Source: an uncultured Candidatus Saccharibacteria bacterium
GTDB taxonomy: Bacteria; Patescibacteriota; Dojkabacteria; SC72
Assembly (NCBI GenBank): GCA_964560525.1
Contig: CAZLLO010000002.1
Coordinates: 18,221 to 82,220, forward strand
Length of the DNA stretch: 64,000 bases
Reading direction: 5' to 3'
Shown: positions 1-64,000 of the stretch, piece after piece
How the letters are laid out: every line of letters begins with the position of its first letter
Numbering within the stretch: position 1 is the stretch's first letter
Notes under the pieces: generated by a model
Databases searched by the model: none
What the model saw: the letters and a program-made list of their open reading frames with translations, nothing else
What the model was told of the DNA's origin: nothing
Position numbers and translations under genes: made by a program

Positions 1-133
1 CTGCTTTTGCAGTTGGATCTCCTAATTTGTATGCAGTCCAACCATGTGCGTATTCATGTACCGCAGAGGCAATTAGTATTGATGGAACAGCGAATATTAT
101 CCAATATATTGTATCTGTTGTAATCTGTAGCAT
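1..133 (-). CDS. M50-family zinc metalloprotease, N-terminal fragment (gene continues upstream of window start)
   Basis: Reverse-complement translation from ATG at 131-133 gives MLQITTDTIYWIIFAVPSILIASAVHEYAHGWTAYKLGDPTAKA. It has an HExxH zinc motif (HEYAH) in a TM helix followed by GDPTA, typical of the M50B/SpoIVFB-like family. Confidence 0.55.
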   Translation of the reverse strand, partial: MLQITTDTIYWIIFAVPSILIASAVHEYAHGWTAYKLGDPTAKA

Positions 134-163
134 TAGCTATTATATAATATATTAAGAAAACCT

Positions 164-193
164 TTGACAATAAAACAGATTTTAGTTTATAAT
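164..193 (+). promoter_or_regulatory. Sigma70-like promoter for rpmB
   Basis: TTGACA at 164-169, 18-nt spacer, TATAAT at 188-193. The rpmB ATG at 203 lies about 10 nt downstream of the -10 box, so the transcript is near-leaderless and there is no SD sequence. Confidence 0.45.
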
Positions 194-202
194 ACCTCCG
201 TT

Positions 203-421
203 ATGTCAAAAGAATGTTTCATTTGTTCAAAATCTACAATAGCAGGTCGCAGCATCCAACACAAACACTCAGTGGGTTGGAGATACAAGGCACCTAAGTC
301 TATTAGACAGTTCAAACCAAATTACAGAAATGTAGATTTGGATATTGATGGTACAGTCACAAACGTTACAGTTTGTATGAAATGTTACAAAAGACTCAAA
401 AAAGACGCTGAAGAAAAATAA
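203..421 (+). CDS. rpmB: 50S ribosomal protein L28
   Basis: MSKECFICSKSTIAGRSIQHKHSVGWRYKAPK...RNVDL matches the L28 family pattern (C-x-x-C...N-x-S-H-x-x-x-R-R/W...PN). The ORF track start at 164 is a TTG inside the promoter, so the start is reassigned to ATG 203. Confidence 0.8.
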   Translation: MSKECFICSKSTIAGRSIQHKHSVGWRYKAPKSIRQFKPNYRNVDLDIDGTVTNVTVCMKCYKRLKKDAEEK

Positions 422-513
422 TCAGCTTTCACTTTTCTCTCTAATTTCTTCCTCTCGTCATCTCTGTTTTTTAATGATAGAATCAATCAATATCTAGTTG
501 TATATATCAGTTT

Positions 514-1569
514 ATGAAACTTTTTGATTCAATCTGGGAACTTCTAACATATGATTTGGGAATAGACTTGGGTACTGCGAATACCATGGTATACATGCGT
601 AATCATGGTATCGTAGTTTCAGAACCATCTGTTGTGGCGATAGATAAGCGAACGAAAACTGTACTTGCGGTTGGTAAAGAAGCAAGGCAGATGATTGGTA
701 GAACACCTGCCAATATCGCTGCAGTTAGACCTCTTAAAGATGGTGTGATTTCTGACTTTGATACTACTCAGGCAATGATTCATCATTTCATACACAGAGC
801 ACATTCATATTTTGGAAACTCGTTTAAGCTTCCAAGGCCAAGGGTCATAATAGGTGTTCCTTCTTCTGTTACCGAGGTCGAAAGACAAGCGGTAATTGAT
901 GCTGCTAAAACTGCGGGGGCAAGAGAAGTCTTCATTGTTGAAGAATCGATGGCTGCTGCCATAGGGGCAGGATTACCTGTTGAAGATGCCTCGGGAAGTA
1001 TGATTGTAGATGTAGGAGGTGGTACTTCCGATATTGCAGTCTTTTCTCTGGGAGATATTGTGGTTGATAATACCCTAAGGATTGCGGGAGATGAAATGGA
1101 TCAAGATGTAGTGAACTATGTAAGAGAAAAATACAATGTATTAATAGGGGAGAGAAGTGCAGAAGACGTAAAGATAGCTATTGGTTCTGCTATGCCACTA
1201 AAGAAAGAAACTAAGATGGCTGTACAAGGAAGAGATCTTTTAACAGGTTTACCAAAAACAGTAGAGCTAAGTAGTGTAGAGGTGAGAGAAGCCATAATGA
1301 CCTCGATATACCAGATAACAGAAGCAGTTAAAGATGCCATCGAAGATACTCCTCCAGAGCTTCTTAAAGACCTTCTCACATCAGGATTACATCTAACGGG
1401 CGGTGGAGCGTTGATTAAGGGTTTGGATGCATACTGGACCTCTGAACTTAATTTACCTGTCAAAATAGTAGATGATCCACTCTCTGCAGTAGCAAGAGGA
1501 ACTGCACTGATGCTAGACCACATTGAGCTCCTAGAGAGAGTACAAAGGTCTTGGAATGAGTTAGTTTAA
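514..1569 (+). CDS. mreB: Rod shape-determining actin homolog MreB
   Basis: DLGIDLGTANT phosphate-1 motif, DVGGGTSDIA phosphate-2 motif, and full-length similarity to MreB/Mbl. Confidence 0.95.
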   Translation: MKLFDSIWELLTYDLGIDLGTANTMVYMRNHGIVVSEPSVVAIDKRTKTVLAVGKEARQMIGRTPANIAAVRPLKDGVISDFDTTQAMIHHFIHRAHSYFGNSFKLPRPRVIIGVPSSVTEVERQAVIDAAKTAGAREVFIVEESMAAAIGAGLPVEDASGSMIVDVGGGTSDIAVFSLGDIVVDNTLRIAGDEMDQDVVNYVREKYNVLIGERSAEDVKIAIGSAMPLKKETKMAVQGRDLLTGLPKTVELSSVEVREAIMTSIYQITEAVKDAIEDTPPELLKDLLTSGLHLTGGGALIKGLDAYWTSELNLPVKIVDDPLSAVARGTALMLDHIELLERVQRSWNELV

Positions 1570-1582
1570 ATACACTCAATAT

Positions 1583-2398
1583 ATGAAACAGGAGAATAGC
1601 CAATATTTTGGGAAAGATAACAATTTCATATATATATCCTTAGCGGTAGGTATACTTTGCTTAATCCTAAGCAGTGTTAGTAACCTAAATCCATTGAGAA
1701 ATGCTATGTCCTATGTCTTTGAGCCAATAACTAAAGGGGCAAATGTTGCAGGTAGCAATACAAGAGAATATTTCTCTACTTTCATACAGCTTGGCAAATT
1801 CAGAAAAGAATACAATCAAATGAAAGCAGAGCTGTATACTAAAGAGGCAGAATATTCTAAATATTTAGTATTAAAAAGTGAAAACGATGCATTGAAGCAA
1901 CAGCTTGAAGTGTCAAGTATTGATGGATCATTTGTAATGGCTAATGTCTTGCGTGATGATGATGTGAATTCCATCTTAATCGATGAAGGGAGCAAATCAG
2001 AGATCACCCAGGGAGATGTTGTTACTTTAGGTAATGCTTTTGTAGGTATAGTTACAAATGTAGATGCGAAAGGTAGTAGGGTAAGGCTTGCAACAGACAG
2101 CAATTCCCATCTTGAAGTTGTAATAATGAAACCTGGGGAGGAGAGTAGGAAGAATATCTCTAGTAGGGGTGTAGCTGTAGGTTCTGTAGAGGGTATAAGG
2201 ATAGAAAATATAGCCATGAACTCTAATGCTGCCAACGGAGATGTCGTGTATGTTAATGATTCTAAAATTGGAGGTTTTTGGACACTGGGCTATCTAGTAG
2301 GTTTGTCTGAAAACCCTGCCAGTACTTACAAGACAGCATTTGTTTCTACCGTTTTAGACTATGACGACTTAACTAAAGTATTTGTTAAACTCAACTAA
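1583..2398 (+). CDS. mreC: Rod shape-determining protein MreC
   Basis: Directly after mreB. N-terminal TM helix, coiled-coil region, then beta-rich domain (GDVVxT...GGxxxxG...). Position and architecture fit MreC. Confidence 0.6.
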   Translation: MKQENSQYFGKDNNFIYISLAVGILCLILSSVSNLNPLRNAMSYVFEPITKGANVAGSNTREYFSTFIQLGKFRKEYNQMKAELYTKEAEYSKYLVLKSENDALKQQLEVSSIDGSFVMANVLRDDDVNSILIDEGSKSEITQGDVVTLGNAFVGIVTNVDAKGSRVRLATDSNSHLEVVIMKPGEESRKNISSRGVAVGSVEGIRIENIAMNSNAANGDVVYVNDSKIGGFWTLGYLVGLSENPASTYKTAFVSTVLDYDDLTKVFVKLN

Positions 2399-2894
2399 TA
2401 TGGGAATTCTGTATACATTAATTGCAATATTTGGAGTGGTTTTCTTAGAAAGCTTCCTTGTTGCACTTTGTGATCTCAGAATCCTTTTCTTAGTCTCTGT
2501 TGTGGCCTTTAAGAAAATCAATTGGAGATACTTGTGTATAGCGATAGCTATTTCATCTATTGTTTTAGATGTGGTGTATCACTATGTTTTGGGTACTAAT
2601 CTGATTCTAATAGCCATTCCCATGCTATTGCTTCTTCTATTCTCGCTATTTGTTCCTCTAGGGCAGAGTCTTCCAGGGTATGCAGTTAAGCTAGGGATAT
2701 TTGTGTTTTACAACGTTTTACTTGTTACGGTTCCCAACTTTCTTCTTGAGGGTGTGTTTGGACAGCTTAGTTGGGCGATTCTTTTAGGAATTCTTGTAAA
2801 GTCATGCGTTTCTGTATTACTGTGCTTTGTAGCTGATTTAGTTTGGGACAGATTTAGAAAGAAAGAAGATGGTACAAAATTAAGATTAAAATAG
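2382..2894 (+). CDS. mreD: Polytopic membrane protein, probable MreD
   Basis: A 170-aa protein with 4-5 TM helices, located between mreC and PBP2 in the conserved mreBCD-mrdA order. Confidence 0.45.
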   Translation: MLNSTNMGILYTLIAIFGVVFLESFLVALCDLRILFLVSVVAFKKINWRYLCIAIAISSIVLDVVYHYVLGTNLILIAIPMLLLLLFSLFVPLGQSLPGYAVKLGIFVFYNVLLVTVPNFLLEGVFGQLSWAILLGILVKSCVSVLLCFVADLVWDRFRKKEDGTKLRLK

Positions 2895-2901
2895 TAAGGG
2901 T

Positions 2902-4908
2902 ATGGATTTGAAGTTCTCGAAACAATTAGATGTTACTCCTAAGAAGATACTTAAAGCTGTAAGTAAGCCAAAGATAGGTGATATTAAGAAGAGAGCGAAA
3001 GATCTTTTTATGCGGACTACAGACTCAGTAAAGGCTTCTCCATGGAACTATCTTTTGGCATTCTTCCTCTTCTTTTTAATTTTTGGTGTCTTAATATGGC
3101 AATTAGCAAGGCTTCAGATAGTGGAGGGGGAAGAGATGCTAGCTAAGTCGGAGAATAATCAAATTAGGCTAGAGAGTACAGCTGCATATCGAGGGGTTAT
3201 CTTTGATAGAAATGGGGTGAAATTAGTAGAGAATATTACCTCTTCGAATTTGTATCTATCGATAGAACCATATGAGAGTGTAAGGGGTAAATTAGACGAA
3301 TCAAAACTAGGGGAGGTTTCCAATACCCTCAGGGGTATACTAGGAGACAGCTGGAACAAGACATCTAAGGATGGTTCTGCAACATATTCCTCCATTATGG
3401 AAAGAGTGCAAAAGATATATGAAGAGAGTCCATACTTTACAGCTATATTAATTGCTAGTGATTTGAGTAATGATACCGTTATAAAAATAAAAGCACAGTT
3501 TGAATCTCTACCAGGTGCATATATAGATGATGGAAGTAAGCGAGAATATCCATTTAAGGATTCAATCTCAGCTGTTTTGGGATACACAGGAGAAGTGACA
3601 GCTGAGGATTTAGATGTTTTTGACTATGTAAGTGCTACAGATATCGTAGGAAGATCTGGCTTAGAGCGAAAGTACGATGAAATACTTGCAGGTGAGGATG
3701 GAAAGGTTGCGTGGGAAGTAGATAGCCAAGGTAGAAAGATTTCAGATGAAGGGCTGGTTGTATCAGAGCCTGTCTCAGGGCAGAATATGTATCTAACTAT
3801 AGATATGGATGTACAAAAGAAGATGTACGAACTACTTGCTGCGGGGGTAAAGAATGTAGATGCTACAGGTGGTGCTGGAATTATTGAAGATGTTAATACA
3901 GGCGAGATCATAGCTATGGTTACGTATCCTAGCTATGACAACAATCTTTTTACAGGAGGAATATCTGCTAAGGACTATGCTAAGTTAGTTAAGAATACAG
4001 CCAATCCATTACTGAACAGAGCAGTAGGGGCACAGATACCACCAGGTTCAACCTTTAAAACCATTGTCTCTGTTGGTGCATTAGATACTGGTGCCGTAAC
4101 GAGAAATACAAAGTACGTAAGTACATCAAGTTACAAATTCTCCAATGGTGCATCATTTCAAGAGTATATGAATCACTCATATGGTACTTTGAACCTCATA
4201 GATGCTCTTTCGGTGTCATCTAACGTTTTCTTTTGTGAAGTCATAAGGCACTGGGATATGAATGCGTTGGTACCATATATGGAGAAATTTGGTATAGGGA
4301 AGCTTACGGGTATTGATATTCCTGGAGAAGGTGCAGGAAGACTTCCATCTCCTGCGAACAAGCTTTTGTTAGCTACTACCAGTAGTCCATGGTTAGATCC
4401 TATCTGGTATCCAGAAGGGGATTCATGTAACTCAGTTATTGGGCAGGGTATCACGCTTGCAACTCCCATACAGATGGTCAATTGGGTCTCTGCCATAGCT
4501 AACGAGGGTACCTTGTACAAACCCCATATTGCTAAATATTTTGTAGATGAAAATGGAAACAAAACAGAGGTTCTAGCTGAAGTTTTGCAAAGCAACATTG
4601 CAGGCAAAGAGGCATTTGATATCACGAAAGAGGGAATGTGGTCTGTAGTTAATGGCAGCCGTGCTTTCATCCCGATGCTTGGAAATCTAGGTGTAGAAGT
4701 TGCTGCAAAGACAGGAACCGCAGAATTTGGAGCCTTAAACAAAAAGGGACAGTATGAGCATACGCACGCTTGGACCACGGGTTTTTTCCCATATGACAAA
4801 CCTAAATATGCATTTGTATTGTTCTTAGAAGATGGTGGTTTAAGTCTTAATGCTACGAAGATTGCTAAGGAGATGATTAGTTGGATGGTCAAAGAAGGAA
4901 AGATTTAA
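2902..4908 (+). CDS. mrdA: Penicillin-binding protein 2 (peptidoglycan D,D-transpeptidase)
   Basis: N-terminal TM anchor; transpeptidase motifs STFK (SxxK), SSN (SVSSNVFF), KTGTA (KTG); PBP dimerisation domain. Confidence 0.9.
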   Translation: MDLKFSKQLDVTPKKILKAVSKPKIGDIKKRAKDLFMRTTDSVKASPWNYLLAFFLFFLIFGVLIWQLARLQIVEGEEMLAKSENNQIRLESTAAYRGVIFDRNGVKLVENITSSNLYLSIEPYESVRGKLDESKLGEVSNTLRGILGDSWNKTSKDGSATYSSIMERVQKIYEESPYFTAILIASDLSNDTVIKIKAQFESLPGAYIDDGSKREYPFKDSISAVLGYTGEVTAEDLDVFDYVSATDIVGRSGLERKYDEILAGEDGKVAWEVDSQGRKISDEGLVVSEPVSGQNMYLTIDMDVQKKMYELLAAGVKNVDATGGAGIIEDVNTGEIIAMVTYPSYDNNLFTGGISAKDYAKLVKNTANPLLNRAVGAQIPPGSTFKTIVSVGALDTGAVTRNTKYVSTSSYKFSNGASFQEYMNHSYGTLNLIDALSVSSNVFFCEVIRHWDMNALVPYMEKFGIGKLTGIDIPGEGAGRLPSPANKLLLATTSSPWLDPIWYPEGDSCNSVIGQGITLATPIQMVNWVSAIANEGTLYKPHIAKYFVDENGNKTEVLAEVLQSNIAGKEAFDITKEGMWSVVNGSRAFIPMLGNLGVEVAAKTGTAEFGALNKKGQYEHTHAWTTGFFPYDKPKYAFVLFLEDGGLSLNATKIAKEMISWMVKEGKI

Positions 4909-4942
4909 CCAAGAGTTCATCTTTTCCTGCCATACTATATAT

Positions 4943-5614
4943 ATGGTAAGTATTTCAATTTCAGAAAATAGATATCCGTCTCTTCTTAAGGAAATATATG
5001 ATCCTCCTAAATGTCTGTATACAAAAGGAAATGTTCAGCTTCTTGGTAAACGTTGTATCTCAATTGTCGGTAGCAGGAATGCAACGAGCTATTCAAAATG
5101 GATAGTTGAAAATCTTTTAGATGAGAAGCTATTGAAATTAGATTTTTGTATTGTGAGTGGCTTGGCAAGAGGGGTGGATACATTGGTACATAGAAGATGC
5201 CTAGAGTTAGGAATTCCAACGATAGCAGTAATTGCAGGAGGTATTGAGAATATATATCCATTAAGCAATACTTCGTTGTATTACGAAATCGCAAACAAAG
5301 GGCTATTAATTGCTGAATATGAGGGTATGGCTCCAATGAAAAAAGGTATGTTCCCAAGAAGGAACAGGATTTTGGCTGGAATATCAGAGGCAACGATTGT
5401 AGTAGAGGCAGATATCAAAAGTGGATCACTTTTAACAGCCAGTTATGCGTTGGAGAGTAACAGGGATGTGTATGCGATACCTGGATATATTAACAAAAAT
5501 ACGTCACATGGTTGTAACACACTAATTAAACAGGGAGCACAAGTCATAACTTCAAAAGAGGACTTCGAACAGATCTTAGGAATTGAACAGGACCAGCTAA
5601 GAATGAGTATTTAA
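4943..5614 (+). CDS. dprA: DNA processing protein DprA (Smf), short form
   Basis: IVGSRNAT...GLARGVDTLVHR...GMFPRRNRILAGIS...DIKSGSL...AIPG is the DprA Rossmann-like domain signature. Confidence 0.85.
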   Translation: MVSISISENRYPSLLKEIYDPPKCLYTKGNVQLLGKRCISIVGSRNATSYSKWIVENLLDEKLLKLDFCIVSGLARGVDTLVHRRCLELGIPTIAVIAGGIENIYPLSNTSLYYEIANKGLLIAEYEGMAPMKKGMFPRRNRILAGISEATIVVEADIKSGSLLTASYALESNRDVYAIPGYINKNTSHGCNTLIKQGAQVITSKEDFEQILGIEQDQLRMSI

Positions 5615-5743
5615 TTGAAGGGGTAGTAAACCAACTAAAAAGAAAGGCGTCAAAGCTAAGAAATGTTTACGAATTGGGCGTGCAAGTTCTTTGCGCAGTT
5701 TGACAATGCTCATATATTTAATGTATTTTAAGAGGTCAAAATT

Positions 5744-7879
5744 ATGGAAAAAACAAAAAGCAAATACAAAAACCTTTTAATTGTTGAGTCTCCTGCGAAA
5801 GCAAAGACTATTAACAAGTATCTAGGTACAGATTACAAAGTCATGGCTACTGTTGGCCATATTATCGACCTCCCAAAGAGTAAGTTGGGAGTAGATGTTG
5901 AGCATAACTACGAGCCTTTGTTTGAAACGATATATGGTAAGGGCAAAATTATAACTGACCTCAAGCGAGCAGTACCTAAAGATGGAAATGTTTTCTTAGC
6001 AATGGACCCTGATCGCGAAGGAGAAGCCATAGCATGGCATGTAAACAGTGTATTAAAGGCTAAGAATATTAAGAGAGTAATGTTCAATGAAATAACTAAG
6101 GATGCAATTTTAGAAGCCGTTCAACATCCAACAGATATTGATGAAAATCTTGTAGAAGCACAGAAAGCAAGAAGAATACTAGATAGATTGGTAGGATACA
6201 AGCTTTCAGAGTTACTTTGGAAAAAGATATGGTATGGACTTTCCGCAGGTAGAGTACAGTCTGTTGCATTGAGATTAGTTGTTGAAAGAGAAGAGGAAAG
6301 AGAGGCTTTTAAAGCTGAGGAATATTGGGATTTTGGAGTAGAGGTTAAGGATGAAAGTGGCAATGTATTAAATGCAAAATTAGCTCAGAAAGATGGAAAG
6401 AAATATATTCCTACAAACAAAGATGAGGTAGAGGGAATTGAAAAAACACTTGGAGCTTCTGATTACATTGTTAAAGATGTAGTTGTTAAAAAGGTTAAGA
6501 AGCATCCATATCCTCCATTTACTACATCTACACTTCAACAAGCTGCAAATAATGTTTTGGGATATTCATCTAAGCGAACCATGGCTATTGCTCAGATCTT
6601 GTATCAGGCTGGTTACATTACATATATGAGAACTGACTCATTCAACTTGAGTGCTAAGGCTGTTGATTCAATTAGAGAATTGATAAACAATAGGTATGGT
6701 AAAGAATATTTACCTGCTACTCCAAACTACTACAAAACCAGAAGCAAGGGTGCTCAGGAAGCTCACGAAGCTATCCGACCTTCAGATATTAACGTTACTA
6801 GAGAGAAGATTGAGGCTCAGTTTGGTAGCGCAGAGGCAAAACTGTACGACTTAATATGGAAGCGAGCAGTTTCTTGTCAGATGACAGACAAGCAGGCTGA
6901 GATTCTAACGGTTTCCATTGTTAACAAGGATGTTAAGAAACCTGAATATGTATTTACATTGGGTGGTGAGATGACTTTGTTTGATGGTTTTAGAAAAGTT
7001 TTAGGTACTGGTAAGGTTGAAGATGATTTACAAGAGATTTCTAAGATTGAGAAGGGTGATACTTTGAAATGGAAGAAGTTTGTTAAGGAGCAGAAATATA
7101 CTCAACCTCCTGCTAGATATACTGATGCATCATTGGTTAAGAAGCTCGAGGCTTTGGAGATTGGTAGACCTTCTACATATGCAACCATAATCTCGACTAT
7201 TGAGGCGAGAGGATATATTACTAAGGAAGCTAAGGCTTTGATTCCTACTGATGTGGGTAGAATTGTTACTAATTTCCTTAGAGACAACTTTAAGAGGTTG
7301 GTAGATTACAAATATACGGCTAAGGTTGAGGCTGAATTGGATGGTATTGCTGCAGGTAAGATGAAGTATGCTCCAGTTATGGATGAGCAATACAAGCCTT
7401 TGGTAGAAGAGATTGCTAAGGCTGAGAAGGATGTTAACAAGGAAGACGTAGTCATACTTGGTAAGGCTGAGGACAAGTGTCCTGAGTGTGGTGGGGAGAT
7501 GATCATTAGAATTGGTAGATATGGTAAATTCCTTAGTTGTGCTAAATTCCCTGAGTGTAAGGGTATGAAGGATTTGTCTGGGAATGAAGAGAGTTTGGAT
7601 TTTAACAAATATCTTAGACCTGAGAAGTGTCCTAAGTGTGGTGGGGAATTGGTGTTAAAGAATAGCAAATATGGTAAGTTCTGGGCTTGTAAGGACTATC
7701 CTAAGTGTAAGGGTACAGTTCCTCTTCTTTTACAAGAGAAGTGTCCTGAGTGTAATCATCCTTTGGTTGAAAGAAGGAGTAAGTGGGGTAGAACATTTAC
7801 TGGATGTAGTAACTATCCTGAGTGTAAGTATATAAAGAAGACGTTTAAGGCTAAGAAGAAAAAGAAGAGTTCAGAGTAA
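5744..7879 (+). CDS. topA: DNA topoisomerase I
   Basis: Toprim start (LLIVESPAKAKTI), catalytic-Tyr region (GYITYMRTDS), and three C-terminal C4 zinc ribbons (CPECGGEM..., CPKCGGEL..., CPECNHPL...). Confidence 0.95.
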   Translation: MEKTKSKYKNLLIVESPAKAKTINKYLGTDYKVMATVGHIIDLPKSKLGVDVEHNYEPLFETIYGKGKIITDLKRAVPKDGNVFLAMDPDREGEAIAWHVNSVLKAKNIKRVMFNEITKDAILEAVQHPTDIDENLVEAQKARRILDRLVGYKLSELLWKKIWYGLSAGRVQSVALRLVVEREEEREAFKAEEYWDFGVEVKDESGNVLNAKLAQKDGKKYIPTNKDEVEGIEKTLGASDYIVKDVVVKKVKKHPYPPFTTSTLQQAANNVLGYSSKRTMAIAQILYQAGYITYMRTDSFNLSAKAVDSIRELINNRYGKEYLPATPNYYKTRSKGAQEAHEAIRPSDINVTREKIEAQFGSAEAKLYDLIWKRAVSCQMTDKQAEILTVSIVNKDVKKPEYVFTLGGEMTLFDGFRKVLGTGKVEDDLQEISKIEKGDTLKWKKFVKEQKYTQPPARYTDASLVKKLEALEIGRPSTYATIISTIEARGYITKEAKALIPTDVGRIVTNFLRDNFKRLVDYKYTAKVEAELDGIAAGKMKYAPVMDEQYKPLVEEIAKAEKDVNKEDVVILGKAEDKCPECGGEMIIRIGRYGKFLSCAKFPECKGMKDLSGNEESLDFNKYLRPEKCPKCGGELVLKNSKYGKFWACKDYPKCKGTVPLLLQEKCPECNHPLVERRSKWGRTFTGCSNYPECKYIKKTFKAKKKKKSSE

Positions 7880-7907
7880 TTTCATATATATCTTCTAAGA
7901 TATATAC

Positions 7908-8540
7908 ATGCTTCCAAGAGAAAAATATTTAGAAAGGGGTATAGATAGCCTCAGTGATATGGAGTTAATAGCCATAATTATTGGTTCTGGTATTAAGGGT
8001 CATGATTTTATGTCCGTTTCCAGATCTGTGGTATATCAAATACGAAAATCTATAAAGAAGAATGGGAATGTAGATATTAAGGATATTGTTGATATTCTTG
8101 GTATTGGTTTAGCTACAGCTATGAAGATTCTCTCTGGTATTGAATTGGGTAGGAGGTTGTATGACCTAGGTAACAAGGAGAAGATTTCTGTTAGAAATGC
8201 ACAAGAGGCTTACTATTTGTTAAAGGATATGCGAAACAAGAAACAGGAATATATTGTGGGATTGTTTCTTAATTCTAGATTTGAGTTACTAGAACAACGT
8301 ACATTGGCTATTGGTACAGTGGATGGGGCTGGGTTACTTCCGAGGGATGTTATTATTCCTGCATTAGAACTTAATGCTAGTTCTGTTATTATGGCACATA
8401 ACCATCCTTCTGGGGATTCTTTACCTAGTAATGAGGATATTGATGTTACACAGAGGGTAGGGAAAGCGTTAGATTTAGTAGGGATTAAACTACTAGATCA
8501 TATGGTTATAGGGAAGGATGATTGGAAAAGTATTTGTTAA
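7908..8540 (+). CDS. radC: RadC-family JAB/MPN domain protein
   Basis: N-terminal HhH-like region and C-terminal JAMM motif HNHPSGDSLPSNED. Confidence 0.85.
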   Translation: MLPREKYLERGIDSLSDMELIAIIIGSGIKGHDFMSVSRSVVYQIRKSIKKNGNVDIKDIVDILGIGLATAMKILSGIELGRRLYDLGNKEKISVRNAQEAYYLLKDMRNKKQEYIVGLFLNSRFELLEQRTLAIGTVDGAGLLPRDVIIPALELNASSVIMAHNHPSGDSLPSNEDIDVTQRVGKALDLVGIKLLDHMVIGKDDWKSIC

Positions 8541-8937
8541 GCGTATCTACCTTCATTTTGATTTTGTTAAAAATAGTTTCTACAGCAAAATCGAAAGGTA
8601 TAAAAACATCTTGGATATTCCAGATTTCATAATTTTTACCATTGTATCCCAGGGTTTTAGTGCAATACAGAAATTGCTTCTTGGTCATGAATATTATCAA
8701 ATCCTGTTCATCGAGGATCTCTTTTGTAGTTAAAGTCCAAATCTTGGAGGCATATTTCAATAGATCATTTTTAAGAAGAATCTTTTCTGTATATCTACAT
8801 ATTGGACCATCTAAATTTCTTGAAGCTTCAATACCACTTGAACTTACGTTGTTCCCTTTAACATCTTTTGATATTAAATATGCTTCTGCTAAACGACTTC
8901 TGAATGTATTCCCATTACAAACGAAATGAATTTTCAT
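8506..8937 (-). CDS. Low-molecular-weight protein tyrosine phosphatase / ArsC-like
   Basis: N-terminal P-loop VCNGNTFRS (C-x5-R-S) of LMW-PTPs, in a 143-aa protein. Its 3' end overlaps radC convergently by about 35 nt. Confidence 0.7.
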   Translation of the reverse strand: MKIHFVCNGNTFRSRLAEAYLISKDVKGNNVSSSGIEASRNLDGPICRYTEKILLKNDLLKYASKIWTLTTKEILDEQDLIIFMTKKQFLYCTKTLGYNGKNYEIWNIQDVFIPFDFAVETIFNKIKMKVDTLNKYFSNHPSL

Positions 8938-8961
8938 AAATATACTTTACTACACAATTAG

Positions 8962-9303
8962 ATGATTGGAAAAGTATATTATGATAAACTTGATATAGTA
9001 ATGCCAAAGAAATTTGAAAGAAAAATAGAAGACTTTGAATGTGAAAACTGTCATACAAAAGTAAAAGGAAATGGATATACAGACCATTGTCCCAATTGCT
9101 TGTACTCCAAACACGTAGATATTAATCCAGGAGATAGAAAATCTCCTTGTAAGGGCTCAATGATACCAATAGCAGTAGAAGTTAAAAGAGATGGTTACAA
9201 AATACATTACAAATGTAAGAAATGTGGATATATACATAGAGTTAAGTCAGTACAAGAGGATAACTTTGATAGAATATTGGAATTAGTAAAGAAGCCATTT
9301 TAA
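8962..9303 (+). CDS. RNHCP-like zinc-ribbon protein
   Basis: Two Cys pairs (CENCH...DHCPNC and CKKCGY) and a TDHCPNC motif resembling the RNHCP domain signature. This is a 113-aa protein at the start of the AT-rich island. Confidence 0.35.
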   Translation: MIGKVYYDKLDIVMPKKFERKIEDFECENCHTKVKGNGYTDHCPNCLYSKHVDINPGDRKSPCKGSMIPIAVEVKRDGYKIHYKCKKCGYIHRVKSVQEDNFDRILELVKKPF

Positions 9304-9368
9304 AAGTATTTACAGTGACGTAGAGTGCTGTTATAATTTGATGCAATAAGTTAATTATTGCACCCAAA

Positions 9369-10178
9369 TTGATTCTCTCCCTCAAAAAAAATATTTCAGA
9401 ACCCGGTTGGGAATACTTGTATAACCCTCATGTACTTTCTGTTTTTGCAGAATATATGAAAGATCCTACATCAATATCTTTATGGGGTATTACAGGAGAT
9501 TTAGATAATTTAGGTGTTTTTGTTGCGGAAAATGGTAGAGCAAAAGCAGAGAATTTAGTAGATTTATACAATCAGGTAACTAGGAATTATATTAGCAATT
9601 GGTATCGTGAAAACACTAACGATGTACAAGCAGTCTGTTTTCTACCTTGTGGTGAAGAAGTTTTAATTCTTGGAACGACAAAAAATACAAATGTTGTTAC
9701 AAAACTTTTTTCCGAAATCAAAGCAGCAATAAAAGAAAAGATTAATGAATATGATTTCATTGAAGTTGGTGGTACAGGTGCAAGTTTTGGATGCTCAATT
9801 TTGCAAGAAAATTCTACGGATACTCTGATATCTCAGTTGATAAAGGATTATAAAAAAACCAGTGATGACGAGATTATCTACCCACAATATTTAAAAATAA
9901 TTGAACGAATACGAACAATATTAGCGATAGAACTAGATAAGTCCAAATTTAATGATATCTTAGATGGCCAGTATCCAATTCAGATGAGGCAACTTGTATT
10001 ATCGAGAATGTTGTTATACAAATTATCTACGAAGGAACTCATTGCTTCGATGAACAAGTTTGATCCAGAGTGTTTGAAATTAATCTTGAATAGTTTGGGA
10101 GAATCATATGGAATGAATTATGAGAAATCCGCATTTATAGATAACCTTTTGAAAGAAAATGAATCAAATAAAAAATAG
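9369..10178 (+). CDS. Standalone divergent GGDEF-like (palm-domain) nucleotidyl cyclase
   Basis: GDLDNLGVFVAENGRAKAENLV matches the GGDEF block DxDxFKxxNDxxGHxxGDxxL. It is followed about 50 aa later by a PCGEEV (GGEEF-like) motif, then ILGTTKN...KLFSEIKAAIKEKI...EVGGTGAS, matching the post-GGDEF helix and loop. There is no sensory or TM domain; the alpha-helical C-terminal region is about 120 aa. Confidence 0.55.
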   Translation: MILSLKKNISEPGWEYLYNPHVLSVFAEYMKDPTSISLWGITGDLDNLGVFVAENGRAKAENLVDLYNQVTRNYISNWYRENTNDVQAVCFLPCGEEVLILGTTKNTNVVTKLFSEIKAAIKEKINEYDFIEVGGTGASFGCSILQENSTDTLISQLIKDYKKTSDDEIIYPQYLKIIERIRTILAIELDKSKFNDILDGQYPIQMRQLVLSRMLLYKLSTKELIASMNKFDPECLKLILNSLGESYGMNYEKSAFIDNLLKENESNKK

Positions 10179-10767
10179 ACAGACAATTCTGATAGGTGGT
10201 GGCCAGGTTTGGAAAAATGAGACTGTTCCAATAGACGAATATATTGTAAAGCTGGCCAAAGAAGATACCCAATCACCCCAATTATTATTGATTCCAACAT
10301 CATCCAATGACAGAGAAGATTACATACAGGCTGTTAAAAAGATTTATGAATCCTTAGGTTGTGAAGTGAATGTGCTAAGGTTCTTACATAATAAATATAC
10401 AAAGGAAAATGTTAGGGCAGAAATACAAAATTCTTCGATAATATATTTAGGATCTGGAGATCCAGCTATCCTCGAGAATGTATTGTCAGGAATGGATTTA
10501 AAGGAAACCTTTTTAGAGTGCCTTAACAAGTATTCAAAAATATTAGTTGGTTCAAGTGCAGGAGCTGCACTATTGTCGGAAAACTATATTGATGTCCTTT
10601 CCGATGATTTGAAACTCCAGAAAGGTTGGGGAATTATACCCCAAATAACCGTTGTACCGCATTATTCTGATAAGCTAAACATGGGAGATGAGGGCTTCCT
10701 TTTGCTTAGAGATTTGGAGATAGCACATTTTGATTTAGATAAACTTTGTAGAAAAATTCAATTTTAG
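10159..10767 (+). CDS. Peptidase S51 family (dipeptidase E / cyanophycinase-like)
   Basis: IIYLGSGDPAIL and the nucleophile elbow VGSSAGAALLSE (GxSAG) match PepE. The start overlaps the upstream gene by 20 nt. Confidence 0.7.
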   Translation: MNQIKNRQTILIGGGQVWKNETVPIDEYIVKLAKEDTQSPQLLLIPTSSNDREDYIQAVKKIYESLGCEVNVLRFLHNKYTKENVRAEIQNSSIIYLGSGDPAILENVLSGMDLKETFLECLNKYSKILVGSSAGAALLSENYIDVLSDDLKLQKGWGIIPQITVVPHYSDKLNMGDEGFLLLRDLEIAHFDLDKLCRKIQF

Positions 10768-10768
10768 A

Positions 10769-11842
10769 GTGATAGACAAATCAGAATCGATAAAAAGTGG
10801 ATCTGAGGTTTCTATTGTTAATCCAGTATCTGTCCAGCCAGAGAGATTTCATGCGAATGCAGAAGTTACAGATTATCTTGAAAATATAGGTTTCAAAGTA
10901 ACAGATTATACAGCTCTACAGGGGGACGATTTTGAGAGAGTTGATAGGTTTAATTCTGCGGTTGCTTCTGGGGCAAAGGCTTTATTCCCTGTCACAGGAA
11001 ATAACTTTGGAGAAAATCTGATAGATAAAATTGATTACGAAAAAATAAAGGAGTTGAAACCAATGTTTACAACATTTAGTGCAGCTTCTACCTTTCAATT
11101 AGCAATACAATCTCAGTCAGAGCTGGAAACATTTTATGGCCCACACATCTCCTTTATTCAATCTAAATCTAGCTATCGTGAGAATTCATATACGGTTACC
11201 TCATATTTAAATATGCTTTGTGGGACATCTGCAAGGTGGGGATTACAAGGAAAACTCTCTGGCCTTGCGTTTAGGAATAGGTTGGAAAGTGAGGGAACAG
11301 TTATGAGAAATATAATATCTAGAATAGACACTTTAGGTGATATATACAAAGGTGAACCGATACCATTTATAGGAAAAACAGAAGCATCTCAAATGTTTGT
11401 AACGGGGAAACTACTTCCAACTTTTTTGCAGGGTTTGGATGTTGCTGGAAAACTTGGAATAGAGCTAGACTTAAATAATAATATACTCCTTGTTGAATCA
11501 AATGATACCTCGTATGAGAAGGCGTTAGAGCATATGAAATCTATTAATGAAACATATGATTTGTCAAAACTTTCTGCAATCGTCTTAGCCTCTTTTATTC
11601 ATAGAAAGACGTCAGAAAAAGATTTTGGATATTCACTTTACGATAAAACCAGAGCATCAATCTTTGTTAGAGAAGTAGAGAAGATTGTAAAAAACAATAT
11701 TCCTGTCCTGTACGGTTTTCCAATTGGTCATGGAAGGTATAAATTAACCGTGCCAATAGGTATCAATGCAAAATTAGATCTTGCAACAGGCGATTTATAT
11801 TTAACAGAATCACCATATAAAGATGTCAAAAAATCAAATTAA
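10769..11842 (+). CDS. Peptidase S66 family (LD-carboxypeptidase LdcA / MccF-like)
   Basis: KPMFTTFSAASTF...ETFYGPHI aligns to the S66 nucleophile block nPKIfxGYSDiTaL...TfhGP with the Ser retained. The C-terminus YGFPIGHGRYKLTVPIGINAKLD matches the GFPxGH...LPxG...LD block with the catalytic His. The start is GTG. Confidence 0.65.
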   Translation: MIDKSESIKSGSEVSIVNPVSVQPERFHANAEVTDYLENIGFKVTDYTALQGDDFERVDRFNSAVASGAKALFPVTGNNFGENLIDKIDYEKIKELKPMFTTFSAASTFQLAIQSQSELETFYGPHISFIQSKSSYRENSYTVTSYLNMLCGTSARWGLQGKLSGLAFRNRLESEGTVMRNIISRIDTLGDIYKGEPIPFIGKTEASQMFVTGKLLPTFLQGLDVAGKLGIELDLNNNILLVESNDTSYEKALEHMKSINETYDLSKLSAIVLASFIHRKTSEKDFGYSLYDKTRASIFVREVEKIVKNNIPVLYGFPIGHGRYKLTVPIGINAKLDLATGDLYLTESPYKDVKKSN

Positions 11843-12884
11843 AGGAATTTCTCCTTATGACAATGTCGCTTTAGTTACACCAGGGGATTTATTACCACCG
11901 ATGTACAAAGAACAGAAAACAAATATAAAAAATTATCTTAAAAAGATAGGTTATACATGTAAAGACTTGACGAATTGTTATGGAGAAGATGCGGTAATTC
12001 AGAGGGCGAATAATTTGAATAATGCGTTCGAGGATAAAAGCATAAAAGCGGTATTTCCGATTTGTGGAGGTGAACGTTCAGATGAAATTGTAGATTTTTT
12101 AGATTACAGCTTAATATCTCAAAATCCAAAGATTTTTTGTGGATATGCAGGATTATCATATTTACTTAATAAAATAGCTTTTAATGCAAGGATAACAACT
12201 TTCTATGGGCCTCATTTAAATTTAATAAATGATGGAGCTACAAAAAGAGAAACCAATTTTACTATTTGGAACTATTGGAAATTGTTTTCGAATGAAGAAT
12301 ATAAAGAGGATTTAGATTTTAATGTGAATGAAAATGAATATAAAATGGAAAGCAGTCTTAATGGGTTGAAAACTATCAAATATAAAAATATTTTTGCATC
12401 GGAAATATATTCAAAAAGTAGTCCTGATAATTATTTCTTCTATAATAAAAATGCCAAGGGAAAATATTTAGAAGGAACTTCGGTTGTAACCTCTCTTAAT
12501 TCATTAGAAAAGGTTTGCTCAATGTTAATAGAGAATAGAATCGAGGATTTTCTTCTATTTGTTGATTTCTTTGATACGGGTGAAAAGGATATATTAAAAG
12601 TTTTTAAGAAGATATCAAAAGTCTTAATGTTGCAGCATTGTAGTGGGATAATAATTACAAATTTAACGACACACGGAGATTTCAATATGGATCATTTTTA
12701 CACTAGAGAAGAAATTAAAAGCATAGTTGATGATATCTCCGTTTTATTCCAAGAAAAACTAAGCATCCTTTATGGTTTTCCAGTAGGGCATAGTAAATAT
12801 AAATTTGTAGTGCCAATCAATTGGAAAGTTAAAGTTAATTGTGTAAATGGGGATATAACTTTTGCAAATCCTTTTAAAATATGA
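11823..12884 (+). CDS. Peptidase S66 family paralog, predicted nucleophile Ser replaced by Ala
   Basis: NPKIFCGYAGLSYLL...TTFYGPHL aligns to PKIfxGYSDiTaL with Ser to Ala and Asp to Gly. The C-terminal YGFPVGHSKYKFVVPI block is retained. The gene overlaps the upstream S66 gene by 20 nt. Confidence 0.6.
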   Translation: MSKNQIKGISPYDNVALVTPGDLLPPMYKEQKTNIKNYLKKIGYTCKDLTNCYGEDAVIQRANNLNNAFEDKSIKAVFPICGGERSDEIVDFLDYSLISQNPKIFCGYAGLSYLLNKIAFNARITTFYGPHLNLINDGATKRETNFTIWNYWKLFSNEEYKEDLDFNVNENEYKMESSLNGLKTIKYKNIFASEIYSKSSPDNYFFYNKNAKGKYLEGTSVVTSLNSLEKVCSMLIENRIEDFLLFVDFFDTGEKDILKVFKKISKVLMLQHCSGIIITNLTTHGDFNMDHFYTREEIKSIVDDISVLFQEKLSILYGFPVGHSKYKFVVPINWKVKVNCVNGDITFANPFKI

Positions 12885-13546
12885 AAATTCTATGTAAAAG
12901 AGAAGAGATGGAAATTCTGAAAAAGAGGGGAGTGCACAGTCTTGTTCACTTCACTCCGTTATCCAATCTTCAGAGAATTCTTGTTGAAGGACTTAAACCC
13001 TTAAACTCTGCAGGAGAAGAGTTAGTATGTGCAAATCAGAGTACGCGAATCCAAGCAGATGGAGATTTAATAAGCTTCTCAATAGAATATCCTGGTTACA
13101 TGTACCTTCAAAGTCTTATAAAAAAGTGTGGGGAAATATTTGTAATACTGTATTATCCAATCGAACTTCTTGCAGGCAAGAAAGTTTTCATATATAAAAG
13201 CAATCCGGCTATTCCTCGTTGGGGAGAAGCAGAAACTTTTGAGGATTTGTTTTTCGAAGAATTTAGATATAAGAAATTACCCTCCTATTACCCAAGTGAT
13301 CCAAGAGCCGAGATTCGTATGCAGGGATGTATCAATAGTTCTCAAATTCAAAAAATTGTGTTTCCTTCTGTGTTGAAGGAAGACATTCCCCAAATTCAAT
13401 CTCTTTTTCCCGATATAAAAATTTTAATAGATGACAATGTATTTGAACCAAGAATAGATTCCGATTACTGGACGAGTATCCGTACCCAGGGTTTAGATAT
13501 TTGCCCTTTAATATCGGAGACTTGTCCTTCGAAGGCGGTTTCATAA
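12881..13546 (+). CDS. DUF4433 / DarT-like ADP-ribosyltransferase-fold protein
   Basis: The N-terminal LVHFTPLSNLQRILVEGLKP matches the DarT/DUF4433 signature (hyHfTxxxNLxsILxxGL). The protein is about 220 aa, as DarT is. The 4-nt ATGA start overlaps the upstream gene. No adjacent macrodomain (DarG) gene. Confidence 0.55.
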   Translation: MKILCKREEMEILKKRGVHSLVHFTPLSNLQRILVEGLKPLNSAGEELVCANQSTRIQADGDLISFSIEYPGYMYLQSLIKKCGEIFVILYYPIELLAGKKVFIYKSNPAIPRWGEAETFEDLFFEEFRYKKLPSYYPSDPRAEIRMQGCINSSQIQKIVFPSVLKEDIPQIQSLFPDIKILIDDNVFEPRIDSDYWTSIRTQGLDICPLISETCPSKAVS

Positions 13547-13674
13547 AACCTTGCATAACCGTTATTAAATATGTATAATCCATCTGTTATTTAATCTCAT
13601 ATATCCCTGTAATTTTCCTGGATGATATATAAATATCACCCACCAGAGATATTAATAAAAGGAAAGATATAAAA

Positions 13675-14805
13675 ATGGAAAAAACAAAAGAAGTCTTAAC
13701 AGAGACAAAGACTCAAAACAAAGTCTCTAACGTAAAACTCCCAGAAATAATAGATCTACTAAAAGCAGGCTGTCATTTTGGACACAAGAAAAGTGCTTGG
13801 AATCCAAGAATGAAACAGTACATATATGAAGAGAGAAATGGTATTCATATCATCGACTTAGTAAAAACTCAAGAACTCATAAAGACAACCGTAGATGCAT
13901 TAGCAAACCTCTCTGACAAAGGAAACATCCTCATCGTTGGTACAAAAGGACAAGCAGCATCAATAGTTGAAAAAGTAGCAACCGAAAACGGTGCTTTCTA
14001 TGTAAACAAAAGATGGCCAGGTGGACTCTTCACAAACTTTGAAGTAGTAAGAAGAAGTATTCTTTCTTTAACAAAAATGGAAGAGAGTTTAGCAAAAGGT
14101 GGAGAAGATTTGGTTAAAAAAGAAGAACTATTAATGCAAAGAGAAGTTGTAAAATTGGAAAGAATCTACAAAGGTATTAAGTTCATGGATAAACTTCCAG
14201 AAGCAGTAATCATCGTAGATACAAAAGTTGAGAAATTAGCAATCAAAGAAGCAAGAATTGCAGGTATTCCAATCATAGGATTAGTAGATACAAACTGTAA
14301 TCCAGATTTAGTAGACTACCCAATCCCAGCAAATGATGACTCTCTAAAGAGTATCTCATTGCTCTTGGATATCTTAGGAAAAGTAGTTGGCGAATCTAAG
14401 AGATCTCAATCAATCATAGCTTTGAGAAATAGCCAGAAAGCAACCTTAGAACTTCTAAATAGACAGTTCTTGGAGCAAAAGGAAAGACAAGCTAAGATGG
14501 AAGCAGAAGACAGAGAAAGAATGAAGGCATTAAGAGAAGGAAAAGTAGCTGAGTCTAAGGGAACTGTAGTAAGAGTTGTTAAAAAAGATATCAGTGCAGA
14601 AATAGAAGCAGCAGAAGAAGCAAAAAAGATCTCTGATTCTAAGAGCATTGAAGACCTAGGACTTTCTGCAAGAATAGTAAAAGCACTTGAAGAGAACAAC
14701 ATTAAAAATGTAAGTGATCTCTCAGGTAAAACAAAAGAAGATTTAATGGAAATTAAAGGAGTAGGAGAGAAAGCTGCTTTGGATATTTTGAAATCTCTTA
14801 AATAA
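13675..14805 (+). CDS. rpsB: 30S ribosomal protein S2 with C-terminal (HhH)2-like extension
   Basis: S2 core (LLKAGCHFGHKKSAWNPRM...IHIIDL...). It is extended to 376 aa with a coiled-coil linker and a C-terminal IEDLGLSARIVKALEENNIKNVSDLSGKTKEDLMEIKGVGEKAALDIL resembling the RNAP alpha-CTD helix-hairpin-helix. Confidence 0.9.
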   Translation: MEKTKEVLTETKTQNKVSNVKLPEIIDLLKAGCHFGHKKSAWNPRMKQYIYEERNGIHIIDLVKTQELIKTTVDALANLSDKGNILIVGTKGQAASIVEKVATENGAFYVNKRWPGGLFTNFEVVRRSILSLTKMEESLAKGGEDLVKKEELLMQREVVKLERIYKGIKFMDKLPEAVIIVDTKVEKLAIKEARIAGIPIIGLVDTNCNPDLVDYPIPANDDSLKSISLLLDILGKVVGESKRSQSIIALRNSQKATLELLNRQFLEQKERQAKMEAEDRERMKALREGKVAESKGTVVRVVKKDISAEIEAAEEAKKISDSKSIEDLGLSARIVKALEENNIKNVSDLSGKTKEDLMEIKGVGEKAALDILKSLK

Positions 14806-14823
14806 CTTTAAACAAATACTGCA

Positions 14824-15540
14824 ATGGGAGTATCAATAGATGATATTAAAACATTAAGAGCTAAGACATCAGCTGGAATGGGACTTTGTAAAGAAGCTTT
14901 AGTTGCTTCTGATGGTGATATGGCTAAAGCAACAGCATACATAAATGAAAGAAGCGATGTAATCGGAAGACTTCATAACCTTACAGGTGCAAAGATTGGA
15001 CTATGTAAGATAGCTTTTGAAGAAGCTGAAAAAGACTTTGAAAAAGCAGTGGCCTTGATTAGTGAAAGAGGTTGGAACGAACCAACTGCAGACGAAACCA
15101 TTGAAAAAGGAGAGGGTGTTATCGAAACCTACTTGCACGGTATGGATCACAAGCTAGCTGCAATTGTAGAAGTAAAATGTAAAACAGATTTTGTTGCAAC
15201 CAATGATGACTTTAGAGCATTTGCTCATGAAGTAGCATTGCAGGTAGCAGCAATGAAGCCTCTCTATGTTTCTAAAGACAGTATACGTGCAGAAGATGTT
15301 GAGAAAATGAAAGTTATCTTTACCAAAGAAGCTGAGAGTGAAGGCAAACCAGCAAATATCATGGAAAAGATAATTGAAGGTAAATTCTCTAAATACTATG
15401 CAGAAAAATGCTTACTAGAACAGAAGTGGTTTAAGGATGAATCCAAAACAATGGGAAATCTTTTAGATGAGATTACTCAGAAAATGGGTGAACCTATACA
15501 GATTACCAGAATACTTTTCTGGGAATTTGGGACAAAATAA
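14824..15540 (+). CDS. tsf: Elongation factor Ts
   Basis: N-terminal UBA-like LRAKTSAGMGLCKEAL, core CKTDFVATNDDF; follows rpsB. Confidence 0.85.
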   Translation: MGVSIDDIKTLRAKTSAGMGLCKEALVASDGDMAKATAYINERSDVIGRLHNLTGAKIGLCKIAFEEAEKDFEKAVALISERGWNEPTADETIEKGEGVIETYLHGMDHKLAAIVEVKCKTDFVATNDDFRAFAHEVALQVAAMKPLYVSKDSIRAEDVEKMKVIFTKEAESEGKPANIMEKIIEGKFSKYYAEKCLLEQKWFKDESKTMGNLLDEITQKMGEPIQITRILFWEFGTK

Positions 15541-15559
15541 TCAGAGATATTTGTGTATT

Positions 15560-15590
15560 AAGGAGGGAGTTAAAAACTCCCTCCTTTTGT
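15560..15590 (+). terminator. Intrinsic terminator after tsf
   Basis: AGGAGGGAG-TTAAAAA-CTCCCTCCT perfect 9-bp stem followed by TTTTGT. Confidence 0.6.
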
Positions 15591-15627
15591 AGTACAATTA
15601 TTAATAATATTTGAGCTTTTAAAGAAA

Positions 15628-16173
15628 ATGGATATTGATGTGTTTAAGACAGATGTTCAAAAGTGTATAGACCATGTACACGAGGATCTTTCACAGATTA
15701 GGACAGGGAGGGCTACACCAGAATTGGTTGAAGAGGTAATTATTAATGCATATGAAATGCAAGCACCAATTAAAAACTATGCAACAATCTCTGTATTAGA
15801 TGCAAAAACCATCTCTATACAACCATGGGACAAGGGTATATTGGAAAATGTTTCTAAGGGTATAAATATGGCCAATATGGGGCTTTCTCCAATCATAGAA
15901 GGAGATAGGGTGTTGGTTAAAGTTCCTGAATTAACAGAAGAGAGAAGAAAAGAGTATGTAAAGATAATGAAAGATAGGATAGAAGATGGAAGAATAGCTG
16001 TAAGGCAGGTAAGACAGAAGTATATGCAAGAGATAGATGAATTGCAGAAAAATGGACTTTCTGAAGATGAGGCAGATAGAACAAGAGAAGAGATTGAGAA
16101 ATATGTAAAAGAGACTAATCAAAAGATTGAAGAGATAAGGGAACAAAAAGAAAAAGATCTTCTAACTATCTAA
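15628..16173 (+). CDS. frr: Ribosome recycling factor
   Basis: DLSQIRTGRATPELVE...ISIQPWDKG is the RRF signature. No pyrH lies between tsf and frr. Confidence 0.9.
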   Translation: MDIDVFKTDVQKCIDHVHEDLSQIRTGRATPELVEEVIINAYEMQAPIKNYATISVLDAKTISIQPWDKGILENVSKGINMANMGLSPIIEGDRVLVKVPELTEERRKEYVKIMKDRIEDGRIAVRQVRQKYMQEIDELQKNGLSEDEADRTREEIEKYVKETNQKIEEIREQKEKDLLTI

Positions 16174-16189
16174 GTTATACTGCTCTAAT

Positions 16190-17338
16190 ATGCTTTCCAT
16201 CCTTGTAAATGTTCTACTATTTATTTTGGTTATAGGTATACTTACTTTTGTACATGAATTAGGACATTTTCTTGCTGCCAAAATAGTAAAAGCTACAGTA
16301 GAAGAATTTTCATTGGGCTTTGGTCCAAAACTATTTTCAAAGAAAATCAAAGGTACTATATACAGTGTAAGGCTTCTACCTTTGGGTGGATACGTTAAAA
16401 TACTGGGAGATGGAGATCCTGAAGTTAAAAAAGGAGAGAAGATTAAGAAATCTGACAAGGGAAGTCTTGGTAAGAAATCCAGAATAGCACAGGCTTTTGT
16501 TATGCTAGCAGGTGTTACAATGAACCTTTTGTTTGCAATAATGGCATATTTCATAGTGTTAGCAGGGACAGGATGGAAGATGACACTGGATTGGTCTTTT
16601 GAGAATTTCAAACCTACAGGAGCGAGGATTGTAAAAGAGGTTGTAGGAGATGTTAAATATACAGAAGTTGTCGTAGATGGAAACGCTTCTAAAGCTGGAA
16701 TACCCGCAACGGGAGTAATAAAAAGCATAAATGGAACAGCAATAACATACTCTAATCAACTGGGGGAAGAATTATCAAAATACAAGAATCAAACAATATC
16801 TATGGAGATTTGTAATGAAAGTTGTAGTACATATTCAATTGATGTGTCCGAAAAAGGGACGATAGGAATAGCTTTTACAAGCAATTATTATGTTATCCTC
16901 TCGTATGAAGATAACAAAGCTACTGCAGGATTCGCACATTTAGTTAATACCTTAAGATTGATTGGTATTAGATTAGGTACACTTATGAGTGAGGCGAAAA
17001 CAACAGGAGATTATTCCGAGCTATCTAATTCTGTTTCTGGTCCAGTAGGAATATATTTCCTAATAGATTATTTTAAGAATCTAGGATTTATAAGTTTTGT
17101 AAGTGTGATGGGCGATCTATCACTGTCACTAGCAGTTATGAATATTCTCCCTATACCTGCTTTGGATGGAGGAAGAGTTTTGATATTAGCGATAGAGGGA
17201 ATTTTAAGAAAAAATCTAAATGAGAGAGTTAAGACACTTATAATAAATGGGAGTTTTATTTTCCTCATGATTCTTGTTATATTTATAATGATAAAAGATG
17301 TCCTTAATGTTGAGAATATTAAGAACATGTTTAAGTAA
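16190..17338 (+). CDS. rseP: Site-2 protease RseP-family zinc metalloprotease (M50)
   Basis: HELGHFLAAK HExxH in TM1, PDZ-like middle region, LDGGR motif near the C-terminus. Confidence 0.85.
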   Translation: MLSILVNVLLFILVIGILTFVHELGHFLAAKIVKATVEEFSLGFGPKLFSKKIKGTIYSVRLLPLGGYVKILGDGDPEVKKGEKIKKSDKGSLGKKSRIAQAFVMLAGVTMNLLFAIMAYFIVLAGTGWKMTLDWSFENFKPTGARIVKEVVGDVKYTEVVVDGNASKAGIPATGVIKSINGTAITYSNQLGEELSKYKNQTISMEICNESCSTYSIDVSEKGTIGIAFTSNYYVILSYEDNKATAGFAHLVNTLRLIGIRLGTLMSEAKTTGDYSELSNSVSGPVGIYFLIDYFKNLGFISFVSVMGDLSLSLAVMNILPIPALDGGRVLILAIEGILRKNLNERVKTLIINGSFIFLMILVIFIMIKDVLNVENIKNMFK

Positions 17339-17346
17339 ACAAAACA

Positions 17347-18471
17347 ATGAGAATGAATCTGTCCAAGAAAAAGAAGATTATTGTATCCGCTATATTTTTT
17401 ACAGTATTAGCTGGTACTGGTGGGTATTTACTTTGGAGAGTAAATAATAGAGAAACATTAGCAGAGGTTCCAGGATTAGCTTCCAATTGTTATGCTAGGT
17501 GTAAAAGAACAAGCGGTGATGACCCAGGTCATATCATAGATGCAGCTTGTACCGACCCTGAAAGATGTGCAGGATATACAAATGAAAACGGTGGACAATC
17601 TTTGTGTGAATATGAGACAGTATGTGATGCAGAACCAGCAGAAGTCTGTGGTAATGGTACTTGTGTAAGCGGAGTTGAGAATGTAACCAGTTGTCCTGCA
17701 GATTGCTCCGTATGTGGTGATAATCTATGTACAGGTACAGGCGCTGAAAATTTGACTACATGCCCAGGAGATTGTTCAGTATGTGGTGATAACAAATGTA
17801 CTGGTCCTGAGACATTAGCTACATGTCCAGGAGATTGTTCTGTATGTGGAGATAACAAATGTACAGGAAGTGAAACCGCTGCAACATGTGCTTCTGATTG
17901 TGTATGTAAAGATCTTACTTGGACAAATAAACCAAGTGGAAAATATAATCCTTCGAGAGAATTCCCTACAATTACAGTAACCAATACCAACAGTAAAAGC
18001 ACAACTAGTACAGGTACCACGATTAAACTTAACGATGTGGCTGTCGGAGCATGCTCTACCGCAAACACAGAAACCTGTTATAGTCTTAGTAATAACACAG
18101 ACGGTTTTCAAGTAGTATCAATAACCCTGTTTAAGGGTGTCAACGCAATAAAGGTAGGAACATACGCGTTAGCTATAGAGCTACCCGTTGATACAGGGTT
18201 GTGTGCACAGGATTCTGTAAATACATCAACATCATTTACCATTGAAGCCAATGCTGTAGTCGTTGTTCCTGAAACAGGAATATTAGATGGTGTGATGGGA
18301 AAAGTATATATAGGTACAGTATTTGTCTTCTTAGGGGTTATGACAACTCAATATCCAAAGATTAACTATGCTGTCCATATTCTGGGAGAGAAAAATAAAA
18401 TAGTATCCGACGAAAAGCGAAAGAAGAGAGAAGAAAGTAGAAGAAATAGATTCGAAAAAAGATTCAAATAA
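17347..18471 (+). CDS. Cys-rich tandem-repeat cell-surface protein
   Basis: N-terminal TM/signal; three tandem copies of CPxDCSVCGDNxCTGxE; Thr-rich linker; C-terminal TM helix plus a basic tail (KRKKREESRRNRFEKRFK). Confidence 0.5.
   Translation: MRMNLSKKKKIIVSAIFFTVLAGTGGYLLWRVNNRETLAEVPGLASNCYARCKRTSGDDPGHIIDAACTDPERCAGYTNENGGQSLCEYETVCDAEPAEVCGNGTCVSGVENVTSCPADCSVCGDNLCTGTGAENLTTCPGDCSVCGDNKCTGPETLATCPGDCSVCGDNKCTGSETAATCASDCVCKDLTWTNKPSGKYNPSREFPTITVTNTNSKSTTSTGTTIKLNDVAVGACSTANTETCYSLSNNTDGFQVVSITLFKGVNAIKVGTYALAIELPVDTGLCAQDSVNTSTSFTIEANAVVVVPETGILDGVMGKVYIGTVFVFLGVMTTQYPKINYAVHILGEKNKIVSDEKRKKREESRRNRFEKRFK
17690..17900 (+). repeat. Three tandem, nearly identical DNA repeats of about 60 nt encoding the CPGDCSVCGDNKCTG modules
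   Basis: tgcccaggagattgttcagtatgtggtgataacaaatgtac... repeated with few substitutions. This explains the spurious antisense ORFs 17529..18068 and 17815..18111. Confidence 0.6.
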
Positions 18472-18552
18472 AGAATTTGCAAAAACAGTGGCAAAAAGAT
18501 GAAAGGGTATGATATAATCACCGAGCATATATATTAAATAAAAGGAGTTCAA

Positions 18553-18753
18553 ATGTCAGTTATCGTACATTCTAACGAAAATATAGATAGTGCTCTTAAA
18601 AGACTTCACAGAGAAGTATTAAGAGAAAAGATTTTAGAAACTTACAGAGCTAAGGCTTTTAGAATCATCCCTGGAACTCTCAAAATCGAGAAGAGAAGGG
18701 AATGGGCCAAAATGAAGAGAAGAAGAAGAGCTGCAGCTAGAAGAGCAAAGTAA
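18553..18753 (+). CDS. rpsU: 30S ribosomal protein S21
   Basis: A 66-aa basic protein with ALKRLHREVLREKILET...KRRRRAAARR, matching the S21 family. Confidence 0.8.
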   Translation: MSVIVHSNENIDSALKRLHREVLREKILETYRAKAFRIIPGTLKIEKRREWAKMKRRRRAAARRAK

Positions 18754-18778
18754 GCAGTTAAATTTACTCTTACAATAT

Positions 18779-19222
18779 ATGTCCATTGTAGAAAATATCC
18801 GCAAAGATATGTTTACCGCTTCCAAAGAAGGAAGAGTTGATGAATCTGACATCCTTAAAATGGCTTTAGCAGCTATTAAGAATGTTGAAATTGAGACAGG
18901 CAAAGAACTTCCAGATGCAGAAATTGAAAAAATATTACGTAAAGAGACAAAGAAAATCACAGATTCGATAGATCAATATGAAAAAATGGGAAGGGCTGAT
19001 TTGCTAGAAAAGGAGAAAGGACAATTAGAAGTTTTAAATAGATATTTGCCCCAATTGCTTAGTGAAGAAGAAGTTCGAGTTGTTGTACAGAATAAGATAA
19101 AGGAATTAGGTGTAGAAAGCATTAGAGATATGGGTAGGGTTATGGGTGCTGTTATGTCAGAAGTTGGTTCTAAAACTGATGGTAACACCGTAAAAAATAT
19201 TGTCTCCCAGATATTAAAGTAA
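18779..19222 (+). CDS. yqeY: GatB/YqeY domain protein
   Basis: AMKxxxxxxL...EEEVRVVVQNKIKELG...MGxVMGxV pattern of the YqeY family. The rpsU-yqeY linkage is common. Confidence 0.75.
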   Translation: MSIVENIRKDMFTASKEGRVDESDILKMALAAIKNVEIETGKELPDAEIEKILRKETKKITDSIDQYEKMGRADLLEKEKGQLEVLNRYLPQLLSEEEVRVVVQNKIKELGVESIRDMGRVMGAVMSEVGSKTDGNTVKNIVSQILK

Positions 19223-19223
19223 T

Positions 19224-19634
19224 ATGAAGCTAGAAATTTTCAATAAGGAACTTCTAAATTTTCCAATAGAAGAATATCTCCCTAGGTTGGAAAATGCCTT
19301 TCCTGGTATGAACAATTCTGTTGTAAATATCATTTTCGTTAAGCAAGACTTTATCCATGATTTAAATATTAAGTACAGAAATGTTGATAGCATTACAGAT
19401 GTGTTGTCTTTTAATATTGATATGGATAATATGCTTGGTGAAGTATATGTATGTCCAGAGTACATAGTCTCTGCAAGACCAGAAATTGATTTAAAGGAAG
19501 AGGTATTAAGACTAATAATCCATGGAATATTACATCTTTTAGGACATGACCATACCGTAGAATTAAATGACAGTACAAAAGATATCGAGGAAATGTTTGT
19601 AAAACAGGAGAAGATATTAGAGAATGTATTATGA
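19224..19634 (+). CDS. ybeY: rRNA maturation endoribonuclease YbeY
   Basis: HGILHLLGHDH (H3xH5xH zinc motif). Confidence 0.85.
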   Translation: MKLEIFNKELLNFPIEEYLPRLENAFPGMNNSVVNIIFVKQDFIHDLNIKYRNVDSITDVLSFNIDMDNMLGEVYVCPEYIVSARPEIDLKEEVLRLIIHGILHLLGHDHTVELNDSTKDIEEMFVKQEKILENVL

Positions 19635-20191
19635 AATTAATAACAGGGTTAGGAAATCCAGGAAAGGAATATACTAATACCAGACATAACGCTGGTTTTG
19701 ATTTCGTGAATGTATTGAGAGAGAAGTTTCTGTATCAAAATACATTGTATCCAACAGAATGGAGAAAAGAAGAATCATTTCAATCAGAAATTGCCTTTAT
19801 CAAAAACGGTTCTAAGATAATTGCAATTCTTCAAAAGCCACTTACCTTTATGAATAACTCTGGTGATGCTGTCAAAAAAATTGTTGGGAAATTCGATATT
19901 GAACCTGTTAGTGATTTCATCCTAGTTCATGATGATTTGGATATACCCCTAGGGGATTTTAAAATACAGCTAGGGAAAGCTCCTTTTTGTCACAATGGGG
20001 TAAATAATGTAGAAGAAAGATTAGGAACAAAGGGTTTTAGAAGAATACGTTTGGGTATAGATGGAAGGGAAGACAAGACAATCTCAGGTATGGACTATGT
20101 CCTTATGCGATTCTCAAAAGAAGAAAGGGCTACACTTGACGAGGTAGTAGCTCAGGCTATACAAGGTATCCTTTCTGACATTATTTTGTAA
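19631..20191 (+). CDS. pth: Peptidyl-tRNA hydrolase
   Basis: LITGLGNPGKEYTNTRHNAGF start and HNG motif. Confidence 0.9.
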   Translation: MKLITGLGNPGKEYTNTRHNAGFDFVNVLREKFLYQNTLYPTEWRKEESFQSEIAFIKNGSKIIAILQKPLTFMNNSGDAVKKIVGKFDIEPVSDFILVHDDLDIPLGDFKIQLGKAPFCHNGVNNVEERLGTKGFRRIRLGIDGREDKTISGMDYVLMRFSKEERATLDEVVAQAIQGILSDIIL

Positions 20192-21413
20192 TCAAGAACT
20201 TCATATTACTTTCTGAGTAGTAGTTTGTCAGATCTGTATATGTATGTGTTTGCAAATTTTTGTCATATGGTAAAACAACACCTATATTTCCATTTGTAAG
20301 TACGATACAAGTATTAAGTACATTCTCTTTTTCATCAAGAACAAACATTACAGCACCTGATTCTGGGGCTGTATTTCTATCCCAATTAGTAAGTAATTCC
20401 TTTGTATTAAAATATTTGTAAAAAGCATTTAAAGAATTGTATTCCCATGAATACTTTTGTATGGACCCATCTTTGGTAAGCATATCCTTTAAAACGGGAC
20501 TAATTGGAGAATGCGAATTCCAATATGCTTGTGAAATTAATCTAAAAGATGTCAGGCCTCCCGCTTTGTATCGTATTTTACCTATTAAACTTGTATCATT
20601 GGGATCTGCTGTCCATTTCTTACTTTTTAAAATCTCCTCAGTTCTTGCTACTAATGTCTTCAGGTTGATATCAATGATATTATCCTTACCATCGTTGTCT
20701 ACATCCATATCCAATCCATCATACAGGGTATCATAGTCGATATCGTAGTTTGGTTTGTTGTCTTCTCCATACAAAATATTACTGTTGTAGGTGCTTACAT
20801 TGGTATATACCGTGTAAGAGAAGAAGAGGACACCGAGAGAGATAGCGAAGAATTTTACAACTTTGAGGACAGTACCTTTTTTAAAGAAGATATCTAAGAG
20901 CTTGGCTATGAAAATACCGATAATAACTGCTTCAACTCCAGCTGTGATACCGTAGAAATATCCAGTAAACAGATTCGGTTCAAGAGAATATTTAAAGAGA
21001 GTAAAGTATTGGGTTGAGAAAGGGTAGAACAACATAATATCCTCTGCGAAGATATCTCCCAATAGATGTAGTAGCGTTCCAATTAAAAAGGTATTAATTA
21101 AAATATCTGTAAACAAAGGGTTAAATACTCTGCGAGTAGATTTGTTAAAAAACTTGTCTAGAAGCTTGAATAACAGTTTTAAAAAGATCCAGATAGCGAT
21201 ATAGAAGAGAGGGGCGTGGGAAATAATGGAATGATGCATGAACGTAGGAGTGGTAGTCCCTAAAAGCACAAGCATATCAAAATCTGGAAGAATGCCAAAG
21301 AAAAGTGCAGCTAGACCAATGATAATATTTTCACTCTGATTCAGTTCTGTAAGATTTCTCTTCTGAATAATTCGATTAGTCAAAAAGGATATGGGGGCAT
21401 GTGCTAAGTACAT
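20181..21413 (-). CDS. Membrane-bound metal-dependent hydrolase-like (DUF457/YdjM-like) N-terminal domain fused to an extracytoplasmic C-terminal domain
   Basis: Multi-TM N-terminal half with HHSIISH and LHLLGDIFAED His/Asp motifs. The C-terminal half contains a DMDVDNDGKDNIID (DxDxDG Ca-binding-like) loop. Confidence 0.45.
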   Translation of the reverse strand: MYLAHAPISFLTNRIIQKRNLTELNQSENIIIGLAALFFGILPDFDMLVLLGTTTPTFMHHSIISHAPLFYIAIWIFLKLLFKLLDKFFNKSTRRVFNPLFTDILINTFLIGTLLHLLGDIFAEDIMLFYPFSTQYFTLFKYSLEPNLFTGYFYGITAGVEAVIIGIFIAKLLDIFFKKGTVLKVVKFFAISLGVLFFSYTVYTNVSTYNSNILYGEDNKPNYDIDYDTLYDGLDMDVDNDGKDNIIDINLKTLVARTEEILKSKKWTADPNDTSLIGKIRYKAGGLTSFRLISQAYWNSHSPISPVLKDMLTKDGSIQKYSWEYNSLNAFYKYFNTKELLTNWDRNTAPESGAVMFVLDEKENVLNTCIVLTNGNIGVVLPYDKNLQTHTYTDLTNYYSESNMKFLITK

Positions 21414-21491
21414 GGTCAGGTTTTTTAGAAGTTATTTCCATAGATTATACATACAAGGTTAAACCTTTAGAAGATGTGATAAAATAGCAGG

Positions 21492-23888
21492 GTGAAATAC
21501 GAATTTTTAGATAAAATCTCAGAAGAATTAGCAAAGGTAAGTGCCGATATCTTGTCCTCAAGACAGGTATCTGGTATAGACTCTGATTTCTATGAACTTA
21601 CCTCTGAAATATTGGGAAGAGCTCTTAAGAGGAAGGTCTGGCTTTTGTTTACGGATTTAGAATCTGAAAAGGAGAGGCTATTAACAATTAAAACCAAGGA
21701 GCACTTTGATATTCAGAAATTTTTAGATTTGGGATATGAAAGAGTAGAAAGAGTTTGGAATGAGGGAGAAATCTCCATCTTGGGTGATGTCGTAATTGTT
21801 TGGCCATACAGTATGAAAAATATTGTAAGGATAAGCCTGTATGGGGAAGAAATAGAGAGTATTGATATCCTTGATCTACAGACAAGAAAAAAGATTAAAT
21901 CTGTACAAGAGCGACTATTTTTAGCCAATGGTGTAGACATATATCTTGGTAATGAAGAAGCAGAGAAAGATGTGCAGATAAAGATAATGCATAGGCTAGG
22001 GGATGAAGATGGAAGTGTAGATATGGGTATCAGAACTATTCCAGGTATAGAGAATTTCAGTAATACTAAGATAGTAACAGAAATAATTAAAAATTTTAAA
22101 ACCAGAGGATTTAAAATCTGGTATATTACCAAAGACAAGGAAGAATTTGAGAAAGATCCGCTGCATGGTCAGATGGATTATGTTTTTGACGAAGATGATA
22201 TTCTTGGAAAGCAATTAAACAGAGGTTTTGTTTTCTCCTTATCGAAACTACTTGTACTTACTGACTTGGAGGTATTGGGTGAGATAGATCTTTTCAAATA
22301 TCAAAAGCTGAGTCGTAATATTGATCCAAGCTCAGTTGAGATCCTAAAGAAGATTGTTCCTGGCGACTATATTGTTCATGAGGATCATGGAATTGGGAAA
22401 TTTACGGGGATACAGGAACGTAATGGGGGACAATATATAGAGATTGCATATGCAGGACTTGATAGATTGTATGTACCTCTTACAGCAGCAGACAAGGTAA
22501 CCAAATATATTGGTGCTGGTAAGAATAGGCCAACACTTACGGGTTTGAATAGTGGTGTCTGGAAGAGAATTTCTCTTCGAGCAAAAGAAAAGGTTGAAGA
22601 AATCGCAAAAGAGCTTTTGCAATTGTATGCCCTTCGTAAAGCAACGGTTGCACCTGTCATACTTGATACAGAAGAGGCAATTGATAGTTATTGGACCTTT
22701 GTAAGTCAATTCCAGTTTACAGATACGGATGACCAGCTTTTAGCAACTAAGCATATCCTTGATGATTTCCAATCTAGTAAGCCAGCGGATAGGTTGCTTG
22801 TTGGAGATGTAGGGTTTGGGAAAACGGAAATAGCTATGCGTGCAGTATATGCTGTTGCCAATGCTGGATACCAGGTAGCAGTGTTAGCTCCTACAACAAT
22901 TTTAGTAGAACAGCATAAGATGGTCTTTAGAGAAAGGTTTAAGAACTCTGCCTTTAATATTGCCTCGTTATCTCGATTCTCTTCTGAATCAGAGAAAGAA
23001 TATGTCATAAATGGCTTGAAAAATGGAGTAATAGATATTGTAATTGGTACACACTCATTACTTTCCGAGGATGTAAAATTCAAAAATCTTGGACTTTTAG
23101 TAGTGGACGAGGAACAGAAATTTGGTGTTAAACAAAAGGAGAAGCTAAAGGAGGCAAGGGTAGATACCAATGTTCTCTCCTTAACCGCAACTCCAATACC
23201 AAGAACGTTAAACATGGCTTTAACGGGTATTCGAGATATTAGTGTATTGGCAATTCCTCCTTTAGGTAGGAAGGAAATAATTAATCACTTTGAGAAATTT
23301 AATTGGGATTCTGTACTCAAAGCTGTTGAAAAAGAACTCAGTAGAAAGGGACAGGTATATTTTTTGCATAACAGAGTAGGTAATATTCAAAGTATCTACG
23401 AGCAATTAGAAAAGCTCTTTCCTAAGGCGCGAATAGAGATAGCACACGGACAGATGAATACCGAGACCCTAACTAAAACAATGACGGCTTTTGTAGATGG
23501 GCATATTGATATACTAATTTGTACAACAATCATAGAGAATGGTCTAGATATTCCTACTGCCAATACATTAATTGTAGATGACGCAAGTAGGCTTGGGCTC
23601 TCCCAGCTGTACCAAATTAGAGGAAGAATAGGGAGGTCTGATGCACAGGCGTATGCATATTTCTTCTATGATTCTCTAGCAGGGGACGCCGAGCAAAGGC
23701 TTACAGCGCTTAGAGATTCTCAAGCACTGGGTTCTGGCTTCTTGCTCTCAAATAGAGATCTAGAGATTAGGGGGGCAGGAGATATCTTGGGACATAGTCA
23801 ATCAGGAACTATCAATTCTGTTGGGTATGGTTTGTATACACAGATGTTGCAGGAGGCAGTTGATGAATTAAGAAAAAAACAGCGTTAG
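21492..23888 (+). CDS. mfd: Transcription-repair coupling factor Mfd (short form)
   Basis: CarD/TRCF RNAP-interacting domain (GDYIVHEDHGIGKF), SF2 helicase motifs GDVGFGKTE, VVDEEQKFG, and a TRG region. At 798 aa it lacks most of the UvrB-homology N-terminal modules. Confidence 0.85.
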   Translation: MKYEFLDKISEELAKVSADILSSRQVSGIDSDFYELTSEILGRALKRKVWLLFTDLESEKERLLTIKTKEHFDIQKFLDLGYERVERVWNEGEISILGDVVIVWPYSMKNIVRISLYGEEIESIDILDLQTRKKIKSVQERLFLANGVDIYLGNEEAEKDVQIKIMHRLGDEDGSVDMGIRTIPGIENFSNTKIVTEIIKNFKTRGFKIWYITKDKEEFEKDPLHGQMDYVFDEDDILGKQLNRGFVFSLSKLLVLTDLEVLGEIDLFKYQKLSRNIDPSSVEILKKIVPGDYIVHEDHGIGKFTGIQERNGGQYIEIAYAGLDRLYVPLTAADKVTKYIGAGKNRPTLTGLNSGVWKRISLRAKEKVEEIAKELLQLYALRKATVAPVILDTEEAIDSYWTFVSQFQFTDTDDQLLATKHILDDFQSSKPADRLLVGDVGFGKTEIAMRAVYAVANAGYQVAVLAPTTILVEQHKMVFRERFKNSAFNIASLSRFSSESEKEYVINGLKNGVIDIVIGTHSLLSEDVKFKNLGLLVVDEEQKFGVKQKEKLKEARVDTNVLSLTATPIPRTLNMALTGIRDISVLAIPPLGRKEIINHFEKFNWDSVLKAVEKELSRKGQVYFLHNRVGNIQSIYEQLEKLFPKARIEIAHGQMNTETLTKTMTAFVDGHIDILICTTIIENGLDIPTANTLIVDDASRLGLSQLYQIRGRIGRSDAQAYAYFFYDSLAGDAEQRLTALRDSQALGSGFLLSNRDLEIRGAGDILGHSQSGTINSVGYGLYTQMLQEAVDELRKKQR

Positions 23889-23968
23889 GAAAGGCCTAGT
23901 TAACAATATCTTAATGAATACAAAAATTTCACTTGTTAAATTGCCACTTCATCGTCTAGTATATATCT

Positions 23969-25594
23969 ATGCCATCCGTACTATACCGAAAATATCGAGC
24001 CCAGAACTTCGACCAGTTGATAGGGCAGAATCATATTACCAAATTGCTTAAAAATGCTATTAAATCCGACCAAATCTCTCAGGCATATTTGCTAGTTGGT
24101 TCTCGTGGTACGGGTAAAACTAGTACTGCAAGAATTCTAGCGAAAGCAGTTAACTGTTTGCATCCACTTCCAGATGGCAATCCTTGTAATGAATGTGATA
24201 TTTGTAAAGCCATATCTAATGGCTCCATGATGGACTTGATAGAGGTTGATGCTGCTTCCAATCGTGGTATTGATCAAATCAGAGAGTTAAAGGAGAAGAT
24301 AGAGTTTTCTCCAACAGAGGGTAAGTACAAGGTATATATCATTGACGAGGTACATATGCTTACGACTGAGGCTTTCAATGCCCTCCTCAAGACCCTAGAA
24401 GAGCCTCCTGCGCATGTAATTTTCATTTTGGCTACAACTGATGTACATAAGCTTCCACCAACCATACTCTCGAGATGCCAGAGGTATGATTTCAGACTTG
24501 GTACTGATGATGAAATATCTAAAGTAATCTCAGATGTTGCAAAAGAGGAGAAGATTGAACTTGAAGACAAGGCGCTAGCTTTGTTAGTACAGAATGCTAA
24601 AGGTAGTTACAGAGATGCACTTTCTTTACTAGATGTGGTTTACAGTGGTCAGGAAAAGGATAACAAGAAGATAACGGATGAAGAAGTAAGGAAGATATTG
24701 GGATTACCAGATTTTGATAAGGTGACAGTATTACTAAATAGCCTTTTAGAAGGTAATGGCAAAAAAGCATTGGAAATTGTTGAAGGTTTAGAAGAGAAAG
24801 GTGTGAATCTTCAACAGTTTACAAGCTATACATTGAGTGTTTTAAGGGAGGTATTGGTTGGAAAGATTAAGGGCAAGTTAGGGAAGGAATATGAAATGTT
24901 TGGAGATTGGGATATTAGGACGATACATCGAGTTATTAATCTCTTCCTTGAGGCTGAGAATCGTATTAAGTATGCTAGTAATCAGGCTTTAGTTTTAGAA
25001 ATGATTATCCCTGAAATGATGAAGGATCTCCCCATCGCAGAGAATGAAATTAAAATTGTAAATACAGATGTAAAGAAAAAGATTGCACCCCAAGAGGAAG
25101 TAAAGGAGAAACCGAAGGAAGAGGTTTTACCAAGTGAAGTAGCTGAAGACTCTGAAGAAGAGGAAGATGATATTAGTGAGGGTGATATCTCAGTTGAGGA
25201 TATTAAGAAAAGGTGGGAGAGCTTTGTACTAGAAGTTAAGCCTTTTAACAATCATTTGTATGCATTCTTGGAGAATGCTAATGTTGTAGGCTTTGATGAA
25301 GGAGTGTTAACAATAGAGGTACCTTTTTCATTCCACAAGGATAGGATAGAGATTCCAAAGAGTAGGGAGGTCTTGGGTTCTGTGTTTAAGAAGATATTTG
25401 GGAGTTCATGTAAGATCGTTTGTAATGTTAATGACAAGATGAAGATTGCTAAAAAAGCAGATGCAGATTTTGTTTTAAGAAATTTACCTCAAGTACCTAA
25501 GAAAGAGGAAAAGCCTAAAGAAGAGGGCAAGAATAATTTTGCTAGAAGCAAGAAAAATATTGCTGAGATAGAGGCTGTCTTTGAAGGTATGTAG
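23969..25594 (+). CDS. dnaX: DNA polymerase III subunit gamma/tau
   Basis: GQNHITKLL...AYLLVGSRGTGKTSTARILAK Walker A, zinc module CNECDIC, SRCQ sensor motif. Confidence 0.9.
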   Translation: MPSVLYRKYRAQNFDQLIGQNHITKLLKNAIKSDQISQAYLLVGSRGTGKTSTARILAKAVNCLHPLPDGNPCNECDICKAISNGSMMDLIEVDAASNRGIDQIRELKEKIEFSPTEGKYKVYIIDEVHMLTTEAFNALLKTLEEPPAHVIFILATTDVHKLPPTILSRCQRYDFRLGTDDEISKVISDVAKEEKIELEDKALALLVQNAKGSYRDALSLLDVVYSGQEKDNKKITDEEVRKILGLPDFDKVTVLLNSLLEGNGKKALEIVEGLEEKGVNLQQFTSYTLSVLREVLVGKIKGKLGKEYEMFGDWDIRTIHRVINLFLEAENRIKYASNQALVLEMIIPEMMKDLPIAENEIKIVNTDVKKKIAPQEEVKEKPKEEVLPSEVAEDSEEEEDDISEGDISVEDIKKRWESFVLEVKPFNNHLYAFLENANVVGFDEGVLTIEVPFSFHKDRIEIPKSREVLGSVFKKIFGSSCKIVCNVNDKMKIAKKADADFVLRNLPQVPKKEEKPKEEGKNNFARSKKNIAEIEAVFEGM

Positions 25595-25638
25595 ATTTAG
25601 GATATAATATCCGTGTTTACTTTAATCATACAAATATC

Positions 25639-25932
25639 ATGATCAATCCTATTGAGTTAATAAAGATGCAGAATGAAGCTAAGAAGATGCAGAATAAGAT
25701 GAGAGAGAGAAAGATAAAGGGTGAGTCTAGGAATGGTATGGTAATTGTCTTTATGAATGGTGCTCAGGAATTTGAAGATATATATATTGATGATCAGTAC
25801 TTGGATCCTCAGATGTTCGATATGCTCAAAAATGGTATGAAGGAGGCTTTCAAGGACTATCAAAAGAAGCTTCAAAAGGATATGGCACAGGATGTGGATA
25901 TTGAACAGATTAAAAAGATGTTTGGTAAATAA
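25639..25932 (+). CDS. ybaB: Nucleoid-associated protein YbaB/EbfC
   Basis: A 97-aa protein in the conserved dnaX-ybaB-recR arrangement with family-like sequence. Confidence 0.7.
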   Translation: MINPIELIKMQNEAKKMQNKMRERKIKGESRNGMVIVFMNGAQEFEDIYIDDQYLDPQMFDMLKNGMKEAFKDYQKKLQKDMAQDVDIEQIKKMFGK

Positions 25933-25934
25933 CT

Positions 25935-26558
25935 ATGTCAGTACTTCCTAAGTCTGTTGAAAATGTAATTAATGAATTTAGTAGACTTCCAGGTGTTGGT
26001 CCTAAATCTGCTTCTCGTATGACTTACCACTACCTTCGTTCTTCCAAGTTGGATGCTACTAAGTTAGCTAATGCTTTGTTGGCTATGGAGGATGAGGTTA
26101 TGAATTGTAAGAAGTGTTTCAATGTTAGTGATAAAGAGGTGTGTGATATTTGTTCTAGTAAGCTAAGGAAACAGGATAAGCTTTGTGTTGTAGAAGAACC
26201 TCTTGATGTGGTTGCGTTTGAGAATTCTGGTATTTTTGATGGTTTGTACTTTGTCCTTGGTGGCGTTATATCTCCTGCTGAGGGTATAGGCGAGGAAGAG
26301 ATTAGATTTAAGGAGTTGAAGGCTAGGGTGGATGAATTATTAGAGGGTTGTGATTCTCTTGAGGTTATTGTTGCTACTAATCCTAGTTTAGAGGGTGAGG
26401 CTACTGCTAGCTATATTATTGATTTGTTTAAGGATGAATTAAAAAAAGAAAAAATAAAGATTACTAGATTAGCAATGGGATTACCTACTGGTGCTGATTT
26501 GGAATATGCTGATAGGCTTACATTAAAGAGAGCGTTGGAGGGGAGAAGGGGGATTTAA
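25935..26558 (+). CDS. recR: Recombination protein RecR
   Basis: LPGVGPKSA HhH, C4 zinc finger (CKKC...CDIC), Toprim domain. Confidence 0.9.
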   Translation: MSVLPKSVENVINEFSRLPGVGPKSASRMTYHYLRSSKLDATKLANALLAMEDEVMNCKKCFNVSDKEVCDICSSKLRKQDKLCVVEEPLDVVAFENSGIFDGLYFVLGGVISPAEGIGEEEIRFKELKARVDELLEGCDSLEVIVATNPSLEGEATASYIIDLFKDELKKEKIKITRLAMGLPTGADLEYADRLTLKRALEGRRGI

Positions 26559-27380
26559 CTATTCTGACCTTAATAGATCTTCGGTTAATTGAGCAAGAGA
26601 ATTCACAGTAGTTTCAATGCCGGGACGACCATTTATTTCTGCACGAGTATTCCGAATGTAGAAGTTAGTTATATCTTTGTATCTTTGGCTATCTTCAATA
26701 TTCTTTTGAATTCTGTTTTGTAGTTCTTCCTCGGATAAATTAGTAGCCCTTTCGATCATCTCATTTTGTGTTTGATCTAGGCTATCTGGTAACACAGTGA
26801 AGTTAACAATCTGAAACTCGTCTTGTGGAATTAATTGATTAAGTGTTACGGCTCCATTTATTTCAGTCCTAATGACTGGGATACACCAAGGATTGTCTGA
26901 TAGGGCAAGAGAACGCTTGGGAAGCCCATATAGGTTTAGATTGTGTACGTCATTTTCAATTAACTCATATTCCTGTCGTAGATTTTCATAATATTGCTCT
27001 TCTGTTCCATCGGCAGGTGTCATCCATCTCATCCAAACATATGCATTCTCGGGTTCTACAGTTGCAAGTCCCTTTTCCTCAAATTCTTTTAAAATGGCAA
27101 AGTATTGGCTTTGAGTCAATGCAGAGTCTGCTATCTCTTTAAGCCTTCCTTTGTCTTCATCTTTGATAGCCTTAAATCTTCTCAATCGGGAAGTTGCAGT
27201 TAGGATATGTCTAAAGAGATTTAGATTGGCCATCTCACATACGATTCTATCTTTTCCTGATCCTCCTGCACCGATGAGAATGCCAACTAGCTGGCGATTA
27301 TTTCTGGGGCCTAATTCTATTCCTTTGTAGATATTTGGATATATTTCTAGTCCTGGTATCTCGATTGATCCTGTTTCCAT
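26559..27380 (-). CDS. P-loop NTPase, guanylate-kinase-like with C-terminal extension
   Basis: Walker A GAGGSGKD and a TATSRLRR block resembling the GMK SATTRxxR motif. At 273 aa it is longer than canonical Gmk, and the GMP-binding YxF region is not evident. Confidence 0.35.
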   Translation of the reverse strand: METGSIEIPGLEIYPNIYKGIELGPRNNRQLVGILIGAGGSGKDRIVCEMANLNLFRHILTATSRLRRFKAIKDEDKGRLKEIADSALTQSQYFAILKEFEEKGLATVEPENAYVWMRWMTPADGTEEQYYENLRQEYELIENDVHNLNLYGLPKRSLALSDNPWCIPVIRTEINGAVTLNQLIPQDEFQIVNFTVLPDSLDQTQNEMIERATNLSEEELQNRIQKNIEDSQRYKDITNFYIRNTRAEINGRPGIETTVNSLAQLTEDLLRSE

Positions 27381-27591
27381 ATATTCCTAGTCATTATACA
27401 GACAAAACAACCGTTTTGTCACGTTTCTTAACATTGTGATATAATCACGCCATGTTCAATACAAACAGTAAAACTAACATCTGTTGTTGCCAATAATATT
27501 CCATTGGCTTTTTTACCGTATATTTTCATATTCAATACAAGATAAAGCCAATCCATTGGTTATTCTATTTAATCTGATATAATTTAAAACA

Positions 27592-29028
27592 ATGAAACTG
27601 TATTCAACACTAGATCGAAAAGTAGTAGATATCCAACCCATAAAAGATAACGAAATCTCAATATATAGTTGTGGACCAACAGTCTACTACAGAATGCATT
27701 TAGGCAATATTCGAGCATATGTAGCATGGGATGTAATGCATAGAGCATTAAAATACCTAGGTTACAATGTAAATAGAGTAATGAACTTCACAGATGTAGG
27801 ACATATGAGTCATGATGAAGACTTTGGAGAGGACAAAATGGACAAAGAAGCAGCAAAAGAAGGAATAACTGCCATAGATGTAGCAAACAAATATATAAAT
27901 ACGGTATTAGAAGATTTCAAAGCCTTGAATATCCTCACACCAAGTGGAGATGTGGTATCTGATGGTTTGGACTTTCATGATGTAGAAAAATATGGATGGA
28001 TGCGCGCAACTAATATGATTCCAGAGATCATATCCCTCATACAGAAGATGGAAACCAATGGATACACTTACGAAACCGATCATGCTTTGTATTTTGATGT
28101 TACTAAGGTACCTGATTACACCATTTTTACAGGCCAGAAATTAGAAGACAAAAAGGTAGGAGATAGAGAAGATGTAGTAGTAGATCCTAACAAAAAGAAT
28201 CCAGCCGACTTTGTATTGTGGATGAAATTAATAGGTAAATATGCCAATCATGATATGCATTGGAGCTCACCATGGGGTGAAGGATTCCCAGGATGGCATA
28301 TTGAATGTTCTGCTATGGTAAACAAAGCATTTGGAGAACATTTAGATATACATACAGGAGGTATAGACCATATACCTGTACATCATCCAAATGAAAGAGC
28401 ACAGAATATTGGTGCGTTTGGACAACCTGTTGTTAAATATTGGGTACATAATGAATGGGTAGTAACTAAAGATGATGCTAAACTTGCTAAGAGTGAGGGT
28501 AATGCTGATGATTTACCAGGTATTGTATCTCAAGGGTTTGATCCTTTAGATATTCGATATCTATTTGCCTCCGTTAACTATCATACGAAGCTACAGCTCT
28601 CTACAGAGGCTCTAAAGGGTGCTCAGAATGCCCGATTAGGGATTAACAAACGAGTTGCTGAGTTGGGAGATGTGAGAGGTAACCTAATACCAGAATATAT
28701 TGAAAGATTTAAGAATGCCTTAGAGAATAATCTTAATATGTCAGAGGTGATGGCGATTGTGAATGAGTTATTAAGATCCAACAATCCAAAAGAAGATATC
28801 CTTGTTACTGTTTTAGATTTTGACAAAGTATTAGGACTTGGCCTAGGTGCTGTACAGAAAGAACCAGAGACAGTTCCAGATGCTATTATTTCACTCTGGG
28901 GGAAAGAGAGAGATAAAGCTAGATCTGAAAAAAGATTCTCAGACGCGGATAATTATAGAAAATTAATGGAAGAAGCTGGTTACAAAGTAATGGATACACC
29001 AGAAGGTACTAAATATGCAAAATACTAA
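27592..29028 (+). CDS. cysS: Cysteinyl-tRNA synthetase
   Basis: CGPTVY...HLGN (HIGH), GWHIECSAM, KLAKSEGN (KMSKS). Confidence 0.9.
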   Translation: MKLYSTLDRKVVDIQPIKDNEISIYSCGPTVYYRMHLGNIRAYVAWDVMHRALKYLGYNVNRVMNFTDVGHMSHDEDFGEDKMDKEAAKEGITAIDVANKYINTVLEDFKALNILTPSGDVVSDGLDFHDVEKYGWMRATNMIPEIISLIQKMETNGYTYETDHALYFDVTKVPDYTIFTGQKLEDKKVGDREDVVVDPNKKNPADFVLWMKLIGKYANHDMHWSSPWGEGFPGWHIECSAMVNKAFGEHLDIHTGGIDHIPVHHPNERAQNIGAFGQPVVKYWVHNEWVVTKDDAKLAKSEGNADDLPGIVSQGFDPLDIRYLFASVNYHTKLQLSTEALKGAQNARLGINKRVAELGDVRGNLIPEYIERFKNALENNLNMSEVMAIVNELLRSNNPKEDILVTVLDFDKVLGLGLGAVQKEPETVPDAIISLWGKERDKARSEKRFSDADNYRKLMEEAGYKVMDTPEGTKYAKY

Positions 29029-29887
29029 ATCATTAAAGATAGAGAAATCACAAGAAGCAAACTTTAAGAAAACACTCCTTAATTTAGGTTGGAGAGAAGA
29101 AAAATCTACAAATGAATACATCGTTTGGAGAATGAAAAGCTATTTAGGTTCTGTAGCTATGCTATACACCAGCGGCAAATTGGTATTACAAGGAAGTGAA
29201 GATTTCTCAAATATCATAATTGATGGAAACAAAGGAGAAGAGGACATGCTTCCACACTTGGGAGTAGATGAAGTAGGAAAAGGTGATTACTTTGGTCCTT
29301 TGGTAATTGTCTCTTGTTTTGTAAATAAGGAAAATGTAGAAATCTTTAAAAATATTGGAGTAGGGGATTCTAAGAAGTTTTCGGACAAGAAAATTATGGA
29401 GATGTATTCTCAGTTAAAAGATTATGCATATTACTATGCAAGTATTGTAATGCCTTCTGAGTACAATCAGTTACAGAAAGAGACAGGGAATGTTGCAATT
29501 CTTCTAGCAAGGCAACATTCTAAAGTCATTGAGATGGGTTTGGGGGATCTTAAATCCAAAAATGTAGAATGTAATACTGTGGTTATTGATCAGTTCTCAA
29601 ACAGTAAGAGTAGGATACTAAATGAATTAGGAAAGTATGGAAAGGAAGCACAGATAGATCAGTTTCATAAAGGAGAGTCTGATATTGCGGTAGCTGCAGC
29701 CTCAGTTATTGCAAGAGGCATATTTGTAGAAGAGATGGACAAGCTTTCAAAGGTATATGGTTTTGATTTTCCCAAAGGTGCCTCAGATGTCATAGGGAAA
29801 GGGAGAGAGTTTGTAAAGAAATATGGAAAGGAAGAACTTAATAACGTTGCTAAGATATCGTTTAGAACTACTAAGAGTTTGATTTAG
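29015..29887 (+). CDS. rnhC: Ribonuclease HIII
   Basis: GVDEVGKGDYFGPLVIV RNase HII/HIII catalytic block preceded by an N-terminal domain of about 80 aa, typical of RNase HIII. Confidence 0.75.
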   Translation: MQNTKSLKIEKSQEANFKKTLLNLGWREEKSTNEYIVWRMKSYLGSVAMLYTSGKLVLQGSEDFSNIIIDGNKGEEDMLPHLGVDEVGKGDYFGPLVIVSCFVNKENVEIFKNIGVGDSKKFSDKKIMEMYSQLKDYAYYYASIVMPSEYNQLQKETGNVAILLARQHSKVIEMGLGDLKSKNVECNTVVIDQFSNSKSRILNELGKYGKEAQIDQFHKGESDIAVAAASVIARGIFVEEMDKLSKVYGFDFPKGASDVIGKGREFVKKYGKEELNNVAKISFRTTKSLI

Positions 29888-30800
29888 AAGTCTTACTTCT
29901 TTTGTCTGCTTTTACAGCTCTAGCTATAATGGCTATTAGTAGTATTACAAAAATCAATATCCCAGGATAGAGATAGTATGAAATCAGAGCATTATCTTTG
30001 GTAATAGAATTTTCATCTACACCATTGTAGAATCTTCCTACGACTTTTCTCCCAAAAAGGATATCTGATATATGCCAATCAGATATTGAGATTGTTTCCT
30101 CTATGCTTTCTTTGGGATAGAGCTTTTGATTATTAGCATTAATGTGCTTGTATATTGGAGCATAGGAGCTTTTCCCATCATAGACTTGTATCTCTCCTTG
30201 TGGTTGTTCTACATAGTTGGTTGTATTTTGATATGTATATTTAACAATTGTAGGTTTCAAGAAAGGTATTCCCTTGTCTACTATCTCTGTTGTAATTTGT
30301 GCAAACTCTCCACTGATACCTAGTACTGCAGCATCAGATTTCTCAAATATGTGTATCACAACAAGTTGTGAAAGTGTATCTATAGTTCCTAACTGATTTT
30401 GCTGGCTTAGATATCCAGGAGTTAGTACTTTCTGAAGGACAATGAGATTAAAATATGTTCCCATGGTAAGGTTGGTAGGGGGAATTATTTCGTAATTTAG
30501 ACTTAGGGTGCTTCCTGGTTGTACTGTATATGTCTCTTTGTCTAAACGTAGGAATATGGTTTTGTCACTGGTTATGAGCTGTAATGTTTTAGGATCATAT
30601 GCTGAAACAATGGGGTTAATAGTTACAGGAATACTACTTTCATTTTTGTAAGTGAATTTACCTGTAGCTTTTGTGTCTTTCGCAATACCTGCTTCATAGA
30701 TTGCAGGTGTAACTGAATCTGCATACGCACGAGAAGAGGTCAATGAAATTATTCCGATGGTACAGAATATTGTTATGAAGAAAAATATCTTGTTTCTCAT
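29871..30800 (-). CDS. Cell-surface protein, N-terminal signal peptide and C-terminal TM anchor with basic tail
   Basis: Signal peptide (FFITIFCTIGIISLTSSRAYA), beta-rich ectodomain, C-terminal ILIFVILLIAIIARAVKADKRSKTSKSNS. The topology is reminiscent of DUF916/DUF3324-type surface proteins. Confidence 0.45.
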   Translation of the reverse strand: MRNKIFFFITIFCTIGIISLTSSRAYADSVTPAIYEAGIAKDTKATGKFTYKNESSIPVTINPIVSAYDPKTLQLITSDKTIFLRLDKETYTVQPGSTLSLNYEIIPPTNLTMGTYFNLIVLQKVLTPGYLSQQNQLGTIDTLSQLVVIHIFEKSDAAVLGISGEFAQITTEIVDKGIPFLKPTIVKYTYQNTTNYVEQPQGEIQVYDGKSSYAPIYKHINANNQKLYPKESIEETISISDWHISDILFGRKVVGRFYNGVDENSITKDNALISYYLYPGILIFVILLIAIIARAVKADKRSKTSKSNS

Positions 30801-31789
30801 CTTGGTCGTGGATGATATATTTCTTTCTCTTTTTTCTTTTTCTTAATCAATTTGATTGTTACAATCACAGTAATGATTACTATTAAGGCAATTAGTATTA
30901 CCTTCCAGGGTATAATCCAAAAGGAGATTTCTGAAGTTAGTGGAGCGAATCCTGGTTGGAATGTACGATATGTTACTATTAATTTGGCTTTAATAGGGCC
31001 AAGCACTATGGAGTTATCTTTGGTTAGAAACGAGCCAAGGTTCCATTTGGTTTCGTAATTCCCAATATTGTCTCTAAGTACACTCTGGTTATTGGGATTG
31101 AATGGAATAGTGGCTATCTCTTGGTCGAATATGTTTGTGAGTATTATTTCTCCAGTTGGTGTTATATGTGTATCTCCTAAGTTTTTGATCCTAGTATCAA
31201 ATGTTATATCTGGATATTCATAGAAATTATCATCTGTTGTAAATTCCAAGAGCTCCGCATTCTCTACAAACTCTGTACCAATCTTTACGAGTATCGGCAT
31301 CCCCAGTGCAAGTGTAGTGGTTGCTCCTGTGCCTGTTAATTTGTCCTCATTTTCAGAGATGAAAGCGATAATTACGTTGTATTCTCCTTTAGTAGCATCT
31401 TTGGGAACATTTATCTCGTAATATATCTTCTCGTTTCTGTTTGGTACTAAATTAATACTGTTAATACTTGTAGTTGTCCATGTTGTGGCAGTGTACAAGC
31501 TTTTAGCTTCTTCTTCCTCTGTGAGTAGAACTGCTGTACCAGGCTGATTTTCAATCTGTCTAAATCCTCTGACTACAATATTGTATTTTGTTGTTTTCTC
31601 AGTTAGGTTCCAAACCACTAATTCACCATTGTATTTTTGTCCTGCGGTAAGTTGAAGCTTTTCAGAAGTAGGGGCTGTGCCAAGAGAAATATTGTCTGCA
31701 CTTACTTTACCACTAAAGAAGAAGGAGAATGAGAAAAAAAATAACAGAATGAATATTCCTTTAAAAAGCTGAGTATATATGTTTTTCAT
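30797..31789 (-). CDS. Cell-surface protein paralog-like (signal peptide plus C-terminal TM and Lys-rich tail)
   Basis: Same architecture as the downstream gene; C-terminal LIALIVIITVIVTIKLIKKKKKEKE. The stop/start overlap is 4 nt. Confidence 0.45.
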   Translation of the reverse strand: MKNIYTQLFKGIFILLFFFSFSFFFSGKVSADNISLGTAPTSEKLQLTAGQKYNGELVVWNLTEKTTKYNIVVRGFRQIENQPGTAVLLTEEEEAKSLYTATTWTTTSINSINLVPNRNEKIYYEINVPKDATKGEYNVIIAFISENEDKLTGTGATTTLALGMPILVKIGTEFVENAELLEFTTDDNFYEYPDITFDTRIKNLGDTHITPTGEIILTNIFDQEIATIPFNPNNQSVLRDNIGNYETKWNLGSFLTKDNSIVLGPIKAKLIVTYRTFQPGFAPLTSEISFWIIPWKVILIALIVIITVIVTIKLIKKKKKEKEIYHPRPR

Positions 31790-31792
31790 AGT

Positions 31793-32926
31793 CTAGTAAT
31801 AACCACCACAAACAAAGGTAACACTCTCTGAGTAGCTTCCTGCTTGTGCAGATGAACCTGCTCTTGCACCATATGTAATTGTAGAATTTTCTGCAGATGC
31901 TTGTGCACCATTCTGGTAAAGAATTAACTGTGCTCCTGAGGTTGTCCTATCCAAGGCTCCAAATGTACCCGCAGTCCCATCACTGAAATCAGAAGGTACA
32001 ACTGCTGCACCACCTGCATCAGGATCTGAGACTGTCATTCCAAAACCTTCTGCACCTACACCAGTAAGTGCAATTGTGCCACTTCCTGTTGAAGGAATAA
32101 GGTATGTTGTTGCGGAAGATTTGTACAATCCTGCATCTGTAGAGCTATCTCCTGTACCATATGCTGCCCAGTAGTATCCACTTGTTGTGGTTGAAGTTGT
32201 TGTCGAAATTGTATGTGTTACTGTTGAGTATGATCCACCAGGGTAGAGTGAGCCTAAGCTTACTGCACTGGTACTGATACTACAGTTTACAGAAGGAACA
32301 GCAGCAACTGTTGCAGAGATAACGACAGTATCACTTGCTACTAAGTATAGCCCAAAGGTACTAGAGTCGATGGTTGTTCCGTTTTTGGCCTCAACTGTTA
32401 CATCATGTTCTCCTGCAGAAGATGCAGTTCCAATAACGCCTGCAGCTGATCCATTTGTAATCTTTACACCGTAGGTGGTACCTGCGGTTAAAGCGCCTAC
32501 GTTTGATATTGTTATCTTATCTACTGATGATGATCCTGATCCTTGAGCGCATACTGCTGCCAAGGCGGTACCAGAATTTGGCATAACAGCATCAATTGCC
32601 CAGTTTGTAGTTGCATAGTCTGCAGCTGAAGATGAGACACCTGTTACTGTTAATGCACCTGCGGTTCTACACCAAGTGGAATCATCTCCATCAGGGAATG
32701 ATATTGTTACTGTCCCTCCAGAGGGTATTGTTTGTGCAGTATCGATAGCTAAGACATATTCTACGGTAGGAGAGGAACCATTGATATTGGTTTGAATTCT
32801 ACTAAGGTAGAGATATGATGCTGAAAGGGCACCTGCTTTAGAAGTGAAGTATGGGAAAAGTAGTACAAAGAAGATCGATAAGACGAGAATGGAGATACTT
32901 CCTGTAATCAAGCTAGACTTTTTCAT
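31793..32926 (-). CDS. Secreted Ser/Thr/Gly/Ala-rich surface protein
   Basis: N-terminal signal/TM, low-complexity T/S/G/A-rich beta-type sequence, C-terminal aromatic end (CGGYY). Confidence 0.45.
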   Translation of the reverse strand: MKKSSLITGSISILVLSIFFVLLFPYFTSKAGALSASYLYLSRIQTNINGSSPTVEYVLAIDTAQTIPSGGTVTISFPDGDDSTWCRTAGALTVTGVSSSAADYATTNWAIDAVMPNSGTALAAVCAQGSGSSSVDKITISNVGALTAGTTYGVKITNGSAAGVIGTASSAGEHDVTVEAKNGTTIDSSTFGLYLVASDTVVISATVAAVPSVNCSISTSAVSLGSLYPGGSYSTVTHTISTTTSTTTSGYYWAAYGTGDSSTDAGLYKSSATTYLIPSTGSGTIALTGVGAEGFGMTVSDPDAGGAAVVPSDFSDGTAGTFGALDRTTSGAQLILYQNGAQASAENSTITYGARAGSSAQAGSYSESVTFVCGGYY

Positions 32927-33057
32927 ATTTTTAGGGCAGAAATATAATGAGTACCTTTAATACAAGTATAATTTAATCAATATATGTATACTTTGTCAAA
33001 TAATTATATGGTAATAATAATCTCCTCCAAAAACATTGGAGTAGGGGGTATCCTTTA

Positions 33058-34263
33058 TTAGTACCTAGGTACTAGGATGAAGTATATTTCCTCAGAATAA
33101 TCAGTAGCAGGAGTCTTGTTGGTGCTAGCTTTTGCGATGAGATTGATTCCAATTCGACCATTTTGTATTGGACCACTTCCGTCATACATTTTACTTGCAG
33201 TTGTAAGTACTGCTCCTACATTGTTTATACTTCCTCCATAACCTGTAACGGTGGAGAGATTTCCTAGATATGCTGAAGTGTCATTGTACATATAGTAGTT
33301 TTGTAATCCAAAGCCCTCAGATGCTGCATCTAGATCTGCAGTTGCCGAGGCTATGGTTTGAGATGTGGTTGTACTTCTTAGTCCACCATTCTTACCATAT
33401 TGTATAACGGCTACACCACCAGAAGAGTTACTACTAATATCCAACCATACCAAGCTAGTTGATTTGGTTGCAGCCGCACCTGCTACTAAGTTACTTGCGC
33501 CTGAGAAGGAGATAGTATATGGAGAACTTGATTCTGTAGAGGTCCCACTTGATGGTGCAATATCAATATCAAAGAACACTGTCCCAATTGTAGTGGTTGC
33601 ACTAGAAGCTTTACTGTAATCTGATTGGGTGAAATCTCCACTCAATGCAGAGATTTCAATGTAGTAGGTAGTATTTGATGCTAATCCTTTAATATTGAAA
33701 ACCTCAGCTTCCCAATATGCTTGTGTTCTAAAATCATTAATATCATGATTTGCTAAAAGTTCTGGTTTAAATGTTGCTCCATCTATATATTGCACATCAT
33801 TAACAAAATTGTCTGTAGATATAGCTATGGTATATAGAGTGTCAGATGGATTACTGTTAGTTATGATTTCAAATCGAGCCTTGTCATAGCATCCATTACC
33901 TCCACACAGTGCTACCATTCCTCCACTTAATTCAGCAGGTCCTGTTAAGCAGTTGGTACTCCCATTTGTTGTAGTTTCAAAGCATTGGATACCTGGTTGT
34001 GCAGCTAAGAAGTTTGATGATGGGTCTTGTTGTAGTCTGTAGTTAGCAGAGTAGTTTCTAGGGTCTGCGGATATGTTACCTACTGTACTTGCTACGCTGT
34101 AATTACCTGATACTGAATCGAGTAGTCCACCTCCTGTGGATGTAGTAGCGCCTACAATTTTGTAGTTACCTGAATCTAGGTCTGTAGCGAATGCAGATTG
34201 TGCTAGTGTAAGGGATATCCCAGTTACAAGGATTACTTTGAATATGTTGGCAGTTTTCATCAT
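33058..34263 (-). CDS. Secreted Ser/Thr/Gly-rich surface protein
   Basis: Signal peptide (LTLAQSAFATD), long S/T/G/N-rich region, C-terminal ...YFILVPRY. Confidence 0.45.
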   Translation of the reverse strand: MMKTANIFKVILVTGISLTLAQSAFATDLDSGNYKIVGATTSTGGGLLDSVSGNYSVASTVGNISADPRNYSANYRLQQDPSSNFLAAQPGIQCFETTTNGSTNCLTGPAELSGGMVALCGGNGCYDKARFEIITNSNPSDTLYTIAISTDNFVNDVQYIDGATFKPELLANHDINDFRTQAYWEAEVFNIKGLASNTTYYIEISALSGDFTQSDYSKASSATTTIGTVFFDIDIAPSSGTSTESSSPYTISFSGASNLVAGAAATKSTSLVWLDISSNSSGGVAVIQYGKNGGLRSTTTSQTIASATADLDAASEGFGLQNYYMYNDTSAYLGNLSTVTGYGGSINNVGAVLTTASKMYDGSGPIQNGRIGINLIAKASTNKTPATDYSEEIYFILVPRY

Positions 34264-34278
34264 TAATGATATTGTAAA

Positions 34279-35268
34279 TTGAAACTATTAGTCAACAAAT
34301 ATATGAAAGAGACGGTTGTACATGTAAAAAATTTAAGGAAAATATATCATACTAGGGTTAGTAAGGGGTTGTTTAGTACTGAAAAGAGGGAGGTTGAGGC
34401 GGTTAAGGATATTTCTTTTGATATATATGGTGAAGAGGTTGTTGGTTTCATTGGTCCTAATGGTGCGGGTAAGACTACTACATTAAAGTGTCTTTCGGGT
34501 TTGTTAGTGCCTACTAGTGGTGAGGTTGAGGTGTTGGGGTTTAAACCAGAAAAAAGAAAGAAGGGTTTTCTACAGAAGATTGCACTTGTGATGGGTCAGA
34601 AGAGTCAGTTGTGGTGGGAGTTAGCTCCTGTTGAGACTTTTAAGCTTAACAAGGAGATCTATGGTATTTCGGACAAGGAATATAATGAGGTGGTTAATGA
34701 GATGGTTGAGATTTTGGATATCAAAGAGGTCATACTTAAGCCTACTAGGAATCTTTCTTTGGGTGAGCGTATGAGGTGTGAGATTGTTGCGGCGTTGTTG
34801 CATACTCCTGAGTTAGTTTTCTTAGATGAACCAACTATTGGCTTGGATGTGGTTTCTCAACATAACTTGAGGGAGTTCATAAAGGTGTACAACCAGAGGT
34901 ACAAGGCTACGGTACTGTTAACTAGTCATAACATGGAGGATGTTTCTAATCTTTGTAAAAGGGTTATAGTTATTGATCATGGTGTGGTTTTGTATGATGG
35001 TAAGATTTCTGAATTGATTAATGGTTTTGTTAAGGAAAAGCAGATTCATTTTGTACTAAAGGAAAATATTTCTCCTGATGATTTTAAAGCTTTAGGTAAG
35101 TTAACTGTGTGTAGTGGTAATGAGGGTACGCTTGAGGTGAGTAGGGAGAGGGTTAGTGATGTGTCTAAGGAGTTATTAAATTTGTTTGAGGTTGTTGATT
35201 TGGATATTAGTGAACCTAATTTAGAATCTGTTATTAAGGGTATTTTTGAGGGTGGGTACAAGATTTAA
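34279..35268 (+). CDS. ABC transporter ATP-binding protein (no adjacent permease)
   Basis: Walker A GPNGAGKTT, signature LSLGERMR, Walker B LDEPTIGLD, H-loop, plus a C-terminal domain of about 90 aa. Confidence 0.8.
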   Translation: MKLLVNKYMKETVVHVKNLRKIYHTRVSKGLFSTEKREVEAVKDISFDIYGEEVVGFIGPNGAGKTTTLKCLSGLLVPTSGEVEVLGFKPEKRKKGFLQKIALVMGQKSQLWWELAPVETFKLNKEIYGISDKEYNEVVNEMVEILDIKEVILKPTRNLSLGERMRCEIVAALLHTPELVFLDEPTIGLDVVSQHNLREFIKVYNQRYKATVLLTSHNMEDVSNLCKRVIVIDHGVVLYDGKISELINGFVKEKQIHFVLKENISPDDFKALGKLTVCSGNEGTLEVSRERVSDVSKELLNLFEVVDLDISEPNLESVIKGIFEGGYKI

Positions 35269-35306
35269 TAGGTTTTTTTTGGTATAATCCCTATGTTCAT
35301 ATATAT

Positions 35307-35393
35307 GGAGAGGTGTCAGAGTGGTCGAATGAGACGGTCTTGAAAACCGTTATATGGGTAACCATATCGGGGGTTCGAATCCCTTCCTCTCCG
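35307..35393 (+). tRNA. tRNA-Ser (anticodon TGA)
   Basis: GGAGAGG/CCTCTCC acceptor stem, anticodon stem ACGGT/ACCGT with loop CTTGAAA (anticodon TGA), long variable arm (TATATGG...CCATATC), T-loop GGGGGTTCGAATCCCTT, discriminator G. No encoded CCA. Confidence 0.85.
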
Positions 35394-35429
35394 GATTGAA
35401 CTTGAATCGTTATTATTTAGCTATTTGAT

Positions 35430-35990
35430 ATGATAAAAAGTTTAGCAGAAATCCAAACCCCAGATGTACGGACCAAACTGTCTCTCTTAGATCTTCATCA
35501 GGCAATTGAGTGGAGAAAAGGATTTGAATTCATTACAGATGATGTTTTGTTAAGAAATATCTCATATCAACTCCAATATCTAGATTTCTTAATTGAACTA
35601 CATAATAAATATCAAGTATATGGAGTAATTGATTCACTTCTTTGTAAAAATATCATTGTGAATATCAATTCAATTGTGGAGGCATGTCTCGACTATACAG
35701 CAAGACAAGCTATGAAAAAATCTAACAACTTACATTGCAATGAGCAGATTGCATATGTGGACTTAATAAATATGGCATGTGAGGATTTCGGAATTATTAG
35801 TACCACATTAGTTAAAATGTTACATCAGTTAAGGAAACAAAGAAACTTTCAACATTTTCAGAGTCAAGAGGAAAGAGAGTTGGATAAATACAAGCCAAAG
35901 GATGCCAATTACGCGATAGAAATTCTTAAAATATTTAGAGATCAGTTGAAAGAATACTATAATAGATATTTGCAAGAGGAGAAGGAATAG
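35430..35990 (+). CDS. Hypothetical protein (first gene after tRNA-Ser)
   Basis: A 186-aa soluble alpha-helical ORF with no recognisable motif. Confidence 0.4.
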   Translation: MIKSLAEIQTPDVRTKLSLLDLHQAIEWRKGFEFITDDVLLRNISYQLQYLDFLIELHNKYQVYGVIDSLLCKNIIVNINSIVEACLDYTARQAMKKSNNLHCNEQIAYVDLINMACEDFGIISTTLVKMLHQLRKQRNFQHFQSQEERELDKYKPKDANYAIEILKIFRDQLKEYYNRYLQEEKE

Positions 35991-36036
35991 CAAACCTTAA
36001 AACATAATCGGGAAGGAAGAATTTGGATTATATATA

Positions 36037-36234
36037 TTAATCTTGACAGTTAGTATAAGGATAAGAACAGTTATGAGAGCTACTACCCGAGAAGAATATA
36101 ATATGAATAATCAAACTCAAGGCAAGTATTAAGAATAGGAATTGGATATACTCTTTAGCACTGGAGGGTTTCTTTTCTGCTACTAGAAAAACTAGAATAG
36201 TGACGACAGGAATAATAAAAAGATATTCAACCAT
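36037..36234 (-). CDS. Small 2-TM membrane protein
   Basis: A 65-aa ORF with two hydrophobic helices; weak support. Confidence 0.3.
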   Translation of the reverse strand: MVEYLFIIPVVTILVFLVAEKKPSSAKEYIQFLFLILALSLIIHIIFFSGSSSHNCSYPYTNCQD

Positions 36235-36255
36235 ATTATTTTTTTAGTACTAAAT

Positions 36256-37116
36256 TTACATAGCAACTATCTTCTTATCCAATAACCATCTTCCATTAGT
36301 TACTTTCCATTCATTGTAGATGCCGCTAATTGATTGCATGGACGGATCGTAGAAGTATGTAATTAGTCTAAAGTCAGATTTGCTATCATCAGTGAAAGCC
36401 ATATATAAATCCATATTTCCTCGGGTTAATTTATCTTCTGATATAAAAGTTTTAAAATCAAAATATAGCCTAGAATAGGTATCTTTGGTTAGTTCATAAG
36501 CGACAATATTGTAAGATGATCCTACATAATCGAGAGTACTAAAGAATAAGTATTTATTTTCTAGGTTTTCATTCTCGTATATTATTAATTGAATTTCTTG
36601 CTTACATCCTGCGTTATTGTCATAATCCTCGCATACAACATCGGATCTTAAGTTATCTGTCAAAGTAGAGTTGTTTAACTTCAAACTACAAGATGGCCAG
36701 TAGGGTGGGATTGATAGAGAATCTTTATCTATTTCACGGCATTCTAAATATAAATAGTCACTATCCCCAATATCAAATTTGTCTTTTACGATACTTCCCG
36801 TTTGAATATCATATTGTGGGGTATCTACTGCCTTTTCAATTTTAATATATCCATTGGGGTTCCACTTATCATTTGTAAATATGTCAGCTCCTTCATAATA
36901 TGTCTTATCTTCAGGATCAAGGAGACTGATATCTGCAGTACCTAAAACCAGTGGCTTAGAGGTTGATTTTGTTGGAAACAATATATCCGCATAATATGAT
37001 CCTATTGCAAATGTCATAATCATACATGGAAGAGAAATAGCAATACCCTTCATTATCCTTTTTACACTAACTTCTTTAGATAAGAATGGGTTACTACTCA
37101 TGCCAAAATAGTACAC
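36256..37116 (-). CDS. Secreted/membrane-anchored hypothetical protein
   Basis: N-terminal hydrophobic segment (IAISLPCMIMTFAIG) then a Cys-containing beta-rich domain. Confidence 0.4.
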   Translation of the reverse strand: MYYFGMSSNPFLSKEVSVKRIMKGIAISLPCMIMTFAIGSYYADILFPTKSTSKPLVLGTADISLLDPEDKTYYEGADIFTNDKWNPNGYIKIEKAVDTPQYDIQTGSIVKDKFDIGDSDYLYLECREIDKDSLSIPPYWPSCSLKLNNSTLTDNLRSDVVCEDYDNNAGCKQEIQLIIYENENLENKYLFFSTLDYVGSSYNIVAYELTKDTYSRLYFDFKTFISEDKLTRGNMDLYMAFTDDSKSDFRLITYFYDPSMQSISGIYNEWKVTNGRWLLDKKIVAM

Positions 37117-37247
37117 AAAAAGTTAAGAATTATCAATTCATATCCAATAATTATGTATATTGTTAATCTGTGGCTCGAGGTTTCGCTTTTTGTTATCTAT
37201 AGGATTCCACTTTAATTAAGGTTTTGATATAATCAACAAGCAAATAT

Positions 37248-37667
37248 ATGGTATTGATTAGAGCTATGGGGCAGAAAGAAAAACACTTAGAAATGATCCA
37301 AGAGATCATAAAAAGGATTGCGAATAATTCTTTTTTTATAAAAGGATGGGCTATTACCCTTGTTGCAGGATTGTTAGCATTACTTTCTAAAGATCCATCA
37401 TTTGCTTATGCAGTGATTATTTTCATTCCTGTGGCTTTTCTTTGGTGCTTGGATGCATACTTTATATCGCAAGAGCGATTATTTCGAGATTTATATGAAT
37501 CGGTGCGAAAACTCAAGGATGAAGAAATAGATTACTCTATGGATGTTACCCAATTTCGCAAAAAGAAAAGAAATTCTTGGCTTTGCTCCTTCTTTTCACA
37601 CACACTTATTCCTTTCTACTTATCCCTAATTGCAACAATATATTTCATATTGTTAATTTTATTTTAA
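37248..37667 (+). CDS. Small membrane protein: N-terminal amphipathic helix, 2 TM hairpin, cytoplasmic linker, C-terminal TM (SLATT-like 2TM+1TM topology)
   Basis: IQEIIKRIANNSFFIKGWAITLVAGLLALL / AYAVIIFIPVAFLWCLDAYF hairpin, charged linker of about 45 aa, C-terminal LIPFYLSLIATIYFILLILF. Sits immediately upstream of the TIR gene with an 18-nt gap. Confidence 0.5.
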   Translation: MVLIRAMGQKEKHLEMIQEIIKRIANNSFFIKGWAITLVAGLLALLSKDPSFAYAVIIFIPVAFLWCLDAYFISQERLFRDLYESVRKLKDEEIDYSMDVTQFRKKKRNSWLCSFFSHTLIPFYLSLIATIYFILLILF

Positions 37668-37684
37668 TTTTTATATAAAAAGAT

Positions 37685-38182
37685 ATGTCAACAAAAAGAC
37701 AAGTTTTTTATAGTTTTCATTATAAACCTGATAACTGGAGGGCCGCTCAGGTTCGAAATATTGGAGCAATAGAAGGAAACAAACCTGCGCCTGATAATGA
37801 TTGGGAGGATATTGCCAGTGAGGGAGATGATGCGATAAAAGAGTGGATTGATGATCAACTTAAATATAGATCTTGCACCATTGTGCTAGTTGGGAGTAAT
37901 ACAGCAAATAGAAAGTGGATTAATTATGAAATAATAAAATCCTGGAATGAAGAAATGGGAGTGGTAGGGATATATATTCATGGATTGAAGAACAAAGATG
38001 GATATATTAGTGAAAAAGGAGAAAATCCTTTCGATTACATTGGTTATGGAGATGAAAAATTATCTTCTGTTGTAAAATGTTATAACCCTCAGGGTACTAA
38101 TAGCCAGGAAAGATATGATTGGATAAGCAGGAACATCTCAGTTATCGCAGAGCAGGCTGTTAATATTAGGAAAAGCAATTAA
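37685..38182 (+). CDS. TIR-like domain protein (ThsB-like, DUF1863-type)
   Basis: QVFYSFHYKPDNWRAAQVRN N-terminal block, VLVGSNTANRKWINYEIIKS (a Glu at the position of the catalytic Glu of ThsB-type TIRs), GIYIHGLKNKDGYISEKGENPFDYIGY C-terminal block. The protein is 165 aa. Confidence 0.65.
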   Translation: MSTKRQVFYSFHYKPDNWRAAQVRNIGAIEGNKPAPDNDWEDIASEGDDAIKEWIDDQLKYRSCTIVLVGSNTANRKWINYEIIKSWNEEMGVVGIYIHGLKNKDGYISEKGENPFDYIGYGDEKLSSVVKCYNPQGTNSQERYDWISRNISVIAEQAVNIRKSN

Positions 38183-38248
38183 TAAAAAAGAAAAGTATAT
38201 AATAGGTGTTGCTCAGTTGTGGCTTTTTATTTTATTTTACAATAAACC

Positions 38249-38788
38249 ATGTTAACCATAACCTACTTTGTACATGGTACAACTACAGATAATGAACAAC
38301 ACATATCCAGTGGTTGGAAAGATGTAGATATATCTAAAAAAGGTATACAACAATCCATAGAACTACCCACCTTAAATACCACACCCTTTGATACAGTATT
38401 CTGTAGTGATCTATTAAGAGCCATACATTCCACAAACCTATCATTTAAAGATAAATATCCAATAGTTATAGATAAAAGATTAAGAGAATGTAACTATGGT
38501 GATTACAATGGTAAACCATCGGATATGGTAGAACCATTACAAGAACAAATGATATATACAAGATTCCCTAATGGAGAATCATATGAAGATGTAAAGGAAA
38601 GAATAGGGTTATTCTTAAACGATATTAAAAGTAAATACGATGGTAAACATATAGCTATAGTTGGACATAAAGCACCCCAATTAGCATTAGATGTATTACT
38701 AAAGAATATGACATGGGAAGAAGCATTTAAAAACGATTGGAGAAAGATAGGGAAGTGGGAAGCAGGGTGGGTGTATACAATGAACTAA
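38249..38788 (+). CDS. Histidine phosphatase superfamily (PGAM-like) protein with a non-canonical Val in place of the RHG Arg
   Basis: YFVHGTTTDN (HG...N of RHGxTxxN), second His block IAIVGHKAPQLAL. The conserved Arg preceding the catalytic His is replaced by Val. Confidence 0.6.
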   Translation: MLTITYFVHGTTTDNEQHISSGWKDVDISKKGIQQSIELPTLNTTPFDTVFCSDLLRAIHSTNLSFKDKYPIVIDKRLRECNYGDYNGKPSDMVEPLQEQMIYTRFPNGESYEDVKERIGLFLNDIKSKYDGKHIAIVGHKAPQLALDVLLKNMTWEEAFKNDWRKIGKWEAGWVYTMN

Positions 38789-39032
38789 TTAAAAACTAGA
38801 AATCTTTTCTAAGGTAATATATAATATAAATACAAAGATCTAGCGTCCGAATTGTCACCGCATGGTGCGCGTTCCTAGACAAGCACTAGGATAGGCGTTA
38901 GATCGAATTTTTATATATCCATTCTTCTCCAATCTTATTTCTTATAACTTGCCTGTAAACTTTACTATCGAATGGACACATTTGATCTTGTCCCTCTGGG
39001 GTTAACACAATAACACAACTTAACAAAGAACT

Positions 39033-39071
39033 ACGGCATCCGTAAACAAACACGGGTGCCGTTTTTCTTTT
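39033..39071 (+). terminator. Intrinsic terminator, copy 1 of a duplicated ~60-bp element
   Basis: ACGGCATCCGT-AAACAAAC-ACGGGTGCCGT (11-bp stem with one G-U) followed by TTTTTCTTTT. Confidence 0.6.
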
Positions 39072-39198
39072 AACAGCCATTGTACCACGTAGACCCCTAT
39101 AGTAATTATTAGACGATTATTATATAATTTTCTCGTCTGTACAAAGACATAAGTTCTTTTTCAATTCATAAAACTCAAGAGAGAGAGGGTTGTTACAA

Positions 39199-39576
39199 AT
39201 GAAAAAATGGATGGAATTAAGTGAGAAGGTAATTGGATTCCTGGCTTCGGTTAAGCAAGGAATTACTTTCTCAACCTCAAGTCGAACAATTGCTACTCTG
39301 GAGGGTGGAATAAAGGTTACTTTCTTGGAAGAAGTTTACGGGGAAGAAGGACGTCTTTCCGTGAAATTCCCCTCTATGACAAGAGGAAATCTTCCTGTGG
39401 AAGTACCAATTCTTGAAAGAGCTATCAGTAGCGCAATTGAGACTTTACCAGTCTGTTCTTTTTGGGAAAAGGGTTCGCCATATGCATTTACACTTATATG
39501 GGATGATGACCCACTCAAAGCGTTTGCGGAGATAGGCGAGAAGAAAGGAGTCCTCGACTTAAAGAGTTTATTGTAA
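39199..39576 (+). CDS. Hypothetical protein flanked by duplicated terminators
   Basis: A 126-aa ORF with RBS GAGAGGG 8 nt upstream of ATG 39199 (the ORF track's 39190 TTG is less likely). No recognisable motifs. Confidence 0.45.
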   Translation: MKKWMELSEKVIGFLASVKQGITFSTSSRTIATLEGGIKVTFLEEVYGEEGRLSVKFPSMTRGNLPVEVPILERAISSAIETLPVCSFWEKGSPYAFTLIWDDDPLKAFAEIGEKKGVLDLKSLL

Positions 39577-39589
39577 CTGATTAAAGAAC

Positions 39590-39628
39590 TACGGCATCCG
39601 TAAACAAACACGGGTGCCGTTTTTCTTT
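39590..39628 (+). terminator. Intrinsic terminator, copy 2 of the duplicated element (2 mismatches to copy 1 over ~60 bp)
   Basis: Same hairpin ACGGCATCCGT-AAACAAAC-ACGGGTGCCGT plus TTTTTCTTTT, located 14 nt after the stop of the 39199 gene. Confidence 0.6.
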
Positions 39629-39727
39629 TACCCGCCATACCCCATATATATATCTTCCTTGTTATTCTAACCATTTTAGAATATACTCACTACTGTCCGT
39701 ATTAAAATTAAAAAGAAAATATATACA

Positions 39728-40372
39728 ATGAGAGACTTTAATAGATCAGGTGGAAACAGTAGAGGCGGAGGAAGAAGCTTCGGTGGAGGTGGTAGAGGTA
39801 GAAGTTTTGGAGGAAGAAGCGAAAGACCAGAAATGTTCGATGCAGTATGCGATCAATGTGGAAAAGACTGTAGAGTCCCATTTAGACCATCTGGAGACAA
39901 ACCAATATACTGTAGCGAATGTTTTGAATCAAAGAGAGAAGACGGTGGTAGAGATGACAGAGGAGGAAGATTTGAAAGCAGAGATAGAAGACCAAGCTTT
40001 GATAGAGGTGGATTCAGGGATAGAGAAGAGAAGCAAATGTTTACAGCAGTATGTGATCAATGTGGACAGGAATGTGAAGTTCCATTCAAACCATCAAGTA
40101 ACAAACCAATATTCTGTAGCAAATGTTTCGAAGGTAAAGAAGGAAACAAGAGTAATGGTAGAGGTGGATGCAACTGTGATTGTAAAGCAGAGATTGAAGC
40201 ATTAAACAAGAAATTGGACAAGATTATTAGTATTCTTGAACCTATTAAAGAGGTAAAAGCTACTAAGAAAGCTATAGAAAAGGAAGTTGCTGAAGTAGTT
40301 AAGGAAGTAAAGAAAACAGCAAAGAAAGTAGCTAAAAAGGCAAAAGAAGTTAAGGAAGTAATTACTGAATAA
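39728..40372 (+). CDS. RGG-rich tandem zinc-ribbon nucleic-acid-binding protein with Lys-rich histone-H1-like tail
   Basis: N-terminal RGG/GGRS repeats; two copies of MF(D/T)AVCDQCG(K/Q)(D/E)C(R/E)VPF(R/K)PS(G/S)(D/N)KPI(Y/F)CS(E/K)CF(E)(S/G)K (CxxC...CxxC ribbons); C-terminal KKLDKIISILEPIKEVKATKKAIEKEVAEVVKEVKKTAKKVAKKAKEVKEV. Confidence 0.55.
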   Translation: MRDFNRSGGNSRGGGRSFGGGGRGRSFGGRSERPEMFDAVCDQCGKDCRVPFRPSGDKPIYCSECFESKREDGGRDDRGGRFESRDRRPSFDRGGFRDREEKQMFTAVCDQCGQECEVPFKPSSNKPIFCSKCFEGKEGNKSNGRGGCNCDCKAEIEALNKKLDKIISILEPIKEVKATKKAIEKEVAEVVKEVKKTAKKVAKKAKEVKEVITE

Positions 40373-40396
40373 TTCTTTTGTAAAAGTTAGTATCAT

Positions 40397-40423
40397 AGCC
40401 GAGCGGAAACGCTCGGTTTTGTT
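40397..40423 (+). terminator. Intrinsic terminator after 39728..40372
   Basis: CCGAGCG-GAAA-CGCTCGG followed by TTTTGTT. Confidence 0.55.
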
Positions 40424-40487
40424 ATATATATACTTTGAAATCTAGGGAAATCGTAGTAATAGCGGTATAATAACGAATTAGTTCCTT

Positions 40488-40835
40488 ATGGAGGAATTAA
40501 AATCTTGTACGATCATTAAAAAAGGGAGGCACAAAGTGCTACTTAATATACTGTATGCAGAAAAAACATTGATTGTTCTAAGCCTTCTATTCTTAGTATT
40601 AGCGTTTTTAGTACTAGGAATGTGTGCTAATGGAAAAATCTTGGGCTACCGTGTTGTTTCGATTATAGCGATCCTGGTTGCTGCTATCTGTTGTTATCTT
40701 TCTATCATACAGAAAGTTGTAGCCCTAGCGTGGATATCAGGTATAATCACAGTAATTTGCATAATAAGTATCTTTTTCTTCTGGAAGAACCCAGATATCA
40801 GAATAGATAAAACAGAAACGTCTTTCTGGCACTAA
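40488..40835 (+). CDS. Hypothetical 3-TM membrane protein
   Basis: A 115-aa ORF with three hydrophobic helices. Confidence 0.4.
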   Translation: MEELKSCTIIKKGRHKVLLNILYAEKTLIVLSLLFLVLAFLVLGMCANGKILGYRVVSIIAILVAAICCYLSIIQKVVALAWISGIITVICIISIFFFWKNPDIRIDKTETSFWH

Positions 40836-40852
40836 ATGATGTACAAGGTGGG

Positions 40853-40888
40853 CCAGTGGCTTATATATTTCTAAGCCACTGGTTTAAC
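40853..40888 (+). terminator. Hairpin terminator after 40488..40835
   Basis: CCAGTGGCTTA-tatatttc-TAAGCCACTGG perfect 11-bp stem followed by TTTAACTT, a weak U-tract. Confidence 0.5.
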
Positions 40889-40958
40889 TTCAATTTGTAA
40901 ATATACCCCTTTCTTAGTATCATTGTGAATTCCATAAGAATATACATATAACAAAGCT

Positions 40959-41570
40959 ATGGATCTTGTTGCACTAATAACACAAATAATTTCAACTGCT
41001 AAATACCCTGTCATATTCTTGATGTTTTTCATCGATGGATCATCTACCAATTTCATAGCTTCGACATTAGCTGGGAGTGGATTACTAAATATATGGATAA
41101 TAGGGGGAGCTGCAATAGTAATAGAACTAATGGTAGATATGTTTTACTTCTTACTTGGCCATAAGGTATCAGATACCGATATTGTAAAAAGATTAACTAA
41201 TAGTGAGAAGAGTAATTTCATAAAGACAATAGAGGGAGCATACAAAAAACACCCTGGAATTACATTGATGTTAGTAAAATTTGCAGGACCTTTGGCTATT
41301 CCAGGAATTCTGTATATGGGAAAAATGAAAGCTATGAGTATTCCAAAGTTTTTAGGATACGCAGTAATTGTGGCTGGTATTAGAGCTGTTTTGTTGTCAT
41401 TTATAGGGTATATGGTTGGAAAAGGAGTGGGCCAGTTTATGAAAATATATGACCTTTTCAAAGCCATGGGGGTTATTCTTCTCATAGCTGTTATAATGTT
41501 TATTGTATACAAAACATTTGAGAAAAAGATACAAGCCTTTGTTCTAAATATATTTAAGCAAATAAAGTAG
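40959..41570 (+). CDS. Polytopic membrane protein, DedA/SNARE-associated-like
   Basis: A 203-aa protein with 4-5 TM helices and Gly-rich re-entrant-like segments. Assignment is by topology only. Its stop abuts the start of the glycosyltransferase gene. Confidence 0.35.
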   Translation: MDLVALITQIISTAKYPVIFLMFFIDGSSTNFIASTLAGSGLLNIWIIGGAAIVIELMVDMFYFLLGHKVSDTDIVKRLTNSEKSNFIKTIEGAYKKHPGITLMLVKFAGPLAIPGILYMGKMKAMSIPKFLGYAVIVAGIRAVLLSFIGYMVGKGVGQFMKIYDLFKAMGVILLIAVIMFIVYKTFEKKIQAFVLNIFKQIK

Positions 41571-43949
41571 ATGGGAAATAAAATATTACCAATATCTATA
41601 GTCATTCCTGCGAAAAATGAAGAAGCCAACATAACTGCTTTGATGGAAAGCATAAAAAAACAGGCATACCAACCAAAAGAAATCATATTAGCAGATGCTA
41701 AATCTCAAGACAGGACAGTAGAAATTGCTAAAAGGTATGGTGCAAAGGTGGTAGAGGGTGGACCAATTTCTATAGGAAGAAACAACGGATTCAAAGCATC
41801 TACTCAGGATACAATTGTATTTTTTGATGCAGATGTACAACTTTTGGGAGAAAACGATTTAGAAGAAATAATAAATATCTTTAAAGAAAAAGAATTAGAT
41901 TGTGCGACATGCCACTTTGAATATACAGGAAAACGATCTTTTTCCAAATATATGACTACCAAGTTCATAAATATTGCAAAGGATATAAGTGCGATGTCTC
42001 CATTACCAGGTTTGAAATGGGACTGGGGAACAGTATTGATAATAAAGCGTGACGTTTTCGAAGAAGTGGGAGGCTTTGCTGCAGAATTCAAGTACATGGA
42101 AGATAGCCTAATGATTCAGAGAGTTGTGAGTATGAAATACAAGTACAAGGTTATTAACAAGAGAGTAGGTGTAGTTATTAATGGGAGGCAAAGTAGAACG
42201 GGAAAGTTTTTTTCAAAATCAAAAGAATCTCTTGCTGCTATCTTAGGTATTATATCCGTGAACATGGTTAGATTCTCTTTAACAAGAGATTGGGGATACA
42301 AACTCAATAAGGTTAGTAGCAAATTGTATGGAGAACTCGGGGGAATCATAAAATACAATAACCCATACAAACCACAGGATAGAGATGGAGGATTTCCTAC
42401 AGAAACATCCAAGTTTATGCGAAGAGTGTATGAAATTATTCCTGGTTTCTTTACTTGGCTATTTATTCTTTCTCCTGTAATTTTTGCGCTATTACAATGG
42501 AACCAAGTCTTCGCTATATATGTTGCTTTCCTAGTGGCATATTGGTCATTGAGAACTATAAAGTTCATGACAGGTATATATATTGGTCTTAGACGGACAA
42601 AAAGAGACACAACAACAGATTGGGTTGGAAAGATAGATAATGAGGCGAAAGAAGAAGCTAAAGAAATTAGGTTTGTATATTTGTGTCCTGTATCTTCAGA
42701 AAGTTTAGATATTTTGGAACCCTCGTTTGAGGCATGGGCTAACAGTGACATTGGTGCAGACAAGATAGATGTGGTAATTGCAATGGAGGAGAAAAAGAAA
42801 GATCTACAGCTAGAGAATCTTAAACATTTGAAAGAAAAATATGGGAAAAAGTTTGGAAGTATCCGCCACTATATCCATCCTTTTGGAATAGAAGGAGAGG
42901 TGGCTGGTGTCAAAGGAGCTAATATTAACTGGGCGGGTAGACATTTTGTTATGGATTTAGAAAAGGAAGGTAAGGATATTTCTAAATATCTTTTAATATC
43001 TTGCGATTCTGATTTAAGGCCACATCCAAAATATCTTTCTGCAGTATTGTACAAATATCTTACTGTAGAAGATAGAGATAATCGGTACTATGCAAGTGCA
43101 TTGCACACCTTTAATAACAATATATGGCACGTACCATCATTGATTAGGGCACAATCCAATATGTTAACGCTTGTACTCTTGCAGAACTGGGTAGTGGATA
43201 AATTAAAGCGAATACCATTTGTTGGGGAGAATATATATGTAAGAGACACATTCTCTTCATATATAGTTAATCTTGGAACATTGAAAAAACTAGAATTTTG
43301 GAATCCTGAGATTGCTAATGATGACACCGCTTTCTACTGGAATGCAATGGTTAGAACTAAGGGTACATTTAAAAGTCAAGAAGTATATATCCCAACATAC
43401 AATGATGCTGTTGAAAACGAAACTTTTGTTAAATCCCATGTATCATATTACAAACAGCAACATAGGTGGGGATGGGGTGTTATCAATGTCCCAATTACAA
43501 TGGCTGCGCTATTTAGTAAAAAAAGTGAGTTCCCAATTTACAGGAAGTTGTTCTTACTTAAGAACATCTTTGAATACCAGATTTGGTATCTAACTGTTGT
43601 CTTCATACTTACATTTGGACTTAGTATCATGGGTTGGTTAAGTCCAACATATCAATATACTGTGCTTGCGTACAATCTTCAGAGAGCCCTCAGCTATATC
43701 TTTACTGCTATTACCCTTACCAACATCCCAATGGTCATATTCAGAAGACAGATAACTCCTGTACCGAAGGATTGGAAATGGTGGAGACATGTATTAGACT
43801 TCGCAGAGACATTTCTTGTTACTGTAAATATGCTAACCTTTGGATTCATACCATATGTTCAAGCTCAAACAGAAATGATGCTTGGTCAAGCGGCATTCAA
43901 ACGTAATTTCTACATTACGGACAAGGTGCGTATGAAAAAAGCAAATTAA
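41571..43949 (+). CDS. Bifunctional dual-GT2 membrane polysaccharide synthase (N-terminal GT-A domain plus processive QxxRW synthase domain)
   Basis: Domain 1 has ISIVIPAKNEE...FFDADVQ (a DxD motif). Domain 2 has ISCDSDL (a DxD motif) and QQHRWGWG (the QxxRW motif of processive beta-glycan synthases). There are multiple TM helices in the middle and at the C-terminus. Confidence 0.7.
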   Translation: MGNKILPISIVIPAKNEEANITALMESIKKQAYQPKEIILADAKSQDRTVEIAKRYGAKVVEGGPISIGRNNGFKASTQDTIVFFDADVQLLGENDLEEIINIFKEKELDCATCHFEYTGKRSFSKYMTTKFINIAKDISAMSPLPGLKWDWGTVLIIKRDVFEEVGGFAAEFKYMEDSLMIQRVVSMKYKYKVINKRVGVVINGRQSRTGKFFSKSKESLAAILGIISVNMVRFSLTRDWGYKLNKVSSKLYGELGGIIKYNNPYKPQDRDGGFPTETSKFMRRVYEIIPGFFTWLFILSPVIFALLQWNQVFAIYVAFLVAYWSLRTIKFMTGIYIGLRRTKRDTTTDWVGKIDNEAKEEAKEIRFVYLCPVSSESLDILEPSFEAWANSDIGADKIDVVIAMEEKKKDLQLENLKHLKEKYGKKFGSIRHYIHPFGIEGEVAGVKGANINWAGRHFVMDLEKEGKDISKYLLISCDSDLRPHPKYLSAVLYKYLTVEDRDNRYYASALHTFNNNIWHVPSLIRAQSNMLTLVLLQNWVVDKLKRIPFVGENIYVRDTFSSYIVNLGTLKKLEFWNPEIANDDTAFYWNAMVRTKGTFKSQEVYIPTYNDAVENETFVKSHVSYYKQQHRWGWGVINVPITMAALFSKKSEFPIYRKLFLLKNIFEYQIWYLTVVFILTFGLSIMGWLSPTYQYTVLAYNLQRALSYIFTAITLTNIPMVIFRRQITPVPKDWKWWRHVLDFAETFLVTVNMLTFGFIPYVQAQTEMMLGQAAFKRNFYITDKVRMKKAN

Positions 43950-44014
43950 ATTCAGTTGAATTTAATTTCCTCTTGGTAATGTATATACAATAAATTATTA
44001 CTGTATATACATAT

Positions 44015-45202
44015 ATGTTTCTCAAGATCCTTAAAATGATTGTGTATTTCTTCATCATATTTGCAAAACCAGTCTATGCAGATAGTTTTGAAGAGACATC
44101 TGATGCTCAAAACAATCAGTACTATCAAACAGTAGCATTCGCATCTAATGGGTTTCCAGATATCCAGGATATACTGTATGAGAGAAGAGATTTCTTAGCA
44201 GAAGATACAAATACTGTTTTAAATAGCAATCTGAGTGCATATGCAGATTTCGATCTTACAAGGCGTATTCCTAATGTTGCAGACCATATAGATGCACCAC
44301 CAGGCACACAGGTAGACATTGTCTACCTGTACAAGAATAGTACTGGACATGATCTTAATATTGATAAAATTGGTTTGATTCTAAGCAGAAACATAAAAGA
44401 AAATGGTGACCTAACTCAAATATTGGAAATATCAGAAACCAAAGAAGGTAATTTATTTTACAAGTATTCTGGACAAAATCTTCTAAAGTCAGGTATATAC
44501 AAAGAATATCCTGGAAAAGGGATAATCTTTGCAAATGAACAAGGAGCAGACATCCTTGAGAACGTTAACATAAAGAATCCATTGTCAGTTGAACAAGTAA
44601 GTTTAGCAAAAGATCTTAAGGGAGATATTCTGGCTAAAATATTTGTACAAAATACAAGTAATGAATATCTTAGCAACTTACAATTTAAATATGGTACCTT
44701 CGAAAAAACGTTTAATCTCCCAGCATATCAAGAAGAGATTGTAGAATTTACTATTGAAAATTCACAAGAAGAATTAGGGTCATTTAGTATATATAATCCA
44801 AATATTCAAGAGGTTTGTGCAGTGTATGGAAATGAATATTACAACTATTTGGGAACAGATGCGATTTCAGTTTTTGCATATCGTGAAGAAAATATTGTCC
44901 CTGGTGCATTGGTTCAACCTGCACGAGAGAGCATGTGCATCAAACGCATCCCATATACTATGATTTCTGAGCCATTGGTTTTTGTTGAAGAAGATAGTGA
45001 ACCAGAAGTATTGGGTGTTTCTGAGGGAATTAAAATATTACCTAAAACATCCAAAGTGGATTGGATATTTGTAGGCTTACTTGTTGTTGATGGGCTTCTT
45101 TGGTATTCTTTTGGTATATTAAGGAGGAAATATGAAAGTAAAAATATCAATACCAGAGTACGTACAAAAAGTAGCAAGGATGTTGGAGAAGGAGGGGTTT
45201 GA
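44015..45202 (+). CDS. Secreted hypothetical protein with C-terminal TM anchor
   Basis: Signal peptide (IVYFFIIFAKPVYADS), ectodomain of about 330 aa, C-terminal WIFVGLLVVDGLLWYSFGIL TM. The 3' end overlaps cca by 71 nt. Confidence 0.4.
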   Translation: MFLKILKMIVYFFIIFAKPVYADSFEETSDAQNNQYYQTVAFASNGFPDIQDILYERRDFLAEDTNTVLNSNLSAYADFDLTRRIPNVADHIDAPPGTQVDIVYLYKNSTGHDLNIDKIGLILSRNIKENGDLTQILEISETKEGNLFYKYSGQNLLKSGIYKEYPGKGIIFANEQGADILENVNIKNPLSVEQVSLAKDLKGDILAKIFVQNTSNEYLSNLQFKYGTFEKTFNLPAYQEEIVEFTIENSQEELGSFSIYNPNIQEVCAVYGNEYYNYLGTDAISVFAYREENIVPGALVQPARESMCIKRIPYTMISEPLVFVEEDSEPEVLGVSEGIKILPKTSKVDWIFVGLLVVDGLLWYSFGILRRKYESKNINTRVRTKSSKDVGEGGV

Positions 45203-46550
45203 ATGTTACCTTGTTGGAGGTGCTGTTAAAGATATTGTAATGGGAAAAGAACCTCATGACTATGATTTAGCAACAAATGCACTTCCAGATGAAATGTTAA
45301 ATATCTTTCCAAAATCTGTATCAGTTGGTGCGAAATTTGGGACAGTAATGGCACTAGTACAGGACAATATGGGAGAAACTCATGAAATAGAGGTTACTAC
45401 ATATAGGAGTGAATCAAACTATACCGATGGTAGATGGCCAACAGATGTTAAATTTGTAGGTGAGATAGACAAGGATTTAGGAAGAAGAGACTTCACCTTT
45501 AATGCTATGGCGATTGATTTAACGGTAGCAAATTTGGATGGAAATGATGAAACGAAAGAGGTTGATATTCATGATCCATTTGGTGGTATCAAGGATATTG
45601 AATTAAAGAAAATACGTGCAGTTGGAACTCCGATTGAGAGGTTTAAGGAAGATGGTCTGAGAGCATTTAGAGCTTGTAGGCTGGCATCTCAGTTAAACTT
45701 TGATATTGATGAAGCAACATTTGAAGCCATGTCTGAGTCTGTTCCTGTTGCTGCCCAAGTTTCCATGGAGCGTATCCGAGATGAGTTCATGAAGATGCTT
45801 CTAAGGTCTTCCAAGCCATCTGTGGGTATTGATTTGATGCGAAGAGCAGGATTACTGACTCTCTTTATACCCGAGCTCTTAGAGGGGTTAGAGGTTGAAC
45901 AGAAGTTGTATCATCATGATGATGTATATTGGCATAACCTTCGAACATGTGATGTAGCACATGACAGTGTAAAATTGGCAGCCTTGTTACATGATATAGC
46001 TAAGCCTCGAACTGATATGGGTAATGGTCATTTCTATGGTCACGATAGCATGGGCGCAGACATGACGGAAGAAATTATGAAGCGTATGAAATTTTCTCAA
46101 GCAGAGATAAAGAGGGTAAAACTTCTTGTAAAGAATCATATGTTCTACTACCCACATATGGAAGAAAATATGACAGAGGAAGAAAAAAACAATATTGAAT
46201 TACACCAATGGTCTGATTCTGCAGTTAGAAGATTTCTGCAAAGAGTAGGGATAGAGAATATTGATGATCTGTTTAAATTGAGATTGGCTGATGCTCAATC
46301 TAATCCTAAGACAGCTTTTAAACCAGAAGAGATAACCTTACTTCAACAAAGGATATCAAAGGTATTACAACAGGATATGGCACTTAAGGTTACAGATTTG
46401 AAAGTTAATGGTGAGGATATTGCTCAATTAGGTATTCCGAAGGGTCCAGAAGTAGGAAGGATATTAAAGGAATTGTTAGAAATAGTTATGGATGATCCTA
46501 TGCTTAATACTAAAGAAAAGCTCTTGGAAAAAGCTGAAACACTAAGGTAG
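45132..46550 (+). CDS. cca: CCA-adding tRNA nucleotidyltransferase with HD domain
   Basis: GGAVKD...DYDLAT class-II NTase head, RDFTFNAMA, HD motif LLHDIAKP. Strong RBS AGGAGGAAAT before ATG 45132. Confidence 0.85.
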   Translation: MKVKISIPEYVQKVARMLEKEGFECYLVGGAVKDIVMGKEPHDYDLATNALPDEMLNIFPKSVSVGAKFGTVMALVQDNMGETHEIEVTTYRSESNYTDGRWPTDVKFVGEIDKDLGRRDFTFNAMAIDLTVANLDGNDETKEVDIHDPFGGIKDIELKKIRAVGTPIERFKEDGLRAFRACRLASQLNFDIDEATFEAMSESVPVAAQVSMERIRDEFMKMLLRSSKPSVGIDLMRRAGLLTLFIPELLEGLEVEQKLYHHDDVYWHNLRTCDVAHDSVKLAALLHDIAKPRTDMGNGHFYGHDSMGADMTEEIMKRMKFSQAEIKRVKLLVKNHMFYYPHMEENMTEEEKNNIELHQWSDSAVRRFLQRVGIENIDDLFKLRLADAQSNPKTAFKPEEITLLQQRISKVLQQDMALKVTDLKVNGEDIAQLGIPKGPEVGRILKELLEIVMDDPMLNTKEKLLEKAETLR

Positions 46551-46620
46551 CTATTTCTTCAGTTTCATTTTTTCCTCTTTTCCTCTATCATATACATATC
46601 TTAATTAACAAAACTGCCGT

Positions 46621-48051
46621 ATGAAAATACAGTTCTGTGGAGCTGCCAAAACAGTAACTGGATCCTGTTACTATATAGATACTGGAAGTATTAAATTTGT
46701 AGTAGATTGTGGAGCATACCAAGGCTCAGATGAACAAGAAGCACTCAACTACGAGCCATTTCCATTTGATCCATCTAGCTTGGATTTTGTATTCCTTACC
46801 CATGCACACTTTGATCACTGCGGAAGACTACCTGTACTTGTTAAGCAGGGATTTCATGGAAGAATCATATGTACACAACCAACAAGAGATTTGGCAAAAG
46901 TAGTGCTTTTGGATGCAGCTAATCTCCAGGAAGAGGAATATGAAAGATGGGTAACCAGGGCAAAAGAAGATGGAACATTTAAAAGCTCTTCTGCAGAAGA
47001 AGGTGCTACATATGTCAACAGAAAACCACTTTTTACAGTAGCAGATGTAGAAGCGATGATGAGTTTCTTTGATGTATATCCATACAGCTCATCTGTAAGT
47101 ATTAATGATAGTTTTGAATTTAGACTTAGAGATGCGGGACATATATTAGGTTCTGCAATGATGGAATTCTGGGTTAAAACAGAACTCGGTAGAACTAGGA
47201 AATTAGTATTCTCTGGCGATTTAGGTCAACCAGGTGCAAGAATAGTAAAAGATCCAGATATGGTTAGAGAGGCTGACTATGTCATTTGCGAATCTACATA
47301 TGGAGACAGAATACACAGAGACAGAAATGAAACAGTATTGGAACTTTTGGCAATATTACAACAAGCCCAAAAAGATGAAGGGAATGTATTGATACCAGCT
47401 TTTGCAATTGAAAGAGCACAAGAACTGTTGTATGAAATTAACCTATTTGTGGAGAATAGGCTACTATCTGGATTACCAATATATATAGATAGCCCAATGG
47501 CATCTAAATCTACAGAAATATTCAAACAATACCCTGATTTCTACGATGAGGATGCTAAACGACTTCTTAAAAAAGGAGATGATCCATTTACATTCCCAGG
47601 TTTACATACGGTAGAAGATGCCGAGGAATCAAAACGTTTGATATCCAAACGAGGGATTGTCATCATGGCTGGTAGTGGTATGTGTACAGGGGGAAGAATA
47701 TTACATCATTTGAAGAACAATATTGAAAACAGTAAAACACATGTTGTATTTGTTGGATTCCAAGTCAAAGGAACTTTGGGGAGAAAAATAGTAGATGGGG
47801 AGAAGTATGTACGAATATTTGGAAGAGAATATGAGAATAGGGCACATGTACATACTTTAGGAGGATTCTCTGCCCATGCAGATGAGCATGATTTAAGATA
47901 TTGGTTAGGAAGTTTTGGACATACACCAAAACGAATATTCTTTGTCCATGGGGAAGAGCAAGTTGCTAATGGCTTTGCTGAGAAAGTATATCAAGAGTTA
48001 CAGATAGATACATATGTTCCTAATTTAAATGAAGTTATTGAATTGAAGTAG
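46621..48051 (+). CDS. MBL-fold beta-CASP ribonuclease (RNase J / CPSF-like)
   Basis: HAHFDHCG motif 2, beta-CASP motifs A-C, C-terminal HxHGxxxE-like region (HVHTLGGFSAHAD); 476 aa. Confidence 0.75.
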   Translation: MKIQFCGAAKTVTGSCYYIDTGSIKFVVDCGAYQGSDEQEALNYEPFPFDPSSLDFVFLTHAHFDHCGRLPVLVKQGFHGRIICTQPTRDLAKVVLLDAANLQEEEYERWVTRAKEDGTFKSSSAEEGATYVNRKPLFTVADVEAMMSFFDVYPYSSSVSINDSFEFRLRDAGHILGSAMMEFWVKTELGRTRKLVFSGDLGQPGARIVKDPDMVREADYVICESTYGDRIHRDRNETVLELLAILQQAQKDEGNVLIPAFAIERAQELLYEINLFVENRLLSGLPIYIDSPMASKSTEIFKQYPDFYDEDAKRLLKKGDDPFTFPGLHTVEDAEESKRLISKRGIVIMAGSGMCTGGRILHHLKNNIENSKTHVVFVGFQVKGTLGRKIVDGEKYVRIFGREYENRAHVHTLGGFSAHADEHDLRYWLGSFGHTPKRIFFVHGEEQVANGFAEKVYQELQIDTYVPNLNEVIELK

Positions 48052-48052
48052 T

Positions 48053-49000
48053 ATGGAAAAATATCCTGAGATAGAGAAAATATATGAAGATATACAAAAG
48101 TTGAACATACAGGGAGCAACCAATGTAGCTATTTCTACCTTTGAGGGTATCAAGATTTACTTGGAAATGACAAAGGAAACAGATGCTCAAAAGGTATATC
48201 AAGACATATTTGACATTGGGGATCGACTATCTAAGGTGAGGCCTAATGAACCGTTGGCAGTGAATGGTATGAAATATGTAAAACATATTTTCAAAAAAGA
48301 ATTTTCTGTTTTACCAAGCGTGTCCATTATGAAACAAAGGTTTGTTGAGCTTTGTGATGAATATCTTCAAATGATTTCCGAATCGAAGAAAAATATCATA
48401 GAGAAGAATAAGGAATATCTAAAAAACTATGACAAAGTGTTTACACATTGTCACTCTTCCACTGCAGAAATCCTGATCAAGGAATTAGAACAGAAGGATA
48501 AGGAGTTTGAGGTAGTGTGCACAGAAACTAGGCCAAGATTCCAAGGTAGGATTACAGCAAAGAATTTAGTAAATGCGGGGGTCAAGACTACATTGATAAC
48601 GGATAGTGCAGCTGATTCTTTCGTTATAAATCGTGGGAATGTCCCGATAGACGTGGTTTTCTTAGGGTGTGATGAGATCATGAAAGGTGGATATATAATA
48701 AATAAGATTGGAAGTTGGGGCATAGCTATGAGTGCCCATTATGCGGATAAACCTGTATATGTAATTGCACCTCTTCTAAAAGTAGACGAGAGCTCATATC
48801 ACGGAAATGTTGAGATAGAAGTGAGGGAGGATTCCGAAATATGGCCAGAGGCACCAAGAGGGTTGGAGATATATAATCCTGCATTTGAGATAGTGGATAA
48901 TGTCCTAATTACTGGTTTTGCCACAGAATTTGGTATAGTTAAACCATCAGATATAGATTCTGTTACCAAAGAGAAATATCCATGGATATTTGATAGCTAA
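48053..49000 (+). CDS. eIF-2B alpha/beta/delta-family sugar-phosphate isomerase (probable ribose-1,5-bisphosphate isomerase)
   Basis: VFLGCDEIMKGGYIINKIGSWGIAMSAHYADKPVYVIAPLLKVD matches the family C-terminal GAD-x-I...NKIGT...P-x-YV block. It is adjacent to the AMP phosphorylase gene. Confidence 0.55.
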   Translation: MEKYPEIEKIYEDIQKLNIQGATNVAISTFEGIKIYLEMTKETDAQKVYQDIFDIGDRLSKVRPNEPLAVNGMKYVKHIFKKEFSVLPSVSIMKQRFVELCDEYLQMISESKKNIIEKNKEYLKNYDKVFTHCHSSTAEILIKELEQKDKEFEVVCTETRPRFQGRITAKNLVNAGVKTTLITDSAADSFVINRGNVPIDVVFLGCDEIMKGGYIINKIGSWGIAMSAHYADKPVYVIAPLLKVDESSYHGNVEIEVREDSEIWPEAPRGLEIYNPAFEIVDNVLITGFATEFGIVKPSDIDSVTKEKYPWIFDS

Positions 49001-49017
49001 CTTTTTACTTACTAGTT

Positions 49018-50529
49018 ATGTCTTTTTACTTAAGAAGCAAAATATTGGATTTGGGAGAAGATAATAGTTTTAATGTTGTTCTCCATAGGAAAGATGCTGA
49101 GAAATTGGGTGTAAAAGAGGGAGAACTTTTGTATGTTGGTATTGGTGATGTTGAACTGTATGCGGATGTTATAGAAACGGAAGATAGAGTTAATCCAGGT
49201 GAGATAGGTTTGTTTGAAGAAATATGGAAAGGATACAAAATAGTTGGAGGACGTACAATCTTTGTAGATATTCCTGAGCGTAGTAAATCATTAGAAGCAA
49301 TTAGTAGGAAGCTTTTAGGTCATGATCTTTCTAAAGAGGATTTGGAATTAATTATGCAAGATATTGCATCTAGGAGATTGAGAGAAACAGAGATTGCTTT
49401 TTTCATATCTACGTTCTTTAATCCTGGTTTTAATGAAGAGGAGATATATTGGATGACTCAGGGTATGGCACAATCAGGGGATTCTTTGTCGTTTAAGGGC
49501 TTGAGAGGTAAGGACTCAGTTATAGCGGATAAGCATTCCATTGGTGGTGTGGCTGGTAAGGGTATTACACCCGTACTTGTACCTATCTTGATATGTGGAG
49601 GGTTAGTTGTCCCGAATACTTCTTCTAGGGCCATAACAGCTCCTTCAGGTACCTCAGATATCCTTGAGGTTGTTATGCCTGTTTCATTAACAGAGGAACA
49701 AATTAAAGAGGTTGTTAAAAGAACGGGTGGTTGTTTGTTCTGGGGTGGTTCTTTGAGCATCTCTCCAGCAGACGATGTAATTATTAATGTTGAGAGATCC
49801 CTTCGTATTCAGGAGTACCAAAAGGTATTGGTGAGTATTGTAGCTAAGAAAGTTGCTTTGGGGATAGAGAATATTTTAATAGATCTTCCATATGGTAAGG
49901 GTAGTAAGATAGAGGTTACAGAGGATGTGTTTAAATTAGCAAAAGAGTTTAAGAAACTGTTTAAGAAATTTGGTATCGAATGTGAAACGACGACTCGTAA
50001 GGTTAATGGTCCTGATGGTAGAGGCATAGGTCCTAACCTTGAAATTAAAGAATCACTTAAAATACTTGAGAGAGAAGGTACTGCATCCCTAGAAATGGAA
50101 AAGGTATGTATTGATATGGCTGGAATCCTCTTTGAAGCCACAGGGATATCAAAAGAGGGGGAGGGTAAAGTTCTTGCTCAAGAGATATTGGATTCTAAAA
50201 AAGCATATGAAAAATTCTGGGAGATAGGTTTTGCTCAAGGTGCTACTAAGATTGTAAGAGCAAGTGATATTAAGACAGGAAATCTAAGCTATGATATTAA
50301 ATCAAAGGTTAGTGGTGTTGTTAAAATGATTAGTAGTATAGAGATCGTTAATGTAGCTCGTGCTCTTGGTTGTCCTCGTATAAAGGAAGCGGGTATGTAT
50401 ATGCACAAGATGCCAGGAGAGAGTGTAAGCAAGGGTGATGTACTTTTCACCATGTATGCTACTTCTGAAGATAGGTTAGAGAATGGTAAGAAAGCAGCAA
50501 ATATTGAAAAGATGTATGAGATAATTTAG
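49018..50529 (+). CDS. AMP phosphorylase (thymidine-phosphorylase family, archaeal-type with N-terminal extension)
   Basis: Pyrimidine-nucleoside phosphorylase core (KHSIGGVAGKGITPVLVPI...TSSRAITAPSGTSD) with an extra N-terminal domain of about 80 aa; 503 aa total. Confidence 0.6.
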   Translation: MSFYLRSKILDLGEDNSFNVVLHRKDAEKLGVKEGELLYVGIGDVELYADVIETEDRVNPGEIGLFEEIWKGYKIVGGRTIFVDIPERSKSLEAISRKLLGHDLSKEDLELIMQDIASRRLRETEIAFFISTFFNPGFNEEEIYWMTQGMAQSGDSLSFKGLRGKDSVIADKHSIGGVAGKGITPVLVPILICGGLVVPNTSSRAITAPSGTSDILEVVMPVSLTEEQIKEVVKRTGGCLFWGGSLSISPADDVIINVERSLRIQEYQKVLVSIVAKKVALGIENILIDLPYGKGSKIEVTEDVFKLAKEFKKLFKKFGIECETTTRKVNGPDGRGIGPNLEIKESLKILEREGTASLEMEKVCIDMAGILFEATGISKEGEGKVLAQEILDSKKAYEKFWEIGFAQGATKIVRASDIKTGNLSYDIKSKVSGVVKMISSIEIVNVARALGCPRIKEAGMYMHKMPGESVSKGDVLFTMYATSEDRLENGKKAANIEKMYEII

Positions 50530-52391
50530 ATAACGATCTTATTTCTCTCTTTTCTTTTTACTTTTCGTACAATACTTCTAGTAACAAATACTATTATAGA
50601 TATTACTACGACAAGGAGTATAACAGGTCCCGTTATGATGATCGCTTTACCTACAGTAGTTGTCTTTAAGAATGTATTAAACCATTGCCCAACACTATAT
50701 CCATTGCTTTGAGGAAGATCTTCAGTAGATTCATATCCTTTATCAGGTACTAAGTCTATATATGTTTTTAATGTCTTAAAATCAATATTACTACTATCTA
50801 CACCATAAACATTTAAGTTATATCCATCTGTAGTCAATACATCTATATTATCTGCTGAATATACCTTTATATTTGAAAGCGTATCACCGTTGAATACCTC
50901 CCAAAGTACTCTATCTATACTCTGTCCAATCTTCATATTACTACTCTCTAAGGTAGGATCTACAGAAAGCCATCCATAATCTGGAATCCAAATTTGTACC
51001 CATTGGTGTCTTACTTGAGATTCCTCTTTTTCTCCTAGACTCGCATATCCTAGTGCTGCTCTTGCTGGAATACCTTGGGCTCTAAGTAATGCAATCATGG
51101 AATCTGCATATTCCATACACACGGAAGCACCACCTTCTAGTGCTGCTTTTGCCCCGATTCTTTCATTTTCTGAATTGGCCTTGTTCTGATCATATGTTAA
51201 TTTACTTCCTACATACTCATAATCCGCCCTTATGATATCCATGATAGTGACTTTTCCCTCAAGTAGTTTGCTTGCCTCTGCCTGTACAAAGGAGTCTGTA
51301 GATTGCCAATATGTTGTAGCATTTAAATACCTATTTAAATATGAGCTTTCCTTTACCTTCGATTTGTAGTTATCCCAACCTAAGTCCATGCTAGCCTTGG
51401 TAGCATCGTAGCTATCTTGGTTAACAACAATATATCCTTCAACAGTGATCGTACCAATCTGGTTAGAAGCTACTTCGAAAGACGCTATGATATTACCCTC
51501 TTCATCTTGTGAGATATTCGAGGGAGTAGGGGTTACATTGGTGAAATATACCTTTTGTTTAGTTTCATCAAATTCTCTAGGTAGAGAGATCTCAAATATA
51601 TTTGTAGAGAGGGCTTTAAATACGTCTGCATATTTTTCGGGTATGAGGGTATCTGTCTTTGGAGTAGTGTATGTTAATGCAAACTTGTAGGTTACAGAAT
51701 TCCCAAATTCTAGATATGGAGAATTCTCAATCCTATTATCCTGTGCAAATGAATATGTAGTTTTTCCACTCTTTGTAGTTTTGGTAAATTCAGATGGATA
51801 TATCTTGGCTAATTGTCCAATGTTGCTATCTGTAATTATGCTTAGATTGTAGTTAAATTGTGTAAGAGTATTAGTATTTTTGTCTGTTTGCTGAAATGCA
51901 ATATCTTCTGGTAATGCTGGAGCTTGGAGTGTCACAAAGTTCATAACTTTAGTTACGTAATCGTGTGTAAGGTAAGAGATTTGGATAGCGTATGGCGAGC
52001 TTGAAGTTGTTTGCTTGTAATTTGGTACATTTATATATATTCCTTCGCCATCATCTTTTTGTTCTACGGTATATTTAATTTTTGTTCCATTCGCACTCGT
52101 GACTTTGAGAGAGTCTAGTTTGTATTTTCGCTCTGCGGTAATTTTCTCTGTTGTTATATTGGGTAGGTCTGGAATATTGAAAACCTTTTCTCCTGTTGCA
52201 GGGTAGTAGTAATCACTATTTACAACGGTTCTTGTATATTTGGTTGTTACATTGGTAAAGGTGTCCCCAGTTGTATATTCAATGTTTGTAGTTGAATCTA
52301 TAACGAAGTCTGCTGATTTAGCAAATATCCTAGTCGGAAAAAGTATGCACAAAAAGGCAATACTAAGAATATATATGAAGAGCTTTTTCAT
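50526..52391 (-). CDS. Surface-anchored transglutaminase-like cysteine-protease-fold protein
   Basis: Signal peptide, large ectodomain, transglutaminase core Cys (GASVCMEYADSMIALLRAQGIPAR), His (HQWVQIWIP), Asp (SVDPT). C-terminal TM plus basic tail. Confidence 0.6.
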   Translation of the reverse strand: MKKLFIYILSIAFLCILFPTRIFAKSADFVIDSTTNIEYTTGDTFTNVTTKYTRTVVNSDYYYPATGEKVFNIPDLPNITTEKITAERKYKLDSLKVTSANGTKIKYTVEQKDDGEGIYINVPNYKQTTSSSPYAIQISYLTHDYVTKVMNFVTLQAPALPEDIAFQQTDKNTNTLTQFNYNLSIITDSNIGQLAKIYPSEFTKTTKSGKTTYSFAQDNRIENSPYLEFGNSVTYKFALTYTTPKTDTLIPEKYADVFKALSTNIFEISLPREFDETKQKVYFTNVTPTPSNISQDEEGNIIASFEVASNQIGTITVEGYIVVNQDSYDATKASMDLGWDNYKSKVKESSYLNRYLNATTYWQSTDSFVQAEASKLLEGKVTIMDIIRADYEYVGSKLTYDQNKANSENERIGAKAALEGGASVCMEYADSMIALLRAQGIPARAALGYASLGEKEESQVRHQWVQIWIPDYGWLSVDPTLESSNMKIGQSIDRVLWEVFNGDTLSNIKVYSADNIDVLTTDGYNLNVYGVDSSNIDFKTLKTYIDLVPDKGYESTEDLPQSNGYSVGQWFNTFLKTTTVGKAIIITGPVILLVVVISIIVFVTRSIVRKVKRKERNKIVI

Positions 52392-52491
52392 TGTATTGGT
52401 TTGGGCTATGTAATGTAGTTAATATGATAGCATAATTGAAAAAGAATGAGGGAGGACCTATAATGGCAGTTCGATTTACACATCGAAAGGA

Positions 52492-52827
52492 TTGTTCAAA
52501 AAGGAGAAAAAAGAGGTGTTTAGGATTGGTGCAAGTGAGGATGTAGTTGATATATACAATGGATTGTTGGATGAAGGGAAGGCAGACTTAGAGGTAGCGG
52601 GTATTTGCTTTAATGAGATCGAACGTAGGTTTGGGACCTGGGATAGGTTGAAGAAAGTGTATGATGTGCTTCATCCTAGTATCCTAAGACAGATGGTTGT
52701 TCATCTTCTAGCGAAAGCAGCGTCTACAACAGAAGAGTTGGAGGAGACACTTTTGTTTTGTGATGACAATAATCCTGGTCCAAGAGGCTTGGTTCAAGAT
52801 AAGTTAGTAAAACTTTCTAATGTGTAA
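52492..52827 (+). CDS. Hypothetical small protein (TTG start), ends in ...LSNV
   Basis: A 111-aa ORF. The hairpin repeat begins within its last codons. Confidence 0.35.
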   Translation: MFKKEKKEVFRIGASEDVVDIYNGLLDEGKADLEVAGICFNEIERRFGTWDRLKKVYDVLHPSILRQMVVHLLAKAASTTEELEETLLFCDDNNPGPRGLVQDKLVKLSNV

Positions 52828-52832
52828 ATCTG

Positions 52833-52901
52833 AAAAACCTGCTCAATCTGTTGAGCCTCTATTTTGATTTTATTATCAAGAGGCTCACAGAATTGGTTTT
52901 C
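52833..52901 (+). repeat. Long imperfect hairpin element, copy A (AAAAACCTGCTCAATCTGTTGAGCCTC ... GAGGCTCACAGAATTGGTTTTC)
   Basis: An inverted repeat of about 25 nt around a 20-nt AT loop, followed by TTTTC. Likely a terminator for 52492..52827. Confidence 0.5.
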
Positions 52902-52994
52902 CTGTATTTAAGAATTGAAAAACAAAGGCCGAAAGCCTATAATGTTATCTGCGACATACACATTCGAGGAACATTAAAAATTCGGAGGGATAAG

Positions 52995-53387
52995 ATGAGT
53001 GACCTAGAAATAGCATTTAGCAATTGTTATCGCGAGGCTCGTAATCTCGGGATTATGAATCCTACATTGGAAGCAGGGTTTTTCACTGCTACCAAACAGT
53101 TCTTTGGCAAAAGTTGGGAAGAACTGGATCATTTCTGGGGACATCTTCCAGCGGCAAGTACTCTTTTCCAAAGCGTCGAGGAAGAACTAACTCTTCTAGC
53201 TACCACGCCTAAACAATTAGTTGTTTGTTCAGCTGTTGGAAAGCAAGGGGGTATTTGGCCAGTGCCAAAGATCTTGGAGGACAAGATTAGAGAGTTCGCA
53301 AAAGTGCCTGGGAACAGAGTGGAATTTCAAAATCACTCACATGGTTGGAACGACAAAGCAATAGTGAAATATTTTGAGAATGTGTAG
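52995..53387 (+). CDS. Hypothetical small protein, ends in ...FENV; possible distant paralog of 52492..52827
   Basis: Perfect RBS GGAGGGA 4 nt before ATG 52995. Putative promoter TTGAAA(17)TATAAT at about 52914-52942. A 130-aa acidic helical protein. Confidence 0.4.
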   Translation: MSDLEIAFSNCYREARNLGIMNPTLEAGFFTATKQFFGKSWEELDHFWGHLPAASTLFQSVEEELTLLATTPKQLVVCSAVGKQGGIWPVPKILEDKIREFAKVPGNRVEFQNHSHGWNDKAIVKYFENV

Positions 53388-53389
53388 CT

Positions 53390-53449
53390 TAAAAACCTGC
53401 TCAATCTGTGAGCCTCATATATACTATGAAGCTCACAGAATTGGTTTTC
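53390..53449 (+). repeat. Long imperfect hairpin element, copy B (AAAAACCTGCTCAATCTGTGAGCCTC ... GAAGCTCACAGAATTGGTTTTC)
   Basis: Same arms as copy A with a different loop. Starts immediately after the stop of 52995..53387. Confidence 0.5.
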
Positions 53450-53489
53450 ATATATCCAAAACCTTAATATTAGGATATAATTCAACATT

Positions 53490-54581
53490 ATGTCAGTAAA
53501 AAGATCACATTCATTGTCACTAGGTATTGTAGGACTTCCTAATTCAGGAAAATCTACAATATTTAATGCTCTAACCAAATTAACAGTACCTGCAGAAAAT
53601 TTTCCTTTTTGTACGATAGATAAAAACGTTGGGGTCGTAGAGATCCCAGATGAAAGATTAAAAAGAATGTCCGAATTCTTCCGTGCACAAAAGATTGTAC
53701 CTTCAGCTATGACCTTTGTAGATATAGCGGGATTGGTAAAAGGAGCATCAAAGGGAGAAGGATTGGGGAACCAATTCCTTTCACATATTAGAGAAACTGA
53801 TGTCATTATGTATGTACTTAGAGCTTTTGAAAGTAAAGAGATAGTACATGTATATGAAAGAGTAAATCCTGTAGAGGATTTTGAGATTGTGCAAGCTGAG
53901 TTAATATTCAAGGATATTGAAACAGTAGAGAAGAGAATGGGTGCTGTAGAGAAGATGGCTAGAGTAGGTGATAAGATAGCGGGGGAGGAGAAAGAGCTTC
54001 TAGAGAAAATACTAGATGGATTGAACAAGGGTATTCCAGTTGTAGAGATGAATTTTACGGAGAGAGAAAAAGAGATGGTATATGATTTATGGTTGTTAAC
54101 AAGCAAGAGAAGAATGTTTGTTTTGAACTGTAAAGAGGGTTTGGAGAATGAAAAGATTGAACAATGGAAGAAGGAATTAGAAGAGAAAACAAAAGACTTA
54201 GTAATCATGGCTGATGTGAAATTAGTAGGAGAGATGGAGGATGAAAATGAATATGCTGAGTTATTGGGTTATGTTCCTAAATCTGTTAAGGATATTATTA
54301 AAGGGGCATATGATGCTCTCAATCTCATAACTTTCTATACTGGTTCTGAGAAGGAATGTAATGCATGGACTATTGAGAAGGGTGCTAATGCTAAGGAGGC
54401 TGCTGGGGTTATACATACTGATTTAGAAAACAATTTCATCACGGCTGATGTGGTTAATGTTGATGCTTTGTTAGATGCTGGGGGTTGGGTTAAGGCTAAG
54501 GAATTGGGTTTAGTTAAGAATCATGGTAAGGATTACATTGTTCAGGATGGTGACTACATTATTATTCTTGCGAACAAGTAA
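53490..54581 (+). CDS. ychF: Ribosome-binding ATPase YchF (Obg-like ATPase)
   Basis: GIVGLPNSGKSTIFNALT G1 motif, NxxD, C-terminal TGS domain. Confidence 0.9.
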   Translation: MSVKRSHSLSLGIVGLPNSGKSTIFNALTKLTVPAENFPFCTIDKNVGVVEIPDERLKRMSEFFRAQKIVPSAMTFVDIAGLVKGASKGEGLGNQFLSHIRETDVIMYVLRAFESKEIVHVYERVNPVEDFEIVQAELIFKDIETVEKRMGAVEKMARVGDKIAGEEKELLEKILDGLNKGIPVVEMNFTEREKEMVYDLWLLTSKRRMFVLNCKEGLENEKIEQWKKELEEKTKDLVIMADVKLVGEMEDENEYAELLGYVPKSVKDIIKGAYDALNLITFYTGSEKECNAWTIEKGANAKEAAGVIHTDLENNFITADVVNVDALLDAGGWVKAKELGLVKNHGKDYIVQDGDYIIILANK

Positions 54582-54719
54582 GAATTTTTCAAAAAAAATA
54601 CTGTTGTAGTAGATATTTACAACGAATTAAATATCCCATAGAATTATGTTGTCTTTTTGTTGGAACTTATGTTCCATATCGTATTCGCTCATTATATGCT
54701 TGGGGAAAGGAGTACAAAG

Positions 54720-55187
54720 ATGTTTAGATTTGAGAGGAATATAGGCGTCGGAGTGCCATATTTTCTAAGAAAAAGAGCTATTTTCTTGCAAGAAAATATG
54801 TTGGGAGAAGCTTTCCTTTTTCAGAAAATAACACTAACAGTTCCACCTGTTGCCAGTGTCATTATTGGACTGCAGGTTGGGGATTTCGATGATGATGAAA
54901 TGTTTGAACTTAAGGAAGGAAAAAAAGATCTTGAACAGATTAAGGCAATTTTTGAAGAACATCGATTTCATAATATGAAAGAGGTAGGGGAATATGTTTA
55001 CTTCGTTATTGACCGCAGATCATTGGCACCATCTCTCCTACTTGGTTTTTCAAATGGCCCCAAAAAGAAAGACCTTGTTGGAATTTGGAGATTTGATCCT
55101 CGAGCCGATGCACCAGTTTTCGGTGAACGAGGAGAATTTCTTAGATTTGTAAAAAAAGGATCTACTGTAGTGGATTTTGATTATTAA
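54720..55187 (+). CDS. Hypothetical protein
   Basis: ATG at 54720 preceded by GGAAAGGAG. The ORF track's longer 54657 start lacks an RBS. No recognisable motifs. Confidence 0.35.
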   Translation: MFRFERNIGVGVPYFLRKRAIFLQENMLGEAFLFQKITLTVPPVASVIIGLQVGDFDDDEMFELKEGKKDLEQIKAIFEEHRFHNMKEVGEYVYFVIDRRSLAPSLLLGFSNGPKKKDLVGIWRFDPRADAPVFGERGEFLRFVKKGSTVVDFDY

Positions 55188-55343
55188 CAAAAAGACAAAA
55201 AAGGGTAGTGGACTATTCGAATGTTGGATTTATCCAATTTCTGGTCCACTGCACCACCCTTTTGGATAAAGATAGTTGTATTACCTAATATTTTCTGCTA
55301 AAATCCTTTCCTGTTACAAACATAAGTTATATATATTGGTTAA

Positions 55344-55700
55344 ATGTCAGCAAAAGAAGTAAAAACAACAAAAAACTATGAAATGGCAGTAGCTTTAAAG
55401 CCACTATTACCAGATGATGTTAGAAAAACAATTCACAAAGAGTTTGTAGATTTGGTAAAAGAAAAGGGTGGAGAAGTACTAGATGTAGATGTATGGGGTA
55501 AGAGGTATTTAGCATACAAAATTGGTGGTCATAATGAAGGCTACTACATTATATATACTTTCACATCTGATCCATCAAATATCCTAGAAATTAGGAGACA
55601 GATGGAATTAAAACAAGAGGTGTTAAGATATATGGTAGTAGAGGTATATGATGTAGAAGAGATTGGAAAGAGAATTAAGAAAAAAGAAATAGAGATTTAA
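55344..55700 (+). CDS. rpsF: 30S ribosomal protein S6
   Basis: YEMAVALKP...WGKRYLAYKI family pattern; rpsF-ssb-rpsR order. Confidence 0.85.
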   Translation: MSAKEVKTTKNYEMAVALKPLLPDDVRKTIHKEFVDLVKEKGGEVLDVDVWGKRYLAYKIGGHNEGYYIIYTFTSDPSNILEIRRQMELKQEVLRYMVVEVYDVEEIGKRIKKKEIEI

Positions 55701-55759
55701 GAAGAAATTAATATTTGTGGTGTATATTAAAGGTAAGTTAAATTATTAAATTAAAAGAA

Positions 55760-56254
55760 ATGGCAGCAAGATCGTTAAACAAGGTTATCTTAATTGGTAA
55801 TCTAACAAGAGATCCAGAGATGAGATATACAAATTCTGGAACACCAGTTGTAACTTTTGGAATGGCAACAAACAAGTCATGGAAAGATACAAATGGAGAA
55901 GTAAAGGAATTAGCAGAATTCCATAACTTAGTAGCATGGAACAAGATGGCTGAGATATGTCAACAGTTACTTGCAAAGGGTATGAAGGTATATATCGAGG
56001 GTTCTTTAAATACTAGATCATGGAATGCAGAAGATGGTTCTACAAGATACAAGACAGAAGTTAGAGTTGAGGATATGATTCTTTTGGACAGTAAGGGTAA
56101 GCAAGGTGCAGGTACCGATGAGGATGCAGCACCAAGTGAGAAACCAGCTAAATCTTCTAAAAAAGATGAAGCTATTGTTGATGAAGCAGCTCCTGTTGAA
56201 GAGGAAGCTCCACAAGCAGATCAGGATCCATTGGAAGAAGATTTGCCATTTTAA
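55760..56254 (+). CDS. ssb: Single-stranded DNA-binding protein
   Basis: OB fold LNKVILIGNLTRDPEMRYT...FHNLVAWNKMAE, acidic C-terminal tail ending DLPF. Confidence 0.9.
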   Translation: MAARSLNKVILIGNLTRDPEMRYTNSGTPVVTFGMATNKSWKDTNGEVKELAEFHNLVAWNKMAEICQQLLAKGMKVYIEGSLNTRSWNAEDGSTRYKTEVRVEDMILLDSKGKQGAGTDEDAAPSEKPAKSSKKDEAIVDEAAPVEEEAPQADQDPLEEDLPF

Positions 56255-56273
56255 TTTGATATATGATTAAGTA

Positions 56274-56597
56274 ATGTCAGAAGAAGTTATTAAAGAAAAT
56301 ATAGGGGTAGTTGCAGAGACATCAGTTAATACTGAAGAGTCTTTTGAATCACATGGTAAGAAGAATGTAAGACGAAGGAGAAAGATAATTCAGAATCTTA
56401 AATGTCCTCTATGTGAGTCTGGTGTTAAGACTGTTACATACAAGGATGTGTATCAATTGAAGAAGTTTACTTCTGTTAGAGGTAAGGTTATATCTGTTGA
56501 GAAGTCTGGAGCATGTCACAAGCATCAGAAGATGTTAAAGAGAGCTATTAAGAGAGCTAGATTTATGGCATTACTACCATATGCATCTAATGAATAA
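56274..56597 (+). CDS. rpsR: 30S ribosomal protein S18
   Basis: RRRRKIIQ...VTYKDVYQLKKFTSVRGKV...KHQKMLKRAIKRARFMALLPY. Confidence 0.85.
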   Translation: MSEEVIKENIGVVAETSVNTEESFESHGKKNVRRRRKIIQNLKCPLCESGVKTVTYKDVYQLKKFTSVRGKVISVEKSGACHKHQKMLKRAIKRARFMALLPYASNE

Positions 56598-56623
56598 TTA
56601 GATATATGTTTTTGAATTGAGAA

Positions 56624-56650
56624 GGGGACCGAAAGGTCCTCTTTTTTTTT
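56624..56650 (+). terminator. Intrinsic terminator after rpsR
   Basis: GGGGACC-GAAA-GGTCCTC followed by TTTTTTTTT. Confidence 0.65.
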
Positions 56651-56710
56651 GTTACCTGTGCTAGACGATTGTTATCATCCAGCACAGGCTGAAAAACTGT
56701 TTACGGAAAC

Positions 56711-57019
56711 TCATGCTACTTGTATGCGATTGCAGCATCCGTTAACAGCTTTCTGGAGGGAAGGGTCTATTCCAACCATGGCAAGGAGGATTTGTCTCCT
56801 CAGATTATGCAATGTTGAATAATCTGTTAGAGGCAGGATATCTCTCATTTCTACCATAATATCGAAAATCTGGCGAACGAACTCATCTGGAGTCCATTCT
56901 TCGGGAACGTAATTTTCGATACATGCCTGGATTAACTCTTGCGGAACTGGGGGAGAAATCCCTCGTAATCCCTCTGTTATTTGATCCTCACTCAAATTGA
57001 TAATGAGCTTTTGGGACAT
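56711..57019 (-). CDS. Hypothetical protein
   Basis: A 102-aa acidic ORF with no recognisable motifs. Confidence 0.35.
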   Translation of the reverse strand: MSQKLIINLSEDQITEGLRGISPPVPQELIQACIENYVPEEWTPDEFVRQIFDIMVEMRDILPLTDYSTLHNLRRQILLAMVGIDPSLQKAVNGCCNRIQVA

Positions 57020-57155
57020 TAAGCACCTCCATTTAAGCTATTTGAATAATAGCAATGAAATTATATCAATATCTGTTAGTTATTCCTATACTATGGGGAA
57101 TGTATTGCGTTCCAGGTCAAGTTTTTGGGCTTGACCTGGAGTAGGTCTTAAAAAT

Positions 57156-57476
57156 TCAGAGTGATGTTTTCTTCTTAAGCTTTTCGTAGATTTTTGATTC
57201 TACAGCCATAGTGATTAATACAGGAACTAAAAAGAGAAGAATCTCTACTTCTGTACTAATGTCAGCATTGAGTCTAAGTGCAAGCACAAGAGAAATATAC
57301 ATCATTATGCAGGCAAGATTCATTGCTATTTTGAATGGCTTGGGGAAGATGGCTCCTGGTTTGGATTCGGAATCTTCGAATCTTTCCTTTTTTATAGCCC
57401 AAAGTATGAGTAATATTGTCGATGCAAGGGCTAGAAGGAAACCTAAAATCCCAAGATATATACAAAAAATTACCAT
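57156..57476 (-). CDS. Hypothetical 3-TM membrane protein
   Basis: A 106-aa ORF with three hydrophobic helices. Confidence 0.35.
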   Translation of the reverse strand: MVIFCIYLGILGFLLALASTILLILWAIKKERFEDSESKPGAIFPKPFKIAMNLACIMMYISLVLALRLNADISTEVEILLFLVPVLITMAVESKIYEKLKKKTSL

Positions 57477-57588
57477 ATCTCACAACCTTTCTCTGAAATT
57501 TGTAACGATCTAAGATCAATTATACCTCTGAGATATACTATAAGACAAGGACTAGAGAGGTTAATGGGGGATTTAAGAGAATGAAATG

Positions 57589-57619
57589 CTTGGGCAATCA
57601 AAGTTGTTGATTGCCCAAG
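57589..57619. repeat. Perfect 13-bp inverted repeat CTTGGGCAATCAA-AGTTG-TTGATTGCCCAAG
   Basis: Located 18 nt beyond the 3' end of the minus-strand gene 57637..57867. No U-tract on either strand, so it may be a protein-binding palindrome or an RNA stem-loop. Confidence 0.5.
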
Positions 57620-57636
57620 ATGGAGCAGAAAGGGGG

Positions 57637-57867
57637 TTATTTAGCGAATAGGCCAATAATGAAACCAACTAGCGCTATCGCACAGCCGACGAGAAAAAGG
57701 ATAAAAACTAGACTTTCAATCATAGCTAGTCGCTCTTTTTCTTCTAGACTTACCAAGCCTGCTTTCTTCTCGTGTTGGACGGTAGCCACAATTTCTATCA
57801 CAATAGCTACTATGGCGATTAACCATCCCACACCTTCAACAATCTTACTTGCAATAGCCAATTCCAT
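57637..57867 (-). CDS. Small 2-TM membrane protein
   Basis: A 76-aa ORF with two long hydrophobic helices separated by EKKAGLVSLEEKERL. Confidence 0.35.
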   Translation of the reverse strand: MELAIASKIVEGVGWLIAIVAIVIEIVATVQHEKKAGLVSLEEKERLAMIESLVFILFLVGCAIALVGFIIGLFAK

Positions 57868-57995
57868 TTTAGAGTATCCTCCTGAAAAGATTTGTCTTGA
57901 AAGCCATTCATTATATCATTCTCATAAACCTGAGACTATAGGTAGGAAACGTTTTTCATTGCAACTATGTATCCTTTCAAGTAATATATTTAGAT

Positions 57996-59351
57996 ATGTC
58001 TACACTGCCAATATTAGATAAAAACTCATACCTAAGCCTTGTAATATCAGATAACAGTATCTGGGCACATCTGGCTTACACAGATCACAATGCTAATAGA
58101 GAATACATACTCTCAGACTATACAGACCTCAATCCATTGAAAGAAAGATTAGATGATGAATTCTTTAACAAACAATTCTGGTATGAATATTTTGATAATT
58201 TAGAAAAGGTATACAACTGGAATATCGTAGACAAGAATGGATATGGAATTTTCTCGTTTAGAAAATTCAAAGATGAGGGAGACGGAATATCTGGAATTAG
58301 GATATTAATAGACGAAAATCAAAAATTCTTTAGTAAGATATTTACATCCTTAAGAGAGTTCTCAAATGATATATCTTTGAGAATAGTAGATGACAAATAT
58401 ATATATGGAATGATAGAGGGGGTTGCCGAAAAGCTATCATACAATGATCTTTTGTTTTTGGATTTGGATCTGATGGATTTCAAAGTGTATCGAACCATTA
58501 AGGATCCCCAAACAGGCAAGAGAGAAACAACTAAATCGAAAATCTCTTGGAACAATGAATATGGCCTAATTGATAGCATGAAGGATTCAAGATTAAAAGC
58601 ATTCTTAGCTACAGACCTGAATACAAAAGATTTGATGAATTACTGGAGCAATTTTGTATTGAATAGGGTAGCTTTCTGTGAAGATCCCAATATATTGGAT
58701 ATGCTAAGAGCATATACAACGATACAGGCACACTCCATATATCAAGAAAACAAAGAAAAATTAGAAGGTGTAGGACTACAAGGGAATACAGCGATAATAC
58801 TTACTGGAATGGTACCTTTGGTTCTTGGAAAAGCAAAAACATTATTATCCATTATCGATGGATTGGAAATAGCTGGTAACCTTGATTACTACCATGATAC
58901 AGAGTCTAGACTTATATCTTTTGGCAGAAGCTATATCTCTGGCCCACAATCTACAGATATTATTCTAACCAGAAAAGAAGTAATTTCTAATGCAACCAAA
59001 GTACTAATACCAGAAATCAAACGGTCAAGAAATATGAGTAAAGTAGTTTTAAGCGGATACACAGACTCATTGGAAGGAGAGAAACAAAATTTCTTTGTAC
59101 TTTCCCCTGAGTTCACATTTATGCAATTACCATTACATAGTGAAAAACTAGTTATTGAGGGAGATTTTAAGAATGGTACATATCTACCCAATTGGGTCCA
59201 AGAGAACAGTATTAGCTTCATATCAATACCTGAAAAACAGAAATATGATTCAATACTAATTGATGCTAGGCCAAAACCAATAATATATGGTCCAGATGTA
59301 TATTCAAACAAATTAAAATTACAGCAGTGGTTTAATGATATTAAAACATAG
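57996..59351 (+). CDS. Hypothetical protein (possible divergent actin-like ATPase fold; very tentative)
   Basis: A 451-aa ORF. YLSLVISDNSIW and LDLDLMDFKV are loosely reminiscent of actin-fold phosphate motifs, but no glycine-rich loops are present. Confidence 0.4.
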   Translation: MSTLPILDKNSYLSLVISDNSIWAHLAYTDHNANREYILSDYTDLNPLKERLDDEFFNKQFWYEYFDNLEKVYNWNIVDKNGYGIFSFRKFKDEGDGISGIRILIDENQKFFSKIFTSLREFSNDISLRIVDDKYIYGMIEGVAEKLSYNDLLFLDLDLMDFKVYRTIKDPQTGKRETTKSKISWNNEYGLIDSMKDSRLKAFLATDLNTKDLMNYWSNFVLNRVAFCEDPNILDMLRAYTTIQAHSIYQENKEKLEGVGLQGNTAIILTGMVPLVLGKAKTLLSIIDGLEIAGNLDYYHDTESRLISFGRSYISGPQSTDIILTRKEVISNATKVLIPEIKRSRNMSKVVLSGYTDSLEGEKQNFFVLSPEFTFMQLPLHSEKLVIEGDFKNGTYLPNWVQENSISFISIPEKQKYDSILIDARPKPIIYGPDVYSNKLKLQQWFNDIKT

Positions 59352-60348
59352 GTTGCTAGAAAAATATAATAAGTATGTGTTTAAAATTCCGATTACCAAT
59401 AGGGATATGGTTATGTTAAAAGCTGGAGATTTACTTAGTAAAGGAACTGATATGTATCGTAGAGTAGAGAATAATGTACGATATTCCTTTTATCTTCCTG
59501 ACCAATTAAACTGTAATCTACAAAATTGCACAGAATATGTTACTTGCATTGATGGAGAATTTGTAAAGGCAGGAGATGAGCTTGCTGAGAAAATGGCAAT
59601 GGGAGGTTTAACAATCAAGAAATTGGTTTCTCCATCCAATGGTATTGTAGATCTCTCAAGGTTAAAGATGGGGTATATTGATATATTAGGAGAAGAGCAA
59701 GAAAAATGTGTTCAAGGTACATTTAAAGGTCATGTCTTAGATGTAAATCCTGTTGATGGTATACAAATAGAAGCATCGGCTTTGGCGTTTGACCTGTTAA
59801 GTATTTCTCAAACTGACAAAGGAACAATATCTGGAACTTTTGTGACATTGAATACTGGTAAAGATATTAAACTCGTAGGTGAAGATCAAAGCTATGAAGA
59901 CAAAATAGTATTTGTAGGTAAACATTTACATGCGGGACTATTAAGAGATCTTTTTGAGAAAGGTGCAAAATTTGTACTGACATATGCTATGGATTATCAA
60001 GACTTTAGAAACCAAGGGCTACCAGTGGGTATAATTGGTGGATTTGGAGAAATATACTCTGGAGATGCTATTTTAAAACAGTTGTCCGAATTAGATGGCT
60101 CCTTCGTTATCGTAGATTCAGAAGAAAAACAAATGTTCTTTGTTACAGATATGGCTAATACAAAGGAAGAAAAACCTATGTTTGTAAAAACTTTAGTTGG
60201 TAGTAAAATAATATCTCATGCCCTTGGTAATTATGGAATGGTAGGCGAAATAGTTGAGGCAGAAGAGGGTACGTATGTTACAGTAGAATGGGAGAACAAA
60301 GGAAGAAGTGTTGTTAATATCGGGACATTAGAGTTCATCGCTTGCTGA
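59335..60348 (+). CDS. Hypothetical protein
   Basis: A 337-aa ORF overlapping the upstream gene by 17 nt, forming an operon with 57996..59351. Confidence 0.4.
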   Translation: MILKHRLLEKYNKYVFKIPITNRDMVMLKAGDLLSKGTDMYRRVENNVRYSFYLPDQLNCNLQNCTEYVTCIDGEFVKAGDELAEKMAMGGLTIKKLVSPSNGIVDLSRLKMGYIDILGEEQEKCVQGTFKGHVLDVNPVDGIQIEASALAFDLLSISQTDKGTISGTFVTLNTGKDIKLVGEDQSYEDKIVFVGKHLHAGLLRDLFEKGAKFVLTYAMDYQDFRNQGLPVGIIGGFGEIYSGDAILKQLSELDGSFVIVDSEEKQMFFVTDMANTKEEKPMFVKTLVGSKIISHALGNYGMVGEIVEAEEGTYVTVEWENKGRSVVNIGTLEFIAC

Positions 60349-60372
60349 TATATAATTTGACCTGAGAATTAG

Positions 60373-61584
60373 ATGAAAAAAGATTACAAAAGGAATACAG
60401 GAATTGCGATATTAATGGTTTGTTTGTTTGTTGTTGGTTTTGTTGCTGGAAGGGTATTTCAAGCTAACAAGAGTAGTATCTTAGGCTCATCTTCCGAGAG
60501 TACCGTAGATTTTAGCTTGTACTGGGATGTTTGGGATCTGATGAAATCTAAATATGTAGATTCTTCTAAGGGAGAAGATCAAGAGATGGTATATGGGTCC
60601 ATTAAGGGAATGGTCAATTCGTATGGAGATGCTGCAACAGTTTTCCTAGATCCTGAAGAAACTACTACATTCAATGAGACAAGTGAGGGGAAATATTTTG
60701 AAGGAATTGGTGCAGAGCTAGGGTACAATAATGGGCAAGTTATTGTTGTATCTCCATTGGAAGGATCTCCAGCGAAAGCTGCAGGTATCCGATCTGGTGA
60801 CATTATACTAGCTGTTGATGATAAGGAAGTGACTTCAGACCAAACAGTCTATGATATTGTTGCATTGATAAGGGGGAAAGCTGATTCACAAGTAAAACTA
60901 AAGGTGTTACATAAAGGGGCTAGCGAATCCGTAGAGATTACTATTACACGAAGTGAAATCACTGTTCCAAGTATGAGTGTTGAGTATGTAGGTCAGAATA
61001 AGGATATTGCACTATTCAATGTGAATCGTTTTACCGATGCTACTTACAGCCAATGGATAGAGAATTGGAATACGAATGTGAATGCGATTGTTAAATCGGG
61101 TGTTAAGAAAATGATTTTAGATTTAAGGGGTAATCCTGGTGGGTTCTTTGATGCTGCCATATATGCCGCGGATGACTTTGTAGATGAAGGAAAGGTATTG
61201 GCACAGCAACAAGATAGTAAGGGTGATATTGAGAAGTTTAACTCTACTAAGGGTGGAAAGCTTGTAAATATGGAAGTAATAGTGCTTGTAGATGGTGGTA
61301 GTGCATCTGCATCTGAGATATTATCTGGAGCCCTTCAGCAGTCCGAGAGAGCAACAATTCTTGGAGAAAAGACATATGGAAAAGGTACTGCACAAAGCGT
61401 AATTGATTTAACAGGAGGAGCAAGCTTACATGTAACAATACTAAAATGGTTACTTCCAGATGGTGGATGGCTTAACAAGGATAACCCAATAACTCCAGAT
61501 ATTGAAGTAGTTAAAACTAATGAAGATTTCTTAAAAGGTGTAGACCCGCAGTTAGATAAAGCGATAAGTGAGCTCTCAAAATAA
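60373..61584 (+). CDS. ctpA: Carboxyl-terminal processing protease (S41)
   Basis: N-terminal TM, PDZ domain (GIRSGDIILAVDD), S41 catalytic block LDLRGNPGG and KTYGKGT Ser/Lys dyad region. Confidence 0.85.
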   Translation: MKKDYKRNTGIAILMVCLFVVGFVAGRVFQANKSSILGSSSESTVDFSLYWDVWDLMKSKYVDSSKGEDQEMVYGSIKGMVNSYGDAATVFLDPEETTTFNETSEGKYFEGIGAELGYNNGQVIVVSPLEGSPAKAAGIRSGDIILAVDDKEVTSDQTVYDIVALIRGKADSQVKLKVLHKGASESVEITITRSEITVPSMSVEYVGQNKDIALFNVNRFTDATYSQWIENWNTNVNAIVKSGVKKMILDLRGNPGGFFDAAIYAADDFVDEGKVLAQQQDSKGDIEKFNSTKGGKLVNMEVIVLVDGGSASASEILSGALQQSERATILGEKTYGKGTAQSVIDLTGGASLHVTILKWLLPDGGWLNKDNPITPDIEVVKTNEDFLKGVDPQLDKAISELSK

Positions 61585-61602
61585 TTTTTAAATATTATAA
61601 TT

Positions 61603-62736
61603 ATGGAAGAGAAGAAAACTGAAAAGAAGAAGTTTCCAAGGAAGCTTTTATTCATATCTGCAACTATATTGGGTCTCTTGTTAGTTTCTGTTATCCTCAC
61701 AGCCGTTATTGTTCTCAATATCGAACAGATAAATAGCTGGTTAGGAATTAAAACCACATCCCAAGAGGAAACAGTACAAACTATCACTGTAACAGAGGAA
61801 GAAAAGAATACAATTGAAATTGTAAAAAATACTGCACCAGGGGTTGTTAGTATTGCTGTGTCTCAGCTTTCACTTAACCAAGACAAAGGAGTAGTAAGTA
61901 CGGACAGCAACATTGGTACGGGTTTCGTTGTAGATGCAAGTGGATGGATTGTAACAAACCAACACGTGGTTTCAAGCACGACAGCTTCATACAAGGTAGT
62001 CACAAGTGATGGGAGTCAATATGATGTTAATGATATTGTGAGAGACGATGTTAACGATATTGCAATCTTGAAGATAGATGCAAAAGATTTGAAAGTTTTA
62101 ACTCTTGGGAATTCTGATAACCTAGTTGCAGGTCAGGAAGTAATCGCAATCGGTACACCTCTGGGTGAGTATGCAGGGAGTGTAACAAAAGGAATTATTA
62201 GCGGACTAGATAGGACAGTAACTGCAAGTTCAACCTGGTTTGATGGCACATCTAAAACATATGAAGGAGTAATACAAACAGATGCCGCAATAAACCCAGG
62301 AAATTCTGGAGGGCCATTACTAAATAGTCAGGGTGAAATTATAGGTGTGAACTTTGCAACTACTTCTGGAGCTGAAAATATTTCATTCGCATTGCCAATA
62401 AACAGGGTAAAAGAGAAAGTTGAGGAATACAGGACGTATGGTAAATTCATAAAACCATATATGGGTGTATCTTACCAGATGATTTCCGAATATGAAGCAA
62501 TGTACTATACAAATGTTGTAGCTGGAGCTTTGATTCAGAGCCTTGATGCTTCAGGACCAGCCTACAAGTCAGGTATTAGGAAAGGAGATATAGTTACTGA
62601 GCTCGGGGGAGAAAAGATAGAGTCTTCACTTTCCTTGTATATCCAAAAACATAAGGTAGGGGAGAAAATAGAAGTAAAGGTGTATAGAGCGGGTGCAGAA
62701 AAAACATTTGAGGTTACTCTAGTCGAAGCTGATTAA
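61603..62736 (+). CDS. htrA: HtrA/DegP-family serine protease with PDZ domain
   Basis: N-terminal TM; catalytic triad context TNQHVV (His), DIAILKID (Asp), GNSGGPL (Ser); C-terminal PDZ. Confidence 0.85.
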   Translation: MEEKKTEKKKFPRKLLFISATILGLLLVSVILTAVIVLNIEQINSWLGIKTTSQEETVQTITVTEEEKNTIEIVKNTAPGVVSIAVSQLSLNQDKGVVSTDSNIGTGFVVDASGWIVTNQHVVSSTTASYKVVTSDGSQYDVNDIVRDDVNDIAILKIDAKDLKVLTLGNSDNLVAGQEVIAIGTPLGEYAGSVTKGIISGLDRTVTASSTWFDGTSKTYEGVIQTDAAINPGNSGGPLLNSQGEIIGVNFATTSGAENISFALPINRVKEKVEEYRTYGKFIKPYMGVSYQMISEYEAMYYTNVVAGALIQSLDASGPAYKSGIRKGDIVTELGGEKIESSLSLYIQKHKVGEKIEVKVYRAGAEKTFEVTLVEAD

Positions 62737-63507
62737 TACAAACCGATCTTTACCATATTGATCCTTGAAGATCTTTTGTGGTTTGGAGGAGAAATTTTCT
62801 AAAGTAGAGGGTTCTATCTCAAAAATACCACATCCTGTTATATTCTTTGTTTTAATCTGTGCTAATAATTCATTGTAATACTTAAGCCCATCTGGCCCGC
62901 CATCCAATGCTGTTCTTGGTTCATAGTCAATCACACTACTATCAAGTTTTAAGTATTGTGTCGTTGGAATGTATGGAAGATTAGCAAGTATTAATACCTT
63001 TGAACCTGATGCAAAAGGTATCCCCTCAATGAGGTTTGTCCTAACAAAATCAATAGTTTTTGTTTCTAGTATCACCATCTCATTCTCTTTTGCGATACTT
63101 AAAGCTTCTGGAGAGGTATCTGTAGCATGAAATCTTGATTGAGTATCGGATAGTTCTTTCTTAAGTGAAATGGCAATACAACCACTACCAGTACCTACAT
63201 CTACAATGTCTGAATATGGAGTAGGAGAGTTTCTAATCTCTTCTTTTGCTAGATCTACTAACATTTCTGTCTCAATTCTGGGTATTAAAGTAAATGTATT
63301 TACTTTAAAATTTTCATTTCTGAACTCTGCATATCCTCTGATATATTCCCAAGGTTCATTTCCCCTAATTCTTTGCAATATATCCTCAAGTGAAAGATTG
63401 TTAATTCTTGAATACTCATATATCTCATTAGAAATCCTGGATATATCGTAATAGTTTGCAGATTTAAGGGCGTTTTGTATAGTAAAGATATCTTTAAGCT
63501 TGTCCAC
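62719..63507 (-). CDS. prmC: Release factor glutamine-N5 methyltransferase PrmC (HemK)
   Basis: SAM motif [11 protein letters not shown] and the NPPY-type motif NLPYIP. Confidence 0.85.
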
Positions 63508-64000
63508 CTTTTTCTTGTTGCTCTAAAATTTGTAACTGAATACCTTTACGAACATCATCAATGATATTTTGGATATCTCCTGCAAGTATTCCTTCCATAT
63601 TAAACCAAGAAAGTTTAACTCTATGATCTGTTACTCTGTTTTGGGGGAAATTGTATGTTCTAATCTTCTCTGCTCGCATATTTGAGCCAATTTGTGATGA
63701 TCTCATATCTTTTCGTTTTGCCATCTCTTCTTGCTTTTTCATATCGTACAATCTAGAACGTAGTAGGGCCATTGCTTTCTCTCTGTTTTGTGCTTGATGT
63801 TTAGTTTCCTGACAACTAACCACAATTCCAGTAGGGAGGTGTGTTATTCTAACTGCAGAGTCTGTTCTGTTTACACATTGACCTCCAGCTCCAGAGGCTC
63901 TCATAACTTCCACTTTAATTTCTTCTGGTTTGATCTGAATATCAATCTCTTTTGCTTCTGGCATTATTGCTACTGAAGCAGTAGAGGTGTGTATTCTCCC
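63494..64000 (-). CDS. prfA: Peptide chain release factor 1, C-terminal part (gene continues beyond window end)
   Basis: [15 protein letters not shown]...[44 protein letters not shown] matches RF1, including the GGQ motif. The 3' end overlaps prmC by 14 nt. The reading frame is open to position 64000. Confidence 0.85.

Follow-up and report, generated by a model that had tools for sequence, protein, structure and literature searches.

A predicted DarT1-branch ADP-ribosyltransferase encoded beside S66-family and GGDEF/Cas10-like proteins

To our knowledge, every characterised DarT is paired with a protein that removes ADP-ribose, either a macrodomain or a NADAR protein, and from this pairing comes the view of bacterial DNA ADP-ribosylation as a reversible toxin-antitoxin switch. 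In the DarTG2 systems of Thermus and M. tuberculosis, DarT2 carries the H-Y-E motif, with Tyr71 and His119, and modifies N3 of thymidine; its antitoxin, DarG, combines a macrodomain with a DarT-binding domain. DarT1 of the DarTG1 systems, represented by E. coli C7 DarT1 (8baq) and L. lactis pIL105, is guanine-specific. Its antitoxin is a NADAR protein, and non-cognate NADARs are able to neutralise DarT1 in trans (PMC11543638). Two further groups of proteins bear on the present locus. The S66 family includes LdcA, a murein tetrapeptide LD-carboxypeptidase, and MccF, which gives immunity to microcin C by aminoacyl-nucleotide cleavage. In Panoptes systems, minimal Cas10-like polymerases (mCpol) control toxic effectors (PMC13580996).

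The DarT-like gene considered here lies in a 64-kb stretch of DNA, called the window below, and belongs to a small clade whose members appear to keep the DarT1 active site, with the eraser exchanged for a serine-peptidase-family partner and a linked small GGDEF/Cas10-like nucleotidyltransferase. This arrangement may represent a new control of a DNA-ADP-ribosylating toxin, by a pseudo-peptidase antitoxin and possibly by nucleotide gating, or else the action of DarT-type enzymes on a new class of substrate. A conserved but so far uncharacterised module of palm and S66 genes comes to light as well. The small size of the constructs (221-357 aa) makes these questions directly testable.

The DarT-like protein and its active site

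An earlier note on this DNA had assigned the last gene of the operon to the DarT family under the DUF4433 label. The reading frame was found at exactly the stated position (Table 1). With homologues that match at E values from 1e-41 to 1e-115 and a synteny that is conserved, it is a genuine gene and not a chance ORF. The label was not reproduced by Pfam's own model: Pfam-A, PF14487/DUF4433 included, gave no match at E<=1. NCBIfam and PADLOC gave none either, and the precomputed PF14487 matches of two clade members, P0003 and P0155, are only "weak" or "faint". The silence of these collections on this protein and on the palm protein described below is attributed to model sensitivity, not to absent homology. 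Indeed, phmmer against the PDB matched the ORF to 8baq at E=2e-7 (2.2e-7), the clade profile matched 8baq at E=1.5e-29, and a profile search returned PF14487-annotated proteins. The alignment to 8baq covers residues 9-180; the earlier note had named a match confined to the N-terminal motif as fatal to its assignment. In the alignment this motif, LVHFTPLSNLQRILVEGLKP, is paired with HFT, the NAD-binding motif of E. coli C7 DarT1.

The AlphaFold model (pLDDT 86.9) agrees with these matches. The best eight Foldseek matches in the PDB are all DarT structures, with TM 0.72/0.77 and E=2.7e-12 on 8baq and TM 0.56 on Thermus DarT2. Identity to DarT1 is 28% over the whole length, and both proteins are single-domain and equal in size (~210-220 aa). 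DarT2 belongs to the same ART family and shares the overall fold (TM ~0.5-0.56), but is not matched in sequence by the clade profile. The clade profile and the fold match to DarT1 thus support the family assignment. By sequence and model, the protein is a bona fide member of the DarT1 branch (guanine-specific, NADAR-paired) of the DarT ADP-ribosyltransferases, and its active site is intact.

The active site was compared with the residues essential in E. coli C7 DarT1, with R52, D54, M71, N104 and E152 (plus H17, F18, S63 and F72) as the test set. H23, F24, R56, S67, M74, N108 and E144 of the DarT-like protein match H17, F18, R52, S63, M71, N104 and E152 of DarT1, respectively, and Y75 is aligned and conserved at the position of F72. 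Mutation of the DarT1 counterparts of H23, R56, S67, M74, N108 and E144 abolishes toxicity (PMC11543638). E144, the catalytic Glu, lies in the invariant motif DPRAEI and, like R56 and N108, is invariant across 38 DarT-family sequences, and H23, S67 and M74 are invariant within the clade. The essential residues are all conserved except D54, which is out of register: Q58 is aligned to it, and the nearest Asp is D60. The earlier note had placed the catalytic Glu in the stretch SQIQKIVFP, with Gln possibly replacing it in a diverged enzyme; this stretch is residues 154-162, beyond the true position, and the conserved residues leave the proposed divergence unsupported. The catalytic set in common with DarT1 consists of H, R, S, M, E and the N that reads guanine N2/N3. 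The base-coordinating residue is thus Asn as in DarT1, whereas DarT2 has His, and the H-Y-E motif of DarT2 was not found, Ser67 occupying the Tyr position and Asn108 that of the base reader.

The clade differs from DarT1 around the substrate. It has x/Ser in place of K74/Y75, the DarT1 readers of guanine O6 and N7, and Arg in place of Q150, and its ARTT loop is shorter by ~12 residues. The substrate site bears a signature peculiar to the clade (YMYLxSL, NP[AY] and PRAEI). Isoelectric points range from 5.2 to 9.5 among clade members, that of DarT1 being ~5.0, and are uninformative on a DNA or non-DNA substrate.

The operon and its S66, S51 and palm proteins

The DarT-like gene is the last of a tightly packed operon. 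Successive overlaps measure 20, 0 and 20 nt, and at the last junction a 4-nt ATGA joins the stop codon of S66B to the DarT-like start codon. Its terminal position in what the earlier note called a GGDEF-peptidase operon was confirmed, and the linkage is conserved in six independent lineages, which makes the suggestion in that note of a different mode of regulation a reasonable reading. The promoter-like site in Table 1, 31 nt upstream of the first cassette gene, is the best in 8400-13900, but is a consensus match only, and the promoter-like total in the region is not above that of shuffled sequence. GC content of the cassette is 0.30-0.35, below that of the flanks (~0.37). An RNHCP zinc-ribbon gene (8962-9303) upstream was rejected as a member of the system, since it is absent from the orthologous cassette in locus L003; it is also set apart from the operon by the promoter-like site.

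Table 1. Features of the cassette in the window
Feature	Position	Strand	Remarks
Promoter-like site	9309..9337	+	TTTACA-17 nt-TATAAT with extended -10 TG; 11/12 consensus positions
Palm protein	9369..10178	+	269 aa, TTG start; N-terminal GGDEF/Cas10-palm-like nucleotidyltransferase domain and C-terminal helical domain
S51 peptidase	10159..10767	+	202 aa, cyanophycinase/PepE-like; Pfam Peptidase_S51 E=5e-22
S66A	10769..11842	+	357 aa, LdcA/MccF-family serine hydrolase; Pfam S66 and S66C; Ser, His, Glu kept
S66B	11823..12884	+	353 aa, DarT-adjacent S66 paralogue; Pfam S66 and S66C; nucleophile Ser replaced by Ala (GYAGLS)
DarT1-branch ADP-ribosyltransferase gene	12881..13546	+	221 aa, ATG start; catalytic competence predicted from sequence

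The GSSAGA nucleophile motif and the PH motif of the S51 protein align to the cyanophycinase-like 6nqc. Both S66 proteins carry the two S66 domains of LdcA and MccF above the Pfam cut-offs (PF02016 and PF17676). S66A keeps the Ser-His-Glu triad in the motifs TFSAAS, GHGRYK and VES, respectively, and clusters with the S66 of palm-S51-S66 trios that have no DarT (100% bootstrap). Set against G[FY]SD, the Lmo1638/MccF nucleophile motif, S66B shows Ala in the nucleophile position, which in its L003 orthologue is taken by Gly; the Glu of the triad is replaced by Asp in S66B. S66B is probably a pseudo-enzyme, to judge by these residues. It forms one clade (70% bootstrap) with the sole S66 proteins of the remaining DarT-clade loci. 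Loss of the nucleophile within this clade is confined to loci that also encode an intact second S66; in type-B loci, the one S66 protein has Ser-His-Asp. Unlike LdcA and MccF, S66A and S66B belong to a separate clade that is always palm-linked, and no cell-wall recycling or microcin context was seen at the cassette. In the window, a resident palm-S51-S66A module carries S66B and DarT as an appended pair, and S66B is the candidate DarT partner.

The first gene of the operon, called GGDEF in the earlier note, resembles this family at the level of fold and motif only. Pfam GGDEF (PF00990) did not match it, and neither did any other Pfam (E<=1), NCBIfam or PADLOC family; where the motif GG[DE]EF was looked for, the sequence reads C-G-E-E-V. 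The AlphaFold model (pLDDT 92.6) has its closest PDB folds in GGDEF domains and Cas10/Csm1 (Foldseek probability 1.0, E ~2e-3, TMt 0.46-0.57) and predicts a beta-alpha-alpha-beta-beta palm with metal-binding acidic residues. D44-x-D46 and the beta-hairpin G95-E96-E97 are invariant in 94 homologues and correspond to the DxD after beta1 and the acidic G-E-E hairpin of GGDEF cyclases, Cas10 and mCpol. Like mCpol, the palm protein is small, stand-alone and encoded beside a potentially toxic effector. It differs from these families in having no I-site, no family match at threshold and a unique conserved C-terminal helical domain, and its partners are peptidases, not CARF or TM effectors as in Panoptes. 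Searches with Pfam and PADLOC found no mCpol, CARF or TM effector, and no cassette protein has an extra sensor domain, whereas Panoptes effectors carry one (2TM-beta or CARF-TM). Homologues of 235-270 aa occur in the DarT-clade loci L003, L009, L015 and L061, and the sole trace of the GGDEF/Cas10/mCpol families among them is a Cas10-Cmr2_palm2 match of the L009 homologue at E=0.018.

Distribution of the clade and its missing antitoxin gene

The clade accounts for ~6 of 2,592 DarT-family clusters, and a profile scan with its seven-sequence alignment found no relatives among 185,579 species representatives. Its six lineages, 39-46% identical to one another, have differing gene orders. An S66 gene nevertheless lies upstream of the DarT-like gene in all of them (the window, L003, L009, L015, L017 and L061), the two overlapping, abutting or standing no more than 15 nt apart in five; in L015 a methyltransferase gene comes between. 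A palm gene is present in the same cassette at every DarT-clade locus with enough flank. This layout contrasts with that of DarT1-NADAR pairs: there is no NADAR gene, the partner stands upstream, which reverses the gene order, this partner is an S66 serine-hydrolase-family protein, and palm, S51 and methyltransferase genes are linked as well. The S66-DarT-palm arrangement was described nowhere that was found; a search of the literature gave nothing relevant on DarT together with S66/LD-carboxypeptidase or on MccF together with GGDEF.

The palm-S66 module, with or without S51 or a methyltransferase, occurs without DarT at ~30 loci, mostly in Patescibacteria and often among housekeeping genes. 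An S51 gene is present in half of the palm loci (15/30), methyltransferases recur in palm-S66 loci, and tblastn detected no remnants of DarT pseudogenes in those that have no DarT. P0155 is a fusion of a DarT-like protein to a class-I SAM methyltransferase, encoded in the order S66 - fusion - palm. Type-B loci adjoin integrase and conjugation genes and encode an HprK-related P-loop protein and a CbiR/EndoIV-like TIM barrel, both weak matches (E ~5e-5 and 1e-3); PDB profile searches with the 311-aa and 233-aa proteins of these loci gave nothing significant. Phage records held no match for either protein queried, and plasmid records only remote canonical DarT matches. Rarity, low cassette GC and the integrase and conjugation neighbours of type-B loci give an accessory or conflict-like character.

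The earlier note had expected a macrodomain partner, DarG, as an invariable companion of DarT and reported none. The absence was upheld in the window, among ORFs of at least 100 aa between 514 and 61584, where Pfam searches matched no Macro or NADAR family (by eye, the three final ORFs, 61603-63964, looked like housekeeping genes). The expectation overlooked the pairing of DarT1 enzymes with NADAR antitoxins (PMC11543638), and it is NADAR that should accompany this gene. Neither PF22397 nor any other NADAR or Macro match was found among the window ORFs of at least 100 aa, and tblastn with two NADAR-DarT1 antitoxins found nothing in the window or at any clade locus, while positive controls worked. 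The flanks of the six lineages, up to 10 kb, likewise yielded no NADAR. A macrodomain gene on the complementary strand, which would have made a canonical DarTG, was not found either, all ORFs beneath the operon on that strand being 83 aa or shorter. The closest outgroups of the clade are canonical DarT1-NADAR pairs, and P0008/L021 and pIL105/L062 encode the NADAR-DarT1 antitoxin (E=1e-34 and 2e-90). Set against these outgroups, the clade appears to have lost the NADAR antitoxin gene.

Possible roles of the cassette

The most likely reading, tentative as it is, takes the DarT-like protein as a guanine-directed ADP-ribosyltransferase effector that is controlled by its S66 partner and not by an ADP-ribose hydrolase. 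The enzyme would transfer ADP-ribose from NAD+ to the exocyclic N2 of guanine, by homology most likely in single-stranded nucleic acid, and would act like its relatives as a growth-arresting effector or toxin. S66B, having lost its nucleophile, would restrain it by binding, and in single-S66 lineages the restraining partner would be a still-catalytic S66. The palm enzyme might supply a nucleotide, either to control the system or for the system to use. The S66 protein is proposed as the restraint because no ADP-ribose-removing enzyme is present at these loci. Several points count against this reading. The changes at K74/Y75, Q150, the ARTT loop and D54 touch the substrate site; the companions (class-I SAM methyltransferases, an HprK-like P-loop protein, a CbiR/EndoIV-like TIM barrel, and S51 or alpha/beta hydrolases) are all small-molecule-type enzymes; the palm-S66 core is common without DarT, often in a housekeeping setting; and no signal-sensor domain is recognisable in any cassette protein. 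We also know of no S66-family protein that acts as an antitoxin.

The companions and the methyltransferase fusion are more in keeping with biosynthesis or tailoring than with a toxin-antitoxin pair. A role in tailoring some nucleotide or small molecule ranks close behind and is nearly as likely, although by itself it is possible at best. The cassette would then make or remodel a nucleotide-containing small molecule, for example a guanine nucleotide or a peptidyl- or aminoacyl-nucleotide, the substrate class of MccF-type S66 enzymes, and the DarT-like enzyme would ADP-ribosylate it with no need of an antitoxin. The P0155 fusion, the recurrent methyltransferases, the HprK-related and CbiR-like proteins (weak as their matches are), base-contact residues unlike those of DarT1, the absence of an ADP-ribose hydrolase from the window and the clade loci, and a GGDEF-like partner that would plausibly handle guanine nucleotides all speak for this role. 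The predicted chemistry, ADP-ribose on guanine N2, is common with Pierisin, ScARP and Scabin, a group in which free guanine nucleosides and nucleotides have a precedent as targets. The guanine-specific ScARP and Scabin are reported to modify free nucleotides (PMC12945103), though the ARTs of this group are secreted toxins of another clade (R-S-E type) in an unlike gene neighbourhood. A more specific version is more doubtful still: a DarT1-derived enzyme, no longer a reversible DNA toxin, would ADP-ribosylate a guanine nucleotide or peptidyl-nucleotide made by the GGDEF/Cas10-like enzyme, with the S66/S51 proteins and methyltransferases maturing it, degrading it or giving immunity. If true, Patescibacteria and uncultured bacteria associated with the gut would have a nucleotide metabolite or signal of a new, ADP-ribosylated kind. 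Against tailoring, every characterised DarT is toxic and ssDNA-targeting, the nearest relatives are toxin-antitoxin pairs, and neither a precursor peptide nor an exporter or dedicated biosynthetic scaffold was seen; a binding role explains the lost S66B nucleophile more easily, and a rare, patchy DarT add-on fits a selfish or defence module.

Such a module might also be gated by a nucleotide, in the manner of Panoptes or CBASS: an oligonucleotide of the palm enzyme, cyclic or linear, would by its presence or depletion switch on the DarT-like enzyme in phage infection, with the peptidases as co-effectors or signal-degrading enzymes. The palm model, with GGDEF/Cas10 fold and intact metal-binding DxD and GEE, and the linkage of palm to DarT-like genes are consistent with gating, as are the Panoptes precedent for Cas10-like control of toxic effectors (PMC13580996) and the anti-phage role of DarTG1 (PMC11543638). 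It is nevertheless unlikely, since neither the DarT-like protein (221 aa, a single ART domain) nor S66 has a CARF, SAVED, STING or other sensor domain, PADLOC finds nothing, the palm-S66 core occurs without an obvious effector and phage records hold no relatives; it also overlaps with the S66-controlled effector preferred here. Inspection covered 64 kb of the genome, so the antitoxin of an ordinary DarT1-NADAR pair could lie outside the window and, as the neutralisation by non-cognate NADARs suggests (PMC11543638), act in trans, the adjacency to the peptidase operon being incidental. The linkage to S66 and palm genes in six lineages so diverged and so differently ordered rules out an incidental adjacency, and with no NADAR within up to 10 kb in any lineage and a dedicated clade of DarT-adjacent S66 genes, this explanation is improbable. 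Least probable by far is a dead or decaying ART: it would account for the failure of the Pfam DarT model and for D54 being out of register, but the catalytic Glu, the NAD-binding His, Arg and Met and the base-binding Asn do not vary, seven clade members at 40-81% identity have 46 invariant columns in common, and the ORFs are full length in all lineages.

Identity and active site of the DarT-like protein

The target ORF encodes an enzyme of the DarT1 branch whose active site is intact. Curated models are silent on it, with no match at E ≤ 1 in Pfam-A, NCBIfam or PADLOC, but comparisons of sequence, profile and fold with DarT1 agree on the DarT identity proposed in the earlier note. By phmmer against PDB sequences, E. 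coli C7 DarT1 (8baq) was matched with E = 2.2e-7 over target residues 10-178, so that the alignment runs past the N-terminal motif on which the proposal had been based. A profile from the eight closest homologues found 8baq at E = 1.5e-29 and did not find DarT2 (Thermus, M. tuberculosis) by sequence, and PF14487-annotated proteins were recovered by profile search of a 5.8-billion-protein collection. The eight best PDB matches of the AlphaFold2 model (38-sequence alignment, pLDDT 86.9) are all DarT structures; the TM scores are 0.72/0.77 against 8baq (28% identity over 208 columns) and 0.56 against Thermus DarT2.

In E. coli C7 DarT1, R52, D54, M71, N104 and E152 are essential; N104, the counterpart of His119 in thymidine-specific DarT2, reads the guanine, the nicotinamide is coordinated by two phenylalanines, F18 and F72, and the 'Y' of the H-Y-E motif is here a serine, S63 (Schuller et al. 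2023, PMC11543638). HMMER alignments, corrected for a +1 offset of the PDB chain, place H23, F24, R56, S67, M74, Y75, N108 and E144 of the target at DarT1 active-site positions. R56, N108 and E144 are invariant across the 38-sequence DarT-family alignment, and H23, F24, S67, M74, N108 and E144 within the clade of the target and its closest homologues. The suggestion that Gln replaces the catalytic Glu in SQIQKIVFP was mistaken, because this Glu, E144, lies ten residues upstream in an invariant DPRAEI motif. D54 is the sole essential position not in register (aligned residue Q58, nearest Asp D60). At the substrate contacts the clade has its own signature: KMFYKY of DarT1 becomes YMYLxSL, with loss of K74 and Y75, which in DarT1 read O6 and N7 of the guanine; NAA becomes NP[AY], PQAEV becomes PRAEI, and about 12 residues are missing from the ARTT loop.

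Linkage to S66 and palm genes

A dedicated S66 clade and a palm nucleotidyltransferase are obligate companions of the DarT-like gene. Its clade comprises only seven 90%-identity clusters (about 6 of 2,592 DarT-family clusters among 1.84 billion 50%-identity representatives), with no member in 185,579 species-representative genomes, and identity between lineages is 39-46%, the exception being a close relative of the window protein at 81%. An S66 peptidase gene precedes the DarT-like gene in all six lineages, with a methyltransferase gene between them in L015, and in the other five the two overlap, abut or lie ≤15 nt apart. Type A loci (the window and L003-L007) have the order palm-S51-S66A-S66B-DarT, and type B loci (L009-L016, several from human-gut metagenomes) the order S66-[methyltransferase]-DarT-311-aa P-loop-palm-233-aa protein. 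Loci L017-L020 read S66-DarT-P-loop up to the contig end, and the sixth lineage S66-fusion-palm, the fusion (P0155) joining a DarT-like protein to a class-I SAM methyltransferase. Comparison of all these layouts, that of P0155 included, gives S66, DarT-like and palm as the common core of DarT-positive loci; the lineages differ in gene order, and incidental adjacency is therefore excluded. The type B 311-aa protein is an HprK-related P-loop protein (E ~5e-5, below the cut-off), and a type B TIM barrel is CbiR/AP_endonuc_2-like (E ~1e-3). The genes downstream of the type B cassette resemble a natural-product or peptide-modification cluster.

The 221-aa ORF has exactly the coordinates given in the earlier note and is the last of five tightly packed genes, whose junctions are, in order, a 20-nt overlap, abutting, a 20-nt overlap and a 4-nt ATGA stop/start overlap. 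GC is 0.30-0.35 in the cassette vs ~0.37 in the flanks, where housekeeping genes lie upstream (mreBCD, PBP2, dprA, topA, radC) and downstream (rpsB, tsf, frr); rpsB has a separate -35/-10-like pair of its own. The RNHCP gene directly 5′ of the cassette is probably no member of the system: apart from the window, only the near-identical contig L001 has it at this place, and the orthologous cassette of L003 lacks it.

Features of the window and related loci
Feature	Locus	Position	Strand	Details
RNHCP zinc-ribbon protein	window	8962-9303	+	PF12647, E=1.4e-25
Promoter-like site	window	9309-9337		TTTACA-17-TATAAT, extended -10 TG; best of region, just 5′ of palm gene
Palm protein	window	9369-10178	+	269 aa, gene 1
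S51 peptidase	window	10159-10767	+	202 aa, gene 2
S66A	window	10769-11842	+	357 aa, gene 3
S66B	window	11823-12884	+	353 aa, gene 4
Target ORF (DarT-like)	window	12881-13546	+	221 aa, ATG start, gene 5 (last)
Ribosomal protein S2	window	13675-14805	+	376 aa, unusual fusion; C-terminal extension (314-376) matches RNA polymerase alpha C-terminal domain/HhH (PF03118, E=1.8e-13)
Membrane-anchored protein	window	17347-18471	+	374 aa; several near-identical Cys-rich repeats (CPGDCSVCGDNKCTG...); no Pfam match
TIR protein	window	37685-38182	+	165 aa; Thoeris ThsB-type (PF08937, E=1.8e-26)
Histidine phosphatase	window	38249-38788	+	His_Phos_1, E=2e-25
Zinc-finger protein	window	39728-40372	+	two treble clefs (zf_Tbcl_2, E=5e-31), Arg/Gly-rich low-complexity stretch between
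ORF without Pfam family	window	26559-27380	-	sizeable
ORF without Pfam family	window	31793-34263	-	sizeable
ORF(s) without Pfam family	window	56711-59351		sizeable
Downstream of type B cassette	L009/L010; L011; L015	15602-20645; 6875-11918; 329-1951		LeuRS, NTP_transf_5 (PF14907) nucleotidyltransferase, PP-binding carrier-protein-like genes, two ABC exporters, AMP-binding enzyme
194-aa protein	L003	6533-7117	-	next to type A cassette, opposite strand; faint NUDIX match, E=0.008
Third S66	L003	7258-8304	-	opposite strand by type A cassette; canonical-looking, GYSD motif
Split palm, truncated S66	L037	5989-8247		one MAG; palm in two ORFs
Fic/DOC-HTH gene	L037	8599-9606		after split palm/truncated S66

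The palm protein matches no curated family (Pfam, NCBIfam, PADLOC). In its model (94-sequence alignment, pLDDT 92.6), the N-terminal domain has a GGDEF/Cas10-palm fold (Foldseek probability 1.0, E only ~2e-3, TMt 0.46-0.57), and the C-terminal domain is helical and conserved; D44-x-D46 and, on a beta-hairpin, G95-E96-E97 are invariant. The 'GGDEF' label given to this first gene holds for fold and motif but not for Pfam membership. The S51 protein has both the GSSAGA nucleophile motif and the PH motif. S66A retains Ser, His and Glu, the single S66 of type B loci keeps Ser-His-Asp, and the nucleophile position of S66B is Ala (Gly in the L003 orthologue). In a neighbour-joining tree, all palm-linked S66 proteins are monophyletic (100%), S66A groups with those of DarT-less trios (100%), and the DarT-adjacent ones form a separate clade (70%).

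At least 97 clusters, none annotated, make up the palm family. Thirty non-redundant palm loci, mostly from Patescibacteria (Daviesbacteria, Microgenomates, Saccharibacteria, Paceibacterota and others) and often amid housekeeping genes, carry S66 in 27 cases and S51 in 15, with methyltransferases, or an alpha/beta Ser_hydrolase replacing S51, as variable additions. The wider, DarT-less palm loci hold no DarT gene or remnant; in the window, therefore, an S66B-DarT pair has been added to a resident palm-S51-S66A module. The split and truncated genes of L037 suggest a copy of the palm module in decay.

Absence of an antitoxin gene and possible function

NADAR has been lost from the target clade. 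No Macro or NADAR match was found in the scanned window ORFs of ≥100 aa (514 to 61584), in keeping with the earlier statement that the window has no macrodomain partner. The last three ORFs (61603-63964), outside the family scan, are by eye HtrA, PrmC and RF1, and a look-up assigned the first two to trypsin/PDZ and methyltransferase families. As for a macrodomain gene adjacent on the complementary strand, as in canonical DarTG, no ORF there beneath the operon exceeds 83 aa. With two DarT1-type NADAR antitoxins as tblastn queries, no hit was obtained in the window or any related locus, and controls were strongly positive. Unlike the target clade, the nearest outgroups, P0008 (30% identity) and the DarT of L. 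lactis plasmid pIL105 (27%), are canonical DarT1-NADAR pairs, each followed by its NADAR-DarT1 gene (E=1e-34 and E=2e-90, respectively). In the literature searched, the partners described for DarT are all Macro or NADAR proteins (PMC11543638, PMC9503650), and nothing links it to S66 or GGDEF-like genes; the system containing the target gene may be new in kind.

The DarT-like protein may be a growth-arresting effector that attaches ADP-ribose to N2 of a guanine, with single-stranded nucleic acid as the probable target. It would be held in check by its S66 partner, and the palm enzyme would supply a controlling nucleotide. Since S66B is probably catalytically dead in both type A lineages, its restraint would presumably be exerted by binding. 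Several points favour such an effector: all characterised relatives are of toxin-antitoxin type, the gene is closely coupled to S66, the clade is rare and patchily distributed, the cassette forms an island of low GC, and type B loci have integrase and conjugation genes beside them, upstream of the cassette. Taken jointly, these proposals are tentative and fall somewhat short of an even chance.

MccF-type S66 enzymes cleave aminoacyl-nucleotides, and this favours the main rival, a tailoring enzyme that would have a nucleotide or peptidyl-nucleotide as its substrate; so do the methyltransferase fusion in P0155, the uniformly 'metabolic' companions, the base-contact residues altered vs DarT1 and the absence of an eraser of any kind, and we regard this explanation as only a little less likely than the effector. 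Of less weight are a nucleotide-gated defence like Panoptes or CBASS, weakened by the absence of sensor domains, an antitoxin encoded elsewhere, which conserved synteny contradicts, and a dead enzyme, which is at odds with residue conservation.

Other genes of the window

The TIR gene, followed by that of the histidine phosphatase, may represent TIR-based defence or NAD signalling in the same genome. The sizeable ORFs without a Pfam family include two Ser/Thr/Gly-rich secreted proteins, a 273-aa protein with a P-loop-like GAGGSGKD motif and a 451-aa protein.

What the first reader, a model, noticed from the sequence alone, without database searches (positions are those of the whole stretch)
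37248..38788. ThsB-like TIR protein flanked by a small 3-TM membrane protein and a histidine-phosphatase-family protein, with no ThsA: candidate minimal TIR-based defence module
ORF 37685..38182 has the DUF1863/ThsB-type TIR signature. It starts with VFYSFHY, has a central VLVGSNTANRKWINYEIIKS whose Glu aligns with the catalytic Glu of ThsB-type NADase TIRs, and ends with GENPFDYIGY. Known Thoeris systems pair ThsB with a SIR2-SLOG or Macro-TM ThsA. Here the only neighbours on the same strand are a 139-aa membrane protein upstream (18-nt gap; amphipathic helix, TM hairpin, cytosolic linker, third TM) and a PGAM-family histidine phosphatase downstream (66-nt gap) with a non-canonical active-site Arg-to-Val. 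The membrane protein topology recalls SLATT-type or 2TM/1TM partners of TIR proteins. A TIR signal-generator plus a tiny membrane-disrupting effector, and possibly a signal-degrading or processing phosphatase, would be a compact and undescribed variant.
Basis: partly seen in the sequence, partly recalled or inferred. Interest (0 to 1): 0.82.

Follow-up and report, generated by a model that had tools for sequence, protein, structure and literature searches.

The report
Type V Thoeris pair (thsF–thsB)
The small membrane protein and the TIR protein are a two-gene anti-phage system of a kind already described and tested (Type V Thoeris, ThsF plus ThsB), here in a candidate-phyla bacterium, and the neighbouring phosphatase is an ordinary conserved gene of that lineage and not part of the system.

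Summary
Three co-oriented ORFs lie at the stated coordinates: a 3-TM protein, a ThsB-type TIR (PF08937, E=4e-28) and a His_Phos_1 phosphatase with VHG in place of RHG.

The TIR plus small membrane effector is a real, conserved two-gene module, but it is not undescribed. ORF1 is a homologue (41% identity, E=3e-36) of the effector encoded next to a TIR that is 251/251 identical to the experimentally validated Type V Thoeris TIR of B. thuringiensis DAR 81934 (Yirmiya et al., bioRxiv Dec 2025). Both effectors match PADLOC candidate PDC-M50A (2023). ORF2 is 65% identical to a TIR that the paper lists under Type V.

Adjacency holds in both directions:
- 63 of 80 genomes with a ThsF relative have a TIR directly beside it.
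- 62 of 80 metagenome loci with a close ORF2 relative have thsF directly beside it.

The phosphatase never co-occurs with the pair (0/88 and 0/80 loci). It is a syntenic backbone gene of Dojkabacteria, and its VHG motif is invariant across the subfamily. The Thoeris pair is cargo in a variable slot beside tRNA-Ser.

Inferred mechanism: phage-triggered ThsB makes a cADPR isomer (3'cADPR in the validated system), which activates oligomeric ThsF to damage the membrane.

Verdict: new member of a known kind, low interest.

The parts
37266..37667 (+). thsF: Type V Thoeris effector, a small 3-TM membrane protein (133 aa from the likely start; the ORF opens at 37248, giving 139 aa)
   Evidence: PADLOC PDC-M50A PDLC04686, E=5.4e-46, full length. 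41% identity, E=3e-36, to P0228, the gene directly downstream of the validated B. thuringiensis DAR 81934 Type V TIR. P0228 hits the same PADLOC model at 1.8e-48. ORF1 carries every family-invariant residue: H13, R23, F29, G33, W34, D69, E76, R77. AF2 mean pLDDT 94.1; three hydrophobic helices.
37685..38182 (+). thsB: TIR-domain signal-generating protein (165 aa), catalytic Glu82
   Evidence: PF08937, 4.2e-28. PADLOC ThsB 2.8e-68 and PDC-M50B 5e-64. 65% identity over 155 aa to IMG 2595431376, listed 'DUF2270 - Type V' in Table S1 of the reference paper. Full-length alignment to solved ThsB structures 8wcf, 9b7d and 6lhy, with the catalytic Glu conserved.
37224..37252 (+). weak sigma-70-like site upstream of thsF (TTGATA-17-TATGGT)
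   Evidence: 9 of 12 matches. The number of such sites in the region is no higher than in shuffles, so this is a position only, not evidence. Its -10 element overlaps the 37248 ATG, which is compatible with the 37266 start.

Best explanation
The locus is a two-gene Type V Thoeris anti-phage system, thsF (37266-37667) followed by thsB (37685-38182). It is carried as cargo in a variable slot next to tRNA-Ser in a Candidatus Dojkabacteria-like (Patescibacteria) genome.

Proposed mechanism:
1. On phage infection the ThsB TIR domain (catalytic Glu82) converts NAD+ into a cyclic ADP-ribose isomer. In the validated Type V system this is 3'cADPR.
2. The signal binds ThsF, a 3-TM protein predicted in the reference study to form a ring-shaped homo-oligomer with positively charged pockets between protomers on the cytoplasmic side.
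3. Ligand binding makes ThsF damage the membrane, so the infected cell stops growing or dies before the phage completes replication.

Shown here: homology of both proteins to the validated pair, intact conserved and catalytic residues, and conserved adjacency in both directions.

Taken from the paper: the defence phenotype, 3'cADPR production and 3'cADPR-dependent toxicity for the B. thuringiensis system.

Inferred: that this particular TIR clade makes the same signal, that ThsF acts by breaching the membrane, and that the system is active in its CPR host.

The downstream phosphatase is a neighbouring backbone gene, possibly co-transcribed, and not a system component.
For: Link to the validated system:
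- L095:3229-3987 is 251/251 identical to the validated Type V TIR (IMG 2624526259). The next gene, P0228 (the effector, IMG 2624526260 in Table S2), is 41% identical to ORF1 at E=3e-36.
- ORF1 and P0228 both hit PADLOC PDC-M50A at about 1e-46 to 1e-48.
- ORF2 is 56-65% identical to three TIRs labelled Type V in Table S1.
- Every TIR class the paper files under Type V has close relatives beside ThsF-family genes in my loci.

Conserved adjacency:
- Forward: 63 of 80 genome loci with a ThsF relative have a TIR gene directly adjacent on the same strand, and 4 more have one within 1.5 kb.
- Reverse: 62 of 80 metagenome loci with ORF2 relatives have thsF directly adjacent, and 10 more have it nearby.

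Integrity and effector role:
- The catalytic Glu is aligned to BcThsB.
- All ThsF-invariant residues are present in ORF1.
- A SLOG-ThsF fusion (P0095) supports the membrane domain as a ligand-controlled effector module.

Published mechanism: defence, 3'cADPR and the AF3 heptamer with positive pockets.

Local context: G+C dips to 0.32-0.33 across 35-39 kb, against 0.38-0.39 upstream. The island sits beside tRNA-Ser.
Against: - No experiment exists on this locus or on any ThsB of this clade paired with ThsF. The two validated Type V TIRs belong to other TIR clusters.
- The same TIR cluster also contains Type XI (HIT-hydrolase) TIRs. I found no signal reported for Type XI in the sections I read.
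- Membrane disruption by ThsF is predicted from AF3 models, not measured.
- I could not model the oligomer.
- The Pfam label used in the paper (PF10028/DUF2270) does not detect ORF1 at E<=1 or the validated ThsF at E<=10.
Confidence: 0.88

Rival explanations
1. One reading: a new three-gene minimal TIR module in which the VHG histidine phosphatase processes or degrades the TIR-made signal.
For: ORF3 lies 66 nt downstream on the same strand. No terminator-like hairpin lies between thsB and ORF3; the first one on the + strand is at 39033. Co-transcription is therefore possible. The active-site Arg-to-Val change is real.
Against: No ORF3-like or His_Phos_1-subfamily gene occurs in the 88 ThsF loci or in the 80 loci with close ORF2 relatives. 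ORF3 is 88-93% identical to the gene at the same syntenic position (401-aa gene, ABC ATPase, slot, phosphatase, glycosyltransferase) in Dojkabacteria contigs that lack the Thoeris pair. Homologues in Nanosyncoccaceae and other contigs sit in unrelated contexts. VHG is invariant across the subfamily. Histidine phosphatases act on phosphomonoesters, whereas cADPR isomers hold a pyrophosphate and glycosidic links (established chemistry; my knowledge).
Confidence: 0.03
2. The TIR is itself the effector, an NAD+-depleting NADase, and the membrane protein is a sensor or anchor and not a signal-activated effector.
For: Some bacterial TIRs act as NAD+-depleting effectors, as stated in the paper. No biochemistry exists for this TIR clade.
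Against: In the validated Type V system the TIR expressed alone makes 3'cADPR only on infection. Exogenous 3'cADPR is toxic only to cells carrying the system, and the 3'cADPR sponge Tad1 reduces defence. ThsF-family domains also occur fused to SLOG ligand sensors. ThsF pairs with at least five unrelated TIR clusters, which is the pattern expected of an interchangeable effector.
Confidence: 0.05
3. The pair is an inactive remnant in a reduced CPR genome.
For: The neighbouring DUF3800 gene in the same variable region is truncated, so decay does occur here. No expression data exist.
Against: Both ORFs are full length relative to their homologues. The catalytic Glu and all family-invariant ThsF residues are intact. 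The identical pair is present in two independent sequencing runs.
Confidence: 0.04

Closest known systems
Type V Thoeris (ThsB + ThsF), B. thuringiensis DAR 81934 and Bacillus sp. 1NLA3E (Yirmiya et al., bioRxiv 10.64898/2025.12.03.692087)
   Same: Two-gene operon of a TIR protein and a roughly 135-140-aa 3-TM effector. ORF1 is homologous to the validated ThsF (41% identity, E=3e-36). ORF2's nearest catalogued relatives are listed as Type V.
   Different: The gene order here is thsF then thsB, which is the majority order among relatives (44 of 63) but the reverse of the two validated Bacillus operons. The TIR belongs to a different cluster (2661146773) from the two validated TIRs. The host is a CPR bacterium. 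Signal and phenotype are untested.
PADLOC-DB v2.0.0 candidate system PDC-M50 (A + B)
   Same: ORF1 matches all four PDC-M50A models (best 5.4e-46). ORF2 matches PDC-M50B (5e-64). The validated ThsF matches the same A models.
   Different: PDC-M50 is only a computational candidate name. No paper in the searchable library mentions it.
Type I Thoeris ThsB (B. cereus MSX-D12; PDB 6lhy/9b7d)
   Same: Same TIR subfamily (PF08937). 38% identity over the TIR core. The catalytic Glu and the GxNPFDYxGY segment are conserved.
   Different: The partner is SIR2-SLOG ThsA, an NAD+-depleting enzyme, not a membrane protein. No ThsA is present here.
Type II Thoeris (TM + Macro effector) and Type VII Thoeris (SLATT effector ThsH)
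   Same: TIR-made signal activates a membrane-spanning cell-killing effector.
   Different: ORF1 has no Macro domain and no SLATT match. The signals differ: His-ADPR for Type II and canonical cADPR for Type VII.
Pfam PF10028 (DUF2270)
   Same: The reference paper uses this label for ThsF. 8 of 112 family members give weak hits (best 1.4e-5).
   Different: ORF1 gives no PF10028 hit at E<=1, and the validated ThsF P0228 gives none at E<=10. The ThsF family is not captured by the current Pfam model.

Membership tests
Type V Thoeris (ThsB + ThsF) | A TIR-domain ThsB protein with the catalytic glutamate | tested here: met
   PF08937 4.2e-28; PADLOC ThsB 2.8e-68; Glu82 aligned to the Glu of BcThsB 'RYEIMKS'.
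Type V Thoeris (ThsB + ThsF) | An effector homologous to experimentally validated ThsF | tested here: met
   The TIR in L095 is 251/251 identical to validated IMG 2624526259. The adjacent gene P0228 against ORF1 gives 41% identity over 129 aa, E=3e-36. Both hit PDLC04686.
Type V Thoeris (ThsB + ThsF) | Effector with three membrane-spanning helices | tested here: met
   Hydropathy segments at about 22-69 (a hairpin) and 112-133 in 133-aa numbering. AF2 helices 9-48, 52-88 and 120-138 in 139-aa numbering, pLDDT 94.
Type V Thoeris (ThsB + ThsF) | TIR and effector adjacent and co-oriented, with the pairing conserved across genomes | tested here: met
   17-nt gap. 63 of 80 ThsF loci have an adjacent TIR. 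62 of 80 ORF2-relative loci have an adjacent thsF.
Type V Thoeris (ThsB + ThsF) | Protection against phage | not testable with these tools
   Shown only for the two Bacillus systems in the paper.
Type V Thoeris (ThsB + ThsF) | ThsB makes 3'cADPR on infection and ThsF responds to it | not testable with these tools
   Shown for B. thuringiensis DAR 81934. The second validated system was not activated by 3'cADPR. This TIR clade is untested.
Type V Thoeris (ThsB + ThsF) | ThsF forms a ring-shaped homo-oligomer with positive inter-protomer pockets | not tested
   Only monomer prediction was available. The conserved R23, K32, R77, R80 and H13 lie on the predicted cytoplasmic helices, which is compatible but not a test.
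PADLOC PDC-M50 | Adjacent genes matching the PDC-M50A and PDC-M50B HMMs | tested here: met
   A: 5.4e-46; B: 5e-64.
Pfam DUF2270 (PF10028) | Match to PF10028 at or above the gathering score (25 bits) | tested here: not met
   No hit for ORF1 at E<=1. No hit for validated ThsF P0228 at E<=10. 8 of 112 family members hit weakly, best 1.4e-5. I do not file ORF1 under PF10028. A remote relationship is neither shown nor excluded.
Type I / Type II Thoeris | A ThsA (SIR2-SLOG) or a TM-Macro effector next to ThsB | tested here: not met
   Neighbours have no such domains. None was listed in whole-window scans, which show only the top 25 families.
SLATT effectors (Type VII Thoeris / CBASS) | Match to SLATT Pfam models | tested here: not met
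   None for ORF1. One of 39 homologues hit SLATT_fungal at E=0.14.
Histidine phosphatase superfamily branch 1 (ORF3) | Pfam PF00300 match and the catalytic R-H-G...R...E...H set | tested here: inconclusive
   PF00300 at 6.9e-27. H9, R57, E80 and H140 are conserved, but the first Arg is Val in every subfamily member examined. The fold membership is clear; the catalytic competence is unknown.

The most novel reading that the evidence does not exclude
This ThsB clade shares TIR cluster 2661146773 with Type XI TIRs, and no member of it paired with ThsF has been assayed. It may make a signal other than 3'cADPR, with its ThsF tuned to that signal. Type V Thoeris would then be a multi-signal family in which the same small membrane effector has been re-tuned to different ADPR-derived ligands. 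A weaker add-on is that the possibly co-transcribed VHG phosphatase modulates the system in Dojkabacteria.
Probability: 0.15. Interest if true: 0.45.

Novelty: new member of a known kind. Interest (0 to 1): 0.2.

Why it matters
Mostly as a correct annotation. It shows that a validated signalling defence system (Type V Thoeris) is present in ultra-small CPR bacteria: Dojkabacteria here, and Saccharibacteria, Daviesbacteria, Roizmanbacteria and Gracilibacteria among the related loci. It is also present in DPANN-type archaea.

It also exposes a practical annotation gap. The ThsF family has at least 5,850 representatives at 50% identity, yet the Pfam model it is named after does not detect it, and NCBI calls its members 'hypothetical'. 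Pfam-based pipelines will therefore report orphan ThsB genes 'without an effector', which is exactly how this finding arose. PADLOC's PDC-M50A models do detect it.

Tried and rejected
- Pfam on ORF1 and its homologues. Only sub-threshold PF10028 and DUF3278 hits came back, so Pfam could not settle membership. The link was made through the validated locus instead.
- tblastn of the validated B. thuringiensis TIR against plasmids. Relatives were found on B. cereus and Priestia plasmids, but none had an adjacent ThsF, so this was uninformative.
- SLATT relationship: rejected.
- Phosphatase as a system component: rejected on co-occurrence and synteny.
- AF2 of the neighbouring 186-aa ORF (35430-35990, which has an R-x6-H motif). 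The model was poor, mean pLDDT 49.5, so no fold search was attempted.
- Literature search for 'PDC-M50': no paper found.

Full report
**Observation.**
The three co-oriented ORFs exist as stated.
- ORF2 (37685-38182) is a ThsB-type TIR. It hits PF08937 at E=4.2e-28 and PADLOC ThsB at 2.8e-68. It aligns over its full length with the solved ThsB structures 8wcf, 9b7d and 6lhy, and Glu82 aligns with the conserved Glu of BcThsB.
- ORF1 (37248-37667) has no Pfam family. It has a hydrophobic hairpin, a K/R-rich linker and a C-terminal hydrophobic helix, and models at mean pLDDT 94.1 as helices 9-48, 52-88 and 120-138.
- ORF3 (38249-38788) is a His_Phos_1 protein (6.9e-27) with V-H-G in place of R-H-G.
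- Corrections: the ORF1-ORF2 gap is 17 nt. ORF1 most likely starts at 37266 (133 aa), as in the database record and in its homologues.

**What the pair is.**
PADLOC-DB already holds both genes as a candidate system. ORF1 matches PDC-M50A at 5.4e-46 and ORF2 matches PDC-M50B at 5e-64.

The preprint by Yirmiya et al. (bioRxiv 10.64898/2025.12.03.692087, Dec 2025) defines Type V Thoeris as ThsB plus ThsF. ThsF is a 3-TM effector which the authors label DUF2270/PF10028. They show that two Bacillus systems defend B. subtilis. They also show that the B. thuringiensis DAR 81934 system signals through 3'cADPR, and that AF3 models ThsF as a ring homo-oligomer with positively charged inter-protomer pockets.

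Neither ORF1 nor its 62 first-pass homologues carry a Pfam hit, so I tested the link directly:
- The Exiguobacterium ORF1 homologue led to B. cereus-group proteins.
- In contig FNYB01000013.1 the gene at L095:3229-3987 is 251/251 identical to the validated TIR sequence printed in Table S1 (IMG 2624526259).
- The next gene, P0228 (141 aa), corresponds to the validated effector, which carries the consecutive IMG id 2624526260 in Table S2.
- P0228 is 41% identical to ORF1 over 129 residues, E=3e-36, and hits the same PADLOC model at 1.8e-48.

ORF1 is therefore a ThsF.

ORF2 is 65%, 57% and 56% identical to three TIRs that Table S1 lists as 'DUF2270 - Type V' in TIR cluster 2661146773. Relatives of all the other TIR classes the paper files under Type V lie beside ThsF-family genes in my loci.

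The PF10028 label is loose. The current model detects neither ORF1 (E<=1) nor the validated ThsF (E<=10), and reaches only 8 of 112 family members weakly.

**Conservation of the pairing.**
The ThsF family is large: 5,850 representatives at 50% identity with E<=1e-3, and relatives in at least 576 species-level genomes across many phyla, including CPR lineages and archaea.
- Forward: in 80 genome loci, a TIR gene is directly adjacent on the same strand in 63 (44 downstream, as here, and 19 upstream), and within 1.5 kb in 4 more. Of the 11 without a TIR, at least three (L049, L067, L069) are truncated at the gene or contig end.
- Reverse: of 80 metagenome loci encoding 65-80%-identical relatives of ORF2, 62 have thsF directly adjacent (56 upstream, as here) and 10 more have it nearby. 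Four lack it despite having room.
- A SLOG-ThsF fusion (P0095) supports the membrane domain as a ligand-controlled effector module.

**The phosphatase.**
- No ORF3-like gene occurs in any of the 88 ThsF loci or the 80 ORF2-relative loci.
- ORF3 has thousands of close homologues, mostly in Patescibacteria, and its 90% cluster is annotated Candidatus Dojkabacteria.
- In three Dojkabacteria contigs the backbone is conserved: a 401-aa gene (62-64% identity), an ABC ATPase (56-58%), the phosphatase (88-93%) and a glycosyltransferase (66%). The space around tRNA-Ser(tga) there holds a DUF5677 or DUF3800 gene instead of the Thoeris pair.
- Homologues elsewhere sit in unrelated contexts.
- Val8 is invariant and His9 nearly so in 17 homologues of 64-90% identity. 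R57, E80 and H140 are conserved.

The phosphatase is thus a backbone gene. The thsF-thsB pair, together with two unannotated ORFs (35430-35990 and 36256-37116), is cargo in a variable slot. This fits the lower G+C across this region. No terminator-like site lies between thsB and ORF3, so read-through transcription is possible, but that does not make ORF3 a component.

**Wider context.**
The rest of the window is housekeeping (MreB, topoisomerase I, CysRS, S2, EF-Ts, RRF, DprA, PBPs). No SIR2/SLOG/Macro gene was listed. The other PADLOC matches are most likely generic domain-level hits to core genes.

**Mechanism.**
- Shown here: homology, integrity of conserved residues, and conserved pairing.
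- Shown in the paper for a homologous system: infection-dependent 3'cADPR synthesis by ThsB alone, 3'cADPR-specific toxicity, and loss of defence with the Tad1 sponge.
- Inferred: this TIR clade makes the same or a related cADPR isomer. The signal binds conserved cytoplasmic basic residues of ThsF (R23, K32, R77, R80, H13). Oligomeric ThsF then compromises the membrane.
- Caveats: the second validated Type V system did not respond to 3'cADPR. This TIR cluster is shared with Type XI.

**Novelty and score.**
The system type is known, experimentally validated, and was previously catalogued as a candidate. This locus is a new member, in a CPR host, with a TIR clade not yet assayed. Interest is low at 0.2.

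Noticed in passing
window 38837-38908 (+); remnant 38913-39098 (-): A full-length, above-threshold match to the Rfam DUF3800-IX RNA (RF02968, 56.6 bits against a gathering score of 36.8, E=1e-10) lies 49 nt after the phosphatase. It is preceded by the best promoter-like site in the region (38797-38825) and followed by a terminator hairpin. In syntenic Dojkabacteria contigs the same RNA directly abuts the 3' end of a convergent DUF3800 gene (L101 7590-7660 against gene 7665-8291; L102 6210-6280 against gene 6283-6912). In the window only a C-terminal remnant of the DUF3800 gene survives, while the RNA is intact.
   Followed up: partly
window 39017-39080 and 39575-39638: A 64-nt direct repeat (92% identity), each copy containing the same 11-bp-stem terminator-like hairpin followed by a T-run. 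The two copies flank ORF 39190-39576 (128 aa, no family). This may be a duplicated terminator or element end; its origin is unknown.
   Followed up: no
window 38249-38788: The phosphatase belongs to a His_Phos_1 subfamily in which the catalytic-motif Arg is invariably Val (FVHGTTxDNE). The subfamily is widespread in Patescibacteria and also annotated in a DPANN archaeon. This gene is 88-93% identical to its Dojkabacteria orthologues, while flanking backbone genes are only 56-66% identical. This points to unusually strong conservation or recent exchange.
   Followed up: partly
window 35306-37116: A variable slot lies beside tRNA-Ser(tga) at 35306-35394. It holds two ORFs with no family hits: 35430-35990 (+, 186 aa, all-helical, with an R-x6-H motif 'RKQRNFQH') and 36256-37116 (-, 286 aa). 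Relatives hold a DUF5677 or DUF3800 gene in this slot instead. These ORFs could be further defence cargo.
   Followed up: partly
P0095, P0164 (protein representatives); L068:4164-4937: The ThsF-like membrane domain also occurs as a C-terminal fusion to a SLOG (LD_cluster2) domain (P0095) and to an 8xMP membrane domain (P0164). A separate SLOG-family (LD_cluster3) gene was counted once among the upstream and once among the downstream neighbours of ThsF genes; I think the upstream one is the Chitinophaga dinghuensis gene L068:4164-4937, judging from its sequence only. Some variants may therefore sense the ligand through SLOG.
   Followed up: no
L108-L111, L113, L127, L131, L152: In several metagenome loci with close ORF2 relatives, a further gene of about 160-230 codons lies between thsF and thsB. 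Its identity was not examined; it might be a second TIR.
   Followed up: no
ThsF family as a whole: The validated ThsF and its relatives are annotated 'hypothetical protein' in NCBI and escape the current Pfam PF10028 model. Type V Thoeris will therefore be missed by Pfam-based annotation. PADLOC's PDC-M50A models detect it.
   Followed up: yes
window 39728-40372: A 214-aa protein with two treble-clef zinc fingers (PF23477, 1e-32), separated by R/G/D-rich low-complexity segments and followed by a K/E-rich tail. Its function is unknown.
   Followed up: no
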